A program made the translations under genes and the position numbers. Below are positions 1-64,000 of a DNA stretch of 64,000 bases, piece by piece (position 1 is the stretch's first letter; every line of letters starts with the position of its first letter). The notes beneath the pieces are model-generated. The model was not told where the DNA came from. It searched no databases and saw only the letters and a program-made list of their open reading frames with translations. Source of the DNA: Terriglobia bacterium (GTDB lineage Bacteria; Acidobacteriota; Terriglobia; 20CM-2-55-15); NCBI GenBank assembly GCA_965198225.1, contig CBDAOY010000007.1, positions 990,045-1,054,044 on the forward strand. The letters are read 5' to 3'.

Positions 1-1669
1 CCCAGTAGTGATCCTCGACGACGACCAACCGGCCCCCTGTTTCCGCGGCTGCACGGATCAGGCCCTCGGCATCGATGGGCTTGACCGAGTATGCGTCGAT
101 GACCCGGATGGAGCAGCCTCGCTCCTTCAGGATGTCGTGTGCCTTCAAGCCTTCGTGGAGCGTGATCCCGGCGCCGACCACCGTGATGTTGTCATCATCG
201 GACTGTCTAAGAGTCTTCGAGCCGCCGATGTCAAAGACCTCGTCGGAGTCATAGATGACCGGTGCTTTCGGGCGGGTCGTGCGCAGATAGGAAATACCAT
301 CTTGATCCGCCAGTCTTGAGACCAGGCGTTCAGTCGAAACCGCGTCGCTCGGATACAGCACCACCGAGTCGGGAATGGCGCGAAACATCGCTATGTCTTC
401 CAAGCCCATCTGGGACGGTCCGTCCTGTCCTATCGAGACGCCGCAGTGGGAACCGACGAAGCGGATGTTCGCCCGGGAAATACGGGCCATCCGGATCTGG
501 TCGAAACTTCTGGTCAGAAAAGCTGCGAACGTCGAAACAAACGGGATCTTGCCGCAGGCGGACATGCCTGCAGCCACACCGACCATGTTCTGTTCCGCGA
601 TGAACATCTCGAAGAACTGATCGGCGTGATCGGCGAGGAGTTTCTGGGAGAATGTCGAGTTCTTCGTGTCGCCGTCGAGCGCAACGACACGCGGATCCTT
701 GTCGGCCAGCTTGACCAGGGCGTCACCGTAGGCCTCCCGCGTCGCGGCCTGATCTCCGCGGTTGCGGGTGACGTCGATGCGGTGTTCGACGTGGGCGGCT
801 TCGATCGGAATGCTCGGTCGCGGAGACGGTTTGTAGCCGTCTGAGCCGAGCGGGGTCGACAACTCCCGGAGTGCCGAGCTGAGTTCGGTCTTCGGTACGG
901 GCTTGCCGTGCCAGCCGTCCTTGTCTTCAAGAAGCGATACGCCTTTGCCCTTGAATGTGCGGGCGACGATCGCGCGGGGCCGATCGCCTCCCTCGGCCCG
1001 ACACTTCTCGAACGCGCCGGTGATCGCCTCGTAGTCGTGCCCGTCGATCGCGAGGGCGTACCATCCGAAAGCCCGGAATCGCTCTGCGTAACGGTCGACG
1101 TCGAAGCCGTACATCGTTCGCTGGCTCTGGCCCATGCCGTTGACATCGACGATGGCATAGAGGTTCTTCGTCTCGTAGAAACTCGCCAGCGCGGCCGCTT
1201 CCCACACCGAGCCCTCGGCGCACTCACCGTCTCCCAGCAGCACGTAAGTATCGTAGGGCGCGTCGTCCATGCGCGCGGCCAGCGCGAGGCCCAGCCCGGC
1301 CGACAGCCCCTGGCCCAGAGATCCCGTTGCCACGTCGACCCACGGGATTCGCGGGGTCGGGTGGCCCTCGAGGTCGCTGTCAAACTTGCGAAGGCTCAGC
1401 GTCGCGTTCTCATCCACAATTCCGGCTTCGGCGTACGCCGCGTACAAGAGCGGTGCCGCGTGGCCTTTCGACAACACGAACCGGTCGTTCGAAGGGTTGT
1501 TCGGCTCCTGCGGGTCGTAATGCATCTGCCGGAAGAATATGACCGAGGCCAGGTCTGCGGCCGACAGGCATGATGAAGGGTGTCCAGAGCCGGCCTCGGT
1601 CGTGGCCTTGATGGAGAGGACGCGCATTCGGCGCGCCTTTTCTTTGAGGACTTCGATGGGCGTGTCCAT
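1..1669 (-). CDS. tkt: transketolase (single polypeptide; the start codon is in the window and the 3' end runs off the window start)
   Basis: Manual minus-strand translation from the ATG at 1669 gives MDTPIEVLKEKARRMRVLSIKATTEAGSGHPSSCLSAADL...LLGDGECAEGSVWEAAALA...FIAEQNMVGVAAGMS...HCGVSIGQDGPSQMGLEDIAMFRAIP. These are transketolase TPP-binding and pyrimidine-binding motifs. The gene is absent from the ORF track because it has no stop inside the window. The listed ORFs here (514..1383 minus, 908..1573 plus) are off-frame or antisense shadows. Confidence 0.85.
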   Translation of the reverse strand, partial: MDTPIEVLKEKARRMRVLSIKATTEAGSGHPSSCLSAADLASVIFFRQMHYDPQEPNNPSNDRFVLSKGHAAPLLYAAYAEAGIVDENATLSLRKFDSDLEGHPTPRIPWVDVATGSLGQGLSAGLGLALAARMDDAPYDTYVLLGDGECAEGSVWEAAALASFYETKNLYAIVDVNGMGQSQRTMYGFDVDRYAERFRAFGWYALAIDGHDYEAITGAFEKCRAEGGDRPRAIVARTFKGKGVSLLEDKDGWHGKPVPKTELSSALRELSTPLGSDGYKPSPRPSIPIEAAHVEHRIDVTRNRGDQAATREAYGDALVKLADKDPRVVALDGDTKNSTFSQKLLADHADQFFEMFIAEQNMVGVAAGMSACGKIPFVSTFAAFLTRSFDQIRMARISRANIRFVGSHCGVSIGQDGPSQMGLEDIAMFRAIPDSVVLYPSDAVSTERLVSRLADQDGISYLRTTRPKAPVIYDSDEVFDIGGSKTLRQSDDDNITVVGAGITLHEGLKAHDILKERGCSIRVIDAYSVKPIDAEGLIRAAAETGGRLVVVEDHYW

Positions 1670-1925
1670 GATTTCGAACGCTGTTCCTTTTCGAACGGTT
1701 GACGACATGCTAAAGCAGCCCGAGGCCAGGCATCTCCGAGGGAACGCCGGACCGAAATTTGCCTGAGATGAAGTTGTGAATTATACGACACCTCTCGGGC
1801 CAGAAGCGGGGCCTAGAGGCAACGAAAACGGTTGGATGTTCGGCTTAGCCGTATCGCTGGTCCAATGTGATCCAGGTCTCTCCTGGCGGGCAGCCGATTC
1901 TTCTATAAAGACTGTAAAAAATGTA

Positions 1926-1954
1926 TTGACAACAAGATCACGAAAACAGATAAT
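1926..1954 (+). promoter_or_regulatory. sigma70-type promoter, TTGACA-17 nt-GATAAT, in an AT-rich island
   Basis: TTGACA lies at 1926-1931 and GATAAT at 1949-1954 with an exact 17-nt spacer. It points away from the divergent transketolase gene and toward the terminator at 1993-2021. Confidence 0.5.
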
Positions 1955-1960
1955 TCGCGT

Positions 1961-2021
1961 AATCTCATTAATTTGAGCGTTCCCCACACTCCGGGCCCTG
2001 CGCGATGCAGGGCCTTTTTTT
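1961..2021 (+). ncRNA. candidate small RNA (~60 nt) defined by the promoter and intrinsic terminator; no ORF
   Basis: The predicted TSS is ~1961, about 7 nt after the -10. The predicted 3' end is the U-tract at 2015-2021. There is no coding potential in between. Confidence 0.3.
1993..2021 (+). terminator. rho-independent terminator (GGCCCTGC-gcgat-GCAGGGCC followed by TTTTTTT)
   Basis: An 8-bp GC stem with a 5-nt loop is followed by a T7 run on the plus strand only. Confidence 0.6.
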
Positions 2022-2511
2022 CTGCAGAGACACCGATGATTCTTCACTCTCGGGGCAAACGGGGCGTGCAACCGGGCGTTACCATCTTGCGTGTGCTGTC
2101 GTCGGCGAACTGAGAAACTCGAACCAGCAGCGCCACCGAAACCTGCACGCAGTGGCCGCACTCCGGTTGGGGCTCAAGGTTCGACCAAACCTCGAGGTGA
2201 GCCGTCGCTCGAATCGACAGACGCCAGCACCGATCCGGACGCCGAGGATCGCGGCGTAAAGCACTCCAAGTGATGCCGGCCGTCCTGAGGGACCTACTCG
2301 GTACAGCGACCTTGTCACGAAAGACTTCCCGTTCTTTCTCCATTTCATGTTCCGTTGAGTCGAGTGATGAGCTGGTCTTTTCCCGTCGGTCATAGCATCC
2401 ACGGTATTGCAGCAGTCCAATCCGGTGGGCACGACGAGACCTCCCACCAACAGAATCCCGTCCGATTTTCGACCTGCTTCTCTAGAGCGGAAGTGTCCGC
2501 CAACCGTAATC

Positions 2512-3000
2512 CTAGGCGGTCTTGCCTACATCAAGCCATCTGCGAATCGCTCTGGAGGCGTCGCGCCGGATGATCTCTTCCAAGTACGGCACGAGGCAAG
2601 CATACGGACGCCTCAGCCAGGGCGTGCCCTTCGGATCATCCCCCGCGAAGCCAAAGTCGATCCAATCCTCGCATCCCGCGAAATGTCCGCCCCGGCAGAG
2701 CCGACATATTCGCCAGCGTAGCTTGCTTTTCGCGCCCTGTCCGAGGACTAGGAAAGTCTTTCGTTCGGCCTGCAGCTCCCGAATCTGCCTGAGTTCGTAG
2801 CGAAGAGATTCGGACATCATGTCAATCGTGACAATGACGTGGGACGACAGGCGAACGCACTCGCGGACCAGCTCGCGCCATTTGTCGTCCGGTGCGATTA
2901 GCTTCGGAATTGGCATGGGTCTGGCGGCCAAGTTCAAGGTTGACGAGCCCAAGCCGATAACGGAACACCCTTGACCTCCGGCCACGTAGTTGGGGCGCAC
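2512..3000 (-). CDS. hypothetical protein (162 aa, Cys-containing)
   Basis: The ORF is in the track. The protein is non-repetitive and has plausible codon usage. No family is recognised. Confidence 0.45.
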   Translation of the reverse strand: MRPNYVAGGQGCSVIGLGSSTLNLAARPMPIPKLIAPDDKWRELVRECVRLSSHVIVTIDMMSESLRYELRQIRELQAERKTFLVLGQGAKSKLRWRICRLCRGGHFAGCEDWIDFGFAGDDPKGTPWLRRPYACLVPYLEEIIRRDASRAIRRWLDVGKTA

Positions 3001-3161
3001 CCAACGTCTTGGGCTGGTTCCGTTGCTTGGCAGCGGTGCGAAGATCGAGAACCGGCTGGAGAATCGGGGTAGACCCGTCCAAACTGTGGGGTGAAATGCG
3101 GAGCACAGGACCGACCGTCAATGAATCAACTCTGTTATCAGCAGCTTACAGCTACGGGAAG

Positions 3162-3248
3162 CGGAGAGGGTGGGATTCGAACCCACGGTGGAGTCACCCC
3201 CACACCGGTTTTCGAGACCGGCCTGTTCAACCGCTCCAGCACCTCTCC
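3162..3248 (-). tRNA. tRNA-Ser (anticodon CGA)
   Basis: The reverse complement is GGAGAGGTGCTGGAGCGGTTGAACAGGCCGGTCTCGAAAACCGG...GGGTTCGAATCCCACCCTCTCCG. It has a 7-bp acceptor stem, the anticodon loop CTCGAAA, a long variable arm and the T-loop GGTTCGAATCC. Confidence 0.85.
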
Positions 3249-3322
3249 GTAGTTGATTTTACACCACTTAGCAAGGCCCACCACTTTTCATCGTCAGTCG
3301 ACAGTCCGCCTCCGTGGCAGCG

Positions 3323-3373
3323 CGGCAAGACAAACGAGGCCCCCCTCGAACATGAAGAAGGACTTGGGGGCCT
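3323..3373 (-). terminator. probable intrinsic terminator downstream of the giant SBBP/YVTN gene
   Basis: On the minus strand, AGGCCCCC...GGGGGCCT forms an 8-bp stem, followed by cgUUUGUCUU. Confidence 0.4.
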
Positions 3374-3402
3374 GGCCTATCGCTGCCCGGGAATCGTGGA
3401 TT

Positions 3403-6400
3403 TCAGTCTTCGCCGCCTTTCCCGGACTTCTTGGACTTATCTGACTTTTCGGATTTGTCCGATTTGCCGGACTTGCCCGACTCCTCAGACTTGTTCGATT
3501 TTCCGGACTTGTCGGACTTACCCGATTTGTCGTCATCGTCGCCTTCGATGTCAGCCTGGATGCGGATCTCTCCCGAGTCGTTGCCGATCGTTAGGTTGAC
3601 CTCGACTGGATTCGAGATACTGTCCAGATTCACGGCCTCCGCCTCGACTCGAAAGTCGAAGGCGTCCGGACCCAGCTCGCGAATCCTCAGCTCCAGCTCG
3701 ATCCCGGCGACCTCGCCTTCAAACTCAAAGATGTCCGCACCACCCTTACGGCGGAACTCCAGCGAACCTGCCGGCAGCGTCAGTTCGAAGACGCCGATGT
3801 TCAGGACAACATCTTCCTGTGACGGGTCGATACCGTCGGAAGCGACGCCCAGCGTGAAAGCTTCCCGGAGGTCGAACTCGCCGTCCGCGCCCGTTTCAAT
3901 CTCAGCGACGGCGGCGAAATCGGCAAATATCTCTGGCTGCGTGTCGCGGATGGTGATCTCCACAGTGTCGTCGACGCAGTCGGAGCGAGAGTTGCAGGCC
4001 CGGAAGGCCGCCGAAACAATGGTATCCGCTCCCACCGACGGTGCGAGGAACGTTGCGCTGGCTCCCGACGTCTCGAAGACGCCGTCGCTGTCTGTGTCCC
4101 ATTCAAGAGTCAGGAACGACACATCGCCCCCTTCCGCGTGGGTAACAGTCCCGTTGAGCGCAATCGACTCTCCTTCGTCGACCTCGTACGGCCCCCCGGC
4201 ATCCGCCGTGATACCGGCGAGATCCTCGTCGCCGAACGTGTCCCCGGGAGCTACTGCTGCTATTTCGTTGCCGTCGGAGTCAACCACCCGAAGTGCAACG
4301 TTGCCCAGATTCTCGACCAGGAACTGTCCCAGCGGGGACTCGGTGACCTTGCCGATCCCGCCCGTCGGGATCGACACGAAGGTGTCAGCGCCGAAGCCGA
4401 CCTCGACTGGCCCACGGAGGACCTCTAAGGTCAGGGACCCGCACAGGAACTTCACGGCATCGTTCTGGTCCAGGTCCACTCCCTGGCCGCACGCCACGAT
4501 GTGCGCCTTTTCGGTCCCGCCCCTGGCGTTGGCGAACAACCCGTTTCCGAACGCGTCCCAAACCGTCACGTGCTGGTCCGCCCGGATCATTATGAAACCG
4601 GAACTAATCCCGTCGCTGAAATCGTCAGAAAAGGTCTGATCGGTGTCCACCTGGTCGATGATCCCGTCGCCGTCCCGGTCTTGCGGACCGATGGCCGTGA
4701 CGCGGCCCCCCACCCCAACGATGGCGCCGACCACCTTGTTCGAAACCGTCCCGTTTTCGTCCACCACCTCGATGACCTGAACGACGGACTCACTGGCCAC
4801 GTAGACCTTCGTCCCGTCCGGACTCACTGTGACGTCACTACCGAACGCCCCCGGCACTGCCGGGACGACGACGTCCTTGACGTTCGTGTCGATAACCGCG
4901 ACTCCAAACGGTCCCATCGCAACGTAGACGAGATGGCCATGGCCGTCTACGGGCTGCGGTGTCACGGCCAGATCGGACGGTACACCTCCAACGCTGATGT
5001 CCTTGACCTTCATGCCGTACTCACTGGTGTTCCTGTCAGCGCCGATGACGGAGACGGTCTTCGCGTTGGCAAAGGTATTCCCCACATAGGCCCACTGACC
5101 GTCGGGCGTCACGAGTACAGGACTGGGCTGGGTACCGACAACGATGTCGAGGGCCTCGGAGGTCTCGGTGTCGATCCGCGTGACCTTTTTCTGTTCGCGC
5201 CGGGTGGCGTAGACCTGAGTGCCGTCCGGGTGCACCGCCACACCGTCGAAGTTTTCCGCTGCTTTACCGGAATGTAAGACGGTCAGACCATGGGTCTCAG
5301 TGTCCATCACGTAGATGTCCGACCTGTTGCCACCCTGGTTGTCATTTTTGTCCTCGTGGACCACGACGAAGAGCTTCGTTCCGTCGGGGCTCACGACCAG
5401 TGCTTCGGGACCTGGTCCAACGACGTCCTCAACGGGGATAGGGACCTTGTGCACCTGTTTGGTGGCCGTGTCGAAGACCACAACGTTTTGGAGGTTGTTA
5501 AGGGAGTCCCGCTCGAGCCCATAGACTTCTGCCCCGTCTGGACGGACTGCGACGGCACCTGGCGCGCGATCAGTCAGGCCCGGCACAAGAGCTCCCGGCA
5601 CCGTTTCGGTGAGCAGGCAGTCATTGGCGGTGTCGATGATGCGGCCGTCGCCGGTATAGGCAAGCGGCCCGCCACCGCCGGTGCACGAAAGGGTGATCTT
5701 CGCGACGAACGCGTCGTTTCCGATTCCAGCGTTTGGCTGCAGCGTATTCCCCTCCTGCGGGAAGTTGGCGGATCCCGTTGTGCCGGCGACATAGACCTCA
5801 CCGAACGGGTTGACCGCGATACCGGAGCCCCTGTCGGCTCCGCTTCCTCCAAGGTAGGTGGAATACACGAGGTCTGTCCCGGAAAGGTTGAACTTGCTGA
5901 TGAAGGCATCGCAGAGCGTGCCATCGTGCAAGTGGGCTACGGGGTCCTCGGGTAGAGGGTCGACGAGTGGGAAACCGGTCATCGGGGCAGTCGTCGAGCA
6001 GCCCTGCCCGGTCACGTAAACGCCCGAGGGGTCTGCCGCGACAGCGTATCCGTAGTCGTCTCCCACGCCGCCCAGGAACGTGGAATACGTGAGATCCGCA
6101 CAGTTGTTGTACTGGACCTGTCCGATCGGGCAGCTCACGAAGGAGGAGTTGCCCGCGGACAGTGCCGCCACAAACACATCGTAAGTCCCACCGCCATGTG
6201 TCTCCTGGTAGGTGCCCGGAAAGCCGAAATTGCTGGAGGAGACAGGGAAGTCCATCGAAATGGTCTCTCCTGTGACCACGATTCCCCACGGACTGAAGGA
6301 TATGCCTCGCGCCAGGTCCCAGCTGGAGCCGCCCAGGTAGGTGGCATACTCCAGACGAGCTATCCCCTGGTTGTTTGTGCCCAGTTCGGCCAGAAAGGCG

Positions 6401-8004
6401 TCGCATCCGCCGCCGTACTGGGTTGAGAAAGGAGTCGCCGAAGGAGGGGTGGGAAAGTCGTCTGAGCAGGTCTGTCCCGTCACGAAGGGGCCGGTCGACT
6501 CGGAGCCGACGATGATTCCCAGACCATCCTCGCTGGACTGGCCCCCAAGGTAGACACCGTAGTCGAAGTCGTGACAGTCGCTGTATTGGATTCCGTTGAT
6601 GTTGCAGGAACTCTCGTTGAAGGGAGTGCTGATATCGAGCTTGACCACGAAGGCGTCCCGGGCAAGCAGCGGATTGTTCACGTCGATGGAGAGCGTGGTC
6701 AGTGCGGATTGGGCGTTGTCGGCAGGGAAGTCCGCCGAGTGGGTTGTGCCGGTAACAAAGACGGAGTTCACGGTGTTCGGTAAGAGCGAGGGTGTCACAG
6801 CCACGCCGAGGGCGAGGTCGTCGCGGCTGCCGCCCAGATAGGTGGAGTACTGGAGTTGCCCGCTGAAGGGCGCGAGCGCAAGCACAAAGCCGTCCAGATC
6901 GGTGCCTCCTAACTTGTTGGGGTCCAATCCCCGGTCAAAGGCGTCGGGAGTCGTGGGGAAGTCCGATGACCTGGTGTGACCTACTACGTACACCGTGCCC
7001 GAGGGCGCCGGGACGATTCCCCTCGCGGACTCGTCGCCTGTCCCTCCGAAGTAGACGGAATAGGCCAGGGCGCCGGAGCTGTCTATCTTGACCACGAAGC
7101 CGTCGTCTCCTGCCGCCGGCGGCACCTGGGTTGCCGGACCGGGCAGTGTGGCGCCCGAGGTGGTCGACCCTGCTACATAAACGTTCCCCTCGCCGTCGAT
7201 GGCGATGCCACGGGCTGAATCCTCGCCCATCCCGCCAAGGTAGCTGGAGTAGCCTAGCTCCAGCACCGGATCGATGACCAGAGTTTTGCTGTCATCGTAT
7301 GCGGCCAGTTGAAAACCGACGACCTGGGATTCTGGATTCAAGAGGTATCCGCCGGGGACCGTTTGCCGCCGACCGTCGATTTCCTGGTAGATGACGGGTT
7401 TTCGAAGTCGAACCTCACCGGTGGAGGTGTCGAGGACGAGGTCCCCGTTCGTGTCGATTTCGACTCTATCCGGACCCTCCAAGGAAACCTTGATGGAGTC
7501 GGGATCAGCCCCGGGCGCAACTATGAAGTCGTGCTCCCAGCGCCGTTGGTTGCCATAGTGAACGAGGTCGATCCCTGGATAGACATTCTGGTATCGGACC
7601 CTTGCGTAGGTTGGGAGGTTGGTGCGCCACTTCTCGGGGTCGCTTCCGATGAAGTAACTGCTCTTGCCTGGCAGCTCCTGGAGGCCGATGATAGCCGATC
7701 CGGAGTCGGCGCCGACGAGCCGCATCCGCACCGCACTTGCCGGGGTTTTGCCGGCGTCGCGCTCACGGAGCAGAAGAACCGCTTCTTCGGAAGTCAGGAA
7801 GAGCGTATAGCCGCTGCCTCGGGAAATGAACCGGACCTCTTCGTCCGCCTGGCCCTGGTTGGGCTCGAAGGCCATCGGTAATTGCACGAAGGTCGCCGGC
7901 AGGCTCTGGTCGACCTTTCCTTCACCCTGGCTGTTGGCCCCCCCGGGGGAAACCACGATTCCGAACAAAAGGCAGACCAAGAAGGCTTTCATCGCCGATC
8001 GCAT
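3403..8004 (-). CDS. secreted giant beta-propeller repeat protein (1533 aa) with SBBP repeats, YVTN repeats, an Ig/PKD-like region and a C-terminal (KSGKSD)n low-complexity tail
   Basis: It has a signal peptide (MKAFLVCLLFGIVVSPGGANSQ). SBBP-type repeats are repeated (YSTYLGGSGxDxGxGIAV...GxVYVxGxTxSxxFP). YVTN-type repeats are present (VHPDGTQVYATRREQKKVTRIDTETSE...). The tail is DDDDKSGKSDKSGKSNKSEESGKSGKSDKSEKSDKSKKSGKGGED. Confidence 0.85.
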   Translation of the reverse strand: MRSAMKAFLVCLLFGIVVSPGGANSQGEGKVDQSLPATFVQLPMAFEPNQGQADEEVRFISRGSGYTLFLTSEEAVLLLRERDAGKTPASAVRMRLVGADSGSAIIGLQELPGKSSYFIGSDPEKWRTNLPTYARVRYQNVYPGIDLVHYGNQRRWEHDFIVAPGADPDSIKVSLEGPDRVEIDTNGDLVLDTSTGEVRLRKPVIYQEIDGRRQTVPGGYLLNPESQVVGFQLAAYDDSKTLVIDPVLELGYSSYLGGMGEDSARGIAIDGEGNVYVAGSTTSGATLPGPATQVPPAAGDDGFVVKIDSSGALAYSVYFGGTGDESARGIVPAPSGTVYVVGHTRSSDFPTTPDAFDRGLDPNKLGGTDLDGFVLALAPFSGQLQYSTYLGGSRDDLALGVAVTPSLLPNTVNSVFVTGTTHSADFPADNAQSALTTLSIDVNNPLLARDAFVVKLDISTPFNESSCNINGIQYSDCHDFDYGVYLGGQSSEDGLGIIVGSESTGPFVTGQTCSDDFPTPPSATPFSTQYGGGCDAFLAELGTNNQGIARLEYATYLGGSSWDLARGISFSPWGIVVTGETISMDFPVSSSNFGFPGTYQETHGGGTYDVFVAALSAGNSSFVSCPIGQVQYNNCADLTYSTFLGGVGDDYGYAVAADPSGVYVTGQGCSTTAPMTGFPLVDPLPEDPVAHLHDGTLCDAFISKFNLSGTDLVYSTYLGGSGADRGSGIAVNPFGEVYVAGTTGSANFPQEGNTLQPNAGIGNDAFVAKITLSCTGGGGPLAYTGDGRIIDTANDCLLTETVPGALVPGLTDRAPGAVAVRPDGAEVYGLERDSLNNLQNVVVFDTATKQVHKVPIPVEDVVGPGPEALVVSPDGTKLFVVVHEDKNDNQGGNRSDIYVMDTETHGLTVLHSGKAAENFDGVAVHPDGTQVYATRREQKKVTRIDTETSEALDIVVGTQPSPVLVTPDGQWAYVGNTFANAKTVSVIGADRNTSEYGMKVKDISVGGVPSDLAVTPQPVDGHGHLVYVAMGPFGVAVIDTNVKDVVVPAVPGAFGSDVTVSPDGTKVYVASESVVQVIEVVDENGTVSNKVVGAIVGVGGRVTAIGPQDRDGDGIIDQVDTDQTFSDDFSDGISSGFIMIRADQHVTVWDAFGNGLFANARGGTEKAHIVACGQGVDLDQNDAVKFLCGSLTLEVLRGPVEVGFGADTFVSIPTGGIGKVTESPLGQFLVENLGNVALRVVDSDGNEIAAVAPGDTFGDEDLAGITADAGGPYEVDEGESIALNGTVTHAEGGDVSFLTLEWDTDSDGVFETSGASATFLAPSVGADTIVSAAFRACNSRSDCVDDTVEITIRDTQPEIFADFAAVAEIETGADGEFDLREAFTLGVASDGIDPSQEDVVLNIGVFELTLPAGSLEFRRKGGADIFEFEGEVAGIELELRIRELGPDAFDFRVEAEAVNLDSISNPVEVNLTIGNDSGEIRIQADIEGDDDDKSGKSDKSGKSNKSEESGKSGKSDKSEKSDKSKKSGKGGED

Positions 8005-8082
8005 CTCTTCCCTCCGTTGCCCGGCAGATGTATGAACGCCGGGCTGATTCCATTTCTACGGGAGTGTCGGCGTTGACGGAAT

Positions 8083-8301
8083 CGCATGAACATGCGGTTT
8101 TCTCATCTAAGCCGATGGCCGAGACCGCGTATTGAGAACTCGGCAGGGGGACGGTTGCTGGAGCGGCGGTGAATTCTGATGGATGGAAGATGTAAGCCGA
8201 CGTCTCTGATCTATGGACTCAGGCGGCCGAGACCGCCCGTGTATCGCACGGCGCTACGAGCATTTGCAAGCGGGGGAGACTCGCATGAATATGCGGTTTT
8301 C
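8083..8301. promoter_or_regulatory. paired direct repeats (TCGCATGAAyATGCGGTTTTC twice, GGCCGAGACCGC twice) in the upstream region of the giant gene; possible enhancer-binding-protein sites
   Basis: The repeats were seen at 8083-8102 and 8282-8301. Each contains the imperfect palindrome CGCATG..CATGCG. They lie between the HK/NtrC operon and the giant gene. Confidence 0.25.
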
Positions 8302-8422
8302 GCTTCGTCCGTAAGAGATCAAATCTGAGAGCCTGGGAAGTGCTGTGATAGCCGCCAGCAAATCAGTAGTCAGTTGCTTTTGGCGCATCCCTAACTGACT
8401 ACCGACTCCTGACTACTAACCA

Positions 8423-9748
8423 TCAATTCTTCCAACTGTCGGCCCACAAAGGCAGGCGCAGCCTGGCCGCACAGCCTTGCCCCTCGCCCCGGTTCTCCAG
8501 TGTCAGGGTACCCTGATGCGCTTCTGCGATCTGTCGGCTCAAAACCAGCCCGATTCCCGAGCCGCCCTTCTTGGTGGTGAAGAAGGGGACGAACAGGTTG
8601 GAGGTGTTCGGCAGGCCCGGGCCTTCGTCTTCAACCCAGATGTGCAGGTGGCCGCCGGAGCGACTCCACCCCGTTCGCACATCACCTCCAGTTTCGAGAG
8701 ACGCGTCGACGGCATTCCGGACCAGGTTGATGAGGAGCTGCTCGATCTGTCCGCCGTCGGCTTCGATCGTGATCGGCGGACCTGGTATCAGGTTGACCGG
8801 CAGGCGCGTCTCCATTCCGACGACTCGACGTACCAGGGTGTCCACATCGACCTCTTCGGGTTTCGGTTGAGGTAGGCGTGCGAGCTTGGAATAGGACTCG
8901 ACGAACTGGATCAGGGAAGCGGATCGGGACGAGATCACCGAGAGACCGTGTTGGACGTCTTCCTCCCAGTCCGCCGGCCGCTGATCGCGCCCGAGCAGGC
9001 TCATGAGACTGCTCGCGATCGAGCTGATCGGTGTCAGGGAGTTGTTCAACTCGTGACCCAGAACGCGCACGATCCTCTGCCAGGTTCGCCTTTCCTCCTC
9101 GCGGAGCGTCCGGCTGAGATCGGACAGAACCAGCAGCTGGTGGGGAAGTCCACCCTGGCGAAAATTTGTCCGGCGGATCTCCCACCGGCCCCCGCCGCCC
9201 GGGAAACCGAACTCGACCAGCCGCGGCGTTTTGCCCTCCAGGCAATGTGCCAGACCCAGTTCGGCGGCGTTCGCGCCGAGCAGGCGTTCCCATGGTCTGT
9301 TCAGGAGGCGTTCGCCGGCACGGTTGACCAGCCGTAGCTTCTGGCCCTCGTCGAAGGAGAGTATCGCGACGTCGATCTCCTCCATGATCTTCTGCAAGAG
9401 CGCGGTTGCCTCGAGCGCGTCCATTCGCTGCCACCGGAGCGTGTCGGCGAGCGCGTTGATTTCTCGCGTCACATCTCCCAGCGCGTCGTCAATTCGGGCA
9501 CTGCTGCCACGGATCGAGTAGTCCCCCTCACGGAGCCCCGCGAGCAGGTTGGAAAGGGTCTGAAGGGGGAAGACCACTTTCTGCCTGGCGCCGAACGCCG
9601 CCCCTAACCAGACCACGAGGATCAACACCGACAGCGTCCACTGGACTTTCGCCGTGTAATCACTGCTCCAGAGGATAATCAGGGAGATGAGCGAGCCGGG
9701 GACCCCGGCGGTGAAGGCGATCCAGAATATGCGCTCTTCGTGTCGCAT
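8423..9748 (-). CDS. sensor histidine kinase (two N-terminal TM helices, HisKA, HATPase_c)
   Basis: The H-box is HELNNSLTPI and the G-boxes include GSGIGL. It is co-oriented with the NtrC-like gene. Confidence 0.85.
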   Translation of the reverse strand: MRHEERIFWIAFTAGVPGSLISLIILWSSDYTAKVQWTLSVLILVVWLGAAFGARQKVVFPLQTLSNLLAGLREGDYSIRGSSARIDDALGDVTREINALADTLRWQRMDALEATALLQKIMEEIDVAILSFDEGQKLRLVNRAGERLLNRPWERLLGANAAELGLAHCLEGKTPRLVEFGFPGGGGRWEIRRTNFRQGGLPHQLLVLSDLSRTLREEERRTWQRIVRVLGHELNNSLTPISSIASSLMSLLGRDQRPADWEEDVQHGLSVISSRSASLIQFVESYSKLARLPQPKPEEVDVDTLVRRVVGMETRLPVNLIPGPPITIEADGGQIEQLLINLVRNAVDASLETGGDVRTGWSRSGGHLHIWVEDEGPGLPNTSNLFVPFFTTKKGGSGIGLVLSRQIAEAHQGTLTLENRGEGQGCAARLRLPLWADSWKN

Positions 9749-10246
9749 GGCTCGTTTTAGTTACAAGTAGGCCGTTGTCCGTTATTGTGGCAAATGACTC
9801 GTAGCCGTAAGCTGATCGCTGATGGCCAACTGACCGCCGGCCGGCTGCAGGCCATAGCTATCACCGGCCGCATCGCCGCCACGTGCCACAACAACGGCCT
9901 ACGGATAACGACCTACATCACTCCCACCAACTCATCCTGGCCGGGGACCCGGCGGTGAAGGCAGTCCAGAATATGTAATCGTCGTGTCGCATGGTCCGTT
10001 TCGTTACAAGTAGGCCGTTATCCGTAGGCCGTTATTGTGGTAAATGACTCGTGGCCGGAAGCTGATCGCTGATGGCCGACTTACCCGCCGGCCGGCGGCA
10101 GTCTGGCCACGAGCTATCATCGACCGCTTAGCTGGGACGTGCCACAACAACGGCCTACGGATAACGGCCTACGGCCGCGTCAGCGGCCCAACGGCCTACG
10201 GATAACGACTCACGGCCGCGCCAGCGGCCCAACGGCCTACGCTCAA
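9749..10246. repeat. tandemly duplicated ~235-250 bp block. It carries REP/MITE-like inverted repeats of GTAGGCCGTTATCCGTAGGCCGTTATTGTGG and CCACAACAACGGCCTACGGATAACGGCCTAC, plus a degenerate second copy of the kinase 5' end.
   Basis: Block 9690-9920 aligns with 9941-10170 at about 85% identity. The second copy encodes a pseudo-start MRHDDYIFWTAFTAG.... The GGCCTACGGATAACG motif also occurs at 22297, 28721, 28782 and 28858. Confidence 0.7.
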
Positions 10247-11617
10247 TCACAACTCGTATCTTTGTATCCGCCTGTACAACGCGCTCCGGCTCAACCCCAG
10301 GGCCTTCGCCGCCTGGCTGACGTTGTTGTCGTACCGCGCGAGAGCCTTGCGGATCAGGAACGCTTCGACCTCCTCCAGGCTCATGTCTTCGACCCGGCCC
10401 GCGGTTTCACGGCCATCGTGCAGACCCAGATCGGCCGAGGTGATCATCTCTCCCTGCGCCATCAGGACGGCCCGCTCGATGGCATGGTCCAGTTCACGAA
10501 CGTTACCCGGCCACGGGTGGTCGACGAGGATCGGCAGTGCTGACGGATCGATACCACGAACCGGCTTGCGATACCGTTTTGCGTAGGTGTTCAAGAAGTG
10601 GATCGCCAGTGGCCGTATATCGTCGCGACGGTCTTTGAGGGAGGGCAGGCGAATCTCGATCGTATTCAGTCGAAACAGCAGGTCCGGGCGGAATCGTCCT
10701 TCGGCAGCTTCCTTGACCAGGTTCGCGTTCGTGGCCGACAGGACACGCACGTTCACGTTGCGTGTCTTGGACGAGCCGACGCGTTCCAACTCCCCGGATT
10801 CCAGGACGCGCAGCAGTTTGGCTTGCTGGGTCAGCGGAACGTTGGCGATCTCGTCGAGAAAGAGCGTTCCGCCGTTGGCCAGCTCAAAGCGCCCGACGCG
10901 GTCGGTCTTGGCATCGGTAAAAGCGCCTTTCACGTGTCCGAACAACTCGCTTTCGAAAACACCTTCCGCAAGTCCGCCGACGTTCACCGTGACCATGGTG
11001 TTCGACGCGCGTTCCGACAGCGCGTGGATGGTGCGTGCGACCACTTCCTTGCCGGTTCCGTGTTCACCTGTGATCAGCACGTTGGCGTCGGAGGGCGCAA
11101 TCCGTGTCATCAACTGGAGCACGGGTTGCATCGTAGCGGACTCGGCGATGAAGCTCGGCCGTCCCTCCGCGCGCAGCAATCGGTTCTCCGCTTCGAGTCG
11201 CTGCTCGTTCCGCAACGTTCGGCAGAGTTCGATCTGCGTGCGCACGATCGCCAGGAGGCGGGGGTTTTCCCACGGCTTCTGGATGAAATCCCGGGCCCCA
11301 CGACGCATTGCCTCGACGGCCAGCTCGATCGTACCCCAGGCCGTCATCACGACCACGGGCAGAGTGCTGTCGATGGTGCTGATTTTGGTCAGCAGGTCGA
11401 GTCCCTCCTGCCCGGAGGTGGTGTCCCTGGCGTAATTGAGATCCACGATCGCGACGTCGAAATCGCGCGCTTCGATCGCACTGAGGATACCCGACGGCGT
11501 CGTCGCGGCCTCGGTTCGATACCCTTCAGCCTTCAACAGAAGCCGCAGGGCCTCGAGGACGTCGGACTGATCATCCGCAATCAAGACCTGGGCCGGGGAA
11601 GCGCTTCGGTTTCTCAT
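10247..11617 (-). CDS. sigma54-dependent response regulator, NtrC/Fis family (REC + AAA+ sigma54 activator + HTH)
   Basis: It contains the REC aspartate pocket, GEHGTGKE, GAFTDA, ESELFGH and a C-terminal Fis-type HTH. Confidence 0.9.
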   Translation of the reverse strand: MRNRSASPAQVLIADDQSDVLEALRLLLKAEGYRTEAATTPSGILSAIEARDFDVAIVDLNYARDTTSGQEGLDLLTKISTIDSTLPVVVMTAWGTIELAVEAMRRGARDFIQKPWENPRLLAIVRTQIELCRTLRNEQRLEAENRLLRAEGRPSFIAESATMQPVLQLMTRIAPSDANVLITGEHGTGKEVVARTIHALSERASNTMVTVNVGGLAEGVFESELFGHVKGAFTDAKTDRVGRFELANGGTLFLDEIANVPLTQQAKLLRVLESGELERVGSSKTRNVNVRVLSATNANLVKEAAEGRFRPDLLFRLNTIEIRLPSLKDRRDDIRPLAIHFLNTYAKRYRKPVRGIDPSALPILVDHPWPGNVRELDHAIERAVLMAQGEMITSADLGLHDGRETAGRVEDMSLEEVEAFLIRKALARYDNNVSQAAKALGLSRSALYRRIQRYEL

Positions 11618-11763
11618 GGTGTCAATCAGGTGATCCTTAAGGTTTCCCGTTTCGGTCGTCGCACGGTGGCTTCCTTTTGTTTAGATTGTATCTCATTGAT
11701 AAGAATGTCCTTAAACTTTCCGGGAGGGAGGGTGCGTCGAGTGGGGTGTTCAGCGACGACAAC

Positions 11764-11817
11764 GGGTGTTCGAAAACGAACACCCGATCTCGCGTTCTCG
11801 TGTTCGAACCCGAACAC
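11764..11817. promoter_or_regulatory. two adjacent palindromic operator-like sites, GTGTTCG-N4-CGAACAC
   Basis: GGGTGTTCGAAAACGAACACCC lies at 11764-11785 and GTGTTCGAACCCGAACAC at 11800-11817. They sit in the AT-richer region upstream of the NtrC-like gene. Confidence 0.4.
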
Positions 11818-11873
11818 GCTTTGTCTTTAAGGTTGAGAGCCCAATGCAGCAAGATCGGACCGGGCCAGCAGCC

Positions 11874-12536
11874 CTAATCCCGGACCCACCCGTCGAAGAG
11901 CTGGATGATCCGATCGCCGCAGGCCGCGTTGGACTCGGAGTGAGTGACCTGTATGATAGTCGCCCCTTCGTCGTTCAGTTTCTTGAACAGCTCCATGATT
12001 TCGCGGCCCTGGCTGGAGTGCAGGTTGCCAGTTGGCTCGTCGGCGAGGATAACCTTCGGATCGGCGATCACGGCGCGCGCAACGGCGACGAGTTGCTGTT
12101 GACCGCCTGAGAGCTGGTTCGGGAAGAGGTCCTTCTTGCCGACCATCTGAAAACGGTCGAGCGCGTCGGCGACGATGGCCTGGCGTTCGCTACGTTTGAT
12201 GTTCCGGTAGGAGAGGGGAATGTCCAGGTTCTCGGCCACCGTCAGGCTGTCGAGCAGATGGTACTGCTGGAACACGAAGCCGATGTATTGCTTGTTCAGC
12301 TCGACTCGCTGCTTGGGTTTCATGCGGTGGACGGCGTTTTCCAGGAAGAAGAACTCTCCCTGCCAGGAACTGTCGAGCATGCCGAGTATCGCCAGGATCG
12401 TGGACTTGCCGGCCCCGGACGGTCCCATGACCGTCACGAACTCCCCTTGCTTGATGTCCAGATTGATCCGGCGCAGGACGTATGTTCGCCCGGCGCGCGT
12501 GTCGTAGAACTTTTCGAGATTTCGCAGTTGAATCAT
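11874..12536 (-). CDS. ABC transporter ATP-binding protein (MacB/LolD-type NBD, stand-alone)
   Basis: It has Walker A GPSGAGKST, the signature LSGGQQQ and Walker B ILADEPTGNL. Confidence 0.9.
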   Translation of the reverse strand: MIQLRNLEKFYDTRAGRTYVLRRINLDIKQGEFVTVMGPSGAGKSTILAILGMLDSSWQGEFFFLENAVHRMKPKQRVELNKQYIGFVFQQYHLLDSLTVAENLDIPLSYRNIKRSERQAIVADALDRFQMVGKKDLFPNQLSGGQQQLVAVARAVIADPKVILADEPTGNLHSSQGREIMELFKKLNDEGATIIQVTHSESNAACGDRIIQLFDGWVRD

Positions 12537-12549
12537 TCAGGGGGCGAAC

Positions 12550-13251
12550 CTACTCGCCCGCACCGATGCTTTCTTCGACGATGGCGCCGTCGAAGAGGTG
12601 GATTTCCCGTTCCGCGTAGCGCGCATACCGCGGGTCGTGCGTCACCATGCAGATCGTCGCGCCTTCCCGGTGGAGGCCGCGCATCAGATCCATGACCGCT
12701 TCACCGTTCTTGGAATCGAGGTTTCCAGTCGGCTCATCCGCCAGCAGGATCGAGGGTGTTCCACCCAAGGCGCGAGCCACCGCGACCCGCTGCTGCTGAC
12801 CACCCGACAACTGCGACGGGTAGTGCTTCATCCGGTGGGCCATCTCGACCTTGTCGAGCGCTTCCTGGACGGCCTTCTTCCGTTCGCTCGAGGGCATCCC
12901 GCGGTAGGTCAGAGGCAGTTCCACGTTTTCATAAACGGTGAGGTCGCCGATGAGGTTGAACGCCTGGAAGATGAAACCGACCTCCCGGTTTCGGATCCGC
13001 GCTCTCTCCGACAGAGACAGGTCAGCGACGGCTTTTCCGCTGAGCCAGTATTCGCCTTCTGTGGGCGAATCCAACAGACCCAGGATCGAAAGCAGCGTCG
13101 ATTTACCACAACCCGACGGGCCGGAAATCGACACGTACTCGCCCTTGTTGATGTTCAGGTGAATCCCCGCCAGCGCGTGAGTCTCCACTTCGTCGGTGTA
13201 GAAGATCTTTTTCACATCCTCCATCTGAATTACCGCTTGCTGCTCTGTCAT
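12550..13251 (-). CDS. ABC transporter ATP-binding protein (second stand-alone MacB/LolD-type NBD)
   Basis: It has [24 protein letters not shown] and LLADEPTGNLD. Confidence 0.9.
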   Translation of the reverse strand: MTEQQAVIQMEDVKKIFYTDEVETHALAGIHLNINKGEYVSISGPSGCGKSTLLSILGLLDSPTEGEYWLSGKAVADLSLSERARIRNREVGFIFQAFNLIGDLTVYENVELPLTYRGMPSSERKKAVQEALDKVEMAHRMKHYPSQLSGGQQQRVAVARALGGTPSILLADEPTGNLDSKNGEAVMDLMRGLHREGATICMVTHDPRYARYAEREIHLFDGAIVEESIGAGE

Positions 13252-13309
13252 TCTTCTCTCCTGCGCTCAATGATGATTTCGATTCTTGTGACGCAACCCT
13301 TTTCTCTGA

Positions 13310-14560
13310 TCAATTCAGTTGGACGCGATCGAACGCATCCCAGGCAGACATGTCGGAGAGGATCACTTCGTCTCCAACGTTGAGCCCCTGGACGATCTCC
13401 ATCGTGCTTACCGACGTCCGGCCCAGCCGGACCTGTGTCCGGACGGCTTCACCGTCAATGCCGAGCCTGAAGATCCCAACCAGGCTGTTTGCCTGTCCGT
13501 ACGCCGGCCGTCCGACGTAGAGGACATCTTCCAGGCGTTCGATCTCGACCGTGCCATCGACACTCAAGTCCGGGCGGGCTCCGCGGGGCAACTCCCCGTC
13601 GAGCCTGACGTCCACTTTGACCGTTCCGTTCAGCACCGCCGGGTCGATCCGGATCACCGTGCCGGGGATGACCCCGTTCCGGGTGTCGATGGAGGCAAAC
13701 TGCCCGACCTGGATGTCCTTGGCCTGAGTCTCTGCGATGTTCAGTTCGGCTTTGAGCTTTCCGGGTTCGGCCACTCGCGCGATCCGGCTGCCCGGCGAGA
13801 GGCGGTCACCGACCTCGATCGGAACCTGTTGCAGCACGCCGTGGATTCCGGCACGTACCCTCAGTTTTTCCAGCTCAGTCAGCCGGAGCTCGTATAGAGC
13901 ATTCAACTGTTCGATGCGGGCTTCCTGCGCTGCCAGCTGAGCTTCGGCGGCCTGCGAAGCGATTTCCAACCGCTGCCCCTCCAGCTTGAGCCGTTCGCTG
14001 AGCTGCTCGGCGTCGACGCGCGACTTGTTCAAGTTCAGTTCCGCGATCAAGCCCTCTTTTGCCAGCTCGGCATCGGCTTCATATTGCAGCCTGGCGCTGT
14101 TGGCCTGGCCTTCGATTGCAGCGGCCCCGGCCCGCTGGGTCAGCAGGTTGCTCTGAAGCTGGACCCGCAGGTTGGCCAGTTCGGCCTCAGCGACGCGGAT
14201 CTGGAGCGCGACGTCCAGCGTGGTCTGTTCCAGGTCGGGGTTGCTCAGCTCAACCACAACCGTCGCCGGGTCGACCGTGACGCCCGGCAGGACGACGATT
14301 CGTTCCACGAGTCCTTCCGTCGTGGCGGCGATCCACCGAATTTCCTCGGGCACGAGTTTGCCGAGTCCCCGAACCTGGCGGAGCATCTCACCTCGTTCCA
14401 CGGTGTCGATGTACACGGTCGCGCGATCGACCCGTGGCGCCGCCGGCTTCAATCGGGACAGACCCAGGGTGATGCCGGAACCGACAAGGATCACCAGCGT
14501 TCCATAGACGATGCGCTTGATCCGCTTCTTTCTGGCTTGAGATGGGCGGGGTTTATCCAT
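13310..14560 (-). CDS. HlyD/MacA-family periplasmic adaptor (membrane fusion protein)
   Basis: It has an N-terminal TM segment and a long coiled-coil hairpin, consistent with lipoyl/beta-barrel MFP architecture. Confidence 0.8.
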   Translation of the reverse strand: MDKPRPSQARKKRIKRIVYGTLVILVGSGITLGLSRLKPAAPRVDRATVYIDTVERGEMLRQVRGLGKLVPEEIRWIAATTEGLVERIVVLPGVTVDPATVVVELSNPDLEQTTLDVALQIRVAEAELANLRVQLQSNLLTQRAGAAAIEGQANSARLQYEADAELAKEGLIAELNLNKSRVDAEQLSERLKLEGQRLEIASQAAEAQLAAQEARIEQLNALYELRLTELEKLRVRAGIHGVLQQVPIEVGDRLSPGSRIARVAEPGKLKAELNIAETQAKDIQVGQFASIDTRNGVIPGTVIRIDPAVLNGTVKVDVRLDGELPRGARPDLSVDGTVEIERLEDVLYVGRPAYGQANSLVGIFRLGIDGEAVRTQVRLGRTSVSTMEIVQGLNVGDEVILSDMSAWDAFDRVQLN

Positions 14561-14723
14561 AAGTCCTCCGATGGTGGATATGCGAATCGCGTTCCAGTCT
14601 GCTGTTTCTGTTAAGTCTATCTGTTTTCATCACTTCCACTTCGTCGAATCCACTAAACCAGGACGCAAGGTGTTCGCTTCTGGGATTGCATTCAGCGAAA
14701 GCGAACGTGTTCACAACCTCGTC

Positions 14724-16436
14724 CTACTGCTGTCCAGCCACTCCCCGGGTTTGCACACTCGCCAGCGAGGGGCGTAACTGCTGCTCGATCTGGATATTGT
14801 TCCGTTCTAGCGTCCGACCCACGGCGCGGTCATAGGACACCACGGCCTTGACGTAATCGACGAGGGACCGGATTTCGGTCGTTTGCGCCTGGGTCAGGTT
14901 CCGCTGCTCCTGCAGCACGAAACGGATCGCCGATGCACCCAATCGGAATTTTCGCTGTTCGGCATCCAGGCGCCGCTCGGCCAGTTCCCTGGCGATCTGC
15001 GCCGCATCGATCCGGGCACGGTTCATCTCGATCTGGTTGTAGGCGTCCCGGACCTCGGTGGCGATCGCCTGCGCGGTTGCGGCCATACGCGATTCGTTGA
15101 GCCGCTTTTGGGTGGTCAACCGCGAATGGTTGGCCTTAGCCGACTTGTTGCTCAACGGAATCTGGAGCGAGAAGCCTACGGAGTAGCCAGTGAAGTCGAA
15201 GCCAAAGATGTCTTCGAACGCACCGCCGATTCCGCCGGGGACCTGTATCACCGAACCCGTGGGTTCTCCGAACACGTTGCCGCGAAGATTCCTCGTTCCG
15301 CCCAATCCGCTCTGAGTGTAGGATGCGCTGACATCCAACTGCGGCAGCAGCTGATTCTTAGCGAACGCGAGGTCGATATCGTTGTTCTGGACCTGCAGGT
15401 CGATCTGTCGCATTTCGGGCCGATTCAGCAGCGCCAGCCGAATCGCCTCCTCGACCGGCAGGATCTGGTCCTCGCGGCGTCCGCGGACATCTTCGATCGG
15501 ATTCAGCGACATCAGGACCAGAGCGGGATCGGGAACCCGGCTGACCATCTTCTTGATGCTGTCCTCGATCCGGGTTTTGGAGTAGTTCGCCAGAACCAGC
15601 CCCTCGCGACGGCTGGCCACCTCCGATTCCGCCTGAACGACTTCGATCGGTGCAAGGGTACCGATCTCGACCTGCTTGCGGTTGTCGTCGAGCGTACGCT
15701 GGGCCAGTTGCAGGGACTCTTGCTGGACCTTGATATCCTCCAGTGAGAAGACGAGGTCCCAGTAGAGGTTGTGAGCCTGGGTTACGAGGTCCATGACCTG
15801 CATTTCAAATTGAATCTCGGAAATATTCAGATTGTTCCGGGCGATCCGAATCTGGTTGGTGTTGTTGAGCCGGCCGAAGTTCCTCAACAGCGGCTGCGAG
15901 AACGAGTACTGCAGGCTGCCGAAGTAGGAGGGGTTTACCGAACTGAACAGGCTGTTGGTCGAACTTCGGTTCATCTGGAACCGCACCTGGTACGACGTTC
16001 CATGTTCGAGGAAGTGGTTGTACGTCACGGCGTAGTTTCCGCCCAGCCTCGAATTGGATGCCGCACCGTCCAGCGCGGATCCTGACGGCGTCGTGTTGCG
16101 GTTTATGTTGCCCGACAGCGTGAGCGTCGGATCAAACCGCCCGTAAAGCGTGTTGATCAGGTATTCCGTGGTCAACGGCGAAAAACGGTTCACACCGATG
16201 TCCATGTTGTTTTCCAGCATGAGCCGGATGACATCGTTCACCGAGAGAGGCAGGCCGCCATCCTGCTGGACCATTGCAACCAGCGATGCCGGTGGCGCGT
16301 CGGTTGTTTCCAGGGCAGCCAGACCGATTTGCGGCGGCCGGTACCGATCCAGGAAACCGGTCACCCAGTTCTGTGCGGAGGCGGTGGAACCCAGCAGCAG
16401 TACCCAGAGGGCGACCAAAGTCACATATTTTTTCAT
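14724..16436 (-). CDS. TolC-like outer membrane efflux protein (OEP family)
   Basis: The start was chosen at MKKYVTLVALWVLLLGSTASAQ, which has an AGGAG RBS 8 nt upstream. The track ORF starts 15 codons earlier. It has two OEP repeat halves. Confidence 0.8.
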   Translation of the reverse strand: MKKYVTLVALWVLLLGSTASAQNWVTGFLDRYRPPQIGLAALETTDAPPASLVAMVQQDGGLPLSVNDVIRLMLENNMDIGVNRFSPLTTEYLINTLYGRFDPTLTLSGNINRNTTPSGSALDGAASNSRLGGNYAVTYNHFLEHGTSYQVRFQMNRSSTNSLFSSVNPSYFGSLQYSFSQPLLRNFGRLNNTNQIRIARNNLNISEIQFEMQVMDLVTQAHNLYWDLVFSLEDIKVQQESLQLAQRTLDDNRKQVEIGTLAPIEVVQAESEVASRREGLVLANYSKTRIEDSIKKMVSRVPDPALVLMSLNPIEDVRGRREDQILPVEEAIRLALLNRPEMRQIDLQVQNNDIDLAFAKNQLLPQLDVSASYTQSGLGGTRNLRGNVFGEPTGSVIQVPGGIGGAFEDIFGFDFTGYSVGFSLQIPLSNKSAKANHSRLTTQKRLNESRMAATAQAIATEVRDAYNQIEMNRARIDAAQIARELAERRLDAEQRKFRLGASAIRFVLQEQRNLTQAQTTEIRSLVDYVKAVVSYDRAVGRTLERNNIQIEQQLRPSLASVQTRGVAGQQ

Positions 16437-16589
16437 TGAGATACTCCTAGGAACTCGTGCAATAAGGTGCGTCTTAATCAATCATCAAGCTCTTACGCCG
16501 CGGACGGGCGATCCGTTACGTCCGGAGGGCCTATTTAAAAGAAGTTAACAACATTCGCGACCGAATTCCACTGCCCCGGGGGTTTCTCC

Positions 16590-17387
16590 CTACAGGCCAC
16601 TGGACCGGCGCAGCCGGATCGCTCCGTTCACTGTCTTGAGGCGGAGATCCCGTCCGCCGTTTCCGATCGTCCCGTTCAGCCGTCGGCTTCCGAAGCGTCC
16701 CGACACGGTCATCGGGAAATCGCTGGAAATTCCGCCGTTCAGAGTTTCGGCCCGGACGTCTGCGTTGGTGTTGTCTGGGAGTTCAACCGTGATGCGACCG
16801 TTGACGGTTTCGAAAGTCAGGTCGTCCTGCCAGTCGCTCCGTCCCATCGAAACATCGATCGATCCGTTCACGGTCTTTGCCTGAACCAGCCCGGTGGCCG
16901 ATACCTCGACCTGGCCGTTTACGGTGTAGGCCTCGACGTCACCGTCGATCGAGTTGGCCTCGACACCGCCGTTCACGTTGCGTCCGATGAAACGTACACC
17001 CGCCGGAACCCGGACCGTGAAGTCCACTTCCACATCGTTGTCGTGCGTGTTCATGCGGCCGTCTGTGCCGGGTCTGCAATCGTTGGCTCGATCAGAGTTC
17101 CGACTCGGGTATACCGCGCAGATCGTGACGCCGTCGTCGTGCTCTATCGTCTCGATCTGGACAGAGTCGACGTCGCTACGGCGCGAGCTCTTGTTTGCGA
17201 CGACCTGCACCTGATTGCCCGATGCGGATGACGCTTCGACCTTACCGTTGATACCTTTGATTTCGATCGCTTTGCCGGCTGCGATCGTTCCTTCCCATTC
17301 GAAGCGTTCCTGTGCGAACGCGGATGGAATGCCGATGGTGGTGGCCATTCCCAGGACCAGGGCGGTTCGAGTCAGTGTCTGGTACAT
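16590..17387 (-). CDS. DUF4097-family secreted beta-helix (putative adhesin-like) protein
   Basis: It has a signal peptide (MYQTLTRTALVLGMATTIGIPSAFA) with an AAGGAG RBS. VNGxIxV beta-helix repeats are present. Confidence 0.75.
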   Translation of the reverse strand: MYQTLTRTALVLGMATTIGIPSAFAQERFEWEGTIAAGKAIEIKGINGKVEASSASGNQVQVVANKSSRRSDVDSVQIETIEHDDGVTICAVYPSRNSDRANDCRPGTDGRMNTHDNDVEVDFTVRVPAGVRFIGRNVNGGVEANSIDGDVEAYTVNGQVEVSATGLVQAKTVNGSIDVSMGRSDWQDDLTFETVNGRITVELPDNTNADVRAETLNGGISSDFPMTVSGRFGSRRLNGTIGNGGRDLRLKTVNGAIRLRRSSGL

Positions 17388-17705
17388 TTCTCTCTCCTTC
17401 ACGATATTGAGTGCACTTACGGGCAGGGTTACCCGAATGTTCAATACCGTCCACCAGTCCATCGGTTACGCCCGGTTCGGGATTCGCGAGTGCGATCGGT
17501 CGCAAATCGTCGTCCGGTCGCCTGCATGCTCGCATGCGCATCTCCCGTTCCATCGTTCCGATTCACGTAATTCGTTGAAAGCAATACGGCAATGGTTCAC
17601 CCGCGGGTGATGCCCCGCTGTCCCCGTGCCCGTCTGTGGGACGGCCGGTCCGAAAACGAACAGTGGAGTCGAGCAGGGCTGAATTCAGTCTGACGGACGC
17701 GGCGT

Positions 17706-18170
17706 TTACCGGCGCTCGCGAAAAAAGCGCTGCAGGAGATCCCTACATTCGACCCCGCGGACCCCTCCGAGCACTTCAATGCGGTGGTTCAGTCTCGCGT
17801 CGCGGGGCAGGTCGTAGAGCGATCCTGCCGCCCCCGCCTTGGGGTCGGACGCCCCGAACACGAGGCGATCGATCCGGGCGTGCGTCATCGCTCCGGCGCA
17901 CATCGGGCAGGGCTCCAACGTCACATAAAGGATCGTGCGTGCGAGCCGATAGTTGTCCAGCCGGTCGGACGCTTCGCGTATGGCGTTGATTTCGGCATGA
18001 GCCGTAGGATCTTTCAAACCTATCGGACAGTTGCGACCGCGTCCGACGACCTCTCCATCACGAACCACGATGGCGCCGATCGGGACTTCCCCGGCGTTCC
18101 CGGCTTCTTCGGCGAGCCCGAGTGCCAGTCCCATGAAATAGGGGTCATCGGATTGTCGGTCTGGAGGCAT
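17706..18170 (-). CDS. tadA: tRNA-specific adenosine deaminase
   Basis: It has the zinc-binding motifs HAEINAI and PCPMCAGA. Confidence 0.9.
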   Translation of the reverse strand: MPPDRQSDDPYFMGLALGLAEEAGNAGEVPIGAIVVRDGEVVGRGRNCPIGLKDPTAHAEINAIREASDRLDNYRLARTILYVTLEPCPMCAGAMTHARIDRLVFGASDPKAGAAGSLYDLPRDARLNHRIEVLGGVRGVECRDLLQRFFRERR

Positions 18171-18191
18171 GATTGCAGTAGAATCTAATCA

Positions 18192-19139
18192 ATGCGTCGT
18201 TTTGTGCTGATGGTAACACTCCTGGTCTTTGCCGCTCCGCTTTCGGCCCAGGGCATCCGGATGACTCCGGATTTTCTGCCCCTGGAAGTCGGAAACGTCT
18301 GGCGCTATGCCGTGACCGACCCGGATGGAGCGACGCTTGACGAGTTCACGATGGAGATCCGACAGCACACCATCGTGGAGGGGAAGAGCCTCTATGTCTT
18401 CACCCAGTTCCCGCTCGCACCCGGAATCGACGGGGGTGTCCCCGTGGGAGTGCGTCACGATCGAAACCTGCGCCAGTACAAGCGTTTTGACGGGGAGCTC
18501 GAAGAAGATCTGTTCCCCTCGGCCGGCGCTTCGACCGAGGTCCTCGAAAGAGACGCAAACGGGTTGCCCTTGAGGGTTGTGTTCGACTTCAGCCCGGGCC
18601 GGCTGACACTGGAGCGGGGCGTCGGCATCGTCGGGGCGGAGGCCGGGCTTCAGGTGATCAAGCTGGTCGGAGCTCGCGTAGGCGCGGTCGCGATCGGCGA
18701 GGTCGTTACGCGATCCCCGGGTCCGCAGGAGACCGCGCGGCCCGATTACCGGGACAACGTCGTCCCGATCACCGAGGAAAACCCGATGCTGGAGGTCGAA
18801 ACCGTCCAGGACGGAGACGGCCATCGCTTTCTGCTCCGGGTCCGGAACACGTCAGACAAGTTGTTGCCTTTTGATTTTTCTTCGAGCCAGAGCTTCGATT
18901 TCGTCGTGGTCGACCCAACCCACGGGCAGGAGATCTGGCGTTGGTCGCGCCGGATGTTCTTTTCCAAGGTCATCCGCAGCGAGGCGATTCGGGCACGTGG
19001 CGAGTGGGTGTTCGAAGCCGTATGGAATCATCGCGACGACAGCATGAACGAAGTCGAGCCCGGTACTTATCAGGTCTTCGCCGTCCTGACTGCTGAAACC
19101 CCTATCGAATCGGAAGCCTTCGACATCGAGGTCCCGTAG
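18192..19139 (+). CDS. secreted protein with a C-terminal BsuPI-like (intracellular proteinase inhibitor) domain
   Basis: It has a signal peptide. The C-terminal ...FDFSSSQSFDFVVVDPTHGQEIWRWSRRMFF...PGTYQVFAVL resembles the BsuPI fold signature. Confidence 0.6.
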   Translation: MRRFVLMVTLLVFAAPLSAQGIRMTPDFLPLEVGNVWRYAVTDPDGATLDEFTMEIRQHTIVEGKSLYVFTQFPLAPGIDGGVPVGVRHDRNLRQYKRFDGELEEDLFPSAGASTEVLERDANGLPLRVVFDFSPGRLTLERGVGIVGAEAGLQVIKLVGARVGAVAIGEVVTRSPGPQETARPDYRDNVVPITEENPMLEVETVQDGDGHRFLLRVRNTSDKLLPFDFSSSQSFDFVVVDPTHGQEIWRWSRRMFFSKVIRSEAIRARGEWVFEAVWNHRDDSMNEVEPGTYQVFAVLTAETPIESEAFDIEVP

Positions 19140-19167
19140 CCCGGACTCCCAGACAATTGGGACAATT

Positions 19168-19242
19168 CGGGGACGGAGACCGAATTCGTGGGGTCCGTAA
19201 CCGAACGGTTTAATGGTCCGGGTAATTCGGTCTCCGTCCCCG
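19168..19242. other. perfect 19-bp inverted repeat (CGGGGACGGAGACCGAATT / AATTCGGTCTCCGTCCCCG) with a 37-nt structured loop
   Basis: Seen directly in the sequence, it lies between the BsuPI-like gene and the M20 peptidase gene. No T-tract follows it. Confidence 0.6.
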
Positions 19243-19314
19243 ATCTCAACGCTTCGATCGTGGCCTTGGCGTATTCGGGTGAGAAATGCGCGGCAGCGTC
19301 TATACTGATCGCCG

Positions 19315-20523
19315 ATGAGATCGCCGGATTCGATCGTCACCTCCACCACTGTTCGGTTGCGGCTGCAGCGTCTGCGGTTGGACCCCCGTGTCCAGGCCGC
19401 CATCGAGTTCTTTCGCCGGAACGTTGAGGAGATCGAAGAGGAGCAGGTCCGGATCACCAGGATTCCTGCACCACCGTTCGAGGAAGCCGAGCGGGCTGAC
19501 CACTTCCTCCGACGTCTGACCGATTCCGGCTTTGACGCCACGAGGGACGCCATCGGCAACGTGATTGCGATCTTTGAGGAGTCCGGGTCGGACCCCCTGG
19601 TCGTCGGTGCCCATCTGGACACGGTTTTTCCCCGCGACACCCCCCTGGAACTCGACCGCCGTCCGCCCGTGTTGAGGCTTCCCGGCATCACCGACAACGG
19701 GACGGGTCTGGTGGCGGGAATCTGGCTGTTCCGGGCTGCTCGTGAAGCGGGAATGGAGTTCGAACGGCCTTTGCTGCTCGTCGGTAACGTCGGCGAGGAA
19801 GGGGTCGGCAACCTGAGGGGGATCCGCCATCTGTTTGAGAATCCTCCCTGGTCGGGTGATAGCTGCGAGTTCGTCGCACTCGACGGTGCCGGCCTTCAAC
19901 GCATCACCGTCTGTGGTCTGGGGAGTCGAAGGTTTCGCGTCCGAATGACGGGGCCCGGAGGTCACAGTTGGGCGGACTTCCCCAGGCCGAACCCCATCGA
20001 CGCGCTGGCGGTCGCAATCCAGGATCTGAATCTGGCGCTCCGGGACCCGCCGCCCGGAACCACCCATAATGTCGGCGTCATACACGGTGGCATCTCCGTC
20101 AACGCGATACCGTCAGAGGCGTACATGGAAGTCGATCTCCGTGCAACTTCCGAGACGAACCTCGACGATATGGAGCGTTGCTTCCGCTCTGCTGCGACGC
20201 GCGCCGCCGAGCGGGTCGGCGTAACGTGTGACATCGAGGTGATCGGCAGGCGCCCTTCCGGCGAAACTTCACCGGGAGCGGGCCTGGTACAGACGGCGGT
20301 CGAAGCGACGCGGCTGTGCGGCGTCGAGCCCATCCTGGATATCGGCTCGACCGATGCCAATGTCCCGATGTCTCTGGGTATTCCGGCGTTATCCATCGGA
20401 GGTGGTGGGAGCGGCGGCAACATCCACAGCCTTGAGGAGTGGTTCGACCCGACGGGTCGGCACGTCGGGTTGGAACGCCTTCTGCTGCTGGTCGCTGTCC
20501 TGGCTGGCCTGAAGGCGGCATGA
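19315..20523 (+). CDS. M20-family metallopeptidase (ArgE/DapE/CPG2-like)
   Basis: It has the ...GAHLDTV..., ...DNGTG..., ...GEEG... metal-ligand motifs. The start is uncertain. Confidence 0.8.
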   Translation: MRSPDSIVTSTTVRLRLQRLRLDPRVQAAIEFFRRNVEEIEEEQVRITRIPAPPFEEAERADHFLRRLTDSGFDATRDAIGNVIAIFEESGSDPLVVGAHLDTVFPRDTPLELDRRPPVLRLPGITDNGTGLVAGIWLFRAAREAGMEFERPLLLVGNVGEEGVGNLRGIRHLFENPPWSGDSCEFVALDGAGLQRITVCGLGSRRFRVRMTGPGGHSWADFPRPNPIDALAVAIQDLNLALRDPPPGTTHNVGVIHGGISVNAIPSEAYMEVDLRATSETNLDDMERCFRSAATRAAERVGVTCDIEVIGRRPSGETSPGAGLVQTAVEATRLCGVEPILDIGSTDANVPMSLGIPALSIGGGGSGGNIHSLEEWFDPTGRHVGLERLLLLVAVLAGLKAA

Positions 20524-20713
20524 CCGACGTTTCGGAAAGACGAAGCGATTGTGCAACCTCCAGGGCGCGGAGATGCCCGTGACCTTCCCGCCCTGGATCG
20601 GAAAGCGCCCAATCTGAAATCTCAAATCTGCTATTTCGAACTTCCAATATTCCTGGACCGCTCCGTCCTGCCTCGCCATAATCTCAGTTCACCAACTACC
20701 CCAAGGAGACCGA

Positions 20714-22300
20714 ATGATGAAGCGTTCATGGCAAGTACCGTCGCCGCGAGTGTATTTGCCGATCCTGCTTGTCCTCCTGCTGACGTTTCCCATCGCAGCC
20801 CAGATGCAGGAAACCGTGGACCTCGACGCCATTTACCGCATCAAGGACGAAGGGTTCAACCGATCCCAGGTAATGGACATCATGAGTTACCTGACCGACG
20901 TCCACGGGCCGCGGCTGACCGGGTCCCCCAACATCAGGGAAGCGGCAGAGTATGCCAGGAGCAAGCTCATCGAGTGGGAACTGGTCAACGTAGACCTGGA
21001 GAAGTGGGGTCCGTTCGGCCGCGGCTGGACCAACGATCGCTTCTCGGCCCACATGATGACCGGGGGACACGCTTACCCGATCATCGGATACACGAAGGCA
21101 TGGACTCCAGGAACGGACGGGGCCGTCAGTGGTGAAGTCGTGATCGCCGACATCGGGTCGGCCGCGGACTTCGACGAATACCGTGGCCAATTGCGCGGCA
21201 AGTTCGTTCTCATCTCTCCGATGCCGGCCGTTCCGGCGCTTTTTGACCCTCCTGCAGTTCGGCTGACCGACGAAATGCTGACCCAGCGTGCGATGCAGCG
21301 GCAGGCGCGGGGGCGCCGGGGCGGTCGCGGCCGAGGCGGTCGGGGTGGAGCCAGTTTCCGGCAGGAGCGGACACAGTACTTCGTCGATGAAGGCGTGGCG
21401 GCGCTTCTAGAGCCGGGTCGCGGGTCGGGAGGAACCGTGTTTGTCGGCGGCGGCGGTTCGCGCGATCCAGAAGCGGATCCGGTGCCCGTCCAGATCGTGC
21501 TGGCGGTGGAGCATTACGGCCGCATGTACCGGACGCTGCAGAGAAATGTCCCGGTCACGATGCAGATGGATGTCGCCAATACGTTCTACGACGACGACCT
21601 GGATGCCTTCAACGTGATCGGTGAGATACGTGGGGACGACAGGGCCGACGAGGTCGTCATGCTCGGTGCGCACTTCGATTCGTGGCACTCCGGCACCGGC
21701 GCGACCGACAACGCCGCCGGCTCGGCGGTCATGATGGAGGCCGTTCGGATCCTGAAGGAAACAGGACTGCGCATGCGTCGAACTGTCCGGATCGGACTCT
21801 GGACTGGGGAGGAACAGGGGTTGCTCGGTTCCCGGGCCTACGTCGGCGACCACTTCGGGGATCGAAGGACGATGGAGTTGAAGCCCGACCATGAGAAGTT
21901 CTCGGGGTATTTCAATGTCGACAACGGTACCGGCGCCATCCGCGGGGTGTACCTGCAGGGCAACGAGGCGATCGCTCCCGTTTTCGAGGCCTGGATGAAA
22001 CCCTTCGAGAACCTCGGCATGACGACGCTGGCGATTCGCAACACGGGAGGAACCGATCACCTTTCCTTCGACGCGATCGGCCTGCCGGGCTTTCAGTTTA
22101 TCCAGGATCCGGTGGAATACGGCAGCAGGACCCATCATTCCAGCATGGACGTATACGAGCGGATTCAACCCATGGATATGATGAAGAACGCTGTCATCGT
22201 TGCATCGTTCGTCTACCACACGGCCAATCGCGAGGAGCTCCTCCCGCGCAAGCCGCTGCCGCGGCCCCGGGACCGGGGAGGAAGGGGGCGGGGGCAGTAG
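20714..22300 (+). CDS. secreted M28-family aminopeptidase with a PA domain
   Basis: It has a signal peptide, the motifs GAHFDSW, DNAAGSA and GEEQGLLGS, and an RGG-rich linker. Confidence 0.85.
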   Translation: MMKRSWQVPSPRVYLPILLVLLLTFPIAAQMQETVDLDAIYRIKDEGFNRSQVMDIMSYLTDVHGPRLTGSPNIREAAEYARSKLIEWELVNVDLEKWGPFGRGWTNDRFSAHMMTGGHAYPIIGYTKAWTPGTDGAVSGEVVIADIGSAADFDEYRGQLRGKFVLISPMPAVPALFDPPAVRLTDEMLTQRAMQRQARGRRGGRGRGGRGGASFRQERTQYFVDEGVAALLEPGRGSGGTVFVGGGGSRDPEADPVPVQIVLAVEHYGRMYRTLQRNVPVTMQMDVANTFYDDDLDAFNVIGEIRGDDRADEVVMLGAHFDSWHSGTGATDNAAGSAVMMEAVRILKETGLRMRRTVRIGLWTGEEQGLLGSRAYVGDHFGDRRTMELKPDHEKFSGYFNVDNGTGAIRGVYLQGNEAIAPVFEAWMKPFENLGMTTLAIRNTGGTDHLSFDAIGLPGFQFIQDPVEYGSRTHHSSMDVYERIQPMDMMKNAVIVASFVYHTANREELLPRKPLPRPRDRGGRGRGQ

Positions 22301-22372
22301 GTCGTAGGCCGTAGGCAGTTGTGCGCGGGGGTCCGTTCAGCTTAACGGTCCGCGAGAGAGCCATCGTGAGGG

Positions 22373-22394
22373 GACAGGGCTAGCCCTGTCCCAG
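22373..22394. repeat. palindrome GGGGACAGGGCTAGCCCTGTCCC (member of the GGGACAGGG-N-CCCTGTCCC family)
   Basis: It is a perfect inverted repeat. Related copies are at 32163, 32301 and 40389. Confidence 0.6.
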
Positions 22395-22494
22395 GGTGTT
22401 CGCTGAGCAGAAAAGTCGGCAAACGACGGAACGCTCTCACGGACAGTTCCGTTATACTGTGATGATAGGCGCCATCTAGAACGGGGAGAAGATC

Positions 22495-23055
22495 ATGAGT
22501 GGTAATCAGGTTGAGGTCACGCGCGATTGTGAGGTAGTCGAAATTCCCGGCGGACAGACGCACCACTTGACGAAGGGAACCGCCGTCGCCATCACGCAGG
22601 CGCTCGGCGGATCCTACACGTTGATGGTGCCTTCACACGGGGGCCTGTTCCGACTGGCAGGGCGCGATGCCGACGCGATCGGCAAGGATCCGACTGAAGA
22701 GTCGACCGAAAGCGGCGCCGCGGCAGAACCTCTGGATTCCGAGCAGCTCGAAACGGAAATCTGGGCGCAGCTCAAAACGTGTTTCGACCCCGAAATCCCG
22801 GTCAACATCGTCGACCTCGGGCTGATCTACGGCATGACAGTGTCTCCTCTCGAAGATGGAGGAAACCACGTTGCGGTTCAGATGACGCTCACGGCTCAAG
22901 GTTGTGGGATGGGTGATTCGATTGCCGCCGACGCCCAGCACAAAATCCGACGCATCCCCCAGGTTGCCACCGCGGACGTGCAGGTGGTATGGGATCCTCC
23001 CTGGACGCCCGATAAGATGTCCTCTGAAGGCAAGGCGATGCTCGGGATCGGCTAG
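22495..23055 (+). CDS. DUF59 (MIP18/SufT-like) Fe-S cluster assembly protein, long form with an N-terminal extension
   Basis: The C-terminal IPVNIVDLGLIY...MTLTAQGCGMG...VVWDPPWTPDKMS matches the DUF59 core. Confidence 0.7.
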   Translation: MSGNQVEVTRDCEVVEIPGGQTHHLTKGTAVAITQALGGSYTLMVPSHGGLFRLAGRDADAIGKDPTEESTESGAAAEPLDSEQLETEIWAQLKTCFDPEIPVNIVDLGLIYGMTVSPLEDGGNHVAVQMTLTAQGCGMGDSIAADAQHKIRRIPQVATADVQVVWDPPWTPDKMSSEGKAMLGIG

Positions 23056-23301
23056 CCAGGCCAGCTTCCAACCCAAGAAGGGGGCGGGCGTGACGCGCCC
23101 GCTTCTCCATCAAAGTTTTTGGGATCTTTCGGCAACATAGCGGTCTAATTGCAAACCGCGATATTGACTAATCCGCATTGCATGTTGTTCATTGGAGATT
23201 GCTTCACTTCAAATTTTCGGGAACAAATCTCCCGGGAGTTACCGGCCTTAGCGCTGATCCCGGAACTCCAAGTTTTTCGCTTCACTGGTACAGGCCACTA
23301 G

Positions 23302-25374
23302 ATGACTCGACGAGAGCACGTTGACCTGAACTATCCCGAGTCGAGACGTGTCGATCAGGTCGACGACTATCACGGGCACCCCGTGGCCGATCCCTACCGG
23401 TGGCTCGAAGACATGGATTCGGATGAAACACGCAGCTGGATCGCGGCGCAGAACGAAATCACCGAACAGTTTCTTGATCGGGTGCCCGGAAGGAGCGAGA
23501 TCCTCCAACGCGTGACGGAGCTGTGGAACTTCGAGCGATTCGGGGTTCCGATCAGAGAGGGAGGACGCTACTTCTACTTCCGTAACAGCGGCCTGGAGAA
23601 TCAGGCCGTCCTGTACACGATGGAACAACTGGATGGCGAACCGCGCGTCCTTTTGGATCCGAACACGATGTCGGTGGATGGCACGCTCGCACTTGTGGCA
23701 TACGCGCCCAGCCGTGATGGAAGGTTCCTGGCCTACAGCGTGTCCACCAGCGGGTCCGACTGGCAGCATATACTCGTCCGCGACGTGGCCGGCGGAGCCG
23801 ATCTTGAGGACCGTCTCGATTGGGTCAAATTCTCGGACATTTCATGGACCGCGGACCACGAAGGCTTCTTCTACAGTTGCTACGACGCCCCTTCCGGCGA
23901 CGAATTCGCCGGCGAAAATTATTTCCAGAAGCTCTACTATCACCAGCTTGGAACTTCCCAGTCCGCAGATCGTCTCGTTTACGACAATCCCGACGAGCAG
24001 GAGTGGGGGTTCCTGGGTCACGTGACCGAGGACGGCCGTTACCTGGTCATTCACATCCGCAAAGGCTCGGGACCCAAACACTGCGTCTATTTCAAAGATC
24101 TCGACGAATCCGACGCCATGGACGATTGCGGGATCGTCAAACTGATGGACGGATTCGATGCGCGCTATGAGTTTGTCGGCAACGCTCGAGACGAGTTCTG
24201 GTTCCTTACCGATCGTGACGCTCCCCGTGCGCGGCTCGTGGGGGTCGACCTGGGACGAAGCGATCCGTCCCAGTGGCGGGAGATCATCCCGGAGGGTGAT
24301 GCCACGCTCGAGGCGGTCGTCGCGGCCGGCGAAGGCTTCGTCGCCCGCTTTCTCGAACACGCTCGCAGTCGAGTGGAGCTGTACGGTAGGGACGGCGGGC
24401 ATGTCCGGGAGTTGGAACTCCCCGGCATCGGGTCCGTAGTGGGTTTCTTCGGTAAAGCCGGCGGCACCGAAGCGTTCTACGCGTTTACGGATTTCACCAG
24501 TGCGCCAACCATTTACCGGTACGATGTCGCGACGGGTAAGAACGAGGTTTTCCGGAGTCCTCAGATCGACGTCGTGGGGAGCCGGTTCGAAACCCGACAG
24601 GTCTTCTACCAGAGCAGCGACGGAACGACGGTTCCGATGTTTCTCGTCCACCGGACCGACCTGGAGCTGGACGGGAACAACCCGACCCTGCTCTACGGTT
24701 ACGGCGGCTTCAACATATCGATGACCCCGGCGTTCTCCGTGCGCAACCTTGCCTGGCTCGAGATGGGCGGGGTTTATGCGGTCGCAAACATCCGGGGTGG
24801 CGGCGAATACGGTGAGGAGTGGCACCAGGCCGGAATCCGCCGCAACAAGCAGAACGGGATCGATGATTTCATCGCCGCGGCCGAATGGCTGACATCGAAC
24901 CGCTACACGAGCCCCAACCGCCTCGCGATCCACGGTGGGAGCAACGGCGGAATGCTCGTCGGGGCGTGCATGACGCAGCGACCCGACCTTTTCGCGGCTG
25001 TCGTGTCGGCGGTCGGTGTGATGGACCTGCTGCGTTTCGACAAGTTCACGATCGGATGGGCATGGCGCTCTGATTACGGGTCGCCGGACGATCCGGACGA
25101 CTTCAACATCCTCCGTGCCTGTTCGCCGTACCACAATCTACGAGAAGGAACAGAATACCCGGCGACGATGATCACCACCGGCGACCACGACGACCGTGTC
25201 GTCCCCTGTCACAGTTTCAAGTTCGCGGCAGCACTGCAGTCGGCGCAAGCCGCCAGGAGCGCTGCGGTGATACGGATCGGGGTCTCCGCGGGCCACGGCA
25301 TGGGTAAGCCGACTTCGATGCAGATCGAGGAGGCCGCCGACGTCCTGACCTTCCTCAAGCACTCGGTCATGTGA
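23302..25374 (+). CDS. prolyl oligopeptidase (S9A family)
   Basis: It has the N-terminal beta-propeller and C-terminal GGSNGGML nucleophile elbow, D and H. Confidence 0.9.
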   Translation: MTRREHVDLNYPESRRVDQVDDYHGHPVADPYRWLEDMDSDETRSWIAAQNEITEQFLDRVPGRSEILQRVTELWNFERFGVPIREGGRYFYFRNSGLENQAVLYTMEQLDGEPRVLLDPNTMSVDGTLALVAYAPSRDGRFLAYSVSTSGSDWQHILVRDVAGGADLEDRLDWVKFSDISWTADHEGFFYSCYDAPSGDEFAGENYFQKLYYHQLGTSQSADRLVYDNPDEQEWGFLGHVTEDGRYLVIHIRKGSGPKHCVYFKDLDESDAMDDCGIVKLMDGFDARYEFVGNARDEFWFLTDRDAPRARLVGVDLGRSDPSQWREIIPEGDATLEAVVAAGEGFVARFLEHARSRVELYGRDGGHVRELELPGIGSVVGFFGKAGGTEAFYAFTDFTSAPTIYRYDVATGKNEVFRSPQIDVVGSRFETRQVFYQSSDGTTVPMFLVHRTDLELDGNNPTLLYGYGGFNISMTPAFSVRNLAWLEMGGVYAVANIRGGGEYGEEWHQAGIRRNKQNGIDDFIAAAEWLTSNRYTSPNRLAIHGGSNGGMLVGACMTQRPDLFAAVVSAVGVMDLLRFDKFTIGWAWRSDYGSPDDPDDFNILRACSPYHNLREGTEYPATMITTGDHDDRVVPCHSFKFAAALQSAQAARSAAVIRIGVSAGHGMGKPTSMQIEEAADVLTFLKHSVM

Positions 25375-25413
25375 CGCTCACGTAGTGGGTCAGCTTGAAT
25401 TCAAACTGAACCA

Positions 25414-25688
25414 CTAGTGACCTGTAACAGTGCTATCGGTACCAGCGTTCGGCGGAACGGCGTCGGATTCTAGGAGTGACGCCCGAGCCAATGCTGTTTC
25501 ATTGCGAGGGCGTTACGACACCGAAGACGGCGCCGTTCCGACGAACCCTTCGGGCCGATGGGGGTTGCGGGCGATCTCTTTGTCGGAAGCCGTCACCGAT
25601 GAAAGAGCATCGCTTTCCGTCTCCCTCCTCGACCTCGCCCGCAAGACCCATCGGCGATGGTGCCGATAGCACTGTTACAGGCCACTAG
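25414..25688. mobile_element. 275-bp MITE-like element, copy 1, with ~33-bp terminal inverted repeats CTAGTGRCCTGTAACAGTGCTATCGG
   Basis: The left TIR is at 25414-25447 and the right TIR at 25656-25688. The interior is highly self-complementary. A near-identical copy is at 34705-34979. Confidence 0.7.
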
Positions 25689-25760
25689 CACGCTGCCGGC
25701 TGCCTTGATCGAAAGCGTGCTGCGTGATAGTTTTCATCCCGTACGTTACGGAGAATTCCC

Positions 25761-27671
25761 ATGAAAAAGAACCGTCTTCCGGTGCGTTTGCTTACCGTTG
25801 CCGCAGCCACGCTGGCGGTGATCTCTTGCAGCGGCGTTTCAGCCGACAACGAGTTTTTCGGTCGCGTGACACCGCCTGAAGGACAGGTGATGCGCTACAT
25901 TTCGGGATCCGAGCCGGAATCGCTGGATCCGCCGGTATCTTCCGGGCAGCCCGAGGCTCGCCTCTACATGGCGCTGTTCGAGGGGTTGACCGACTACAAC
26001 CCGAAGACCGCCGGTCCGATCCCGGGTGTTGCGGAGAGCTGGGAAGCCAATGCGGACAACTCCGAGTTTGTCTTCCACCTCCGTGAAGATGCCCGTTGGA
26101 GCAATGGCGAACCGGTCAGAGCCGGGGATTTCGTCTACTCCTGGCGTCGTGCGCTATCGCCGGAGCTGGCGTCCAGAAATGCCTACCTCGCCTACGACAT
26201 CAAGTACGCGCAGGCCTACAACGAGGGCGGCGTGTTCGTCCTCGATCCTGAGACCGGGGAATTTCTCCGCGCGGTGGAGACGGCCCAGGGACCGTCCGAT
26301 TCGGAAGAGAACGATGAGTCCACCGGGGACACAGCCTTTCATGTCTTCATCCAGGGACCCACCCGTCTGACGCTCCCCGGGGACGAGGAGAGTCGTCAGG
26401 CGATGTTCGACGAAGATACTGAACTGGCGGGCCGGATGGCTGGGAAGGAATTCGTTCCCGTCCAGGCCGAGAGCATCGGCATCGAAGCCGTCGACGACCA
26501 TACCTTCCGCGCGACTCTGGCTCGACCGGCGCCGTACTTTGTCGGCCTCGTGGCGCACCAGACCTTCATGCCGGTCCTCCAGTGGGTCGTCGAACAGTAC
26601 GGTGAGGCCTGGACAAAGCCGGAAAACATCGTCACGAACGGCGCTTTCAAGCTGGAATCCCGGAAGCCGTACAACGAGATCGTCATGGTTCGGGACCCGA
26701 TGTACTGGGACGCGGACGCAGTGCGTCTCGACAAGCTCATCTTCTACCCGATGGAAGACGCAACGACGATGATGAATCTCTACAAGGCCGGAGAGGTCGA
26801 TGCTGTCTTCAATCATGTCGTTCCGGTGGCCTGGCTGGATCTGATCCGCCCCCTCGCCGACTACATGGATGCGCCCGAGAACGCGGTCGGGTACTACATG
26901 TTCAACGTGACGCGACCTCCTATGGACGACATCCGGGTGCGAAAGGCCTTCAACGCGTCCATCGACAAAGAGGCCCTGGCCCAGTACCGCCGGGTGACCA
27001 AGCCGCTGACTGCCTTCAGCCCCGAGGGAATCTACCCGGGTTACCCCCAGCCGAAGGGAGACCCGTTCGATCGGGAGCGGGCACGGAAGTGGCTCGCCGA
27101 GGCGGGCTACGTCGATGCGGCGGGCAACTACGATCCTTCCACCTTTCCGATTGAAGAGGTCGAACTGACATACAACACTTCGGAAAGCAACCGGCAGGTG
27201 GCGGAGTTCATCCAGGCGCAATGGAAGCAGAACCTGGGCTTGACGGTTCCGCTCAAGAACATGGAATGGAAGACATTCCTGGTTGTACGGGCGGCGCTGG
27301 ACTACAAGGGCATCGGGCGTGCCGGCTGGGTCGGCGACTACATGGATCCGTTTACTTTCCTCAATATCTTCTACACCGCCGGAGGGGACAACGGCACTGG
27401 CTGGTGGGACCCGGAATACGTGCGTTTGCTCGACGAGGCGAACACGACGCTGGATCCGGCGCGACGTTACGAACTGCTCGCTGAAGCCGAAGCATACATG
27501 CTCGCGGCACAGCCGATCATCCCGTTCGAGACCAACGCGACAAACTGGATGAAGAAGCCCTACGTGAAAGGTATGTATCCGAACCCGGGGACCCTCCATG
27601 CCTGGAAGTTCGTCTACATCGAACATGATCCGGCGAAATGGGACAGCGGCGTGCCGGATATGAGTCAGTAG
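25761..27671 (+). CDS. ABC peptide transporter substrate-binding lipoprotein (family 5, OppA/DppA-like)
   Basis: It has the lipobox LAVISC and an SBP_bac_5 signature region. Confidence 0.85.
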   Translation: MKKNRLPVRLLTVAAATLAVISCSGVSADNEFFGRVTPPEGQVMRYISGSEPESLDPPVSSGQPEARLYMALFEGLTDYNPKTAGPIPGVAESWEANADNSEFVFHLREDARWSNGEPVRAGDFVYSWRRALSPELASRNAYLAYDIKYAQAYNEGGVFVLDPETGEFLRAVETAQGPSDSEENDESTGDTAFHVFIQGPTRLTLPGDEESRQAMFDEDTELAGRMAGKEFVPVQAESIGIEAVDDHTFRATLARPAPYFVGLVAHQTFMPVLQWVVEQYGEAWTKPENIVTNGAFKLESRKPYNEIVMVRDPMYWDADAVRLDKLIFYPMEDATTMMNLYKAGEVDAVFNHVVPVAWLDLIRPLADYMDAPENAVGYYMFNVTRPPMDDIRVRKAFNASIDKEALAQYRRVTKPLTAFSPEGIYPGYPQPKGDPFDRERARKWLAEAGYVDAAGNYDPSTFPIEEVELTYNTSESNRQVAEFIQAQWKQNLGLTVPLKNMEWKTFLVVRAALDYKGIGRAGWVGDYMDPFTFLNIFYTAGGDNGTGWWDPEYVRLLDEANTTLDPARRYELLAEAEAYMLAAQPIIPFETNATNWMKKPYVKGMYPNPGTLHAWKFVYIEHDPAKWDSGVPDMSQ

Positions 27672-27683
27672 CGTGAGGCCCAA

Positions 27684-27735
27684 TGTCCAAAGTCCGAGGT
27701 TCAAAGTCCGAGGTCCAAAGTCCAAGGTCGAATGT
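27684..27735. repeat. tandem ~15-bp repeat (GTCCAAAGTCCGAGG, 3.5 copies) between oppA and oppB
   Basis: Seen directly in the sequence. Confidence 0.6.
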
Positions 27736-27791
27736 CTGGAGATCAGTTAATGACGTCGGACAGTGGACTTCGGACCGTGGACTGATTCCCG

Positions 27792-28712
27792 ATGTTGCAT
27801 TTCATAATCCGCCGACTGATGGTGACGCTGCCGATGGTCCTGGTTGTCGTGTCGCTGACCTGGGCTTTGATCCGGCTGGCTCCCGGCAACTTCTACACGG
27901 GCGAGAAGCCGATTCCCCCAGCGATCGAAGCAAACCTCCGCGCCAAGTACGGGCTCGACCAGCCTTGGTACGTCCAGTACGGGAAGATGATCAGCAACAC
28001 GCTGAGGGGGGACTTCGGAAACTCGTTGCGATACCAGGGACAGTCGGTGAACGAGATCCTGGCTGCCTCGCTGCCGGTGTCGGCGGGGATTGGCTTCGCG
28101 GCATACCTGCTGGCCCTTCTCATCGGCGTGCTCGTCGGCACGGTCTCGGCGGTCAAACAGAATTCCAGCATGGACTACACGTCGATGGGCTTTGCCATGG
28201 TCGGCATCTCTGTGCCCAACTTCGTTCTCGGACCGATTCTGGTGCTGGCGTTCGCACTGACGCTGTTCTGGCTGCCTCCGGCCCGGTGGGAAGGCTTTTT
28301 CAGTGTCCATACCATTCTGCCCGTGATCACGCTGTCCGCAGTCTACATGGCCTACATCGCCCGGCTTGCGAGATCGGGAATGCTCGAGGTACTCCGATCC
28401 AACTACATCCGAACCGCGCGGGCCAAGGGTTTGGATGAGAAAACCGTCGTTGTGCGGCATGGCCTGAGGGGTGGACTGCTGCCCGTCGTTTCGTTCTCGG
28501 GTCCGGCTCTGGCCCTGCTCATATCGGGCACCGTAGTCGTCGAGCGCATTTTCGCGCTGCCGGGATTGGGAAACTATTTCATCAACGCCAACCTCAACCG
28601 CGATGAACCGTTGATCATCGGAATCGTCGCGTTTATGTCGATCTCGATCCTGATCTTCAATCTGCTGGTCGACATCGCGTATGGATTCCTGGACCCCAGG
28701 GTGAGGTATTGA
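27792..28712 (+). CDS. ABC peptide transporter permease (OppB/DppB-like)
   Basis: It has a BPD_transp_1 membrane domain. Confidence 0.85.
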   Translation: MLHFIIRRLMVTLPMVLVVVSLTWALIRLAPGNFYTGEKPIPPAIEANLRAKYGLDQPWYVQYGKMISNTLRGDFGNSLRYQGQSVNEILAASLPVSAGIGFAAYLLALLIGVLVGTVSAVKQNSSMDYTSMGFAMVGISVPNFVLGPILVLAFALTLFWLPPARWEGFFSVHTILPVITLSAVYMAYIARLARSGMLEVLRSNYIRTARAKGLDEKTVVVRHGLRGGLLPVVSFSGPALALLISGTVVVERIFALPGLGNYFINANLNRDEPLIIGIVAFMSISILIFNLLVDIAYGFLDPRVRY

Positions 28713-28898
28713 AGAAGTTATGCGTAGGCCGTTATCCGTTGTCGGAAGAGGAGCTACCAACTCACAACGACGTACCAACGGCCTACGGCCTACTGAACCG
28801 AGGAAGTTATGAGTAGTCAGCTGTCAGTAGTCAGTTTTGGGAAAGGGATGGCGTACCGCCCAACGGCCTACGGACAACGGCTTACGACTTATTGACGA
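28713..28898. repeat. intergenic REP/MITE-like repeats inside the opp operon (GTAGGCCGTTATCCG / CAACGGCCTACGG family plus two AGTAGTCAG units)
   Basis: The motifs are shared with 9749-10246 and 8365-8421. Confidence 0.6.
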
Positions 28899-29837
28899 AT
28901 GTCCCAGGTTACCGAAACCGAAGTTGTGGCCGGAACGTCCTTGTGGCGCGACGCATGGCGCCGCCTGCTTCGCAACAGGTTGGCCGTCATCGGCATGACT
29001 TTCGTCGCCTTGATCGTTCTCGCGTCGATCGTCGGCCCACCGATCATCGAGGCGACAACCGGTTTCACGTACGACTACATACCGGCTGATTCCTCGCAGA
29101 TTCGATCGTTCCCGCCATTCACGGCGCCTGACGGTTCCTTTTCCCTGACTCACCCGATGGGAACCGACGAGGCGGGGCGGGACATCCTCGCGAGAGTTCT
29201 GTTGGGCGGGCGAATCTCTCTCATGGTCGGAAGCATTTCGACGATCGTGTCCCTGCTCATCGGTGTGACATACGGGGCGACGGCCGGTTACGTGGGCGGC
29301 CGGGTCGATGACGGGATGATGCGCATCGTCGACGTGCTCTACGCGATTCCATACATGATGGTTGTGATCGTCCTGCTGGCTTTCTTCGGAGGTCAGTCGC
29401 CGCTGGGTCAGTTGTTTCTGTTGTTCTTCGCTCTCGGCGCCGTGTCGTGGCTGACGATGGCCCGAATCGTGCGGGGACAGGTGATCTCGTTGAAGAACCA
29501 GGAATTCGTCCTCGCCGCGCGCGCCGGGGGCGTGTCGACTCCAAAGATCATCTTCAGGCATCTCGTTCCGAACACGCTCGGACCGGTCGTCGTCTACGCG
29601 ACGTTAACGATCCCGTCCGTCATGCTGCTCGAGGCGTTCCTGTCTTTCCTGGGTCTCGGTGTCCAGGCTCCGCTCGCCTCGTGGGGGAGTCTCGCCGCGG
29701 ACGGCATCCGAAACATCGCCGTCTTCCCGTGGCAGCTGATCTTTCCCGGAGTGACGATGGCCGCGACGCTGTTCTCGTTGAACTTCATGGGTGACGGGCT
29801 CCGGGACGCCTTGGATCCGCAGATGCGAAAGATGTAA
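28899..29837 (+). CDS. ABC peptide transporter permease (OppC/DppC-like)
   Basis: It has a BPD_transp_1 membrane domain and an N-terminal OppC-type extension. Confidence 0.85.
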   Translation: MSQVTETEVVAGTSLWRDAWRRLLRNRLAVIGMTFVALIVLASIVGPPIIEATTGFTYDYIPADSSQIRSFPPFTAPDGSFSLTHPMGTDEAGRDILARVLLGGRISLMVGSISTIVSLLIGVTYGATAGYVGGRVDDGMMRIVDVLYAIPYMMVVIVLLAFFGGQSPLGQLFLLFFALGAVSWLTMARIVRGQVISLKNQEFVLAARAGGVSTPKIIFRHLVPNTLGPVVVYATLTIPSVMLLEAFLSFLGLGVQAPLASWGSLAADGIRNIAVFPWQLIFPGVTMAATLFSLNFMGDGLRDALDPQMRKM

Positions 29838-29978
29838 GCACGGATTACACGGATGGACTTACACATACAGGAGGAAGACAAGCCACGGATTGCACGGATT
29901 ACACGGACAGGAAGAAGCCCGTGGTCTGCATTCCGAAAAGACTACTCCTAATCCGTTAAATCCGTGTAATCCGTGGCT
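29838..29978. repeat. CACGGATTACACGGA repeat cluster (direct and inverted copies) between oppC and oppD
   Basis: Copies are at 29839-29855, 29884-29909 and 29951-29976. The flanking inverted repeats are GCCACGGATT / AATCCGTGGC. Confidence 0.6.
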
Positions 29979-29999
29979 TAGCAGTCTGAACATCAACGT

Positions 30000-31034
30000 A
30001 TGAACGAGGCTACGCTACTTTCGGTCCGATCACTAAGGACCTACTTCGAAACCGAGGACGGTACCGTCAGGGCGGTCGACGGTATCGATTTCGACCTCGC
30101 CTGCGGACGGACGCTCGGTATCGTCGGAGAATCCGGGTCCGGGAAGTCGGTCACCAACCTTTCGATCATGCGCCTGATCCCGTCGCCACCAGGTCGCATC
30201 GCTTCGGGCGAGATCGACTTCGACGGCCGGGATCTCCTGTCCCTGTCTGAGGAGGACATGCGCGGCGTTCGCGGCGATCGCATCGCGATGATCTTCCAGG
30301 ACCCTATGACTTCGTTGAACCCGTTCATGCGGATCTCGGACCAGCTCATGGAAGTGACCCGCCTCCACCTCGGGCACGGCAGGGCCGAGGCGCTCGAACA
30401 CGCGGTCGGAATGTTGGAGCTGGTCGGTATTCCGGATGCGCGCGAACGCGCGGGGAACTATCCACACGAGTTTTCCGGAGGAATGCGCCAACGCGTGATG
30501 ATAGCGATGGCATTATCGTGCGAGCCGAAACTGCTCATCGCCGACGAGCCAACGACGGCTCTGGACGTCACGATTCAGGCGCAGATTCTCGAACTGATCC
30601 GAAAACTGAAACGGGAGACAGGCACGAGCGTCATCCTGATCACCCACGACCTCGGCGTTGTAGCCGGTATGACCGACGACATCGTGGTCATGTACGCCGG
30701 CAAGGTCTTTGAACAGGCGCCGACACGCAGGCTGTTTGCCAATCCGGCCAATCCGTACACCGAAGGGTTGTTGCGCTCGGTCCCTGGACCGTCGTCGAAC
30801 GGCGGGGAGCTGTACCAGATTCCTGGTCTGCCTCCCGACCTCACGCGGCTCGGACCCGGCTGTCCGTTCGCGCCCCGATGCGACAGGGCGCAAGAGATCT
30901 GCAACAGCGAATTCCCGCCCTTCGTGGAACTCGGGCCCGACCATCACTCGCTGTGTCACTTCGCCGCCGAGGTTTACGCCGCGAACGGCGGGAGACAATA
31001 TGACGCCGGCTCGCCGTCCGAAACCGGTGATTGA
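30000..31034 (+). CDS. ABC peptide transporter ATP-binding protein (OppD/DppD-like)
   Basis: It has Walker A/B, the LSGGQ-like FSGGMRQR and a C-terminal oligopeptide-transporter domain. Confidence 0.9.
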
Positions 31035-32122
31035 GAGACATGGCTGAAAGCGCAACAGGACCGGACGTGGCCCACAACGGAACGCTTCTCTCGATCCGGG
31101 ATCTCAAGGTGCATTTCGATCTGGGCGGCGGAACCCTGTGGGATAGGGCCACAGGGGGGAGTCCGGTCCGGCGCGTCGTCAAGGCTGTCGACGGTGTGAC
31201 CATCGACATCCGCGCCGGCGAGACCCTGGGCCTGGTCGGAGAATCCGGATGCGGCAAGTCCACCCTCGGGCGTGCGCTGCTACGTTTGGAAGAGCCGACT
31301 GCCGGCGCGGTCGTTTTTCGCGGAGTGGACCTCCGCGGCCTGGCGCCGGCCGCGATGCGCGAGCAGCGGCGTCATCTGCAGATGATTTTCCAGGATCCGT
31401 ACGCGTCCCTGAACCCGCGCATGACGGTCGGGCAGATCGTCTCGGAGCCGATCGAGACCTTCGGACTGGCATCCGGCGCGGAAAAGGCCGGCCGGGTGAA
31501 TGAGCTGATGGAAACGGTCGGGCTCAGCCAGAGGTTCGTCAAGCGGTACCCGCACGAGTTCTCCGGCGGACAGCAACAGCGCATCGGCATCGCGCGCGCA
31601 CTGGCGGCCAATCCTGATTTCATTGTCGCCGACGAGCCCATATCGGCCCTGGACGTGTCGATCCAGGCGCAGATCATCAACTTGATCGAGCGGTTGCGCC
31701 GGGAACGAAACCTGACATACCTGTTCATCTCACACGATCTCCGCGCTATCCGGCACACTGCCGATCGCGTCGCGGTGATGTATCTGGGAAAGCTCGTCGA
31801 GCTGGGTGACGCCGAGACTCTCTACAACGACCCGCTCATGCCGTACACGAAGGCGCTGATCTCGGCGGTTCCCATTCCCGACCCCGAACGGGAGTTGGCG
31901 CGCGAGCGTGTCGTGCTGGAAGGTGACGTTCCGTCCCCCATCAACCCGCCCTCTGGCTGTCGCTTCCACACCCGCTGTCCTTATGCCATCCACGCTTGCA
32001 GGGAGAACGTGCCTGAGCTCGTCGAAATCAAGCCGGACCACATGGCCGCGTGCATCCGGATCAGTTCCGAGCAGCCCGACATCGACGGGGTTGCGCCTGA
32101 TTCGGCCCCGGGACTTGGTTGA
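31031..32122 (+). CDS. ABC peptide transporter ATP-binding protein (OppF/DppF-like)
   Basis: It has [17 protein letters not shown] and the C-terminal Cys cluster C..C...C. Confidence 0.9.
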
Positions 32123-32143
32123 GAAATTCCTGTCTGAAAAGTT

Positions 32144-32400
32144 TTGGGTAAGTAGACACCCGAGGACAGGGCTATACCCCTGTCCCCCTCACATTGGCTC
32201 TTTCACGGACTTTTCGCGTAGCGACCGGAAAACCCTCTGTGCCTCCGCGCCTTTGCGGTGAGATCGCCGCTCTGAAGAGTTCTGCGTAAGCAGACACCCG
32301 GGGACAGGGCTATACCCCTGTCCCCCTCACATTGGCTCTCTCACGGACATCCCGCGTAACGACAGGAAAACCCTCCGTGCCTCCGCGCCTCCGTGGTTAG
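32144..32400. repeat. two tandem ~139-bp repeat units in the convergent intergenic region. Each contains the palindrome GGGACAGGGCTATACCCCTGTCCCC.
   Basis: Unit A (32144-32282) aligns with unit B (32283-32400) at about 88% identity. Confidence 0.7.
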
Positions 32401-33713
32401 TCTTCTTTCATCACCAGTGTTTTTGCGTGTTTCGAGCGGAACAGGTAGGCCACGTAGCCGAGGGTGAGCGTGGCGATTCCGGTCAGAGTCGAGATCGGTT
32501 GGGACTGGATGCTCCACACGGTGATCCAGAGGGCAAAGATCGTGAAGATCAGCGGCGGGATGGGGTAGCCGATACAGATGCGGTGAGTGGAGCGGCCGGA
32601 TCGGCGGAGGCGGAACAGGCTGATCACCGTCAGCGCCGCAAAAATGTTCAGAGTGAAACCGATGTAGATCAGCAACGCGGTGAACGACGACGTCAGCGCA
32701 ATCAGCACCGCAAGGGTTGCCTGGAAGAACACGGCGAAACTGGGGACATTCCGATGATTGAGTCTGCCGAAACGCTCGGGAAGAAACCCGTCCCGGGCCA
32801 TGGCCTCGGCGACGCGCGGGCCGGTCAGGAGCATGGCGCTGATCGGAGCGATCAGGGTCACGGCGATCAAGGTCGACACGAGCCGCCCGCCCTCGGGTCC
32901 CCAGACGGTCCTCGCGACGAGGTAGCCGACTTCTTCGACGCCGGAGAGTTCCTCGAGTCCTACGGATCGCAAAAAGGAAAGGTTGACGAGAAAATACAGG
33001 AGCGTGACGCCGCCCGCGCCCCATAGCAAAGAGCGAGGCAGGTTGCGCTCCGGCCGATCGATCTCCGTCCCGATGTATGCCGCAGCATTCCAACCGCTGT
33101 AGGCGAACGAGATGAACACAAGAACGACCGCGAACGACGACGAGGTCCAGAATCCGGGATTGAACGTCAGGGGGGACCCCGACCTGACGTCCGGTCCGGC
33201 GAAGAGGATGCCGAACACGAACGCCAGGAGCAGGAGCACCTTGATGGCGATCATGATGGTCTGTACCCGGCTTCCGAGTTTCAGATCATATGCGTGGAGC
33301 AGGGCGAGCAACAGAATCGTTCCCGCCGCCATCCCCCGGACGGGCCAGTTCGGCAAAATGGTGCCGACGTAGAGATGCATGGCCATGGCCGATGCTGCGA
33401 TCGGGGCGGCAAACCCGACGATCAGGGAAACCCAGCCGGAAATGAAACCTGCGGCCGGGTGGAGAAGCCGGCTCAGATAATGGTATTCGCCGCCCGAGGC
33501 CGGGAAGTGTGCACCGATCTCCCCGTAACAGAGGGCGCCGCACAGGGCGATTGCGCCGCCGACCAGCCACCCGAGGAGAATGTCGCCGCCTTCGGCACCC
33601 ATGGACACCATCAACCCGGTCGTCGTGAAGATGCCGGTGCCGATCATGCTCGAGACGACGATCGCCGAAGCCGGTATCGCGCCCAGAACACGGCGGTTTT
33701 CGGTGTCTCTCAC
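32397..33713 (-). CDS. APC-family amino acid permease
   Basis: It has 12 TM helices and the N-terminal motif SSMIGTGIF. Confidence 0.85.
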   Translation of the reverse strand: MRDTENRRVLGAIPASAIVVSSMIGTGIFTTTGLMVSMGAEGGDILLGWLVGGAIALCGALCYGEIGAHFPASGGEYHYLSRLLHPAAGFISGWVSLIVGFAAPIAASAMAMHLYVGTILPNWPVRGMAAGTILLLALLHAYDLKLGSRVQTIMIAIKVLLLLAFVFGILFAGPDVRSGSPLTFNPGFWTSSSFAVVLVFISFAYSGWNAAAYIGTEIDRPERNLPRSLLWGAGGVTLLYFLVNLSFLRSVGLEELSGVEEVGYLVARTVWGPEGGRLVSTLIAVTLIAPISAMLLTGPRVAEAMARDGFLPERFGRLNHRNVPSFAVFFQATLAVLIALTSSFTALLIYIGFTLNIFAALTVISLFRLRRSGRSTHRICIGYPIPPLIFTIFALWITVWSIQSQPISTLTGIATLTLGYVAYLFRSKHAKTLVMKED

Positions 33714-33783
33714 GTCCAGGGAATCCTACCAGACTTGCCACGCGGGCCAGATGAAATGATGTAATACGAGTGAGGTCTGTTCG

Positions 33784-34683
33784 ATGCGTGTCTGTTACGG
33801 TCCCGGCTACACCATCCCTCTGCCGCACACCCATCCGTTTCCGATGGGCAAGTACGAGGCGCTCTACCGGATTCTGATCGAAGAGGGCTTGATCGTTCCC
33901 GCCGACGCGCACGATCCCGGCGAAGCGGATTGGAGCGACCTGGCCTTGGTGCATACCTACCAGTACCTCGATACGCTCCGCCGAGGCAGTCTCGACAGGG
34001 ATGCTGAACGGCGTCTGGGTCTGCCGTTTTCCGAAGTTCTTCTACGCCGCTCGCGCCTGGCCGTCCAGGGTACGATCGACGCCGGACAGTTTGCCCTCGA
34101 GGAAGGAATCGCAGCCAACCTGGCCGGCGGCACCCACCACGCGTTTCCGGGCCACGGTGAAGGCTACTGCCTGCTGAACGACGTCGCCGTCGCCGTGCGG
34201 GTCTTGAAACGCTCGAAGGCAATCGAGAACACCCTGGTGGTGGATCTGGACGTACATCACGGGAACGGCAGTGCCAGCATCTTTGCCGAGGACCCATCGA
34301 CCTTCACGTTGTCGATCCACGGCGCGAAGAATTACCCGTGGGTGAAACCTCCCTCCTCGATCGATGTGGCGCTTCCGGACGGGACCGGAGACGAAGAATA
34401 TGTCACAGCGCTCGTCAGCCACCTGGATACCGCGGTATCAGAGTCCTGCCCGGACCTGATCTTCTACCTGGCCGGCGTTGACGCCGCGGCCGGAGATCGT
34501 TTCGGCCGGCTCTCGCTCAGTCCGGAAGGCCTGCGTCGGAGGGACCGCTACGTTCTGGATGCTGCGAGACGTCACGGCATTCCGATCACGCTCCTGCTCT
34601 CGGGGGGGTATGCGAAAACGCCGCAGATGACTGCCGAGTTGCATGCCATCGTTCATCGTGAACGGTGCGCCGTCTACGGGTGA
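33784..34683 (+). CDS. histone deacetylase-superfamily protein (acetoin utilization/acetylpolyamine amidohydrolase-like)
   Basis: It has the HDAC motifs GGTHHAFPGHGEGYC and VVDLDVHHGNG. Confidence 0.8.
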   Translation: MRVCYGPGYTIPLPHTHPFPMGKYEALYRILIEEGLIVPADAHDPGEADWSDLALVHTYQYLDTLRRGSLDRDAERRLGLPFSEVLLRRSRLAVQGTIDAGQFALEEGIAANLAGGTHHAFPGHGEGYCLLNDVAVAVRVLKRSKAIENTLVVDLDVHHGNGSASIFAEDPSTFTLSIHGAKNYPWVKPPSSIDVALPDGTGDEEYVTALVSHLDTAVSESCPDLIFYLAGVDAAAGDRFGRLSLSPEGLRRRDRYVLDAARRHGIPITLLLSGGYAKTPQMTAELHAIVHRERCAVYG

Positions 34684-34704
34684 CCCAGACCGCTGCGGAG
34701 CATC

Positions 34705-34979
34705 CTAGTGACCTGTAACAGTGCTATCGGTACCAGCGTTCGGCGGAACGGCGTCGGATTCTAGGAGTGACGCTCGAGCCAATGCTGTTTCATTGCGAGG
34801 GCGTTGCGACACCGAAGACGGCGCCGTTCCGCCGAACCCTTCGGGCCGATGGGGGTTGCGGGCGATCTCTTTGTCGGAAGCCGTCACCGATGAAAGAGCA
34901 TCGCTTTCCGTCTCCCTCCTCGACCTCGCCCGCAAGACCCATCGGCGATGGTGCCGATAGCACTGCTACAGGCCACTAG
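34705..34979. mobile_element. 275-bp MITE-like element, copy 2
   Basis: It is about 97% identical to 25414-25688, with the same TIRs. Confidence 0.7.
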
Positions 34980-35073
34980 GGTCCTTCTGGTTGTGGTACC
35001 TCGCCGTCCGCTTGCTATAATTGCGACTCTCCAGTCACCCAGAGAAGCGTATGCCGTTCGGCAGGTTGTCAGG

Positions 35074-36888
35074 ATGGAAGAAGAGAAGCTCGACGAAATC
35101 TTGAAAGGACAGGACGAAGCGCCCGTCGTCGAAGAGAAGCTGCGCACGCCGATGACGATTCTCTTCAGCGACATCAAGGGGTCGACCGCGTACTTCGAAC
35201 GGTATGGCGACGTCGAAGGGCTCGCGATGGTCCAGCGCCACAACGATCTCCTGTTTCCCTGCGTCGAGAACAACCACGGTCGGATCATCAAAACGATCGG
35301 CGATGCGATCATGGCGCTTTTCAACAATCCTGTTGATGCCATGAAGGCGGCAGCCGCCATGCAGCGCTCACTGTTCGACGACCGGAGCAACCGGTCGGAA
35401 TCGCAACGGGTCCACATCCGCATCGGCCTTCACACCGGCTTGGGATTGATGCAGGACAACGACGTGTTCGGCGACGTCGTCAACGCCTCGGCCAGGGTAC
35501 AGAGCCAGTCCGAACCCGACCAGATACTGATCACCGACAGCCTGCTGCATGCCGCCGAGACGGCCGGCATGCAGGTGGGTAAGCTCGGGCGGGCCCGGAT
35601 GAAGGGTAAGGATGAGCCGATCGACATCTACGCGGTGGCCTGGTCCGGGTGGGCGACCCAGCAGTTGATCGACGAGCTGCAGAGGAAGTTCGACGGTGCG
35701 TTGAGGGGGGCGAAAGAGAGACACAAGGCCCTGGAGGAAGAATTCGACGCCGCCCGCGACGGGTGGCGTGATGAACGGCGCCGTCTAAACGCCGAAGTCG
35801 AGCGCCTCGAGGAAGGTGCTCTCGACGCGATGGAAACGGCGCGAAACCAGGTATCCGAAGAGTTCCAGAAACAGCACCAGTTCAAGCAGGAAGCGACCGA
35901 CAAGGCCCGCGGGCAGGCCGAGGAGGATCTCAAAGGCACTCAGGAACGATTCGAGGCCGAGCGCGTCTCACTGAAGGCTCAGATCGCCAACCTGGAGGGG
36001 CGCCTCGTCGAAGCGATGGAGCGGAGCAACAACCCTGCGCGGGCTGCGACCCAGATTCGAGAACAGGTTCAAACGCGGTTGGACCAGGCCAAGAAGGAAT
36101 GGCAAGCCCAGTGGGAAGTCGAGCGGAAAAGGCTGGAAGCCGAGATCGAGAATGCAAAGACTGCCGGTCAGCCCAAGGATCCGATGGCCGAGGCGCGCCG
36201 GTTGATGATGGAGAAAATCAAGGCCAAACAGGAGGGCCGGGAGCCGGGCACACCGGGCGCCGAACTGGCCGCTGCGAAGGAAAAAGCGGAGAAAGAGCGT
36301 GACGAACTGCAGGCTCGCGTCGCGGGTCTCGAAAAAGAGGTCCAGAATGCCGAGGAAATAATCCGCCAGGAGGTTTACAACGACCTGCGTCACAAGTACG
36401 ACCAGAAGCTCGAGGCCGCGGATCGGATCAAGAAGCAACTTCAGCACGAAGTCCAGTCGCTCTCCGAGCAGCTCCAGGGCGAACGGGAGTCGCTTTCAGC
36501 GAGAATCAATCAGCTCGAAGCGGATGTGTCCGAGGCTGAGAACGCAGCCCGCGTCCAGGCGTCGGCTGAGGTCCGTTCCGACTACGAAAGCAAACTCGAC
36601 GACGCGGAGCGCGCGCGCTCCCGGCTGGAACGCCGCCGTCAGGAAGCCGTCGAAGAGATGGAACTGGAACGTTCCCGCCTGGAGAAACAGGTGAAGACCC
36701 TCGAGGCCGGCGTGCAGGAGGCCCGTGAAATGGCCTTCAAACGATCAAGCGATCCGACGATCGAGGAGCTCAACCGGTTGAGGCATCACCTGGAAGAAGA
36801 ATTTCGCGAGAAGACCGCTGCGTGGGAAGACGAGAAGCGCCACCTGCTGGAAAAGATTGCCCGCCTCGAAAACCCTGAAGGCGATTGA
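35074..36888 (+). CDS. class III adenylate/guanylate cyclase catalytic domain fused to a ~430-aa coiled-coil region
   Basis: It has the CHD motifs ILFSDIKGSTAY, GDAIMALF and GLHTG...GDVVN. The C-terminal region is heptad-rich (E/R/K/A/L). The start was moved to MEEEKL because the track start lies inside the MITE. Confidence 0.75.
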   Translation: MEEEKLDEILKGQDEAPVVEEKLRTPMTILFSDIKGSTAYFERYGDVEGLAMVQRHNDLLFPCVENNHGRIIKTIGDAIMALFNNPVDAMKAAAAMQRSLFDDRSNRSESQRVHIRIGLHTGLGLMQDNDVFGDVVNASARVQSQSEPDQILITDSLLHAAETAGMQVGKLGRARMKGKDEPIDIYAVAWSGWATQQLIDELQRKFDGALRGAKERHKALEEEFDAARDGWRDERRRLNAEVERLEEGALDAMETARNQVSEEFQKQHQFKQEATDKARGQAEEDLKGTQERFEAERVSLKAQIANLEGRLVEAMERSNNPARAATQIREQVQTRLDQAKKEWQAQWEVERKRLEAEIENAKTAGQPKDPMAEARRLMMEKIKAKQEGREPGTPGAELAAAKEKAEKERDELQARVAGLEKEVQNAEEIIRQEVYNDLRHKYDQKLEAADRIKKQLQHEVQSLSEQLQGERESLSARINQLEADVSEAENAARVQASAEVRSDYESKLDDAERARSRLERRRQEAVEEMELERSRLEKQVKTLEAGVQEAREMAFKRSSDPTIEELNRLRHHLEEEFREKTAAWEDEKRHLLEKIARLENPEGD

Positions 36889-36927
36889 ATACGACCATCC
36901 GAATCCCTCCTTCGCGCGTCTAACCAG

Positions 36928-37194
36928 TTGACGCACCAGAAACGGTCAGCCACGGTGAGAGATATGGTCAAGAATTTCATCCCGAACTGCGACCTGTGCG
37001 GTCGAGAGATTCCCGAAGGGAAGTACCCGCAACGAAGGGTGCCGACGAACGGGATCGAACTGTTGATCGTGCTCCTGGAGAATTCCGATCCGGAACTGGA
37101 ACTGCGGGAAAACGAAGACGGGACCGTCGACCTGGACACGTGTCTGGACTGCTACACGCGGATGGCTTTTTCGCATAGCCACGCGGTGAATTAA
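36928..37194 (+). CDS. small zinc-ribbon-like protein (CxxC...CxxC)
   Basis: It has CDLCGREIP and CLDCYTRM. The alternative start is MVKNF. Confidence 0.4.
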   Translation: MTHQKRSATVRDMVKNFIPNCDLCGREIPEGKYPQRRVPTNGIELLIVLLENSDPELELRENEDGTVDLDTCLDCYTRMAFSHSHAVN

Positions 37195-37489
37195 GTGTGG
37201 GTGCGCTCTATATGAGCGCACATCGTTTCGGCTCAAAGAATGTGCGGTCATAGACCGCAGCTACACCTATCGCAAATTGCGATATTTGAAAGAATCCACA
37301 TTGCAGGTTGCTCATTGGAGATTGTTTCATTTTAGATTTCCGACCAATAAGAAATCGAGCAATTTGCAATCTCCAAATTTCCAATGCGGAATCGTCCAAT
37401 GACCAATCTGCAATAGCTGTCAGACGAGGTCCCAGCCACCTCCCTCGATCGAGTAGAATGTGCGGTCATAGAGCGCACCTACACTTCCA
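37195..37489. repeat. AT-rich repeat element with internal palindromes (GTGCGCTCTATATGAGCGCAC) and direct repeats (AGAATGTGCGGTCATAGAsCGCA)
   Basis: The core TTGCAGGTTGCTCATTGGAGATTGTTTCA has a ~75%-identical copy at 23160-23225. Confidence 0.55.
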
Positions 37490-38305
37490 CTAATTTCCCC
37501 TCCGAATATAAATATTTCCGTTGAACGTGGTGAGCTGGAACTCCGGTCCGCCGCCGTTGATGTTGCCCGTGATCGTCTTGTCGATTCGGATTCGGCTACG
37601 GTCGCCGCGCGATTCGTCGATGACTTCCTGCGTTCCGCCGGACTGCCGCTCGATCTCGAAGTCGCTGTAGATCTCTCCGTTGTCGGTCTTCATCTTGATC
37701 GTGGCGTTGACGTTGCCGGGGAGCGTGACGTCGATTTCACCGTTGAGGGTACTGAAAGACATCGGTGTGTCGGGGGTGACGCTCGTGAACGTGACCACGA
37801 CCTCGCCGTTCAAAGCGTTCGCGATGGCCGATCCGCCGATGTTCGTCAGCCGTACTGCGCCGTTGGTGTTGTCGACCTCGATCTCGCCGCGAACATCGGA
37901 CACCACGATATCGCCTCCGCTGACCGTGTCCAGCTCCAACGAGGTGTCGAAGGGAACCCGGAGCCTCACGTTCGTGACACGGGACATCGCGCTGCTTTCG
38001 ATCGTCATCACGTTGTTCCGTTCTTCTACTTCCAGCCCGGTCGACAGGTTCGGAATTCGTCGCAGGCCGCGTGCCCTGGGAGGTGCCTCTCGCCGCGATT
38101 CAGAATCCTGCCCGGCGGCCTCGATCACGACGTCGGAACCGTCGTAGCCCTCGACGGTGATCCCTCCCATGAGGATATCGGCGACGACGCGTCCCGGACG
38201 TGATGGGTCGGAAAACGGAAGCGTGATCTGTTCCTGCGCCGCTACGGGCAGCGCCGTGGCGAGGAGCAACGGGATGATCACAGTTGCGAGATTGGCTTTG
38301 TTCAT
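37490..38305 (-). CDS. DUF4097-family secreted beta-helix protein (last gene of the ECF sigma operon)
   Basis: It has a signal peptide and VNGxIxV repeats. Confidence 0.75.
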   Translation of the reverse strand: MNKANLATVIIPLLLATALPVAAQEQITLPFSDPSRPGRVVADILMGGITVEGYDGSDVVIEAAGQDSESRREAPPRARGLRRIPNLSTGLEVEERNNVMTIESSAMSRVTNVRLRVPFDTSLELDTVSGGDIVVSDVRGEIEVDNTNGAVRLTNIGGSAIANALNGEVVVTFTSVTPDTPMSFSTLNGEIDVTLPGNVNATIKMKTDNGEIYSDFEIERQSGGTQEVIDESRGDRSRIRIDKTITGNINGGGPEFQLTTFNGNIYIRRGN

Positions 38306-38360
38306 GGTCTTCTTCCTTCGAGGCAGAATCGCCGCATTCTCCTCTAATCGTGACGAGTGA

Positions 38361-39179
38361 TCACAAGTTCAGTTGATCGAGCCCCCACGCGGCGCGTTCG
38401 CGCACGCTTTCATGGACGGCTCCGTTCTGCCTCAGTTGTTCGAAAACCCCGATAGACCGCTGCTCCCGGATGTCGACCAGAAAATTGATCAATGAGATCT
38501 GGACCAGTGGCGACTCCTGCCGGGCCAGGGAATTCAAAACCCCCTCCCGAACGGAGGGCGTGTCGCTGAATTCCACGAGAGCATCGATGACGGCGAGCCT
38601 CACGTTCACGTTGGGGTCGTAGTTCAGCGTGCTCAACAGGGAAGTCAGGATCTCTTGGTTCGGTCGAGCGATTTGCGAAGTCCAGTTCACGCCACGCAGG
38701 CGCTGGCTGGCCGATTGCTGTTCGAGAAGGGAGAGGGCGACGAGCTGTCTGAGGCTCTGGACTTCTCCCTCCAGAGTGCGCAGGTCCCCGTTCGGAGCCT
38801 CTGTCACCATGAACTGCGTACCAACGACGAGTCCGACGACGAGAAGCGTCAGTGCCGAACCGAGCTGAACCAGCGGTTGGCTGGGCCACCATCCCGCTAT
38901 CCACTCATTGAGAGATTCGTGCCATCGCGGTCCTGGATGGGCGTTGGCCAGGCCTTCCTCGTAAGCCTCCAACATGGCTTCGAAACGGGCTCGAACTTTG
39001 GGTGAAGGTTCCTCCGTCGGGATCGAACCGAGCTTCGTCCAGATGCCCCTGAGGCTATCCGCCTCCTGCTGGCATGCCGAGCAGGTGTTCCAGTGAGTCT
39101 GGAGGGCTGTCTTGGAGAGCTCATCCAGACTATCGGTCAGATAATCGGGGAGTTTTTCTCTTACTTTTGCGCATTCCAT
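38361..39179 (-). CDS. anti-sigma factor (N-terminal zinc-finger HxxxCxxC, one TM helix, HEAT-like periplasmic domain)
   Basis: It has HWNTCSACQ and overlaps the ECF sigma gene by 19 nt. Confidence 0.75.
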   Translation of the reverse strand: MECAKVREKLPDYLTDSLDELSKTALQTHWNTCSACQQEADSLRGIWTKLGSIPTEEPSPKVRARFEAMLEAYEEGLANAHPGPRWHESLNEWIAGWWPSQPLVQLGSALTLLVVGLVVGTQFMVTEAPNGDLRTLEGEVQSLRQLVALSLLEQQSASQRLRGVNWTSQIARPNQEILTSLLSTLNYDPNVNVRLAVIDALVEFSDTPSVREGVLNSLARQESPLVQISLINFLVDIREQRSIGVFEQLRQNGAVHESVRERAAWGLDQLNL

Positions 39180-39745
39180 GACTTTTTCTCACCTGCAATC
39201 CTGAAATAGACCTTCCTCAGTTCCTGCGTTGCCCGGAAGACTCGAACCTTGACGGTTCCGGTGTCGCAGCCCATGACCTCGCCGATCTGATCGTATTTCA
39301 TGTTCTGAAACCGGCTCAGAATCAACACCTCGCGCTTCTCGTCGGGAAGATCCGCCAGAGCCCGTCGCAACAGCGCGGCCTCCTGCTTTTTCCCAAGGTC
39401 CTCGGGCGCGACCGACGGGCTCATCACCTCCAGCAGCGTGTCTTCGAAGTAGTACTCCCGCTTGTGCTTGTTGAGGTGGTCGATCCGGGCGTTCCGCGCG
39501 ATGTGGTACATCCACGTCGTGAACCGGCTGCTGGCTCGAAACGTAGCACGGTACTTCAGAATCCGGAAGAAGACGTCTTGAACGAGATCCTCGCTCACTT
39601 CGCGGCTGCCGGTCATCCGGATGAAGAAGTCGAACAGCTTCCTGTGATTCCGGTCAAACAGCACCCCCAGCTTGGCCACCTGCCCCTTGCTCACGTCGAG
39701 CATCAGGGCATCATCGCTGACGGAACTGACTTCCTGCGCCTTCAT
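39161..39745 (-). CDS. ECF (sigma-70 family group 4) RNA polymerase sigma factor
   Basis: It has region 2 (...DLVQDVF...) and the region 4 HTH. Confidence 0.85.
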   Translation of the reverse strand: MKAQEVSSVSDDALMLDVSKGQVAKLGVLFDRNHRKLFDFFIRMTGSREVSEDLVQDVFFRILKYRATFRASSRFTTWMYHIARNARIDHLNKHKREYYFEDTLLEVMSPSVAPEDLGKKQEAALLRRALADLPDEKREVLILSRFQNMKYDQIGEVMGCDTGTVKVRVFRATQELRKVYFRIAGEKKSWNAQK

Positions 39746-39899
39746 TCTTCCGATTCCAATCCTGAAAACCGATCGATTGTCAAAAGGTTACAGAAAACCG
39801 CAACCAAAAGGGGCGATGATTTCAGAGTCGGTTTCAGAAGTTGGAGACCAGGGCTTAAAGGATTGATCACAAGCGTCTTATCGCCTGCCGACAGGCAAG

Positions 39900-40340
39900 A
39901 TTGCGACGACGTGGACGATGTGCCGAATGGAAAGGGACTTCGCAGTTGTGCAGGGAACGGCTCCAGGCCATAACCGACTTCGATCCAGATCCGGCGTTCC
40001 TCGATCGACGTCAGTATCAGGACACCGTTGTCTTCACCCCGCTGCCCGATGCCCCAGCGTTCGAAAAGACGGTTGGCGAAGTCCGCAATCTCCCCGCCCT
40101 GGAGCGACGGCAGCGTGACGACGGCCACCTGCGGACCGGTCTTCTGCTCGAGCTACGCCAGAAACGGTTCCACCTGACCCCGCTCGGCACTCATCACATT
40201 CGCGAAGTCATTGACGTATCCGCCGGGCTCCAGCTGATTGTGGAGCGCATCGCCCGTCTTGGGCCGAGAGCGGGGTCTGGCCGACGCAGACGGTCAGTGA
40301 CAGGAGCAGGGGCAGGAACAGCTTTGTCGTCGGGCGAAGC
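39900..40340 (-). pseudogene. TPM-domain (YgcG-like) secreted protein, disrupted
   Basis: It has a signal peptide (MLRPTTKLFLPLLLSLTVCVGQ). The TPM motifs GYVNDFANVMSAERGQVEPFLA-[TAG at 40153-40155]-LEQKTGPQVAVVTLPSLQGGEIADFANRLFERWGIGQRGEDNGVLILTSIEERRIWIEVGYGLE are followed by loss of frame. Manual translation needs at least two frameshifts plus the in-frame stop. Confidence 0.4.
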
Positions 40341-40388
40341 ATCGCTCTTCCTATTGTATGCGACAGGGGAGGATGTTGTGATTTCTGG

Positions 40389-40424
40389 ATAAAATAGGGA
40401 CAGACTCCTGTGTCCCTATTTTAT
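40389..40424. repeat. inverted repeat ATAAAATAGGGACAG-N-CTGTGTCCCTATTTTAT
   Basis: It shares the GGGACAG...CTGTCCC core with the palindrome family. It sits at the promoter of the glycosyltransferase pair. Confidence 0.5.
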
Positions 40425-40448
40425 CGGCAACATTTTGAACCACTTAAA

Positions 40449-41150
40449 ATGCCGGCTATGAAGATCTCTGTCATCATCCCAGCCTACAACGAAGCGGACC
40501 AGATCGGGCTGACACTGGACGCCGTCCACGCCGCAGGCCTTGATGACGTTCTGGTGGTCGACGGCGGCAGTGCCGACGAAACGGTTCTGCACGCACAGGC
40601 CGCCCGGGTGACGACGATGGAGGGTCCCCGGGGAAGGGCGAGCCAGATGAACGCCGGCGCGCGAGTCAGCAGCGGGGAGGTCCTGCTGTTTCTCCACGCC
40701 GACACGCGCCTGCCGCCGGACGCGGGCCGGCTTGTCGAGAACGCCCTCGCGGACGATCGCGTCCTCGGTGGTGCCTTCCACCTGCGATTCGACTCCGGCG
40801 GCTGGCTCATGCGTCTGGTGAGCTTCCAGACCAACGTGCGTTCCTACATTCTCGCCCCCTGGGGGGATCAAGCTCTTTTCGTCCGCCGCACCTTCTTCCT
40901 CGAAACCGAAGGCTACCGGCAATGGCGCTTGATGGAGGACGTCGAAATGGCTCATCGCATCAAGAAGAACGGACGATTCACAATGATCCGGACCCCGGTG
41001 GTGACTTCCGGTCGACGATTTCGCGAGCAAGGCTTCATCCGAAACGGAGTCCGCAACCAGATGCTGATGGCGGCATACTATGCAGGCATTGCGCCGGACC
41101 GCCTGGCTCGATTCTATTCCTATGACCGGCGAACAAGAGAGGAACGCTGA
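40449..41150 (+). CDS. GT2-family glycosyltransferase, TIGR04283-like (rSAM/selenodomain-associated 'transferase 2')
   Basis: It has ISVIIPAYNEA and VLVVDGGSADET. It is paired with a DUF2064 gene with a 1-nt overlap. Confidence 0.75.
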   Translation: MPAMKISVIIPAYNEADQIGLTLDAVHAAGLDDVLVVDGGSADETVLHAQAARVTTMEGPRGRASQMNAGARVSSGEVLLFLHADTRLPPDAGRLVENALADDRVLGGAFHLRFDSGGWLMRLVSFQTNVRSYILAPWGDQALFVRRTFFLETEGYRQWRLMEDVEMAHRIKKNGRFTMIRTPVVTSGRRFREQGFIRNGVRNQMLMAAYYAGIAPDRLARFYSYDRRTREER

Positions 41151-41830
41151 TGAAGGCGCCGCTGGCGACCTCGCTTGTCATCATGGCCAAGGCGCCACGT
41201 GCCGGCCGCACGAAAACGCGCCTGTTTCCCGCTTTGACCCCTGATGAAGCCGCCGGTTTGTATCGGTCGATGTTGCTGGACACGATCGAGCGGCTCCGTT
41301 CGCTGTCCGGGTTCGAGCTCTGGCTGGCATTCACGCCGGAGGACGAACGGGCCTGGTTCGAGACGAACATCGATCCGCCGATCCCGTTGATGCCTCAGCG
41401 GGGCGACGATCTGGGCCAGCGTATGCACCACATCGTCGAAGACAGGTGCTCCGATGGAGCTGAAGCTGTGCTGCTCGTCGGAACCGACCTGCCCACGCTT
41501 CCCGCCGACTATGTGCGTCAGGCGGCGGATTTACTGCACGAGGACGACAGGGTCGTCCTCGGCCCGACCGAAGACGGGGGCTACTACCTGATCGGATTGT
41601 GCGAGCCGGACATCCGTCTGTTCGAACGAATCGAATGGAGCACGGATTCGGTCTTCCAGCAGACCGTCTGTCAGGCCGAGGCGGCAGGAAAGTCCGTCTC
41701 GACGGTTCCGTCCTGGTTCGACATCGACGAGCCTGCCGACCTCGAACGTCTCCGGAGCGCGCTCGAACACAGCGACGAGCAAACCCATCCCCCGCACACC
41801 GCGAACTTTCTGGCGTGTCTCGGAGGCTAG
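41150..41830 (+). CDS. DUF2064 / TIGR04282-like glycosyltransferase-like protein ('transferase 1')
   Basis: The N-terminal LVIMAKAPRAGRTKTRL...LYRSMLLDT is the DUF2064 signature. Confidence 0.75.
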   Translation: MKAPLATSLVIMAKAPRAGRTKTRLFPALTPDEAAGLYRSMLLDTIERLRSLSGFELWLAFTPEDERAWFETNIDPPIPLMPQRGDDLGQRMHHIVEDRCSDGAEAVLLVGTDLPTLPADYVRQAADLLHEDDRVVLGPTEDGGYYLIGLCEPDIRLFERIEWSTDSVFQQTVCQAEAAGKSVSTVPSWFDIDEPADLERLRSALEHSDEQTHPPHTANFLACLGG

Positions 41831-41869
41831 ACCATTTCGGGCCGTTCGATCGCGCCATAGCTGGCTCGA

Positions 41870-42511
41870 TCACTCCTCCGCTCCCGAATCTCCTTCAGTT
41901 GCGTCCTCCGTGAACTCCGCCAGCGAACGTCGCGCCATCTGTGTCAGCAGCACGGCGACGATCACGGTAGCACCGAGCCCGAACCAATAGAGGACGGTTT
42001 CTCCGGTCGTGGCCTCGCGTTGACCCGACAACATTTCCGCAATGTTGAAAGCGACGGACCCGATGTAGACGTACATCGCGGTGGCAGGGAACATTCCCAG
42101 AAAAGACGCCAATACATAGTCACGCAGGCGGACCCGCGTCAGGCCCAGCGAATAGTTCAGGAAGACGAAAGGAAAGACGGGCGACAGGCGGAGGAGTGTG
42201 ATCAGCTTGAATCCCGATTCTTCCGCGGCCTGGTTCAGCCGGTCGAGGAACGGCTGATTGCGGATCCGCCGCTCTATCCGGTGGCGGAACGCGGTACGAA
42301 CGAGTAGAAACGCGATCGTCGCGGCCAGGACGCTCACGGGAGAAACCAGAGCCGTTCCGAGAATCGGCCCGTATATGAATCCGGCGATCAGCGTCATCGC
42401 AGAGCCTGGAATCAGGGCGATGGTTGCAACTACGTATATAAGTGCGAAAGCGAGGGGACCGATCCAGCCCAGACCCCGGATCGTTTCGACAGCGATTATG
42501 ATCCAGTCGTC
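41870..42511 (-). CDS. DedA/TVP38/TMEM64-family membrane protein
   Basis: It has the SNARE-associated motif GFIYGP. Confidence 0.7.
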   Translation of the reverse strand, partial: DDWIIIAVETIRGLGWIGPLAFALIYVVATIALIPGSAMTLIAGFIYGPILGTALVSPVSVLAATIAFLLVRTAFRHRIERRIRNQPFLDRLNQAAEESGFKLITLLRLSPVFPFVFLNYSLGLTRVRLRDYVLASFLGMFPATAMYVYIGSVAFNIAEMLSGQREATTGETVLYWFGLGATVIVAVLLTQMARRSLAEFTEDATEGDSGAEE

Positions 42512-42623
42512 CATGAGTAAGTGGCCACCAGGCCATATCGCGCATGGCTTGCGCACGAACTCGACGTGGGCCATCGGCGTGAAGAAAGCGCCCGGCTCCA
42601 CAAATGTCGCCGGGTGCGGCCTA

Positions 42624-45077
42624 TCAGCAGCACTCGCCGGGTTCGCAACACTCAACGCTGGACAGCGCCGCGTCAGCATCCTTGGCCATCACCAGGAAAG
42701 ATCCCGCGTAAGGCTCTCGCGACAGTTTCGCAGCGGTATCGGTGCACACCTGGACGGGTTCGTTTCGGGGAAAGAGGTGGCCTTCCTCGTCGACGACCGC
42801 CTTCAGCGGGCCCAGATAGACGGCGCGCTGGCCTTCGAAGTTGCACACTCCGTTCTTCCCGAACTTGAAGCCCTGGATGATCAGCGAGTAGAAACGGTAG
42901 CCTTCGATCTCTTTCCAGAAGGTTTTCTCGACGAGCGACAGGCCGTAGAAACCCACCTGCTCGAGCATGGCGAAGTATTCATCTTCGGTCAGTGCTCCCG
43001 AGACGCACTCTCCCCACAGCCGGGGGTTGGCTTTCATGTGGTGGGGAATCTTCGATTCGGACACCGTGTCGGAGATGATCGCGCGGCCGTGATTCTTCAG
43101 AACCCGCCACATCTGCGAAAGTACGCGGCGTTTATCGGGCGAAAGGTTGATCACGCAGTTGGACGTCACGATATCGGCCTTCTGATCCTCCAGCGGAAGC
43201 TGTTCGAGGTATCCGCGCCGGAATTCGACGACGTCGTACCCGAGGGATTCGGCGACGATGCCCCGATTCCGTTCGGCCCGCTCGATCATTTCCGTCGTCA
43301 TGTCGATGCCGATCACACGACCGCTGGACCCGACGCGCTGTGCCGCGATAAAGCAGTCGATACCGCCTCCCGAACCGAGATCGACGTATGTTTCGCCCGG
43401 CTTGATGTCGGCGAACCGAATCGGGCTGCCGCAGCCGTAGGACACCTCGACGACTTCCTTCGGCAGTGCCCGAAGCTCGGCGGGGTCGTAGGCGGTCGGA
43501 CAGCACAGCGCTTCCTGAGGCTCGACGGCCGCCTGGGCGTAGAACTGGCGGACTTTCTCACGCGATCGTTCCAAGTCGACGGAGAGGACGCACGTGGAAC
43601 GGGATGTGGCGATCTCGAACCCCTCCGCTTCAATGGTTTCCATCTCAGAAAGCGATTCACCCATCGCGGCCACGACGGTCGGGGAATCGTATCCGGATGG
43701 GCCCTCATGGCTCTTGTTCTCAGAGGCGATCTGCTCGATCGCTCGGAGCAGCAGCCATTCGTGAACCTTCGAAAACGGGTCTTTTCCAAGGACGGTGCCG
43801 GAGTAGAAGAATGAATGTTCGACGTCACCGCCGCCGCACACGTAGCGCAGGTAGCATTCCTGACAGTCTTCTTTCGCGATGACGCTGGCTCGGCGCAGCG
43901 CGCGCGCGCGCGCGGATGTTTTCCAGATTTCCGCCAGCGGCTGTTCCTCGACGTTGCCCATAAGCAGTTCGGGGACACCGGCCAGCGCCGCGGAAGGATA
44001 GACGGTGCCGTCCGCGTAGACGCAGCAGCTGCTCGTGGCCGCGACCGACAGGTCCATCTTGACCCCGCGTCGGCCCTGAGCCCTTTCCCGGGCGACCTCG
44101 TAGTTGTCGAGCTCGATTCCCTTCGAAGATGCGTTTTCCAGGTATCGTTCCAGCATCTCGATGATGTCGGCGGTGAACGGACTCTGCATCTGGTCGTCTT
44201 CCAGAGCCCTGCCCTGTTTGTGGTCCCACAGCAGGTGATGACGCCGGACGCCGAGTTTGTCCAGGAACTCCGGGAATCGAGGAAGCGTGTCGAGGTTCGA
44301 GCGAGTCACGACAGTGGACACGGTCGGTTCAAACGCGGCGTCCAGCAGGGCGCCGATGCCTTCGACGGTTCGCTCGAACCCGGATCCGCGGATCGCGTGG
44401 TGGGTCTCGCGGTCGGGTCCGTCGATGCTGACCTGTAGGGCCACGTTGCCGTTCGCGGCGGCTTTGAGATTGGCCAGGGTATCGCCCCGGAAGAACATGG
44501 CGTTGGTCAGGATGACGAGTTCGCTGTCGGTGCAGATGGCCCGAACGATGTCGATCAGGTCGCGCCGTAAGAACGGCTCTCCACCGGTGATGTAAAATTG
44601 CCGAACACCCATCTGTTTCGCGTCGTCGACGATCTTCAGCCATCGATCAGTTGGAAGTCCCTCGATCCCTTTCGGGGAAGAATCCACGAGGCAGTGGGCG
44701 CAAGTCAGGTTGCAGCGGTTCGTCAGGTGCAGCCACATCTCTTGCGGCTCGTGGCGCTCGATCAACGCCCCGCGACCCGGATAGGTCGGGTGCTGGAACG
44801 GCTCGCTTCTCAGGAAGTCGGTCCGCAGTGCATGGTTGAGCAGCGTGCTGACGTCGAGCCAGGCTTCGGCCCAGTCCTTGCCCGCGTGGGACCGGTAGCG
44901 GCCCACAAGGTCCGAGACCCTCCGCTGTCCGTCGATCCAGCCGAGTATTTCGACGCCCGCTCGGTTCGTCACGATCCAGTTTGGCGCCTCGGGGTCGAAC
45001 ATCAGTCCGAATTCTCCGATCAGCCGCTCTTCGTAACGTGGGGGCGCGTGAAGTACCTGTTCAGGCAAGATAGTCAT
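42624..45077 (-). CDS. fusion protein: PqqD/RRE-like N-terminus + radical SAM (CxxxCxxC) + Cys-rich/SPASM-like domain (ArsS-like) + complete ArsM-type arsenite S-adenosylmethyltransferase
   Basis: The rSAM motif is TNRCNLTCAHC. The Cys-rich region is SSCCVYADGTVYPS...CQECYLRYVCGGGD. The ArsM half has LCCPTAY, YGCGSPI, VDLGSGGGIDCF, SNCVINLSPDK and LWGECVSGAL, with all four conserved ArsM cysteines present. The start has an AGGAGA RBS. Confidence 0.8.
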   Translation of the reverse strand: MTILPEQVLHAPPRYEERLIGEFGLMFDPEAPNWIVTNRAGVEILGWIDGQRRVSDLVGRYRSHAGKDWAEAWLDVSTLLNHALRTDFLRSEPFQHPTYPGRGALIERHEPQEMWLHLTNRCNLTCAHCLVDSSPKGIEGLPTDRWLKIVDDAKQMGVRQFYITGGEPFLRRDLIDIVRAICTDSELVILTNAMFFRGDTLANLKAAANGNVALQVSIDGPDRETHHAIRGSGFERTVEGIGALLDAAFEPTVSTVVTRSNLDTLPRFPEFLDKLGVRRHHLLWDHKQGRALEDDQMQSPFTADIIEMLERYLENASSKGIELDNYEVARERAQGRRGVKMDLSVAATSSCCVYADGTVYPSAALAGVPELLMGNVEEQPLAEIWKTSARARALRRASVIAKEDCQECYLRYVCGGGDVEHSFFYSGTVLGKDPFSKVHEWLLLRAIEQIASENKSHEGPSGYDSPTVVAAMGESLSEMETIEAEGFEIATSRSTCVLSVDLERSREKVRQFYAQAAVEPQEALCCPTAYDPAELRALPKEVVEVSYGCGSPIRFADIKPGETYVDLGSGGGIDCFIAAQRVGSSGRVIGIDMTTEMIERAERNRGIVAESLGYDVVEFRRGYLEQLPLEDQKADIVTSNCVINLSPDKRRVLSQMWRVLKNHGRAIISDTVSESKIPHHMKANPRLWGECVSGALTEDEYFAMLEQVGFYGLSLVEKTFWKEIEGYRFYSLIIQGFKFGKNGVCNFEGQRAVYLGPLKAVVDEEGHLFPRNEPVQVCTDTAAKLSREPYAGSFLVMAKDADAALSSVECCEPGECC

Positions 45078-45254
45078 GGGGTGTCTCCTGATTCAATGCG
45101 AAGGGCAAGTTCTCCGAACGAATCATTTGATCGACTTTTCTTCAGCCGATATTGTAAGCGAAGTCACCGAGATGGGAAGGGTAGCGTGGATGTCAAAGAC
45201 GAGAGAGGTGAGGGGCGCCGGCAGACGATGACGCGACCTGCCGGCGTCTGCGCC

Positions 45255-45588
45255 TTATCCCGGGCGTCGACGCATCTCTTCCCGGGTGATGAATCCATCA
45301 TCGTCCGCGTCGAGGCGGTCGAAGGCCTCAGTCGGTCGGGTCCACTCGTCACGAGAAACCTTGCCGTCGCCGTCTTCATCCATCTGGAGCATCGCGGCTC
45401 CCCGGCCACGTCCGCCTCTGCCCGGGCGGGAGTTCTGCATCTCTTCGAGAGTGATGAAGCCGTCGCCATCGGCGTCCATGGTCTCGAACATCTGCGCGGG
45501 ACCCGGAAACTCCTGCTGCGACACGCGTCCATCGCCATCGCTGTCGAGCCCCTGGAAACGGGCTTGAGGGTCTGCGCCTCTTCCGCCT
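45255..45588 (-). repeat. downstream copy of an exact ~310-bp tandem duplication. It encodes a now out-of-phase extra EF-hand segment (...DADDDGFITREEMRRRPG*).
   Basis: Region 45301-45590 is 100% identical to 45611-45900. At the junction the upstream copy carries 2-bp and 7-bp deletions, which create a TAG stop at 45589-45591. Confidence 0.7.
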
Positions 45589-46746
45589 CTATCCCGGGCG
45601 TCGCCATCTCTTCCCGAATCCATCATCGTCCGCGTCGAGGCGGTCGAAGGCCTCAGTCGGTCGGGTCCACTCGTCACGAGAAACCTTGCCGTCGCCGTCT
45701 TCATCCATCTGGAGCATCGCGGCTCCCCGGCCACGTCCGCCTCTGCCCGGGCGGGAGTTCTGCATCTCTTCGAGAGTGATGAAGCCGTCGCCATCGGCGT
45801 CCATGGTCTCGAACATCTGCGCGGGACCCGGAAACTCCTGCTGCGACACGCGTCCATCGCCATCGCTGTCGAGCCCCTGGAAACGGGCTTGAGGGTCTGC
45901 GCCTCTTCCGCCTCTGCCGCGGCCGCCCCCGAATTGCCGCTGGATTTCGTCACGAGCGAGGAGACCATCATCGTTTCGATCGAGCCGGTCGAACGTCTCG
46001 CCGTCGCCCGTCCACTCTTCCCGTGAGATTGTACCGTCCTCGTTCGTGTCCATGACGCCCATACCGCCCGCAGTCCCGGGCCTCTGCCCCGGCCGAGGGC
46101 GCATACCACGCATGCCGCGGCCGCGACGCTGTCCCTGTTCCTGTCCGTAGGCGGTGATCTCCCCTCTGAGAGCGACCTCGAGCGCTGCCCTGGCTTCGGG
46201 GACATCGAACCCGGCCGGCCCGGGGCGTCCCTTGAAGGCGATGGTGCCGTCGGAGCCCACGACATAGATCCGGTCGGGAAACGCGGCGTACGCATTCGCC
46301 GTCCGGTCGTCGATCTTGTCCAGAATGGTCGGCATCGAGATGTCCAAGGCGGTCGTACAGATGTTGGCTGCTTCCTGGCGCTGCTCGTCGGTTTTGGCTT
46401 GTTCGATCAGGATGCCGTCGATAACATTCGCCGCTCCGAGGTTGCCGTCGGTGGGATGCGCTTCTCGAATGTAGACGAAGAAGAAATTGGCGCGGTCCTT
46501 GTAAGCCTGGTACCAGTTTTCGATGTCCACGACATCGCGGCGGAACGGGCCTCAGGTATAGCTGGCGAAGATCAGCGCGGTCGGTCTGCCCGTCATCTCA
46601 GAAAGCGTAATCTTTTGCTTTCCGTCTTTTGTACTGAGCGTGAAATCAGGCGCCGTATCTCCAGGCGTGGGGCCGCCGCCTCGCCGCTGGGCCGTGGCAG
46701 GGCTCACCAGGACGAGGACCAATAACGCAGACGCGAATGTTCTCAT
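45589..46746 (-). CDS. selenoprotein: iodothyronine-deiodinase-like thioredoxin-fold domain (Sec encoded by UGA at 46552-46554) fused to a C-terminal EF-hand repeat array; secreted
   Basis: It has a signal peptide (MRTFASALLVLVLVSPATAQ) with a GGAGGA RBS. APDFTL...RPTALIFASYT-[TGA]-GPFRRD...FFFVYIREAHPTDG matches the deiodinase motifs FGSxT-U-PPF and FLxVYIxEAHPSDGW. The hairpin GAUGUC-GUGG-GACAUC lies 15 nt after the UGA. There are at least six DxDxDG EF-hand loops. Confidence 0.7.
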
Positions 46747-46843
46747 GGGTTTACTCCTCCGTCGACTATAGACAGGGCGGAGCGGCACGGGTTTAAGAGC
46801 GTTTTCAAATCGAATGAGGACCGCGTCCAGCGGTACGAGCTAG

Positions 46844-47016
46844 CTTCAGCCCCCTCCGCCAAGGAGGAAGCCTCCTGCGGCGCCGCGCGCTGTTCCCGAC
46901 GCCAGGTCTCCCAGGAGCAGACCGCCTATTGCGCCGACAACGGCAAACACCGCGATCGTGCCCATCTTGGCTGCTGCGGACTTCTTAGCGCAGCTTTGTT
47001 CTTCGTTCTCTGTCAC
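46844..47016 (-). CDS. small glycine-zipper membrane protein (~57 aa, GTG start); not in the ORF track
   Basis: Manual translation gives ...MGTIAVFAVVGAIGGLLLGDLASGTARGAAGGFLLGGGG*. Confidence 0.3.
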
Positions 47017-47152
47017 GAAAGAGCCTCAGTTTCCCCGTTCAGTCGATGATACCGGTGTTGTAACGGGATTTCTTCAAAAAAGCCGGGGTCTGCCGGGGCG
47101 TCGCCCGGATGCGGTAACATTAGGCTGACTTGAGTGTGATGGAGGCAGGTTC

Positions 47153-47431
47153 ATGAAAGCAATATGGCAGGGCGCGGTCTTGGCCGAAAGCGAAGATACC
47201 ATCGTCGTGGAAGGGAACCACTACTTCCCACCGGAGTCGACCGACACCTCCCACTTTCGGCAGAGCCGGACCCACACGGTCTGCCCGTGGAAAGGACAGG
47301 CCAGCTACTACGACATCGTCGTCGACGGCGACACCAATAAGGACGCCGCCTGGTTCTACCCCGAGACGAAGGAAGCCGCCGACCAGATTCGCGGTTATGT
47401 CGCGTTCTGGCACGGAGTCGAAATCACCTAA
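47153..47431 (+). CDS. DUF427-domain protein
   Basis: It has GNHYFP...HTVCPWKGQASYYD and a GGAGG RBS. Confidence 0.7.
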   Translation: MKAIWQGAVLAESEDTIVVEGNHYFPPESTDTSHFRQSRTHTVCPWKGQASYYDIVVDGDTNKDAAWFYPETKEAADQIRGYVAFWHGVEIT

Positions 47432-47558
47432 AACGGGGGCAGAGCCCCCATTTCCCTCTTTCGTTCTCAACTTATTTCTGTTTTGGGCAGCGTCCGACGA
47501 CGCTTCAAAACGATCTTGAGCTTGACAGAAAGCCACCCTATGTAGAAATCTACATTCG

Positions 47559-47864
47559 ATGCCTCGAAACTACATGACATATCCGTCCGGTCTGGTCCTG
47601 CAGGCAATCGCTTCGGGGCATCGGTATGGTTTCGATGTGATGGATGTGACGGGATTGCCGAGTGGTACGGTTTACCCGGCACTTCGGAAGCTGGAACGAG
47701 AGGGCTATGTCCGTTCCAGGTGGGAAGGCGAAGATGTGGCCCGCCAGGCAGGGCGTCCACCGCGGCGTTACTACGAGGTTAGCGGCCCTGGCTCGGCGGC
47801 CTTGACCCAGCTGCTGAAACGGTTTCCAGGACTGGCCCGGGCCCTTGCCGCGGAGGTCTTGTGA
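47559..47864 (+). CDS. PadR-family transcriptional regulator
   Basis: It has the winged-helix motif GYDV...GTVYPALRKLEREGYV. Confidence 0.85.
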   Translation: MPRNYMTYPSGLVLQAIASGHRYGFDVMDVTGLPSGTVYPALRKLEREGYVRSRWEGEDVARQAGRPPRRYYEVSGPGSAALTQLLKRFPGLARALAAEVL

Positions 47865-48452
47865 GGTGGGCAGGCGGCGAGCGGTCTCTCCGCGTCTGCC
47901 TGTTGTGGATTCGCGCTCTGTCGTTCCTCGTCCCGCCCCCGGGCCGGGACGAATGGATGCGGGAGTGGCGTGGCGAGCTTCTGCATCACTGGAGTGAGTT
48001 CGAGACAGGAGTTCAAAAGTCCCGTGCTGCAAGATTCGATTTGTTCCTACATTCGATGGGCGCCTTGCCTGATGCACTGTGTCTGCTGCGTCAGGAGTGG
48101 AGACTGGACATGCTGATGCAGGATCTGACCTATGCGGTACGGACGCTCGGCGCTCGACCGGGCTTCACCTTCGTAGTGATTTTCATTCTGGCGCTGGGTA
48201 TCGGGGCCAACACCGTCGTGTTCAGCGTCGTCGATGCCGTCCTGTTTCGACCCCTACCGTTTCCCGAGCCGGAGAGGCTGGTTGCGATCTGGGACGAAAA
48301 CACCCAAAAGTCGATGCTTCGTCAGGGTCCGGCGCCCGGCAATCTGCTGGACTGGCGTGACCAGTCACGGGTGTTCGATGGTATCGGAGCCTGGTACGCG
48401 GGCGAGCCCAGGACTGTGCGCGACGAGTCCAGTGCGGAGAAAGTGTCCGCCA
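47861..48452 (+). pseudogene. ADOP-type (MacB-like/FtsX) permease, N-terminal ~195 aa only; interrupted by a mobile element
   Basis: DLTYAVRTLGARPGFTFVVIFILALGIGANTVVFSVVDAVLFRPLPFPEPERLVAIWDE is the classic ADOP N-terminus. At ~48450 the reading frame runs into AT-rich foreign DNA and stops (..SATIGFYYV*). Confidence 0.7.
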
Positions 48453-48613
48453 CTATAGGATTTTATTATGTCTAATAATATCCATAAGTCTTATTTATAT
48501 CAACAGTATATCGTCCTAGACAATCCAGCGCCGTCTGGTATAATCCAAGCCTGTTGGGGGATATATTGGGGGAGTGCTGGAGTGCCTCTGCCCCATCGGT
48601 CGAGGGCTCTGCA

Positions 48614-49792
48614 ATGGCCATTCACAAACTCTCCCAACGCAAGGTAGACACCGCCGGTCCCGGCAAATACGAAGACGGCGGCGGGCTCCGCTTGGTGGTG
48701 TCCAATTCAGGCGCCAGGAGATGGGTCCTGCGTTACACCGTCCACGGCAAACGCCGGGAAATGGGTCTGGGCCGTTATCCCGATGTCGGGTTGGCCGATG
48801 CCCGCACGCAAGCGCTACGGCACCGGAGGCAGTTGGCGACGGGCGTAGATCCCATCGCAGCCCGCCGGGCGGCCCCGGAGACGCTACCCACCTTCACCAT
48901 CTGCGCCGCCCGGTATATCCGGGCCCATCGACGGAGTTGGCACAATGCCAAGCACGCGCGGCAATGGGTCCGGAGCCTGAAGACCTATGCCCGGCCCGTC
49001 ATCGGGGCCAAACGGGTCGACGCCATTGAGACTGAAGACATTGTAAAGATACTCTCTTCGATCTGGAACACCAAGACCGAAACGGCCAAGCGCGTGCAGG
49101 GGCGCATCGAAAATGTCCTGGACTTCGCCGCCGCGCACCAATACTGCGGTCCCCTGAACCCGGCCCGCTGGCGGGGCCATCTGGACAAGTTGCTCCCGAA
49201 GCCCTCCCGGGTGAAGCAAGTCACCCACCACCCGGCCATGCCGTATCCCGAGGTGGCGGACTTCCTGCAGGAGCTGTCCGGACACCGGAGTGTATCGGCG
49301 CAGGCGCTGCGGTTTTTGATCCTGACCGCCACGCGCACCAGTGAAGTCTTAGAGGCGCAGTGGCCGGAAATCGATCGGACCGCCGGTATATGGATCCTTC
49401 CCGCCTCCCGGATGAAAGCCCGACGGGAACATCGAGTTCCCTTATCGGATGCGACCCTGGCGGTTCTGGAAGACCTACCCCGCATGGCAGGCCACCCGTA
49501 TGTCTTCGCCGGATCTCGCCACGGACGCCCTCTGTCGAACATGGCCCTACTGAAATTGATGCGAGACATGGGATATTGCGTTGAGGGTTCCCGGGCTCAC
49601 TACGTGCCGCATGGATTTCGCTCCAGTTTTCGGGATTGGTCCGGCGAGGTGTCGAGCTTCCCGCGAGAAGTTGCGGAAATGGCCTTGGCCCACGTGGTGG
49701 AGAACAAGGTGGAAGCGGCCTACCGGCGGGGGGATCTGTTCGCCAAACGGCGCAGCATGATGCAGGCCTGGGCCGACTACCTCAAGAAGTAG
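48614..49792 (+). CDS. tyrosine-type site-specific integrase, phage P4-like (DUF4102 arm-binding N-terminus)
   Basis: It has KLSQRKVDTAGPGKYEDGGGLRLVV and the catalytic R...HGFRSSF...Y motifs. Confidence 0.85.
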   Translation: MAIHKLSQRKVDTAGPGKYEDGGGLRLVVSNSGARRWVLRYTVHGKRREMGLGRYPDVGLADARTQALRHRRQLATGVDPIAARRAAPETLPTFTICAARYIRAHRRSWHNAKHARQWVRSLKTYARPVIGAKRVDAIETEDIVKILSSIWNTKTETAKRVQGRIENVLDFAAAHQYCGPLNPARWRGHLDKLLPKPSRVKQVTHHPAMPYPEVADFLQELSGHRSVSAQALRFLILTATRTSEVLEAQWPEIDRTAGIWILPASRMKARREHRVPLSDATLAVLEDLPRMAGHPYVFAGSRHGRPLSNMALLKLMRDMGYCVEGSRAHYVPHGFRSSFRDWSGEVSSFPREVAEMALAHVVENKVEAAYRRGDLFAKRRSMMQAWADYLKK

Positions 49793-50066
49793 AAGGGCGG
49801 GTGCGCAAGGTCGACGGGCGGCCAACAATTCATGCATTCCGATGATTCCTTGAAGGAGCCCACTGCTTCCGAGGTGTGAAAGAATTCAGGCTGGTGCGGA
49901 TTCGACGCGGAAGTGGTCGGCGGAGTGAAAGGAGATGCGACAGAATCTGAGGATCTACGATTCCCGACCGAACCCCAGTGGGGCTAGTGTAGGCCGTCAC
50001 CAAAGGGCACCGCGGACTCGGTCGATGTGACTTTGATCAGGGAAAATCATGGACGGAACGGGTCCC

Positions 50067-50708
50067 TCAATGGATCGTCGGCTTCTCCACGCCGATGGTG
50101 GACAGTGCGTGTTGGCGGGCTCGCGTGCAGGCAACCACAACGGCATGAAGCTCTTTCTCCGCGATCCGTGAGAGTTCCCGCACGTTCTTGAGGCTCCGCG
50201 CCAGATCCATCTCCGAGCGCGACGATGTTCTCTCCAGACACTCCACCATGCTGTGCATCATGGCGTTGATCTCCCCGAGATTGTCCATGGCTTCGTGAGC
50301 CCGTTCGGGGAGATCCAGCACCTCCTCGGCACCGAACAGGCCGTCGATGAAACCTTCCAGCTCTTCCATGCGGGTGCGGCAGAGGCGACTCAGATCATCG
50401 AGCTCCGCCTTGGCGGCCATCGGTGTCAAACGGAACGGCCGGGTTCCCGATTGATGCTTTGCCAATTCGTTCCAGAGGCCCATGAGAGCCTCAAACAGCT
50501 CGTTGGCGGCAGCGACATCGTCAAACTTCGGCAGTTCTCCTCCCCAGAAAGCTGCTACGGTCGGGAGGGGCGACGCATCAAGATTGGGACTGGCGATGTT
50601 GCCGAGGAAGCGTGTGCGCACGACATGGAATGGAGTCGGACAGGCATAACCGTCCAATAGCCCGCGGACTCGTTCGTCGCCCTGATATCTGTGGGAACGT
50701 TTCTTCAT
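50067..50708 (-). CDS. YecA-like (UPF0149) family protein
   Basis: AAFWGGELPKFDDVAAANELFEALMGLWNELA resembles the UPF0149 N-terminal domain. Confidence 0.4.
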   Translation of the reverse strand: MKKRSHRYQGDERVRGLLDGYACPTPFHVVRTRFLGNIASPNLDASPLPTVAAFWGGELPKFDDVAAANELFEALMGLWNELAKHQSGTRPFRLTPMAAKAELDDLSRLCRTRMEELEGFIDGLFGAEEVLDLPERAHEAMDNLGEINAMMHSMVECLERTSSRSEMDLARSLKNVRELSRIAEKELHAVVVACTRARQHALSTIGVEKPTIH

Positions 50709-50795
50709 GCCCGATTAACTTCCGGCCGGCGTTGTGCCATTTCACCTTGTCCCTGCGGAAGCAGATTAGTCCGAAGAAGTTCGAGAATTTCCCGT

Positions 50796-51380
50796 TTACG
50801 TCCCACAGTTCTGGTAGTCCGAGGCCATACACGTGCGCGCCCACTCAATGGCGCGGCTGATCTGGGCACGGGTCATTTCACGTTCAAGGTTGCCCCGCGA
50901 CTCCTCGGGCCCAACGCCGGCGACGCTGACCCTCCCATTGGCGCTGGCGATATTGAACCACATGTGCGCGAGCACGTCGTCCTCGATGCCGCCCAAGCCG
51001 TTGTAGTACATCAACCCGAGGTTGAACTGCGCGCTCGCGTGCCCCTGCTCGGCCGCCATGCGGTACCATCGCGCCGCTTCCGCATCGTCTTCGATGACAC
51101 CCTCGCCGTGGGCATACATGGTTCCGAGATTGAATTGCGCACGCGCGTCCCCCTGCTCGGCCGCTATGCGGAACCACCGCATTGCTTCACGGTCATCCTC
51201 CATGGCGGCCTCGTCATCGTCGTAGGTGCTCCCGAGGCTGTCCGGCGTATCCGCGTTCCCCTGCTCGTCTTCGGCCTGAAAGCGTCCTGGTTCGTCCTGC
51301 GCCGGAACACATGCCGCGGCCAGCAGCCAGGAGCCGCAGAGCAGTGTCATCGCGATCCATCGGTTACGGTGTTTCTTCAC
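50796..51380 (-). CDS. Sel1-repeat (SLR) lipoprotein
   Basis: The lipobox is LLAAAC. There are three repeats of AxxWYRxAAEQGxAxAQFNLGxMY. Confidence 0.8.
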   Translation of the reverse strand: MKKHRNRWIAMTLLCGSWLLAAACVPAQDEPGRFQAEDEQGNADTPDSLGSTYDDDEAAMEDDREAMRWFRIAAEQGDARAQFNLGTMYAHGEGVIEDDAEAARWYRMAAEQGHASAQFNLGLMYYNGLGGIEDDVLAHMWFNIASANGRVSVAGVGPEESRGNLEREMTRAQISRAIEWARTCMASDYQNCGT

Positions 51381-51620
51381 GGCAGCCTCCCATGTCCTGG
51401 TGATCTTATGCCTTGAGACTGGATCGTCGATTGTAGGCGATCCAGGACGCGACCCTACAAGTACTTGGCGACTCTAGTGTAATGGGATCCGCAGGTTACG
51501 TTGCGTGCCGAACACGGATCACCGCTGGAGTGTGGACACAGCGGAAGGTTCACCGTGCCGACGGACGGGTAAGCCAGCCACCTTGAGCAGGATCATCTTG
51601 GGACGCCATCGGCGGCACAC

Positions 51621-51971
51621 CTAACGTCGGCGGCCGCAGGACACGAATATCTCCACGTCGGCCCTCAGCGCGCGCTCCGTGTTGTGGCTGAAGGCACCCC
51701 GGGCCGCTTTGAAGTAGGCGGCCAGTTGGTCCCCTGCCTCCGCAGCGTATTCAACACGGAACGAGAGCGTTCTCGAGCGGGTTGGTCTGCCCGATCGCCT
51801 TGTGCAGCGTGGCGATGCTGGAGACGTAGCGGCGCACCGTCGCCGGGGCCTTGACGCGCGCCATGTCGTCGATGAAGGCGACCAGGGTGGGGGCGTTGGC
51901 GGGCAACGCCGGCACGACCTGCTGCCGGCAGCCAGGATCTCCATCTCGCATGTCATCTCTGAAATCAGCAT
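51621..51971 (-). pseudogene. tyrosine recombinase N-terminal (SAM-like domain) fragment, frameshifted
   Basis: There are two overlapping frames (...LVAFIDDMARVKAPATVRRYVSSIATLHKAIG... and ...AAYFKAARGAFSHNTERALRADVEIF...). No catalytic domain follows. Confidence 0.3.
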
Positions 51972-52007
51972 CGGGCGGCCTCCGGTTCAGTCGAAAAAGG
52001 CCGCGAA

Positions 52008-52042
52008 TTTTACTCGCGATAATTCCAGTTATCGCGAGTAAA
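52008..52042. other. perfect inverted repeat TTTACTCGCGATAA-ttccag-TTATCGCGAGTAAA
   Basis: Seen directly. It lies next to the recombinase fragment. Confidence 0.6.
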
Positions 52043-52611
52043 GCCCCGAGATAACGCTTTCCTCGCCGTTGATCACACGGCGCGGCGGATTTTTTTCGAT
52101 CCGGCGCCTGCTGCCCATCAGCTCAGGGGGGGCGGGACGCAACGAGGTCTGTCTACCGAACGGGGGAGTTGTGGTGCCTTCTACGGCCCGAATGAGCGCG
52201 ACCAGATATCGCCAGCGAACCGGAGAAAGGGACATCGACTTGGCAGAACACCGTGAAATCGCGGCGTCACGCGTCACAGGGATAGACACGAAAGCGGTGG
52301 CGAAGGACTGAGGTGGCCGTATCGATACGGTCGTGGCGGCGCGCTCACCCGCAGCCGTGGCTGCGCCGATGATTTGTCCATGGGGCGATCCGCCGCGTGA
52401 CCGCAAGCCGCTGGCGATGAGTGCCTGCCCGGTTCACGGAAATCGGGCTATGGGCTCTGCCGTGCAGCGCCGCCCGCCTGTTCCGTGCCGAGCCCGTTGG
52501 CAGGACATGAGCAGTTTCGCCGCCGATACCGTCGATCAACGTGCGACCGTCATCACCGGTCCCCGGGTGTCGGTCCGCGGACGTCAATTCACAAGGGCGA
52601 CGCGCTACCGC

Positions 52612-53751
52612 ATGCGCGTGCTCTCTTTTTCGCTGCAAGGCCTTAAAACCGGGTTATTTCTGCTATTCGCATCACTGCTGGCCGTGTCGGCGCCGATTCA
52701 GGCCAGCGCGCAGGCGAACAGCCCTCCGGCGGTGACGGGGCCAACCAGCGTCGACTACGCCGAGAACAGCGAGGAGACGGTGGCCACGTATATCGCTACG
52801 GACCCGGAGGCCGAAGCAATCGCGTGGAGCGTGTCCGGGACGGACCATGCGCTGTTTTCCATCACTGCGGGTGTCCTGGAGTTCCTGAGCCCGCCGAACT
52901 ACGAGAGGCCTATCGACGAGGGCGAAGACAACGCGTATGAGGTGGGCGTCACGGCCACGGATTCCTCCGGGGCGGCCGCCACCGTTGCGGTCACCGTGAC
53001 GGTAACAGACGTCAACGACCCGAACATCGTCCTCATCATGGCGGACGATGTCGGTTATGAGGCCTTTGGGGCATACGGTAGCGCACAGTACAGAACGCCG
53101 CGAATTGATGAGCTTGCAGCCGCGGGAGTTCGCTTCACGAACGCTTACTCAAACCCGGTATGCACCCCGAGCAGAGTTGCCTTGATGACGGGTAAGAGCA
53201 GTGTCAGGAACTATGTGGATTTCGGAGTTCTACTCCCCGGAGAATACACGATTACTGATCTCTTTAGTGGGGCCGGATACGCAACGGCCATCGCCGGAAA
53301 GTGGCAGCTTCACGGTAGTGTCGTAGGTAGTGACGTAGTGGCTGGTGTCCCTGCCGGAACCGGATTCGACACGTATTCCTTGTGGAATACAGCCAACACG
53401 GGTCGTAGTCGCTACTGGAATCCTTCCATCGAACGCGACGGTGAAATCATCGATCTGGGCAGCGAGGATTACGGGCCCGACATATTCACGAATTTCCTGC
53501 TGGAATTCATAGAGTCCAACAGAGATAAACCGTTTTTCGCCTACTACCCGATGGTGCTTCCTCATGATCCGTTCGGCTCGCCGCCGCAAGCCCAATGCGT
53601 CGATACCGCTGACGGACAGTGCAATTTCGAGGACATGGTCGCGTATCTCGATTACAACGTCGGCCGCATACGCGACAAGCTGGCGGACCTGGAGCTACTC
53701 GACAACACAATCCTCATATTCACCTCCGACAACGGAACTCACGCACGCTGA
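52612..53751 (+). CDS. giant surface protein, segment 1: signal peptide + cadherin-like domain + sulfatase N-terminal half
   Basis: It has a signal peptide (LFLLFASLLAVSAPIQASA) and a cadherin repeat ending VTDVNDP. The sulfatase motifs are IVLIMADDVGYE and the formylglycine site CTPSRVALMTGK. The frame ends in TGA at 53749-53751, inside a cacgcacgc repeat. Confidence 0.75.
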   Translation: MRVLSFSLQGLKTGLFLLFASLLAVSAPIQASAQANSPPAVTGPTSVDYAENSEETVATYIATDPEAEAIAWSVSGTDHALFSITAGVLEFLSPPNYERPIDEGEDNAYEVGVTATDSSGAAATVAVTVTVTDVNDPNIVLIMADDVGYEAFGAYGSAQYRTPRIDELAAAGVRFTNAYSNPVCTPSRVALMTGKSSVRNYVDFGVLLPGEYTITDLFSGAGYATAIAGKWQLHGSVVGSDVVAGVPAGTGFDTYSLWNTANTGRSRYWNPSIERDGEIIDLGSEDYGPDIFTNFLLEFIESNRDKPFFAYYPMVLPHDPFGSPPQAQCVDTADGQCNFEDMVAYLDYNVGRIRDKLADLELLDNTILIFTSDNGTHAR

Positions 53752-56700
53752 TCTGATTTCAGAACTCGGGGGAGAAATGATCCATGGGGATAAGAACATG
53801 CCCAACAATGGCGGCACGCGGGTACCGCTGATAGTCAGCGTTCCAGGAGGTGAGGGGGGACGGGTGTTCGACGACCTGATCGACTTCACCGACTTTCTCC
53901 CGACTCTGGCTGATGCGGCAGGTCTTACGATTCCTGACGTCAATATGCTGGACGGCGTGAGTTTTTGGGACAGGCTTCAAGGCCGAACCGGCCAACCGCG
54001 GGAATGGATATATACCTATTACTTCCCACGTCCGTTCGCCGATAGGTTCGACAATCCGCAACGTCATCCAGAGGCGTCGTATGTCCGAGACAAGCGGTAC
54101 CAGCTCTACGGAACAGGAGAGTTCTTCGACATTTCCGTAGACCCTCACCAAGTGCATCCGTTGCCGAGTGACGATGAAGAGTCCAGCGCCGCCCGTACCA
54201 AGCTGCAAGCGGTTCTCGACTCGATGCCGGGGAGAGGTGAGGAGATTTACCCATATTTGATAGGAACTGTCCCGGACTCTGAGCCGCGCCCGCGATGGCG
54301 GCCCGTCCTGTCGAAAGCAACTGTGAACGGCGGCCAATTGACGCTCACTTACGCCGGAATTCTGGACTCAAGAGAAGCGCCTCCCGCAGATTCCTTCATT
54401 GTGAACGTTGATGGTTCCGAGCGTGCGGTCTCCACAGTTTCGATAAGCAAAACAGCGGTTACGCTTACACTCGCTTCGGCGGTTACAGTTGGCCAGACGG
54501 TGACGTTGAATTACACGCCGGGAACGAATGCGATTCAGCACGCGAACAGGCCATTCGGGCACAAAGCGGCACCCCTGGTTCGCCAAGGGGTGACGAACAA
54601 CACTGTGGACACGACGGCGCCGGCGGTGTTGTCGATCACGAGCGACGCGACGCACCCGACGAAGAACGCTTTCACGGTGACGATAACCTTTTCGGAGGAG
54701 GTGAGGGGACTCACGGCGGGGGAGATCGCGGTCACCAATGGCACGGGCTCGAACTTTGCGGGCACAGGCGCGAGCTACATGCTCGACATCGAACCCAGCG
54801 ACGATATCGAAGCCGACGTGACGGTCCGGGTTCCGGCCGATGCGGCGATGGACGCCGCGAACCTCGGCAACATCGAGGGGATCGAGACCTTCGCGGTGGA
54901 CACCCAGGCGCCGGCGGTGTTGTCGATCACGAGCGACGCGACACACCCGACGAAGGATGCTTTCAGGGTGACGATCACCTTTTCGGAGGCGGTGACGGAG
55001 CTCACGTCGCAGGATATCGCGGTCATGAACGGAGTGGGCTCGAACTTCGCGGGCACGGACGCGCGCTACACGCTCGACATCGAGCCCAGCGCCAATACCG
55101 AAGACGATGTGACGGTCCGGGTTCGGGCCAACGCGGCGGTGGACGGCGTGAACATCGGCAACGTCGAGGGGATCGAAACCTTTGCGGTGGACACCCAGGT
55201 GCCGAGGGTGTTGTCGATCACAAGCGACGCGGCGCACCCGACGAAGGATACTTTCACGGTAACGATCACCTTTTCGGAAGAGGTGACGGGGCTGACGGCG
55301 AGTGAGATCGTGGTCAGCAATGGCCGTGGCTCGAACTTCGCGGGCACGGGCGCACGCTACACGCTCGACATCGCTCCGAACGCCAACCTTGAAGCCGATG
55401 TGACGGTCCGGGTTCGAGCCAACGCGGCGGTGGACGGCGCGAACAACAGCCACGTCGACGAGGGCGAGACCTTCGCTGTGGACACGCGGGCACCGGTGTT
55501 GATGAGCGCTGCGGTGGATGGCGACACGCTGACGCTGAGCTATGGGGAGGCGCTGGGCAACCCGACACCGGAGCCGGGCGATTTCACGATGAATGTGGAG
55601 AGCGCTGGGCGGAGCGTTTCCAGGGTGGCGGTGAGCGGAAGAGCGGTGACTTTGACGCTTGCCTCGGCCGTGGCGCATGGCGAGACGGTGAGAGTGAGCT
55701 ACAGCCCGGGGACGAACCCGATCCAGGACGCGGTGGGCAACCAGGCTCTGGGACTGAGCAACGCGTCGGCCACCAACACTACGGATGCACCCAACACGGA
55801 TCCGATGATCACGAGTCCGGGGCCGTTCAATGTCACTGAGAATCAAGCGCGGGTGACCCGGCTGATGGCGGCCGACGCCGACCCGGGGGACGAGGTCACC
55901 GGCTATACGCTTGTCGGCGGAGCCGATCGGGCCCAGTTCACGGTCGGTGAGGATACCGGAGATCTGGGCTTCCGGGCGGTTCCGAACTTTGAAGCGCCCA
56001 CGGATGCCTTCAGTAACGATCCGCCAAGTGGGGCAGGAGACAACGAGTACATCGTGGTGGTCCAGGTCAGCAGCGGGGCAGGAACGCGGGTGCGGACGGC
56101 GGAACAGACGATTCGCGTGCGGGTGAGTGACGTGGAGGAGCTTCCAGCGGCGCCGGAGGAGCCGACTTTTCCGAGGGCGACGCCGGACAGCCTGACGGTG
56201 GCGTGGACGGAGCCGGACAACACCGGGCCGCCCATCACCGGCTATGACGTGCAATACCGGGAAGGCGTCAGCGGCGGCTTCACGGATGCGCCGCACTCCG
56301 GGACGGCCCAAACCACAACGCTCATGGGGTTGAGCGAGGGCACGGCCTACCAGGTGCAGGTGCGGGCGAGGAACGCGGAAGGAACAGGTGACTGGTCGGA
56401 GCCGGGCGAAGGACGGACCGTGGCCCCGCTGAGGGTTCGGATGACGCCGGAGCTGGAGCCGCCGGTGGAGGGCCCGTTCTCGGTGAGGTTCAGCTTTTCG
56501 GAGACGGTGACGGGTTTCAGCGGAAGCGACATCGAGACGGGTCAGGACCTTGCCTGCATGGACGATCAGAACAACCCGGTGTTCTGCAACCCCGGCTTTG
56601 CGGCATTCGAGACCACGGATAGCCGGGTCTTCACCACCCGCGTGACCCCGAGGACCGGCGGGGTGGCCAATAACTACAAGCTCACGCTCACGGTGCGTGC

Positions 56701-58837
56701 CGGCGGAGTGAGATCGTCTGTCGGCAATAAGCCTAACGAGGAGGCGACGCTTGAGGTGCCGGTGGCGCCGCCGGGGGTGACGGTGCCGATCGGGCCGCTG
56801 GGGCTGACGGCGAGCGGGGGAAACGGCCAGGTGGCGCTCCGGTGGAATGCCCCGGGGGACACCGGGGGCGCCGCGATGGTCCGCTACGAATACCGGGTGG
56901 CGGATGGCGTCGGCGGGGAGTTCGGCGCCTGGATGCGGGTGGATGCGGCGGCGAGGTCCGCGCCGGTCCCCGATCTGACGAACGGCCGGGAATACGTCTT
57001 CGAGCTGAGGGGGGTGAACGCCCTGGGCTACGGCGGGGTGGAGACCGTGCGAGCCACCCCGGTGCGCACCACCACCGGGGACGGAGGAGGCAGAGGAGGC
57101 GGCGGGGGTGGGGGCGCCCTCCGCGGGACAGTGCCGGGCGCGCCGACGAACCTGACGGCTGAGGGCGGGGACGGCCAGGTCGTACTGAGTTGGGACGCCC
57201 CGGAAAGCGACGGCGGGGCGGCGATCACCGATTACGAGTATTGGAACGGCGGGAGTCGGACCTGGACCTCCATCGGTTCCACGAACACCACCCATACGGT
57301 CACCGGCCTCGACAACGGAACGGAATACACCTTCCAGGTGCGGGCGGTCAACCGAAGGGGCCGGAGCCGGGCTTCCAACCGGGCTACGGCGACGCCGGAC
57401 GTGTTTATCCTGGACTTTGCGCATTTCGCCAATGGCGCGTCCATTACCTCCGATCTGGTGCTGGTGAACCCGGGAAGCATCCCGATCCGGCCCGTCGTTT
57501 ATTTCTACGACACCGGGGGCAATCCAATTAACGCCGAATCGGTGGTGGACGTCACCGGTGATCTGACGGTCGCCGAGGACGGTGCCTTGACGGTCCTGGC
57601 GGATATGGAGCCACTCAGAGAACTCACGATTGCGACCCACGGTCGGGGAGCGCTCGTGAGTGGATCGGTGAAGGTTGTCTCTTACGGTCCTGTCGGCGGG
57701 TTCCTGCGCTATAACGTCCCGGATGTCGGCGTGGCCGGTGTGGGAGCGAGCCCGCCCACACGGGATGTCCTTTTCCCGGCCCGCCGCGAGGCGGGAGGCA
57801 TCAATACGGCGGCGGCGATCCAGAACCTGGGAGAGGCACCGCTGGAGGTGAGCTGCCGATTGATGCGCGCGGGCGCGGTGCTGGAAGAGGCGGAGATCGC
57901 TCTTGCGCCCAACGGGCAGTCGAGTGTCTTTATCGACGAACAATTCCCCGCCACCGATACGTCCGACTTCGCGGGGTCGATGCACTGCGACGCCCCAGCG
58001 ACGTTCACCGGTGTGGCGGTCGAGATGGATGCTGTCCACCGCATCTTTACGGCACTGCCGGTGGTTTCCGCGGATCGGCTCAGCGGCGGCAGTGCGACGG
58101 TCCTGGACTTTGCGCATTTCGCCAATGGAGGTTCCATCACCTCCGATCTGGTGTTCGTGAATCTGAAGACCCGTCCGAGCGGGCCCGCGCCCACTCCCTT
58201 TCAGATGGCCATCCCTCCGAGCCGCCCTGCCATCCATTTCTACGACACGGAGGGCAATCCGATGGCGACCGAATCGGTGGTGGACATCACCGGCGATCTG
58301 GAAGTCACCGAAGACGGCGCCCTGACGGTCCGGACGGAGATGGAGCCCTTGGGCGTGCTCACGATTTCGACTCACAGCCGGGGCGATCTGGTGACCGGAT
58401 CGGTGAAGGTGGTCTCGGAGGGTCCCATCGGCGGGATGCTCCGCTTTGACCTCCCCGGCATCGGCGAGGCCGTGGTGGGGGCCAGCGAGCCCCTCAGCGA
58501 CTTCCTCTTCCCGGTGCGCCGCCAGGAGGGAGGCATCAACACGGGGGTCGCGATCCACAACCTGGAATCGAGTCCGGAGTTGGTGCGCTGCGAACTGCTG
58601 CGCGAGGGCGTGCTGCTCGATACCGTGAGCATCCCTCTTGAGGCCAACGGGCAGACCTCCGGGTTCATCGACGGGCGATTCCCCAGCGTCGATACGTCCG
58701 ACTTCGTGGGGTTGGTACGCTGCAATGCAGTCGGTGAGGGGCTCTTCAGTGCCGTCGCCCTGGAACTGGATGCCGCCAACCGCATCTTTACCACACTGCC
58801 AGTGATCCCGCTGCAAGAGACGATGTCTCAGGAATAG
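53738..58837 (+). CDS. giant surface protein, segment 2 (frameshift continuation of segment 1)
   Basis: It continues in the -1 frame as ...THADLISELGGEMIHGDKNMPNNGGTRVPLIVSVPG... (the sulfatase C-terminal half). This is followed by Ig-like repeats (TQAPAVLSITSDATHPTKDAFTVTITFSEEV...), three fibronectin type III domains, and two ~230-aa C-terminal repeats (LDFAHFANGxSITSDLV...). The intact gene product would be ~2070 aa. Confidence 0.7.
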   Translation, partial: LTHADLISELGGEMIHGDKNMPNNGGTRVPLIVSVPGGEGGRVFDDLIDFTDFLPTLADAAGLTIPDVNMLDGVSFWDRLQGRTGQPREWIYTYYFPRPFADRFDNPQRHPEASYVRDKRYQLYGTGEFFDISVDPHQVHPLPSDDEESSAARTKLQAVLDSMPGRGEEIYPYLIGTVPDSEPRPRWRPVLSKATVNGGQLTLTYAGILDSREAPPADSFIVNVDGSERAVSTVSISKTAVTLTLASAVTVGQTVTLNYTPGTNAIQHANRPFGHKAAPLVRQGVTNNTVDTTAPAVLSITSDATHPTKNAFTVTITFSEEVRGLTAGEIAVTNGTGSNFAGTGASYMLDIEPSDDIEADVTVRVPADAAMDAANLGNIEGIETFAVDTQAPAVLSITSDATHPTKDAFRVTITFSEAVTELTSQDIAVMNGVGSNFAGTDARYTLDIEPSANTEDDVTVRVRANAAVDGVNIGNVEGIETFAVDTQVPRVLSITSDAAHPTKDTFTVTITFSEEVTGLTASEIVVSNGRGSNFAGTGARYTLDIAPNANLEADVTVRVRANAAVDGANNSHVDEGETFAVDTRAPVLMSAAVDGDTLTLSYGEALGNPTPEPGDFTMNVESAGRSVSRVAVSGRAVTLTLASAVAHGETVRVSYSPGTNPIQDAVGNQALGLSNASATNTTDAPNTDPMITSPGPFNVTENQARVTRLMAADADPGDEVTGYTLVGGADRAQFTVGEDTGDLGFRAVPNFEAPTDAFSNDPPSGAGDNEYIVVVQVSSGAGTRVRTAEQTIRVRVSDVEELPAAPEEPTFPRATPDSLTVAWTEPDNTGPPITGYDVQYREGVSGGFTDAPHSGTAQTTTLMGLSEGTAYQVQVRARNAEGTGDWSEPGEGRTVAPLRVRMTPELEPPVEGPFSVRFSFSETVTGFSGSDIETGQDLACMDDQNNPVFCNPGFAAFETTDSRVFTTRVTPRTGGVANNYKLTLTVRAGGVRSSVGNKPNEEATLEVPVAPPGVTVPIGPLGLTASGGNGQVALRWNAPGDTGGAAMVRYEYRVADGVGGEFGAWMRVDAAARSAPVPDLTNGREYVFELRGVNALGYGGVETVRATPVRTTTGDGGGRGGGGGGGALRGTVPGAPTNLTAEGGDGQVVLSWDAPESDGGAAITDYEYWNGGSRTWTSIGSTNTTHTVTGLDNGTEYTFQVRAVNRRGRSRASNRATATPDVFILDFAHFANGASITSDLVLVNPGSIPIRPVVYFYDTGGNPINAESVVDVTGDLTVAEDGALTVLADMEPLRELTIATHGRGALVSGSVKVVSYGPVGGFLRYNVPDVGVAGVGASPPTRDVLFPARREAGGINTAAAIQNLGEAPLEVSCRLMRAGAVLEEAEIALAPNGQSSVFIDEQFPATDTSDFAGSMHCDAPATFTGVAVEMDAVHRIFTALPVVSADRLSGGSATVLDFAHFANGGSITSDLVFVNLKTRPSGPAPTPFQMAIPPSRPAIHFYDTEGNPMATESVVDITGDLEVTEDGALTVRTEMEPLGVLTISTHSRGDLVTGSVKVVSEGPIGGMLRFDLPGIGEAVVGASEPLSDFLFPVRRQEGGINTGVAIHNLESSPELVRCELLREGVLLDTVSIPLEANGQTSGFIDGRFPSVDTSDFVGLVRCNAVGEGLFSAVALELDAANRIFTTLPVIPLQETMSQE

Positions 58838-58873
58838 ACGGACGCGCCTGACAGGCTAGGCGACGGCGTCGCC

Positions 58874-59803
58874 ATGAGCTTCGAACCGGGCGTCGACGCC
58901 CAACGCGGGAGAGCCCGAGTCAGGGGGGCACGGACCACGGCATGCCTGGACGGTTCACGGCGCGCCGGCGGTAGACATCCGATCCGTGGACACCGTGGGC
59001 CGGGGGCGCCCCCGGATGCATACCGGAGGCCGGCGGGGGTCCATCATGCCTGGGATGACTGTGATGTCGATGTTGCCGTGCTCGGTCGCGTGCCTCGTCG
59101 CAGCCGGCATCCGCGGTGTTGCGGAATGGCTCCACGCGTTGAGGCTCGACGACAGCTCGCGCTGGCTGGGCCCATCCTCCGAAAACCTCTGCTATCCGTA
59201 TCGCGAAAGGCGCTGGCCTCCGGCGAGCCGGAAGATCCCCCCGGCTGGGAACGGATCTATGAAGGCTCGTTCCTGGAAGCAGCGCTGGTCACACAGCTTT
59301 CCGGCGACTTTCCCGGCCCGGTGCTGGCCGTGGTTTCGGTGCCCTTTTACTCGGCAGACCGGCAGCGGATTTTAGTCCCGCGAGGGGCGCGAGTCGTGGG
59401 CACGGCTCAGGCCGTGGCGAATCAGGACCAATCGCGCCTTGCCGTCAGTTTCCACCGTTTGATCTATCCGGACGGGCGTTGGGTGTCGCTGGAATTCAAC
59501 GGCCTCAATCAGGTCGGCGAGGGAGCCTTGAAAGATCAGGTCAACCGCCATTACCTATCCACGTTCGCCGCAGTCGGCGCGGTCGGCATCCTGAGCGGGC
59601 TGACCTTGCGCGGCTCCAATCCCTATGGCGGCGGGCAGCAGAGCCTTCAGGCTGGGGCCGGACAAGGGCTCGGCCAGGCCGCGACGCGCATCCTGGATCG
59701 TTTCCTGAATCGTTTGCCCACCCTCACCATTCGGGCCGGGCATCGGCTTCGCGTTTGGTTCACTTCCGACGTGCTGGTTCCCCGGCCCCAACAAGGAGAT
59801 TGA
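58874..59803 (+). CDS. VirB10/TrbI-family protein, C-terminal core domain only (possibly truncated)
   Basis: The C-terminal ~190 aa is LAVVSVPFYSADRQRILVPRGARVVGTAQ...RLIYPDGRWVSLEFNGLNQVGEGALKDQVNRHY...PTLTIRAGHRLRVWFTSDVLV. The upstream ~100 codons are Arg-rich and not protein-like, so the true start is uncertain. Confidence 0.55.
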   Translation: MSFEPGVDAQRGRARVRGARTTACLDGSRRAGGRHPIRGHRGPGAPPDAYRRPAGVHHAWDDCDVDVAVLGRVPRRSRHPRCCGMAPRVEARRQLALAGPILRKPLLSVSRKALASGEPEDPPGWERIYEGSFLEAALVTQLSGDFPGPVLAVVSVPFYSADRQRILVPRGARVVGTAQAVANQDQSRLAVSFHRLIYPDGRWVSLEFNGLNQVGEGALKDQVNRHYLSTFAAVGAVGILSGLTLRGSNPYGGGQQSLQAGAGQGLGQAATRILDRFLNRLPTLTIRAGHRLRVWFTSDVLVPRPQQGD

Positions 59804-59804
59804 A

Positions 59805-60722
59805 ATGAAAATGTACCGAAAAGCCTTCACCGTTGTTGTCATGGTTCCGATCCTCATCATGCTCACCACCACGCCCGCGCATGCCCTCTTCGGCTCGATC
59901 CTTGCGGGCATCCAACGCGCCCAGATGATCGCCAATCAGGGGATCCAGATCTACAAGGACACAATGGCGAAGATCACCCTGGACGGCCAATTGACCCAGA
60001 TGACGGATCAGTTCAACCACCTGCAAGAACAGGCGCTCGGAAGTGTCGGGGCGCTCACCGATCCGTTTACGCAGTTGGCTTCGGTGCCGACGCAGTTCAT
60101 CGGCGTGGGTCTCGCGTGGAAGAACGATTTTACCGGCGTTGCCGCGGAGCTTGTCTCGTCGGTGGAACAGATGGGCGAAACCGGCACGAGCTTTACCGAG
60201 TCGTGGCGTGATCGGCTCACCGCCGCCGACACGGTGACTGAGAGCGACATCATTGGTCTGTACAACTCTCAGCGGCCCGAAATGGCCCAGAGAGCGGCAC
60301 GGGGCTACCTTGCGGCGCGAGAGGAAGGCGAGAAACGCCTGGTCCTCGATCACGCCACGAGCGATGCGGCGGCGAATCTCATGATTGCGGCGCGTGAGGC
60401 TGTGGCCTCCTACGAAGGACTGCGAAACAACACCAATACTTCCAACACCGCGCTCGCTCAATCGCAGGTGGCCGGGACCCTGACCCAGGGGAACCTCACC
60501 GCGGCCATGGCGCAGTTGATGGCGTTCGATACAGCAAAGGCGGCAGCGGAAGATTACGAACGCGAGATCGCCCGGCGCGACGCGCTGGCGGAATGGGTCG
60601 AGGCCCAGCGCCGCGCGCGCGTCACCTTCGACGCGCAACAGGCCGGGCTCGATGCCCGGCGCGATGCGATGCGGGAAGGGTTGCTCTTCCAGATTCATCC
60701 GTTCTATCGCGGCGGGAACTAA
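59805..60722 (+). CDS. TrbJ/VirB5-like secreted conjugal transfer protein
   Basis: It has a signal peptide, is helical and Q/A-rich, and sits in the position before the trbL-like gene. Confidence 0.5.
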   Translation: MKMYRKAFTVVVMVPILIMLTTTPAHALFGSILAGIQRAQMIANQGIQIYKDTMAKITLDGQLTQMTDQFNHLQEQALGSVGALTDPFTQLASVPTQFIGVGLAWKNDFTGVAAELVSSVEQMGETGTSFTESWRDRLTAADTVTESDIIGLYNSQRPEMAQRAARGYLAAREEGEKRLVLDHATSDAAANLMIAAREAVASYEGLRNNTNTSNTALAQSQVAGTLTQGNLTAAMAQLMAFDTAKAAAEDYEREIARRDALAEWVEAQRRARVTFDAQQAGLDARRDAMREGLLFQIHPFYRGGN

Positions 60723-60734
60723 CCCGGTACGCCG

Positions 60735-61736
60735 ATGCAAATCCAACTCGACCCGGCGATCCCGGCCCAGGTCCCCCCGGAGCAGCTTCGGGATTTCAAG
60801 TCGTTTCTCGATACCGTTCTCGAGGGAATCATCGGCCCGGCGGCCAACCCTCTGCTGGAGACCGGAAACCTGCTGTGGACAGGGTTAGCCGCAATCGTGG
60901 TGGTGTTGACCGGCGCGAAGATCGCGTACAGCGGGAACATTCAGCCGTGGGACATCGTCCGGCTCGTCATCGGTCTGTGGGTGCCGTGGGTCATGTTGCA
61001 GTTCTACTCGACGCCCATCCCGGGGCTGGTCTTCACGTTCCCGGGGGTCATCACGGCGGGCGGGAATTGGTTGCACAATTTCTTGCTTGCGGACACGGCC
61101 TGGTCCATGCATAGCGAACTCGGAAACCTCGTCACCAACCTCGCGGAGGATCTTCAGGTGCAAGCGAATCAGGGGAGTATTCTCGGCGTGCTCACCGGCG
61201 GCGCTCACGCCGTGCTGACGCTCGTTGCCGGAGCCGTCATCATGCTGTTCGTCGTGACCTGTCTCGTCGTTTTGTTCGCGGTTACCTACGCTCAGGTGAT
61301 CTGGGCCCAGATCGCCCTGGCGATCCTCACGCTCCTGGGTCCGATCTTCATTCCCTGGCTGGTGTTTGAGCCGATGAGCTTCATGTTCTGGGGATGGTTC
61401 CGGGCGATGCTGACGTATTCGCTCTACGCCGTGATCGCCGGGGCCGTCATGCGCGTGTTTTCCGGCGTGGGCCTCGCCTACGTCACGACCCTGGGCACCG
61501 CCCAACTCAACTGGCAGTCCATTGGCGATCTCGGTTTGTGGCTCCTGGCGGTCCTGCCCCTGTTCGTGGCCGGGATCCTGTCATCGCTCAAGTGCGGGGA
61601 GCTCGCCTCGATGCTCGTCACCGGTGCCGGTGCATCGGGAAGCGGGCTCATGGGCATGGCGGGGATGGCGGGAACGGTTGCCACCGGCGCCAGCGTGCGC
61701 GCGGCCGCGAAAGCGGGGGCGGGAGGTCTGAAATGA
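60735..61736 (+). CDS. TrbL/VirB6-like polytopic membrane protein with a Gly-rich C-terminus
   Basis: It has multiple TM helices and the C-terminal tail GAGASGSGLMGMAGMAG. Confidence 0.55.
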   Translation: MQIQLDPAIPAQVPPEQLRDFKSFLDTVLEGIIGPAANPLLETGNLLWTGLAAIVVVLTGAKIAYSGNIQPWDIVRLVIGLWVPWVMLQFYSTPIPGLVFTFPGVITAGGNWLHNFLLADTAWSMHSELGNLVTNLAEDLQVQANQGSILGVLTGGAHAVLTLVAGAVIMLFVVTCLVVLFAVTYAQVIWAQIALAILTLLGPIFIPWLVFEPMSFMFWGWFRAMLTYSLYAVIAGAVMRVFSGVGLAYVTTLGTAQLNWQSIGDLGLWLLAVLPLFVAGILSSLKCGELASMLVTGAGASGSGLMGMAGMAGTVATGASVRAAAKAGAGGLK

Positions 61737-62404
61737 GCAAGAAGGAAACCCAAGACGCCGGGGTCGAATACGCCGAAATCTGGGGCGAGGCCATCCACGC
61801 GAACCACCACCTGCGGGTGCTCTCTGTCGGGCTGGGGGCGTTGTGCCTGTTGCTCGTCATCGTCGTCATCCGCATCGTGTCGGTCGCTCCCCCGCGCCCC
61901 ATCGTCGTGCGGGTGGATGAAGTCGGCCGCGCCGAGGCCGTCGCCTATGAAGCGATGGAGGCCCAGGCGGACCCCCTCGACCCCACCACCAAATACTTTC
62001 TCAATCGCTTTATCTATGACTTCTACTCCCGGCGGCGGGCCACGGTCGAAGAGAACTGGTCCCGGAGTCTGCGCTTCCTAACGACGGAACTTGCCGGTGC
62101 CTCGTTCCGGGCCGAGAGCCAGAACATCGCCCTTCTCGCGGCGGGCGCGGCGCGGGATGAACTGCAAGTGGATCGCGTCGTTTTGCGGATTCAAGCCAAC
62201 CCCCGGGAGCCCCACAGCGCGACGGCCGATTTCGATCTGGTGCGGCTGGTGGCGCAGAACGAAGTGGGCCGGGAACGCTGGACCCTCTCGCTTCAATTTC
62301 TGTTCCTCGATGAGATCCCGCCGGACCTGATCGTCCACAACCCGATGGGGATCGTGATCACCTATCTGCAAGGAGATCGGGCGATAGTCAGCGGCGAACC
62401 ATGA
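61732..62404 (+). CDS. TrbF/VirB8-like protein (N-terminal TM helix + NTF2-like periplasmic domain)
   Basis: It has an ATGA overlap with trbL-like. The matching motifs are PIVVRVDEVGRAEAV, FIYDFYSRRR and NPMGIVITYLQ. Confidence 0.55.
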
Positions 62405-63345
62405 TGATCGAGCATTTGCGGGGGAGGGAGCAAAAACTGGAACCGCTCGGTTGGACAGGGCGCGATGCGGAATGGATCGCGCTGGTGTGTTTGCATAGTG
62501 GCGTTTTCACCCGCGCACAATTCTGTTTCTACTTTGATACCCGCCGCGACCGCGCCCATCGGTTTGTACAGGCATTGGTGAAGCGGAGGTCGGCGGTCGA
62601 AACCGATGCCCTCACCTTCAATGGAGGAGGGAAGACGTGCCGGATATCGAGCAAACCGATCTACCGGGCGCTGGGGGTCGAGAACATCCGCCACCGCCGA
62701 AAAGCCCAACCGCCGGTGGTGATGCGGCGGCTCCTATCGCTGGATTTCGTTCTGGAACATCCGGGCATGAACTGGCTTCCCGCCGAGATGGAAAAGGTCG
62801 AGTTTTTTGACGGGCTCGGCCTCTCGCGGCGGTTGATTCCCCGCCGGATTTATTACGGGGCCGTGGGGGCCCAGAAACGCTACTTTGCGCTCAAACTTCC
62901 CCTTGCCGTGGACGCTCGAACCGTCACCTTCGCCTACGTCGATCCGGGGCACAGTACCGCTTCGGAATTGCACTCCTGGGGAGCCGCGCATGGGCCGCTT
63001 TGGGATGCGCTGCGGAAGACGGGGCGGCAGGTCCGGGTGATCGCCATTGCCGCCGAAAACAAGACGGTCGAGCGGGCGGAGCGGGTGTTGCGCGCATGGG
63101 CGGCGGCGGTCCCAGGGGAGCCCAGCGAGGAGCTGACGGTGAAGCGGGAAATCAAGGCGATTGACGAAGCGATGACCCACAAAGACCGGGAATTTCTGGC
63201 CCGGTACGGGGGATTCGGTGGAGCCATGAAACGGTCCGCGGCGCTCCAAAGTCTGCCCGAAGCGAAGGTGACGGAAGGGGTCTCGATTGACGACTACGGG
63301 ACGTGGTTTGCGGAGCGTTTTGCCGGTCCCGAAGGAATACTGTAA
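62401..63345 (+). CDS. hypothetical protein (314 aa, basic), last gene of the T4SS-like cluster
   Basis: The ORF is in the track and no family is recognised. It has an ATGA overlap with the upstream gene. Confidence 0.4.
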   Translation: MMIEHLRGREQKLEPLGWTGRDAEWIALVCLHSGVFTRAQFCFYFDTRRDRAHRFVQALVKRRSAVETDALTFNGGGKTCRISSKPIYRALGVENIRHRRKAQPPVVMRRLLSLDFVLEHPGMNWLPAEMEKVEFFDGLGLSRRLIPRRIYYGAVGAQKRYFALKLPLAVDARTVTFAYVDPGHSTASELHSWGAAHGPLWDALRKTGRQVRVIAIAAENKTVERAERVLRAWAAAVPGEPSEELTVKREIKAIDEAMTHKDREFLARYGGFGGAMKRSAALQSLPEAKVTEGVSIDDYGTWFAERFAGPEGIL

Positions 63346-63370
63346 TGGGGTTCAAAAGCAATGGGAAATG

Positions 63371-63656
63371 TGGCAGGATTCGAGGGATTTTTTCTTGCAA
63401 CACCTTCCGATCCAGGATGCAACACCCTCAGAGAGGGGGGTGTTGCAGGATTCGGACAAAAGGTGTTGCAATGCCACATCCTCCTATCTCCTTAATTCTT
63501 TTTTGGTTATCCCATACCAATCGGCCTCCACCGTGCCGATCCAGCGAAATCGGGGAGGACGATAGCGACCCCCCTAAAAAGCGCGGGGTCATGTGGCCCG
63601 GATAGAGGCGAGGTGTTGCACGCCTCTATCCGGCCCCATGAGGGTCGCTATCGTCC
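63371..63656. promoter_or_regulatory. iteron cluster (five copies of GGTGTTGCA / TGCAACACC, two GCAGGATTCG) plus a nested inverted repeat (outer 15-bp arms, inner 16-bp arms); candidate oriT or replication/regulatory origin
   Basis: The iterons are at 63395, 63417, 63439, 63461 and 63612. The outer IR GGACGATAGCGACCC (63558-63572) pairs with GGGTCGCTATCGTCC (63642-63656). The inner IR GGCCCGGATAGAGGCG (63595-63610) pairs with CGCCTCTATCCGGCC (63621-63635). Confidence 0.5.
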
Positions 63657-64000
63657 TTAATTGATCCCTGCGGGAAGGCTCGGAAAACGCCCCCAACGGG
63701 GGCCTTGACGGAAGGGAGACAGACCTATGAAATGGCGTCGATTCATCCCTCATATCCTTCTGTTTTTCGGCGGTCTCGGCTACGCCGTGTGGAGCTTTGT
63801 CCGGCGTCCCTTCCCCATGCTTGGCCGGGCGCATGAGAAGCGCCTGGAGCCAGGCGTTCTTGAGCATGACGCCCACGGCGCGGGCCAGCGCCGGATTGAT
63901 ACCGGCGGGCATGTTCAACGCCAGCACCTTGCCCCCCTCGATCAGTTCATAGAGTGGGGGCAGATGGCGCGGCCCCTCGATTCGTTCCTCTTCGACCGGC

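Follow-up and report, generated by a model that had tools for sequence, protein, structure and literature searches.

The window, by which we mean the whole 64,000-nucleotide stretch of DNA analysed here, contains at 52612-58837 (plus strand) one gene that is divided into two open reading frames (ORFs), with the break falling within CACGCACGC, as found by ORF analysis. The features of the gene and of its surroundings are as follows.

47861-48475: truncated ADOP permease fragment adjoining the integrase
48554-49792, plus strand: tyrosine integrase (Arm-DNA-bind_3, Phage_int_M, Phage_integrase), in the left part of the island
52612-53751, plus strand: ORF A, the upstream portion of the disrupted gene (signal peptide, weak cadherin/Big_9-like repeat, N-terminal two thirds of an S1 sulfatase)
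52612-52713, plus strand: signal peptide (aa 1-34)
52714-53010, plus strand: weak cadherin/Big_9-like repeat (aa 35-133)
53161-53175, plus strand: CTPSR, an intact Cys-type formylglycine (C-x-P-x-R) motif (aa 184-188), aligning to CGPSR of 6prm
53740-53748, plus strand: the frameshift site, taken to be a tandem duplication of 4 bp (CACG occupying 53740-53743 and 53744-53747)
53753-58837, plus strand: ORF B, read in the +1 frame (remainder of the sulfatase up to ~54250, stalk, C-terminal cassette)
54299-54526, plus strand: first SWM_repeat (aa 562-637; Pfam, TIGR02059)
54605-55496, plus strand: three tandem 97-aa Big_12 Ig-like repeats (Pfam; tandem-repeat period 291 bp)
55490-55735, plus strand: second SWM_repeat (~aa 959-1040; two Pfam stretches, boundaries set by sequence)
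55826-56125, plus strand: cadherin repeat (aa 1071-1170; PF00028, 39.7 bits against a cut-off of 28.8)
56150-57055, plus strand: first fn3 (aa 1179-1265), Big_12-like domain (aa 1270-1385), second fn3 (~aa 1390-1480)
57083-57385, plus strand: Gly-rich linker (GGGRGGGGGGG, aa 1490-1500) and third fn3, the start of the conserved cassette
57398-58093, plus strand: C-terminal domain, copy 1, beginning LDFAHFANG; without a Pfam or NCBIfam model
58094-58834, plus strand: C-terminal domain, copy 2; all-beta, with a putative ASRT/TM1070-like sandwich, ending ...RIFTTLPVIPLQETMSQE
58874-62404, plus strand: co-directional type IV secretion genes, starting 37 nt past the giant gene
58874-59803, plus strand: TrbI/VirB10-like
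59805-60722, plus strand: unknown ORF
60735-61736, plus strand: TrbL/VirB6-like
ending at 62404, plus strand: VirB8-like

ORF A is open from 52333; at 52612 it has a plausible start codon (ATG) and a signal peptide, and it terminates in ...FTSDNGTHAR before a premature TGA at 53749-53751; its called product (P0003) has a 100% identical sequence in public data. One base forward, ORF B reads ...THADLISELGGEMIHGDK... and runs to a stop at 58835-58837, leaving the ~5.1 kb downstream of the break fully open. When one CACG unit is removed, a 2,073-aa ORF results that aligns without gaps to homologues in both protein and DNA. Specifically, the junction DNGTH-AD-LISELGGEMIHGDK of the repaired protein is collinear with DNGTH-HK-LVSDLGGEMIHGDK in P0002, and ACTCAC joined to GCTGATCTG in the window matches ACTCACCACGAACTG in assemblies L088 and L089, while the Pfam Sulfatase match of the repaired protein runs across the break. 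The first-pass annotation had proposed a single giant cadherin/sulfatase/Ig/FN3 protein whose frame breaks at one point, in a cacgcacgc repeat, and the repaired ORF with its Pfam domains bears this out. The domains follow the order signal peptide, weak cadherin-like repeat, S1 sulfatase, SWM repeat, three Big_12 repeats, SWM repeat, cadherin, fn3, Ig-like domain, fn3, Gly-rich linker, fn3, and two ~230-aa C-terminal domains. An antisense ORF of 1,482 aa (54368-58816, minus strand) was set aside as a by-product of high-GC3 plus-strand coding, since the plus frame has a GC3 of 0.78 and holds all the domain matches.

The sulfatase has a PF00884 match at aa 137-436 of 158.7 bits against a cut-off of 25, accompanied by a match to SGSH_C. 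Its best match among solved structures is the exo-4S-kappa-carrageenan S1 sulfatase 6prm (2e-41), with which the CTPSR motif, the DD pair, the DNG motif, the distal Lys, and the His of the PH motif all align. With the S1 carbohydrate sulfatases in general (6prm; the S1_16 kappa-carrageenan enzyme 9fo1; human arylsulfatase A, 1auk; E values from 2e-41 to 2e-38), the protein shares the Sulfatase and SGSH_C domains, CTPSR, and the metal-binding DD and DNG. It differs from them in that the enzyme is fused directly to a cadherin-like repeat on one side and to a stalk of ~1,500 aa on the other, in that the gene is frameshifted, and in that the His of the GKWH motif of ARSA-type sulfatases is Gln (GKWQL). 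Since this Gln also occurs in the stand-alone homologues and throughout the subfamily, the chemistry of even the intact enzyme is uncertain. The stand-alone relatives, ~445 aa long and 60-65% identical, form a large set that includes, for example, proteins of Bryobacterales metagenome-assembled genomes. The N-terminal repeat, first annotated as cadherin, is weakly supported, scoring only 19 bits with PF00028 (cut-off 28.8) and 22 bits with Big_9. A cognate maturase (FGE or anSME) was sought as well: none was found within the window (tblastn E = 0.53), where the rSAM-SPASM protein encoded at 42624-45077 is a methyltransferase fusion. An FGE-sulfatase gene is present in the near-identical sister genome L082 (18226-18960), some 7 kb away from the locus.

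Behind the sulfatase, the Ig repeat array consists of 3.1 copies of a 291-bp unit with 84% matches; the three repeats of ~95 aa described earlier are thus present, and the term "near-identical" overstates their likeness somewhat. The Pfam scan of the repaired protein also returns the three fn3 domains that had been reported, the Gly-rich spacer is found where it was expected, and the two ~230-aa LDFAHFANG repeats are likewise recovered. The first-pass annotation had overlooked the two SWM repeats, a second cadherin repeat that scores better than the N-terminal one, and a fourth domain of Big_12-like type. SWM_repeat/TIGR02059, Big_12, cadherin, and fn3 arrays, a length above 2,000 aa, and internal tandem repeats are features shared with giant surface proteins (the SwmA-type "cyanobacterial long protein repeat" and cadherin/Ig/fn3 adhesins), and the product is a putative "surface protein". 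In contrast to these giant proteins, the protein in the window has an enzymatic head and a Sec signal peptide, and carries no known secretion or anchor signature in Pfam or NCBIfam.

Multimodular sulfatases have been described before: P36 of Formosa agariphila combines an S1_25 sulfatase with a GH78 domain (PMC8511951). Both proteins join a sulfatase catalytic domain to other modules in one polypeptide, but P36 couples two catalytic domains, whereas the protein studied here joins a single enzyme to repeats of adhesin type, which are not catalytic, and to an unannotated cassette. Given such precedents (PMC8511951), and with ~20 multidomain relatives among the top 120 clusters of the sulfatase search, the tethering that the first-pass annotation called unusual is so only in a relative sense. 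A literature search on cadherin- or fn3-tethered sulfatases in symbionts returned nothing specific. The stalk-tethered sulfatases are a small uncharacterised family of modest novelty, since multimodular sulfatases are known; their existence suggests that, in some uncultured bacteria, extracellular polymers lose their sulfate at the cell surface and not in the periplasm.

The break could in principle be an artefact, with the real gene intact and the extra CACG an error of sequencing or assembly. The contig names (ctgN_2x_l) suggest long-read metagenome assemblies, some with a coverage of only 2-4x, and such assemblies contain private indels of 1-2 nt, mostly in homopolymers. The lesion, however, is the duplication of a 4-nt unit and not a homopolymer change, and it is found identically in two further assemblies, L081 (ERZ25072076) and L083 (ERZ25072670). 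Because these carry 98 and 49 substitutions, respectively, relative to the window over ~16 kb, we regard them as distinct assemblies or strains. All their remaining indels are private to single assemblies, and the window assembly is clean where others are broken: the integrase is split in L081 and an OppA-like gene in L085, and both are intact in the window. A pattern search of JGI metagenomes gave no match for either allele. With the lesion shared, not homopolymeric, and set among indels that are assembly-specific, the frameshift is very probably real, with the caveat that low-coverage assemblies (2x, 4x) could share a systematic artefact or stem from related samples of one project. An error, one of the causes first proposed, is therefore unlikely, and the substitution pattern described below, which looks unconstrained, also argues against it.

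A second possibility is that the break is functional, through a programmed +1 frameshift, a +4 hop of tRNA-His from CAC to CAC, or slipped-strand loss of CACG (phase variation). In the repeat, CAC and GCN codons can pair again without mismatch 4 nt further on, loss of one unit restores the ORF exactly, and the downstream frame has stayed open. Nevertheless, homologues are unshifted at this site. A programmed +1 frameshift of the prfB type would take place at CGC-UGA, where the P-site CGC cannot re-pair in the +1 frame; moreover, there is no Shine-Dalgarno-like stimulator upstream of the site, and no Rfam recoding element was found. The programmed frameshift suggested in the first annotation thus fails its defining tests. 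As for phase variation, the tract comprises two full repeat units (2.25 CACG units in all) and shows no length polymorphism among the three assemblies. Together with substitutions that look neutral, these observations make recoding or a reversible switch quite improbable.

To compare constraint between neighbouring genes, we counted substitutions between the assemblies. The giant gene shows 1 synonymous to 8 non-synonymous changes and the adjacent trbI 22 to 3 (Fisher p = 7e-5), a contrast to be read with the caveat that the giant-gene substitutions are few (9) and that part of them could be low-coverage errors, which also look unconstrained. Further lesions are seen at sister and related loci. 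In L082 (18x, 2.78-Mb contig), homology to the window ends at 53622, with an IS256-type transposase gene ~600 bp further on, and a T5-to-T7 change is present at 53532; both the break and the T-tract change might be assembly problems, since that assembly has a split OppA-like gene too. The insertion sequence of L082 was compared with the one at the end of L081, and the two are different. A 69%-identical relative in L089 (29x) is split by an inserted 474-aa ORF, and L041 has a copy with 74% identity that is only a fragment and is frameshifted.

These data also bear on whether the split might be tolerated, either as two functional products or with the stalk still serving as a mating or aggregation adhesin of a type IV secretion element. 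The gene ends 37 nt before the co-directional trbI, and ATG codons occur past the break at 53779 and 53798, the latter being the start used by gene callers. However, the break lies inside the catalytic fold and leaves ORF A without the C-terminal sulfatase subdomain, while the product of ORF B, having no signal peptide, could not reach the surface. In addition, seven of the eight ORF B substitutions are non-synonymous, and L082 has entirely lost both ORF B and the genes for type IV secretion. We therefore consider a tolerated split very unlikely.

Recent pseudogenisation, the remaining explanation offered at first, is supported by the lesion in independent assemblies, the unconstrained-looking substitutions, and the additional lesions at other loci; that the rest of the frame is open indicates that the event is recent. 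Most likely, then, a 4-base duplication has left a recently dead gene on a mobile island. Our full reading, which we hold with reasonable confidence, is that of one gene for a ~2,070-aa secreted modular protein (sulfatase, stalk, and cassette), broken by a real and recent CACG duplication and carried as island cargo or accessory. The intact protein would bear a Cys-type formylglycine S1 sulfatase at its N-terminal tip, followed by ~1,000 aa of SWM, Ig-like, cadherin, and fn3 repeats. It would be exported via Sec and held at the cell envelope through its C-terminal cassette, a route that would present the enzyme, which resembles carbohydrate sulfatases, to extracellular sulfated glycans as the putative substrate. 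The change from CACG to CACGCACG shifts the frame past residue 376, midway through the catalytic domain, with translation ending at the TGA at 53749. The outcome would be a truncated, presumably non-functional enzyme and 1,700 downstream codons without a signal peptide, and the lesion is fixed in the sampled population.

The gene sits between the tyrosine integrase and the co-directional TrbI/TrbL/VirB8 genes, consistent with a role as cargo or accessory of an island that seems to be eroding in the sister strain. No relaxase, VirB4, or VirD4 gene was seen up to the window end at 64000, and the GC content is not deviant. As to taxonomy, the one hint is the ADOP permease fragment, which points to Acidobacteriota; a prolyl-oligopeptidase search yielded named matches at ~59% identity only, spread over several phyla. 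The broken gene is of little importance in itself: it adds another case of island cargo in decay. With the 5.1-kb downstream frame fully open, reversal of the lesion or low-level bypass is conceivable in principle.

The cassette, composed of the Gly linker, an fn3 domain, and two copies of an unannotated domain, is more interesting than the broken gene; that its two C-terminal repeats belong to a widespread C-terminal module had not been recognised earlier. The two copies are 58% identical to each other, and no Pfam or NCBIfam family matches the C-terminal 479 aa, sorting signals such as the T9SS CTD, PEP-CTERM, LPXTG, and SLH included. Matches to the domain come from 1,429 protein clusters; among the top 150 the proteins are nearly all large (most 700-4,667 aa), with two stretches that usually lie at or near the C-terminus. 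Among the passengers that were scanned are trypsin, CARDB, GSDH with Spondin_N, Calx-beta, cadherin, fn3, and SWM repeats. The domain pair is highly conserved yet unannotated, is matched by more than 1,400 clusters, and in the top matches forms the end of large proteins whose passengers vary.

Like SLH domains and the T9SS C-terminal domain, the cassette keeps to the C-terminal position in a range of unrelated passengers that have N-terminal signal peptides, a likeness that is a functional analogy only. No machinery that would sort such proteins was recognised. In homologue P0008, an SLH domain occupies the equivalent C-terminal position. By position, conservation, and this SLH analogue, the cassette may serve in surface anchoring, and it probably represents a module for display or anchoring that has not been described before. 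The host is diderm, as TolC and an RND adaptor are present. More tentatively, and with some doubt on our part, the cassette may be a module by which an uncultured diderm lineage, probably associated with a host, displays or sorts proteins at its surface. Such a module might attach both enzymes (sulfatase, trypsin-like protease, sorbosone dehydrogenase) and adhesion domains of eukaryote-like type to the envelope via an ASRT-like glycan-binding fold, with the sulfatase protein as one broken client. Should the cassette prove to be an anchoring or sorting signal, the surface proteome of cassette-bearing lineages would become predictable. The Gly linker and fn3 precede the C-terminal domains in P0253 and P0300 as well; P0300 also has an LRR-like stretch, as judged by eye.

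The coding sequence within 52333-58837 is split between two long plus-strand ORFs, which lie in different frames and overlap:

52612 (plausible ATG start) to 53749-53751 (TGA), + strand: ORF A, the 5' part, with a typical signal peptide (MRVLSFSLQGLKTGLFLLFASLLAVSAPIQASAQ) and the end ...IFTSDNGTHAR-TGA
Stop at 58837, + strand, one base forward of the ORF A frame: ORF B, the remainder, reading ...THADLISELGGEMIHGDKNMPNNGGTRVPLIV...

Across CACGCACGC (53740-53748), T-H-A is encoded in both frames, and removal of one CACG unit yields a single ORF of 2,073 codons. Around the junction, no gap is needed to align the repaired protein with its relatives (DNGTH-AD-LISELGGEMIHGDK in the window, DNGTH-HK-LVSDLGGEMIHGDK in the homologous protein P0002, and DNGTH-HQ-LASDFQGSKILGDK in P0015), and the repaired DNA is likewise collinear with L088 and L089, two homologous loci. 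Because of this agreement with the relatives at both levels, a 4-bp tandem duplication is the simplest event behind the lesion. With a 1-nt insertion, by contrast, the protein would exceed all its relatives by one residue.

Using Pfam, we assigned the following domains on the repaired protein:

aa 137-436: Sulfatase (158.7 bits), the match crossing the break uninterrupted
aa 386-532: SGSH_C
aa 1071-1170: Cadherin
Two copies: SWM_repeat
Three copies: Big_12
Three copies: fn3

The Big_12 copies form a tandem repeat (291 bp x 3.1 at 54605-55496, 84% matches), and a marginal fourth Big_12-like domain lies at aa 1270-1385. Together, the ORFs, the repair, and the Pfam assignments confirm the giant sulfatase/Ig/FN3 protein with one frame break described in the first-pass annotation, the domain list of which overlooked both SWM repeats, the stronger of the cadherin repeats, and the additional Ig-like domain. 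Its N-terminal cadherin repeat holds only in part: the match is sub-threshold (PF00028, 19 bits; Big_9, 22 bits), but the repeat closes with a cadherin-like DVNDPN motif, which is directly joined to the first sulfatase strand (PNIVLIMADD). The stalk is built from the same repeat types as known giant SWM/cadherin/Ig/fn3 surface proteins. Multimodular sulfatases are also known, such as P36 of Formosa agariphila, which combines S1_25 with GH78 (PMC8511951). About 20 of the 120 best clusters of the sulfatase search also mount a sulfatase head on a stalk of adhesin type, and our literature searches returned no description of this arrangement.

To judge the reality of the frameshift, other public assemblies were used as a stand-in for reads at the site. 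Three more proteins that cluster with the ORF A product come from other assemblies, on contigs L081 (ERZ25072076), L082 (ERZ25069191), and L083 (ERZ25072670). Over about 16 kb, the window is separated from L081 by 98 substitutions and from L083 by 49, so these are distinct assemblies or strains; both carry the exact CACGCACGC followed by TGA. Every other indel is private to one assembly and mostly lies in a homopolymer (e.g., C4 to C5 at 53234 in L083), and two genes disrupted in low-coverage assemblies, the L081 integrase and an L085 OppA-like gene, have intact counterparts in the window. A non-homopolymer 4-nt unit common to three assemblies does not resemble random long-read error. We consider the lesion very probably real, with the assemblies seemingly coming from one project and two of them having only 2-4x coverage.

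The first-pass annotation had left open a programmed frameshift at the break, which is contradicted by homologues that are unshifted at this site, by a CGC-UGA that allows no +1 re-pairing, by the lack of a Shine-Dalgarno-like stimulator upstream of the break, and by an Rfam search that returned no element. Phase variation through the CACG repeat is likewise disfavored, as the repeat has just two units and shows no variation across three assemblies. Chemically, a rare +4 hop (CAC to CAC) or a reversion that drops one CACG unit is possible, but neither is supported.

The remaining option, recent pseudogenization, agrees with several findings. Among assemblies, the giant gene shows 1 synonymous and 8 non-synonymous substitutions, against 22 and 3 in the adjacent trbI (Fisher p = 7e-5), with changes such as L to P, and W to L in the conserved SFWDRL stretch; this pattern fits relaxed constraint, with the counts being small and some differences possibly being low-coverage errors. 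The L082 contig (18x, 2.78 Mb) matches the window up to 53622, within the sulfatase. Beyond this point come unrelated DNA, an IS256-type transposase, and more IS genes, and over the following 10 kb neither the remainder of the giant gene nor the type IV secretion genes are present. The sulfatase stub left in L082 also carries a T5-to-T7 change. A relative with 69% identity is uninterrupted in one assembly (P0124, 1,718 aa), but in the 29x contig L089 an ORF of 474 aa has been inserted into it, and the 74%-identical copy in a Thermodesulfobacteriota MAG (L041) is a frameshifted fragment. Additional inactivating mutations, which the first-pass annotation had named as the mark of a dead gene, are thus found in the sister copies. 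The frameshift event itself is recent, because the downstream 5.1 kb remains open. Altogether, we conclude that the window copy of the giant gene is most likely a recent pseudogene.

Among solved structures, the sulfatase domain comes closest to carbohydrate sulfatases and arylsulfatase A, with the exo-4S-kappa-carrageenan S1 sulfatase 6prm as top match (2e-41). The alignment with 6prm retains the CTPSR formylglycine motif, the DD pair, DNG, the downstream Lys, and the PH histidine, and the GKWH histidine of ARSA-type sulfatases is replaced by Gln (GKWQLH, aa ~253-258, about window 53370). Since Gln is found throughout the subfamily, also in the many stand-alone homologues of ~445 aa (60-65% identity, some named Bryobacterales), this residue is a subfamily trait rather than a sign of decay. 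By its domain score and formylglycine motif, the catalytic domain is an S1 sulfatase, with one canonical residue differing and the frame broken. As for a cognate FGE or anSME, neither was found in the 64-kb window, where the radical-SAM/SPASM protein (42624-45077), a PqqD-like methyltransferase fusion, is not an obvious anSME; an FGE-sulfatase gene does lie ~7 kb from the locus in the near-identical sister genome (L082).

The main point of interest is the unannotated C-terminal cassette, more than the broken sulfatase gene. The Gly-rich spacer of the first-pass annotation is present, as are its two ~230-aa LDFAHFANG repeats, which share 58% identity. With the fn3 between them, spacer and repeats make up the cassette at window 57083-58834 (matching proteins P0246-P0393), and the last 479 aa of the protein have no match in Pfam or NCBIfam. 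A word-indexed search with one copy of the C-terminal domain retrieved 1,085 proteins, and an exhaustive HMMER search retrieved 1,429 clusters at 50% identity (347 below 1e-30). Nearly all of the best 150 of the 1,429 are large proteins, most of 700-4,667 aa, with two matching stretches that are usually C-terminal or nearly so (~45-76% identity). The short "stand-alone" matches of the word-indexed search begin mid-domain and look like truncated gene calls. Pfam identified these passengers on 13 cassette proteins:

Trypsin-like protease (P0258, for which its own signal peptide can be read in the sequence)
CARDB arrays
Glucose/sorbosone dehydrogenase with Spondin_N
Arylsulfotransferase-like propeller
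Calx-beta, cadherin, fn3, and SWM repeats

By eye, P0300 also has an LRR-like stretch, and in both P0253 and P0300 a Gly-rich linker and fn3 precede the two C-terminal domains, as in the giant protein. The fold of the C-terminal domain appears to be ASRT/TM1070-like. P0008, a homologue of the giant protein, has an SLH domain at the corresponding C-terminal place. Based on position, conservation, passenger diversity, and this SLH analogue, we infer that the cassette would keep secreted proteins attached to the envelope, probably via glycan binding.

A TolC-family outer-membrane protein and an RND adaptor mark the host as diderm. A tyrosine integrase gene, with a permease fragment next to it, precedes the giant gene by ~2.8 kb:

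48554-49792: tyrosine integrase
47861-48475, + strand: N-terminal fragment (204 aa) of an ADOP-family (acidobacterial duplicated orphan permease) permease, adjoining the integrase and matching only the first 111 of 803 ADOP model positions

This fragment is possibly the insertion point of the island; in sister loci, a PadR gene precedes it. Along with the Bryobacterales-like stand-alone sulfatases, it gives a hint of an acidobacterial host (Acidobacteriota). GC content is not deviant. The giant gene ends 37 nt upstream of co-directional TrbI/VirB10-, TrbL/VirB6-, and VirB8-like genes, and no relaxase or ATPase was seen up to the window end. Between assemblies, these type IV secretion genes vary far more than the giant gene does: relative to L081 and L083, they contain dense, largely synonymous substitution tracts (59374-60665 and 62427-63240), which look like recombination with a diverged allele, beside a nearly invariant giant gene.

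In L082 (18x), where the entire right part of the island is missing, positions 11119-21152 hold the sulfatase stub, IS256-type and IS4-type transposases, and then genes for rhodanese/beta-lactamase-fold, FGE-sulfatase family, DUF1501, and PSCyt2/PSD1 proteins. L089 carries two equal-length 474-aa ORFs on opposite strands with no Pfam match (7898-9322, +, and 12929-14353, -), one upstream of the homologous sulfatase-adhesin gene and the other inserted into it, a possible unclassified insertion element.

Opposite the giant gene, an antisense ORF of 1,482 aa (54368-58816, -) was rejected as a gene and taken as an artifact of plus-strand high-GC3 coding sequence. A second giant ORF (3403-8004, -; 1,533 aa) encodes DUF7948 and SBBP beta-propeller repeats, lacks the C-terminal cassette, and adjoins tRNA-Ser(CGA) at 3161-3248. 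The 817-aa fusion protein at 42624-45077 (-), which resembles a RiPP-type maturase, joins a PqqD-like N-terminus to radical SAM/SPASM and a class I methyltransferase; beside it, an EF-hand protein is encoded at 45255-46295 (-), for which a T4_deiodinase domain is annotated in a sister contig.

Follow-up and report, generated by a model that had tools for sequence, protein, structure and literature searches.

We identified a site in a family of integrative conjugative elements, common in Acidobacteriota, in which a set of short repeats and a hairpin form a real and functional unit. We consider this region to act in cis as a DNA-processing site and, most probably, as the origin of transfer (oriT), a reading that we hold with somewhat better than even confidence and that draws on architecture, gene context and analogy with known systems. 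The copy that we analysed lies near the end of a 64,000-nucleotide stretch of a Terriglobia bacterium genome, hereafter the window.

The repeat GGTGTTGCA, with the core TG-TTG-CA, matches the 64-kb window exactly at five places and no others, all of them at 63396-63620, against an expectation of 0.24, and a count of five was reached in none of 100 shuffles of the window. This is the array that the initial annotation had described as five copies in both orientations within about 230 bp. Two copies are on the minus strand (S1, 63396-63404; S2, 63418-63426) and three on the plus strand (S3, 63439-63447; S4, 63462-63470; S5, 63612-63620). From S1 to S4 the start-to-start spacing is 22, 21 and 23 bp, and the positions of these four repeats are conserved across loci. 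A second motif, GCAGGATTCG, is present twice as had been reported (63373-63382 and 63445-63454), and its first copy adjoins a degenerate sixth repeat, TGTGGCA (63369-63375, plus strand), of the same type as in L001, the closest intact relative; this sixth repeat is kept in the window, L058 and L001 only. Two copies of CCGATCCAG (63407 and 63536) are also present in the window. The spacer from the repeats to the hairpin (63475-63555, plus strand) reads TATCTC..CATTC..GGTTATCC..GCCGATCCAG..AAATCGGGG and is moderately conserved in alignments; in some loci (L022 and L025) it holds the DnaA-box-like TTATCCAC.

Only the short length of the motif speaks for a chance array or for a generic dispersed repeat of the REP kind, and we regard this explanation as very unlikely indeed. 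The excess over expectation is large, the position of the array is conserved in about 45 loci, and recurrence at many unrelated loci, which the initial annotation had named as the mark of a generic REP, was looked for. The array is found nowhere else in the window and, among 61 related 20-kb loci, the window motif is shared by L058 only, clustered at the equivalent site, so it is not a generic REP.

The region stands between type IV secretion genes and a coupling-protein gene, in the neighbourhood that had been described for it. Upstream on the plus strand are genes for VirB10/TrbI (58874-59803), a VirB5-like secreted coiled-coil protein (59805-60722), VirB6/TrbL (60735-61736) and VirB8 (61394-62404). 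We assigned these by Pfam and by synteny in about 40 loci, with the VirB5-like protein recognized from its translation, which has a signal peptide, and the same synteny. The next gene (62401-63345, plus strand) is translationally coupled to VirB8 and encodes a 314-aa protein, u314, with an N-terminal winged helix and a C-terminal alpha/beta domain, which is the probable binder of the repeats. Downstream are the first 33 codons of a VirD4/TraG-type coupling-protein gene (63727-63825, plus strand), 97% identical to residues 1-33 of the L005 protein and joined at about 63811-63826 to an inverted fragment that encodes residues 456-517 (63811-63996, minus strand); the intact coupling-protein homologue of L001 matches TraG-D_C and TrwB_AAD_bind. 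An inversion, a rearrangement or an artefact of assembly accounts for the broken gene. VirB2, VirB4, VirB9, VirB11, ArdC and the L005-type integrase are absent within the 64-kb window. Because the coupling-protein gene is broken and these VirB genes and ArdC are absent from the window, this copy is probably a rearranged relic that is defunct for self-transfer. Directly upstream of VirB10 (52333-58837), the window carries a sulfatase gene and a gene for a 1,757-aa adhesin-like protein with fn3, Big_12 and SWM repeats, and adhesin-like matches are also found near the 314-aa homologue in L045 and L046.

We scanned one genome per species for relatives of u314 and obtained the 61 loci of 20 kb each. 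Nearly all are from Acidobacteriota MAGs (Terriglobia and Bryobacterales), and a single contig carries as many as nine copies. The order of u314 gene, 346-559-nt intergenic region and coupling-protein gene is kept in about 45 of the 61, and these syntenic loci carry type IV secretion genes and an integrase. All of the roughly 45 have the repeat layout and the hairpin, with a locus-specific triplet in the repeats. The region is directly upstream of the VirD4/TraG-type gene and downstream of VirB10, VirB6 and VirB8 in these loci, which is the generic context of an oriT. An intact element, L005, contains ArdC, a second protein that we call u301, VirB2, VirB4, VirB9, VirB10, the VirB5-like protein, VirB6, VirB8, u314, the intergenic region, the coupling protein, VirB11 and the integrase, followed by the chromosomal genes pepA and smpB. 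L065, whose protein is 46% identical, is a compact and apparently complete element that runs from an S24 peptidase to an integrase and encodes VirB2/3/4/9/10, the VirB5-like protein, VirB6, VirB8, the 314-aa homologue, the coupling protein and ArdC in between. L059, a distant relative from Longimicrobiales, has no obvious repeat or hairpin region. Contig CBDCKA010000002.1 carries L002, L003, L007, L009, L010, L025, L026 and L049; there are up to nine copies per genome, with at least six repeat specificities.

The aligned loci share one layout, with a pair of sites on each strand and a further site in the hairpin loop, all with the core TG-NNN-CA. The central triplet is TTG in the window and TGG, CGG, GAA, TTC, GGA, TGA, TCA, GGG, TAC or TAA elsewhere, and it is usually identical at all sites within one locus. 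The loop repeat S5 usually has the triplet of S1-S4 and differs from it in about a fifth of loci (L004, L009, L016/24/26, L019 and L022). The mismatched loop repeats of L009 (TCA) and L026 (TTC) have the specificities of the co-resident loci L010 and L049, respectively, which suggests recombination between co-resident elements.

The triplet tracks a small part of u314. Residues 47-54 are the most variable patch of the protein, the rest of which is conserved. When we ranked variable columns by their association with the triplet in 34 loci, residues 48, 53 and 50 came out on top, with MI/entropy values of 0.86, 0.84 and 0.94, respectively, against a phylogenetic background of 0.5-0.65. Pairs of loci with the same residues at 48/50/53 (the code) shared the triplet in 50 of 58 cases, compared with 22 of 503 for pairs with different codes; for pairs that are less than 75% identical outside the helix, the figures were 16 of 16 and 6 of 187. 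The association holds in every identity band (permutation p <= 5e-5). These residues lie at the start of a predicted helix (49-61) in a MarR-like winged helix, the wing of which does not track the triplet. The window and L001 proteins are 90% identical, with 9 of their 32 differences within residues 43-64, and all repeats differ between the two by the same G-to-T change. One locus, L012 (10001-11318), breaks the code: its HRKRAE (HKE) helix, found elsewhere with GGA or TGA, is beside CGG repeats identical in sequence to the repeats of L011, a locus of the same MAG, and L012 is probably a recent recombinant. From these sequence comparisons, it is well supported that the winged helix of u314 binds the TG-NNN-CA repeats next to its gene as duplex DNA, with residues 48/50/53 probably setting the central triplet that is read, such that each element would have its own protein/site pair. 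The 62401-63345 product had been proposed for a binding test before any of these comparisons, and the covariation of the repeat core with its putative recognition helix supports that choice.

Taken alone, the triplet pattern would fit strand pairing as well as a protein. S1/S2 are complementary to S3/S4/S5 and the triplets covary, the hairpin shows compensatory changes and the region is probably co-transcribed, all of which could be accounted for by a switch formed by structured RNA or a single strand, with no protein dedicated to it, in which S1/S2 pair alternately with S3/S4/S5 in the transcript or the transferred strand. We think such a switch improbable. Outside the clade of the window, the complementarity of the sites is limited to the 7-nt core, and the orientation of S5 is inverted in L002 and L039b, which would abolish pairing and fits a duplex-binding protein instead. 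A scan of 63200-64000 with the Rfam 15 covariance models (E-values <=10) returned chance-level matches only and no family. The covariation with helix residues 48/50/53, which a switch leaves unexplained, argues for reading by a protein.

The second component of the site is an inverted-repeat structure that spans 102 nt. Its outer arms (63556-63571 and 63642-63657) are 16 nt long and 100% complementary, and its inner arms (63595-63610 and 63621-63636), also of 16 nt, are complementary at 15 of 16 positions (94%) and enclose a 10-nt loop that is filled by S5. The initial annotation had reported two nested perfect inverted repeats over 99 bp with a repeat at the centre; the nesting, the perfect 16-nt outer arms and the central repeat hold, but the inner arms are imperfect and the span is slightly longer. 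Folded as single-stranded DNA, the element reached -44.2 kcal/mol (z = -6.6) for the plus strand and -47.0 kcal/mol (z = -8.3) for the minus strand, and none of 200 shuffles folded as stably. The fold (63556-63657) is not a simple nested cruciform: an outer stem, P1 (63556-63571 with 63642-63657), surrounds a small C-run/AAAA/G-run hairpin, P2 (about 63569-63589), and a longer hairpin of about 20 bp, P3 (63589-63610 with 63621-63641), with S5 in its loop.

This fold has been maintained by selection. RNAalifold on a MAFFT alignment recovered P1 but, owing to gaps, not P3, and we therefore projected the fold of the window onto the alignment. Although this test favours the structure of the window, 87.8% of cells were paired across 45 distinct sequences, and the slid controls were still far lower at 43-48%. 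Fifteen pairs showed a compensatory change in which both sides were altered, and the covariation score was 0.142, a value reached by none of 500 shuffles, compared with about 0.03 in slid controls. In P1, a TA pair is replaced by GC in 20 of the 45 sequences and an AT pair by TA in 4 of them, and the pair is kept in every case. The 102-nt hairpin is selected to fold, as a single strand or as a cruciform, and the inverted repeat first noticed in one sequence is a real structure. In a subfamily that is about 50% identical (L050, 11255-11330; L011, 6760-6900, minus strand), two tandem repeats replace the inner long hairpin inside the outer stem. Three loci (L003 at about 11166, L010 at about 11147 and L013 at about 11141) have an integrase-bearing element inserted in the 5' arm of P1, right after GGACGATAGC. 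The inserts encode an integrase that shares about 44% identity with the one at 48554-49792 of the window, a homologue of a 213-aa ORF is also there, and the left end of the insert (TCCGCC..CTAT..ATAG) resembles the junction upstream of the window integrase (window, about 48440-49792).

The third component is a 17-nt box, ATCCCTGCGGGAAGGCT (63664-63680, plus strand), which is a candidate nick or processing site. It is near-invariant in the 45 sequences and is also present in L065, and where the protein is 46% identical the box still lies at the fixed distance of 5-8 nt 3' of P1. Between loci, its separation from the start codon of the coupling protein varies from about 12 to about 230 nt, and for this reason we rejected the box as a ribosome-binding site or a promoter. 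An invariant sequence placed a short and constant distance beyond a hairpin would correspond, by analogy, to the classical geometry of a nick region. In L036, a sense-oriented group II intron (11238 to about 12020; Rfam RF02005, 171 bits) has inserted directly behind ATCCCTGCG of the box.

The same arrangement could be an operator. Under this explanation, u314 binds the repeats and represses or activates the downstream operon (coupling protein, VirB11 and integrase), the repeat/helix pairs are immunity groups that guard against cross-regulation, and the hairpin and box are a 5' untranslated region or an attenuator. The MarR-like winged helix suits such a role, as do the symmetric sites (two on each strand), which lie a short way upstream of the coupling-protein gene and are about two helical turns apart. 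Diversification is expected of regulators with up to nine copies per genome, the intron in L036 suggests that the region is transcribed, and the nuclease fold of u314 is weakly supported. Lambdoid phage operators and immunity regions offer a parallel, with a conserved scaffold and diversified protein/site specificities among co-resident or competing elements. We nevertheless judge the operator to be a minority possibility. The coupling of the u314 gene to VirB8 places it inside the secretion operon, unlike a master regulator and unlike the lambdoid case, and L065 has a separate S24 (LexA/CI-like) regulator at its end. We found no sigma-70-like promoter or intrinsic terminator in 63200-63900, and the distance between box and start codon is variable. 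Fusions of u314-family domains to ArdC point to DNA processing. The operator also leaves the compensatory changes of the hairpin, the binding site in the hairpin loop, the invariant box and the missing relaxase unexplained, and lambdoid operators differ in having neither the covarying hairpin nor the box.

Excised conjugative elements are able to replicate, and repeats spaced by about 22 bp beside a sequence-specific winged-helix protein, together with the DnaA-box-like sequence in the spacer of some loci, could also mark a vegetative replication origin of the excised element with u314 as its iteron-binding initiator. Iteron origins of the RepA/RepE/pi/TrfA type, which have 17-22-bp iterons, share with this site several specific sites at about two-turn spacing, a specific winged-helix protein, and protein and repeats that co-evolve into incompatibility-like groups. 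We regard a replication origin as improbable. The cores here are 7-9 bp long and in inverted pairs rather than in tandem, u314 has one winged helix and an alpha/beta domain rather than the two winged helices of RepA/RepE-type initiators, and an AT-rich unwinding element is not evident. The elements sit in the chromosome and have an integrase, and the site is inside the transfer gene cluster. The architecture had initially been called typical of transfer or replication origins and of their repressor-binding sites; the covariation of protein and site and the selected hairpin support this in part, but the short inverted cores and the lack of a Rep protein with two winged helices count against its replication-origin part.

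To return to the oriT, which we favour, the protein that would act on it belongs to a large family that has no Pfam domain, name or literature that we could find. There are 3,173 matches to u314 among 90%-identity clusters and 2,595 representatives among 50%-identity clusters; among the matches listed there is no Pfam domain or informative name, and the sole source name is 'hypothetical protein'. The window protein itself has no Pfam (searched to E-values <=10), NCBIfam or PDB sequence match, and an exact-sequence look-up of it, or of the identical P0001, gave no record. Its predicted architecture is one winged helix and an alpha/beta domain that weakly resembles restriction endonucleases and nickases. 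When the C-terminal domain was searched against the PDB with Foldseek, the top matches were the BspD6I subunits and the Cap4 receptor (SAVED/CARF domain-containing), none of them significant. The PD-(D/E)XK domain of MOBC relaxases is of the restriction-endonuclease kind and has a conserved acidic (DEE) motif and an essential Tyr. In the u314 family, the acidic, basic and tyrosine residues D115, E119/D, E129, E131/D, K132, D181, Y88, Y151 and Y179 are conserved, as possible catalytic positions. In several members (P0002, P0004, P0017 and others), a C-terminal module of about 40 aa, LTxKxEIKAIDxAMTxxDxxFLAxYGGFGGAMKRSAALQ, is repeated two to three times, which gives forms of 358 aa and 416 aa.

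No HUH relaxase (PF03432 or similar) was found in the 20-kb loci or in L065, with L005-type elements covered from ArdC onward, nor did the compact element L065 contain any Pfam relaxase. We scanned metagenomes with the L005 ArdC for a relaxase upstream of it and rejected the only locus recovered, L064, as an unrelated MOBP-type element. The other winged-helix protein, u301, adjoins ArdC in L005 (918-1823) and is fused to it in L065 (14466-16421; 51% identity). ArdC is a conjugation-associated single-strand-binding protein, and its ArdcN and metallopeptidase domains are also fused N-terminally to a full 314-aa-family domain in P0157, P0165 and P0208. The sole Pfam match of u301 is to Replic_Relax, sub-threshold at E = 0.099, and on its sequence u301 could be the true relaxase. 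Its putative recognition helix, GHPYAARRAVDRM, is the same in every triplet class; u301 therefore cannot recognise the variable repeats, and we rejected it as the reader of S5 or of S1-S4. It could be the reader of the invariant hairpin or box.

Classical HUH origins, such as those of RP4 (MOBP) and R388 (MOBF), similarly have an inverted repeat followed by a conserved sequence, here at 5-8 nt, and TATCCCTG/CGG in the box presumably resembles the MOBP nick consensus YATCCTG/Y. They differ in their HUH relaxase and in their accessory proteins, which are usually ribbon-helix-helix proteins (PMC12857230), whereas the candidate accessory protein here has a winged helix and a nuclease-like domain. 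A closer parallel is oriT2 of pAD1, whose MOBC relaxase TraX combines a winged helix with a PD-(D/E)XK domain and binds five repeats 70-120 bp from the nick (PMC12857230, PMC6736028). We used the pAD1-like plasmid pTEF1 (NC_004669) as a comparator. Its traX product is PF13814, the traX gene adjoins the coupling-protein gene, and the interval between the two contains a nested inverted repeat (18-nt and 25-nt arms) and five direct repeats with a 12-bp period. In both systems the site lies between a coupling-protein gene and the gene of a winged-helix protein of about 260-310 aa, and a large nested inverted repeat has five or six short repeats beside it. The layout of a MOBC-type oriT, a large inverted repeat with about five short repeats some tens of bp from it, between the relaxase and coupling-protein genes, is thus matched here by the site between the u314 and coupling-protein genes, and the length, spacing and orientation of the repeats differ: those of pTEF1 are tandem 12-bp units, and those here have 7-9-bp cores at about 22-bp spacing in both orientations, with one repeat inside the hairpin loop. 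The gene order is also different (protein, site, coupling protein here; coupling protein, site, small ORF, traX in pTEF1), and the hosts here are diderm Acidobacteriota with a VirB-type secretion system and the additional protein u301.

Like MOBC relaxases, u314 has an N-terminal winged helix and, judging by the covariation, is likely to bind repeats, but we detected no sequence homology between the two. None of 38 diverse u314 members matched PF13814 (Replic_Relax) at E-values <=1, a comparison of the u314 and TraX family profiles with hhalign gave a probability of 4% (E = 0.01), hhalign of u314 against a single TraX sequence was not significant, and tblastn of the 314-aa protein against 72,556 plasmids returned no match. 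The absence of a PF13814 match, the low profile probability and the lack of a plasmid homologue do not support u314 as a MOBC protein by sequence. The resemblance is best read as a close one to the MOBC/oriT2 architecture, built from an undescribed protein family.

In the mechanism that we propose, the hairpin and the box ATCCCTGCGGGAAGGCT would form a processing site common to all elements, at which one strand would be nicked before it passes to the adjacent coupling protein. The nick could be made by u314 itself through the nuclease-like domain at its C terminus, in the manner of MOBC relaxases; alternatively, u301 may be the nuclease and u314 the specificity subunit. More tentatively, and with less confidence than in the oriT itself, we suggest that the 314-aa family is an unrecognised relaxase or an obligatory specificity subunit of the relaxosome in a major group of Acidobacteriota conjugative elements. 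Its 48/50/53 code for TG-NNN-CA would have given rise to ten or more orthogonal pairs, of which one genome contains six or more, so that related elements could coexist without cross-mobilisation.

Acidobacteriota rank with the most abundant bacteria of soil, and hardly any work exists on their conjugative elements. Thousands of sequences contain the site and its partner protein, and a single genome can carry as many as nine copies. If our reading is right, it identifies the missing oriT of these elements together with their missing relaxase or specificity factor. The matched protein/DNA pairs, at least ten on one scaffold, offer a natural series in which to follow the evolution of winged-helix recognition and are useful for studying how co-resident mobile elements avoid cross-talk. 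They could also be a source of orthogonal parts with which to build genetic tools for phyla now without such tools.
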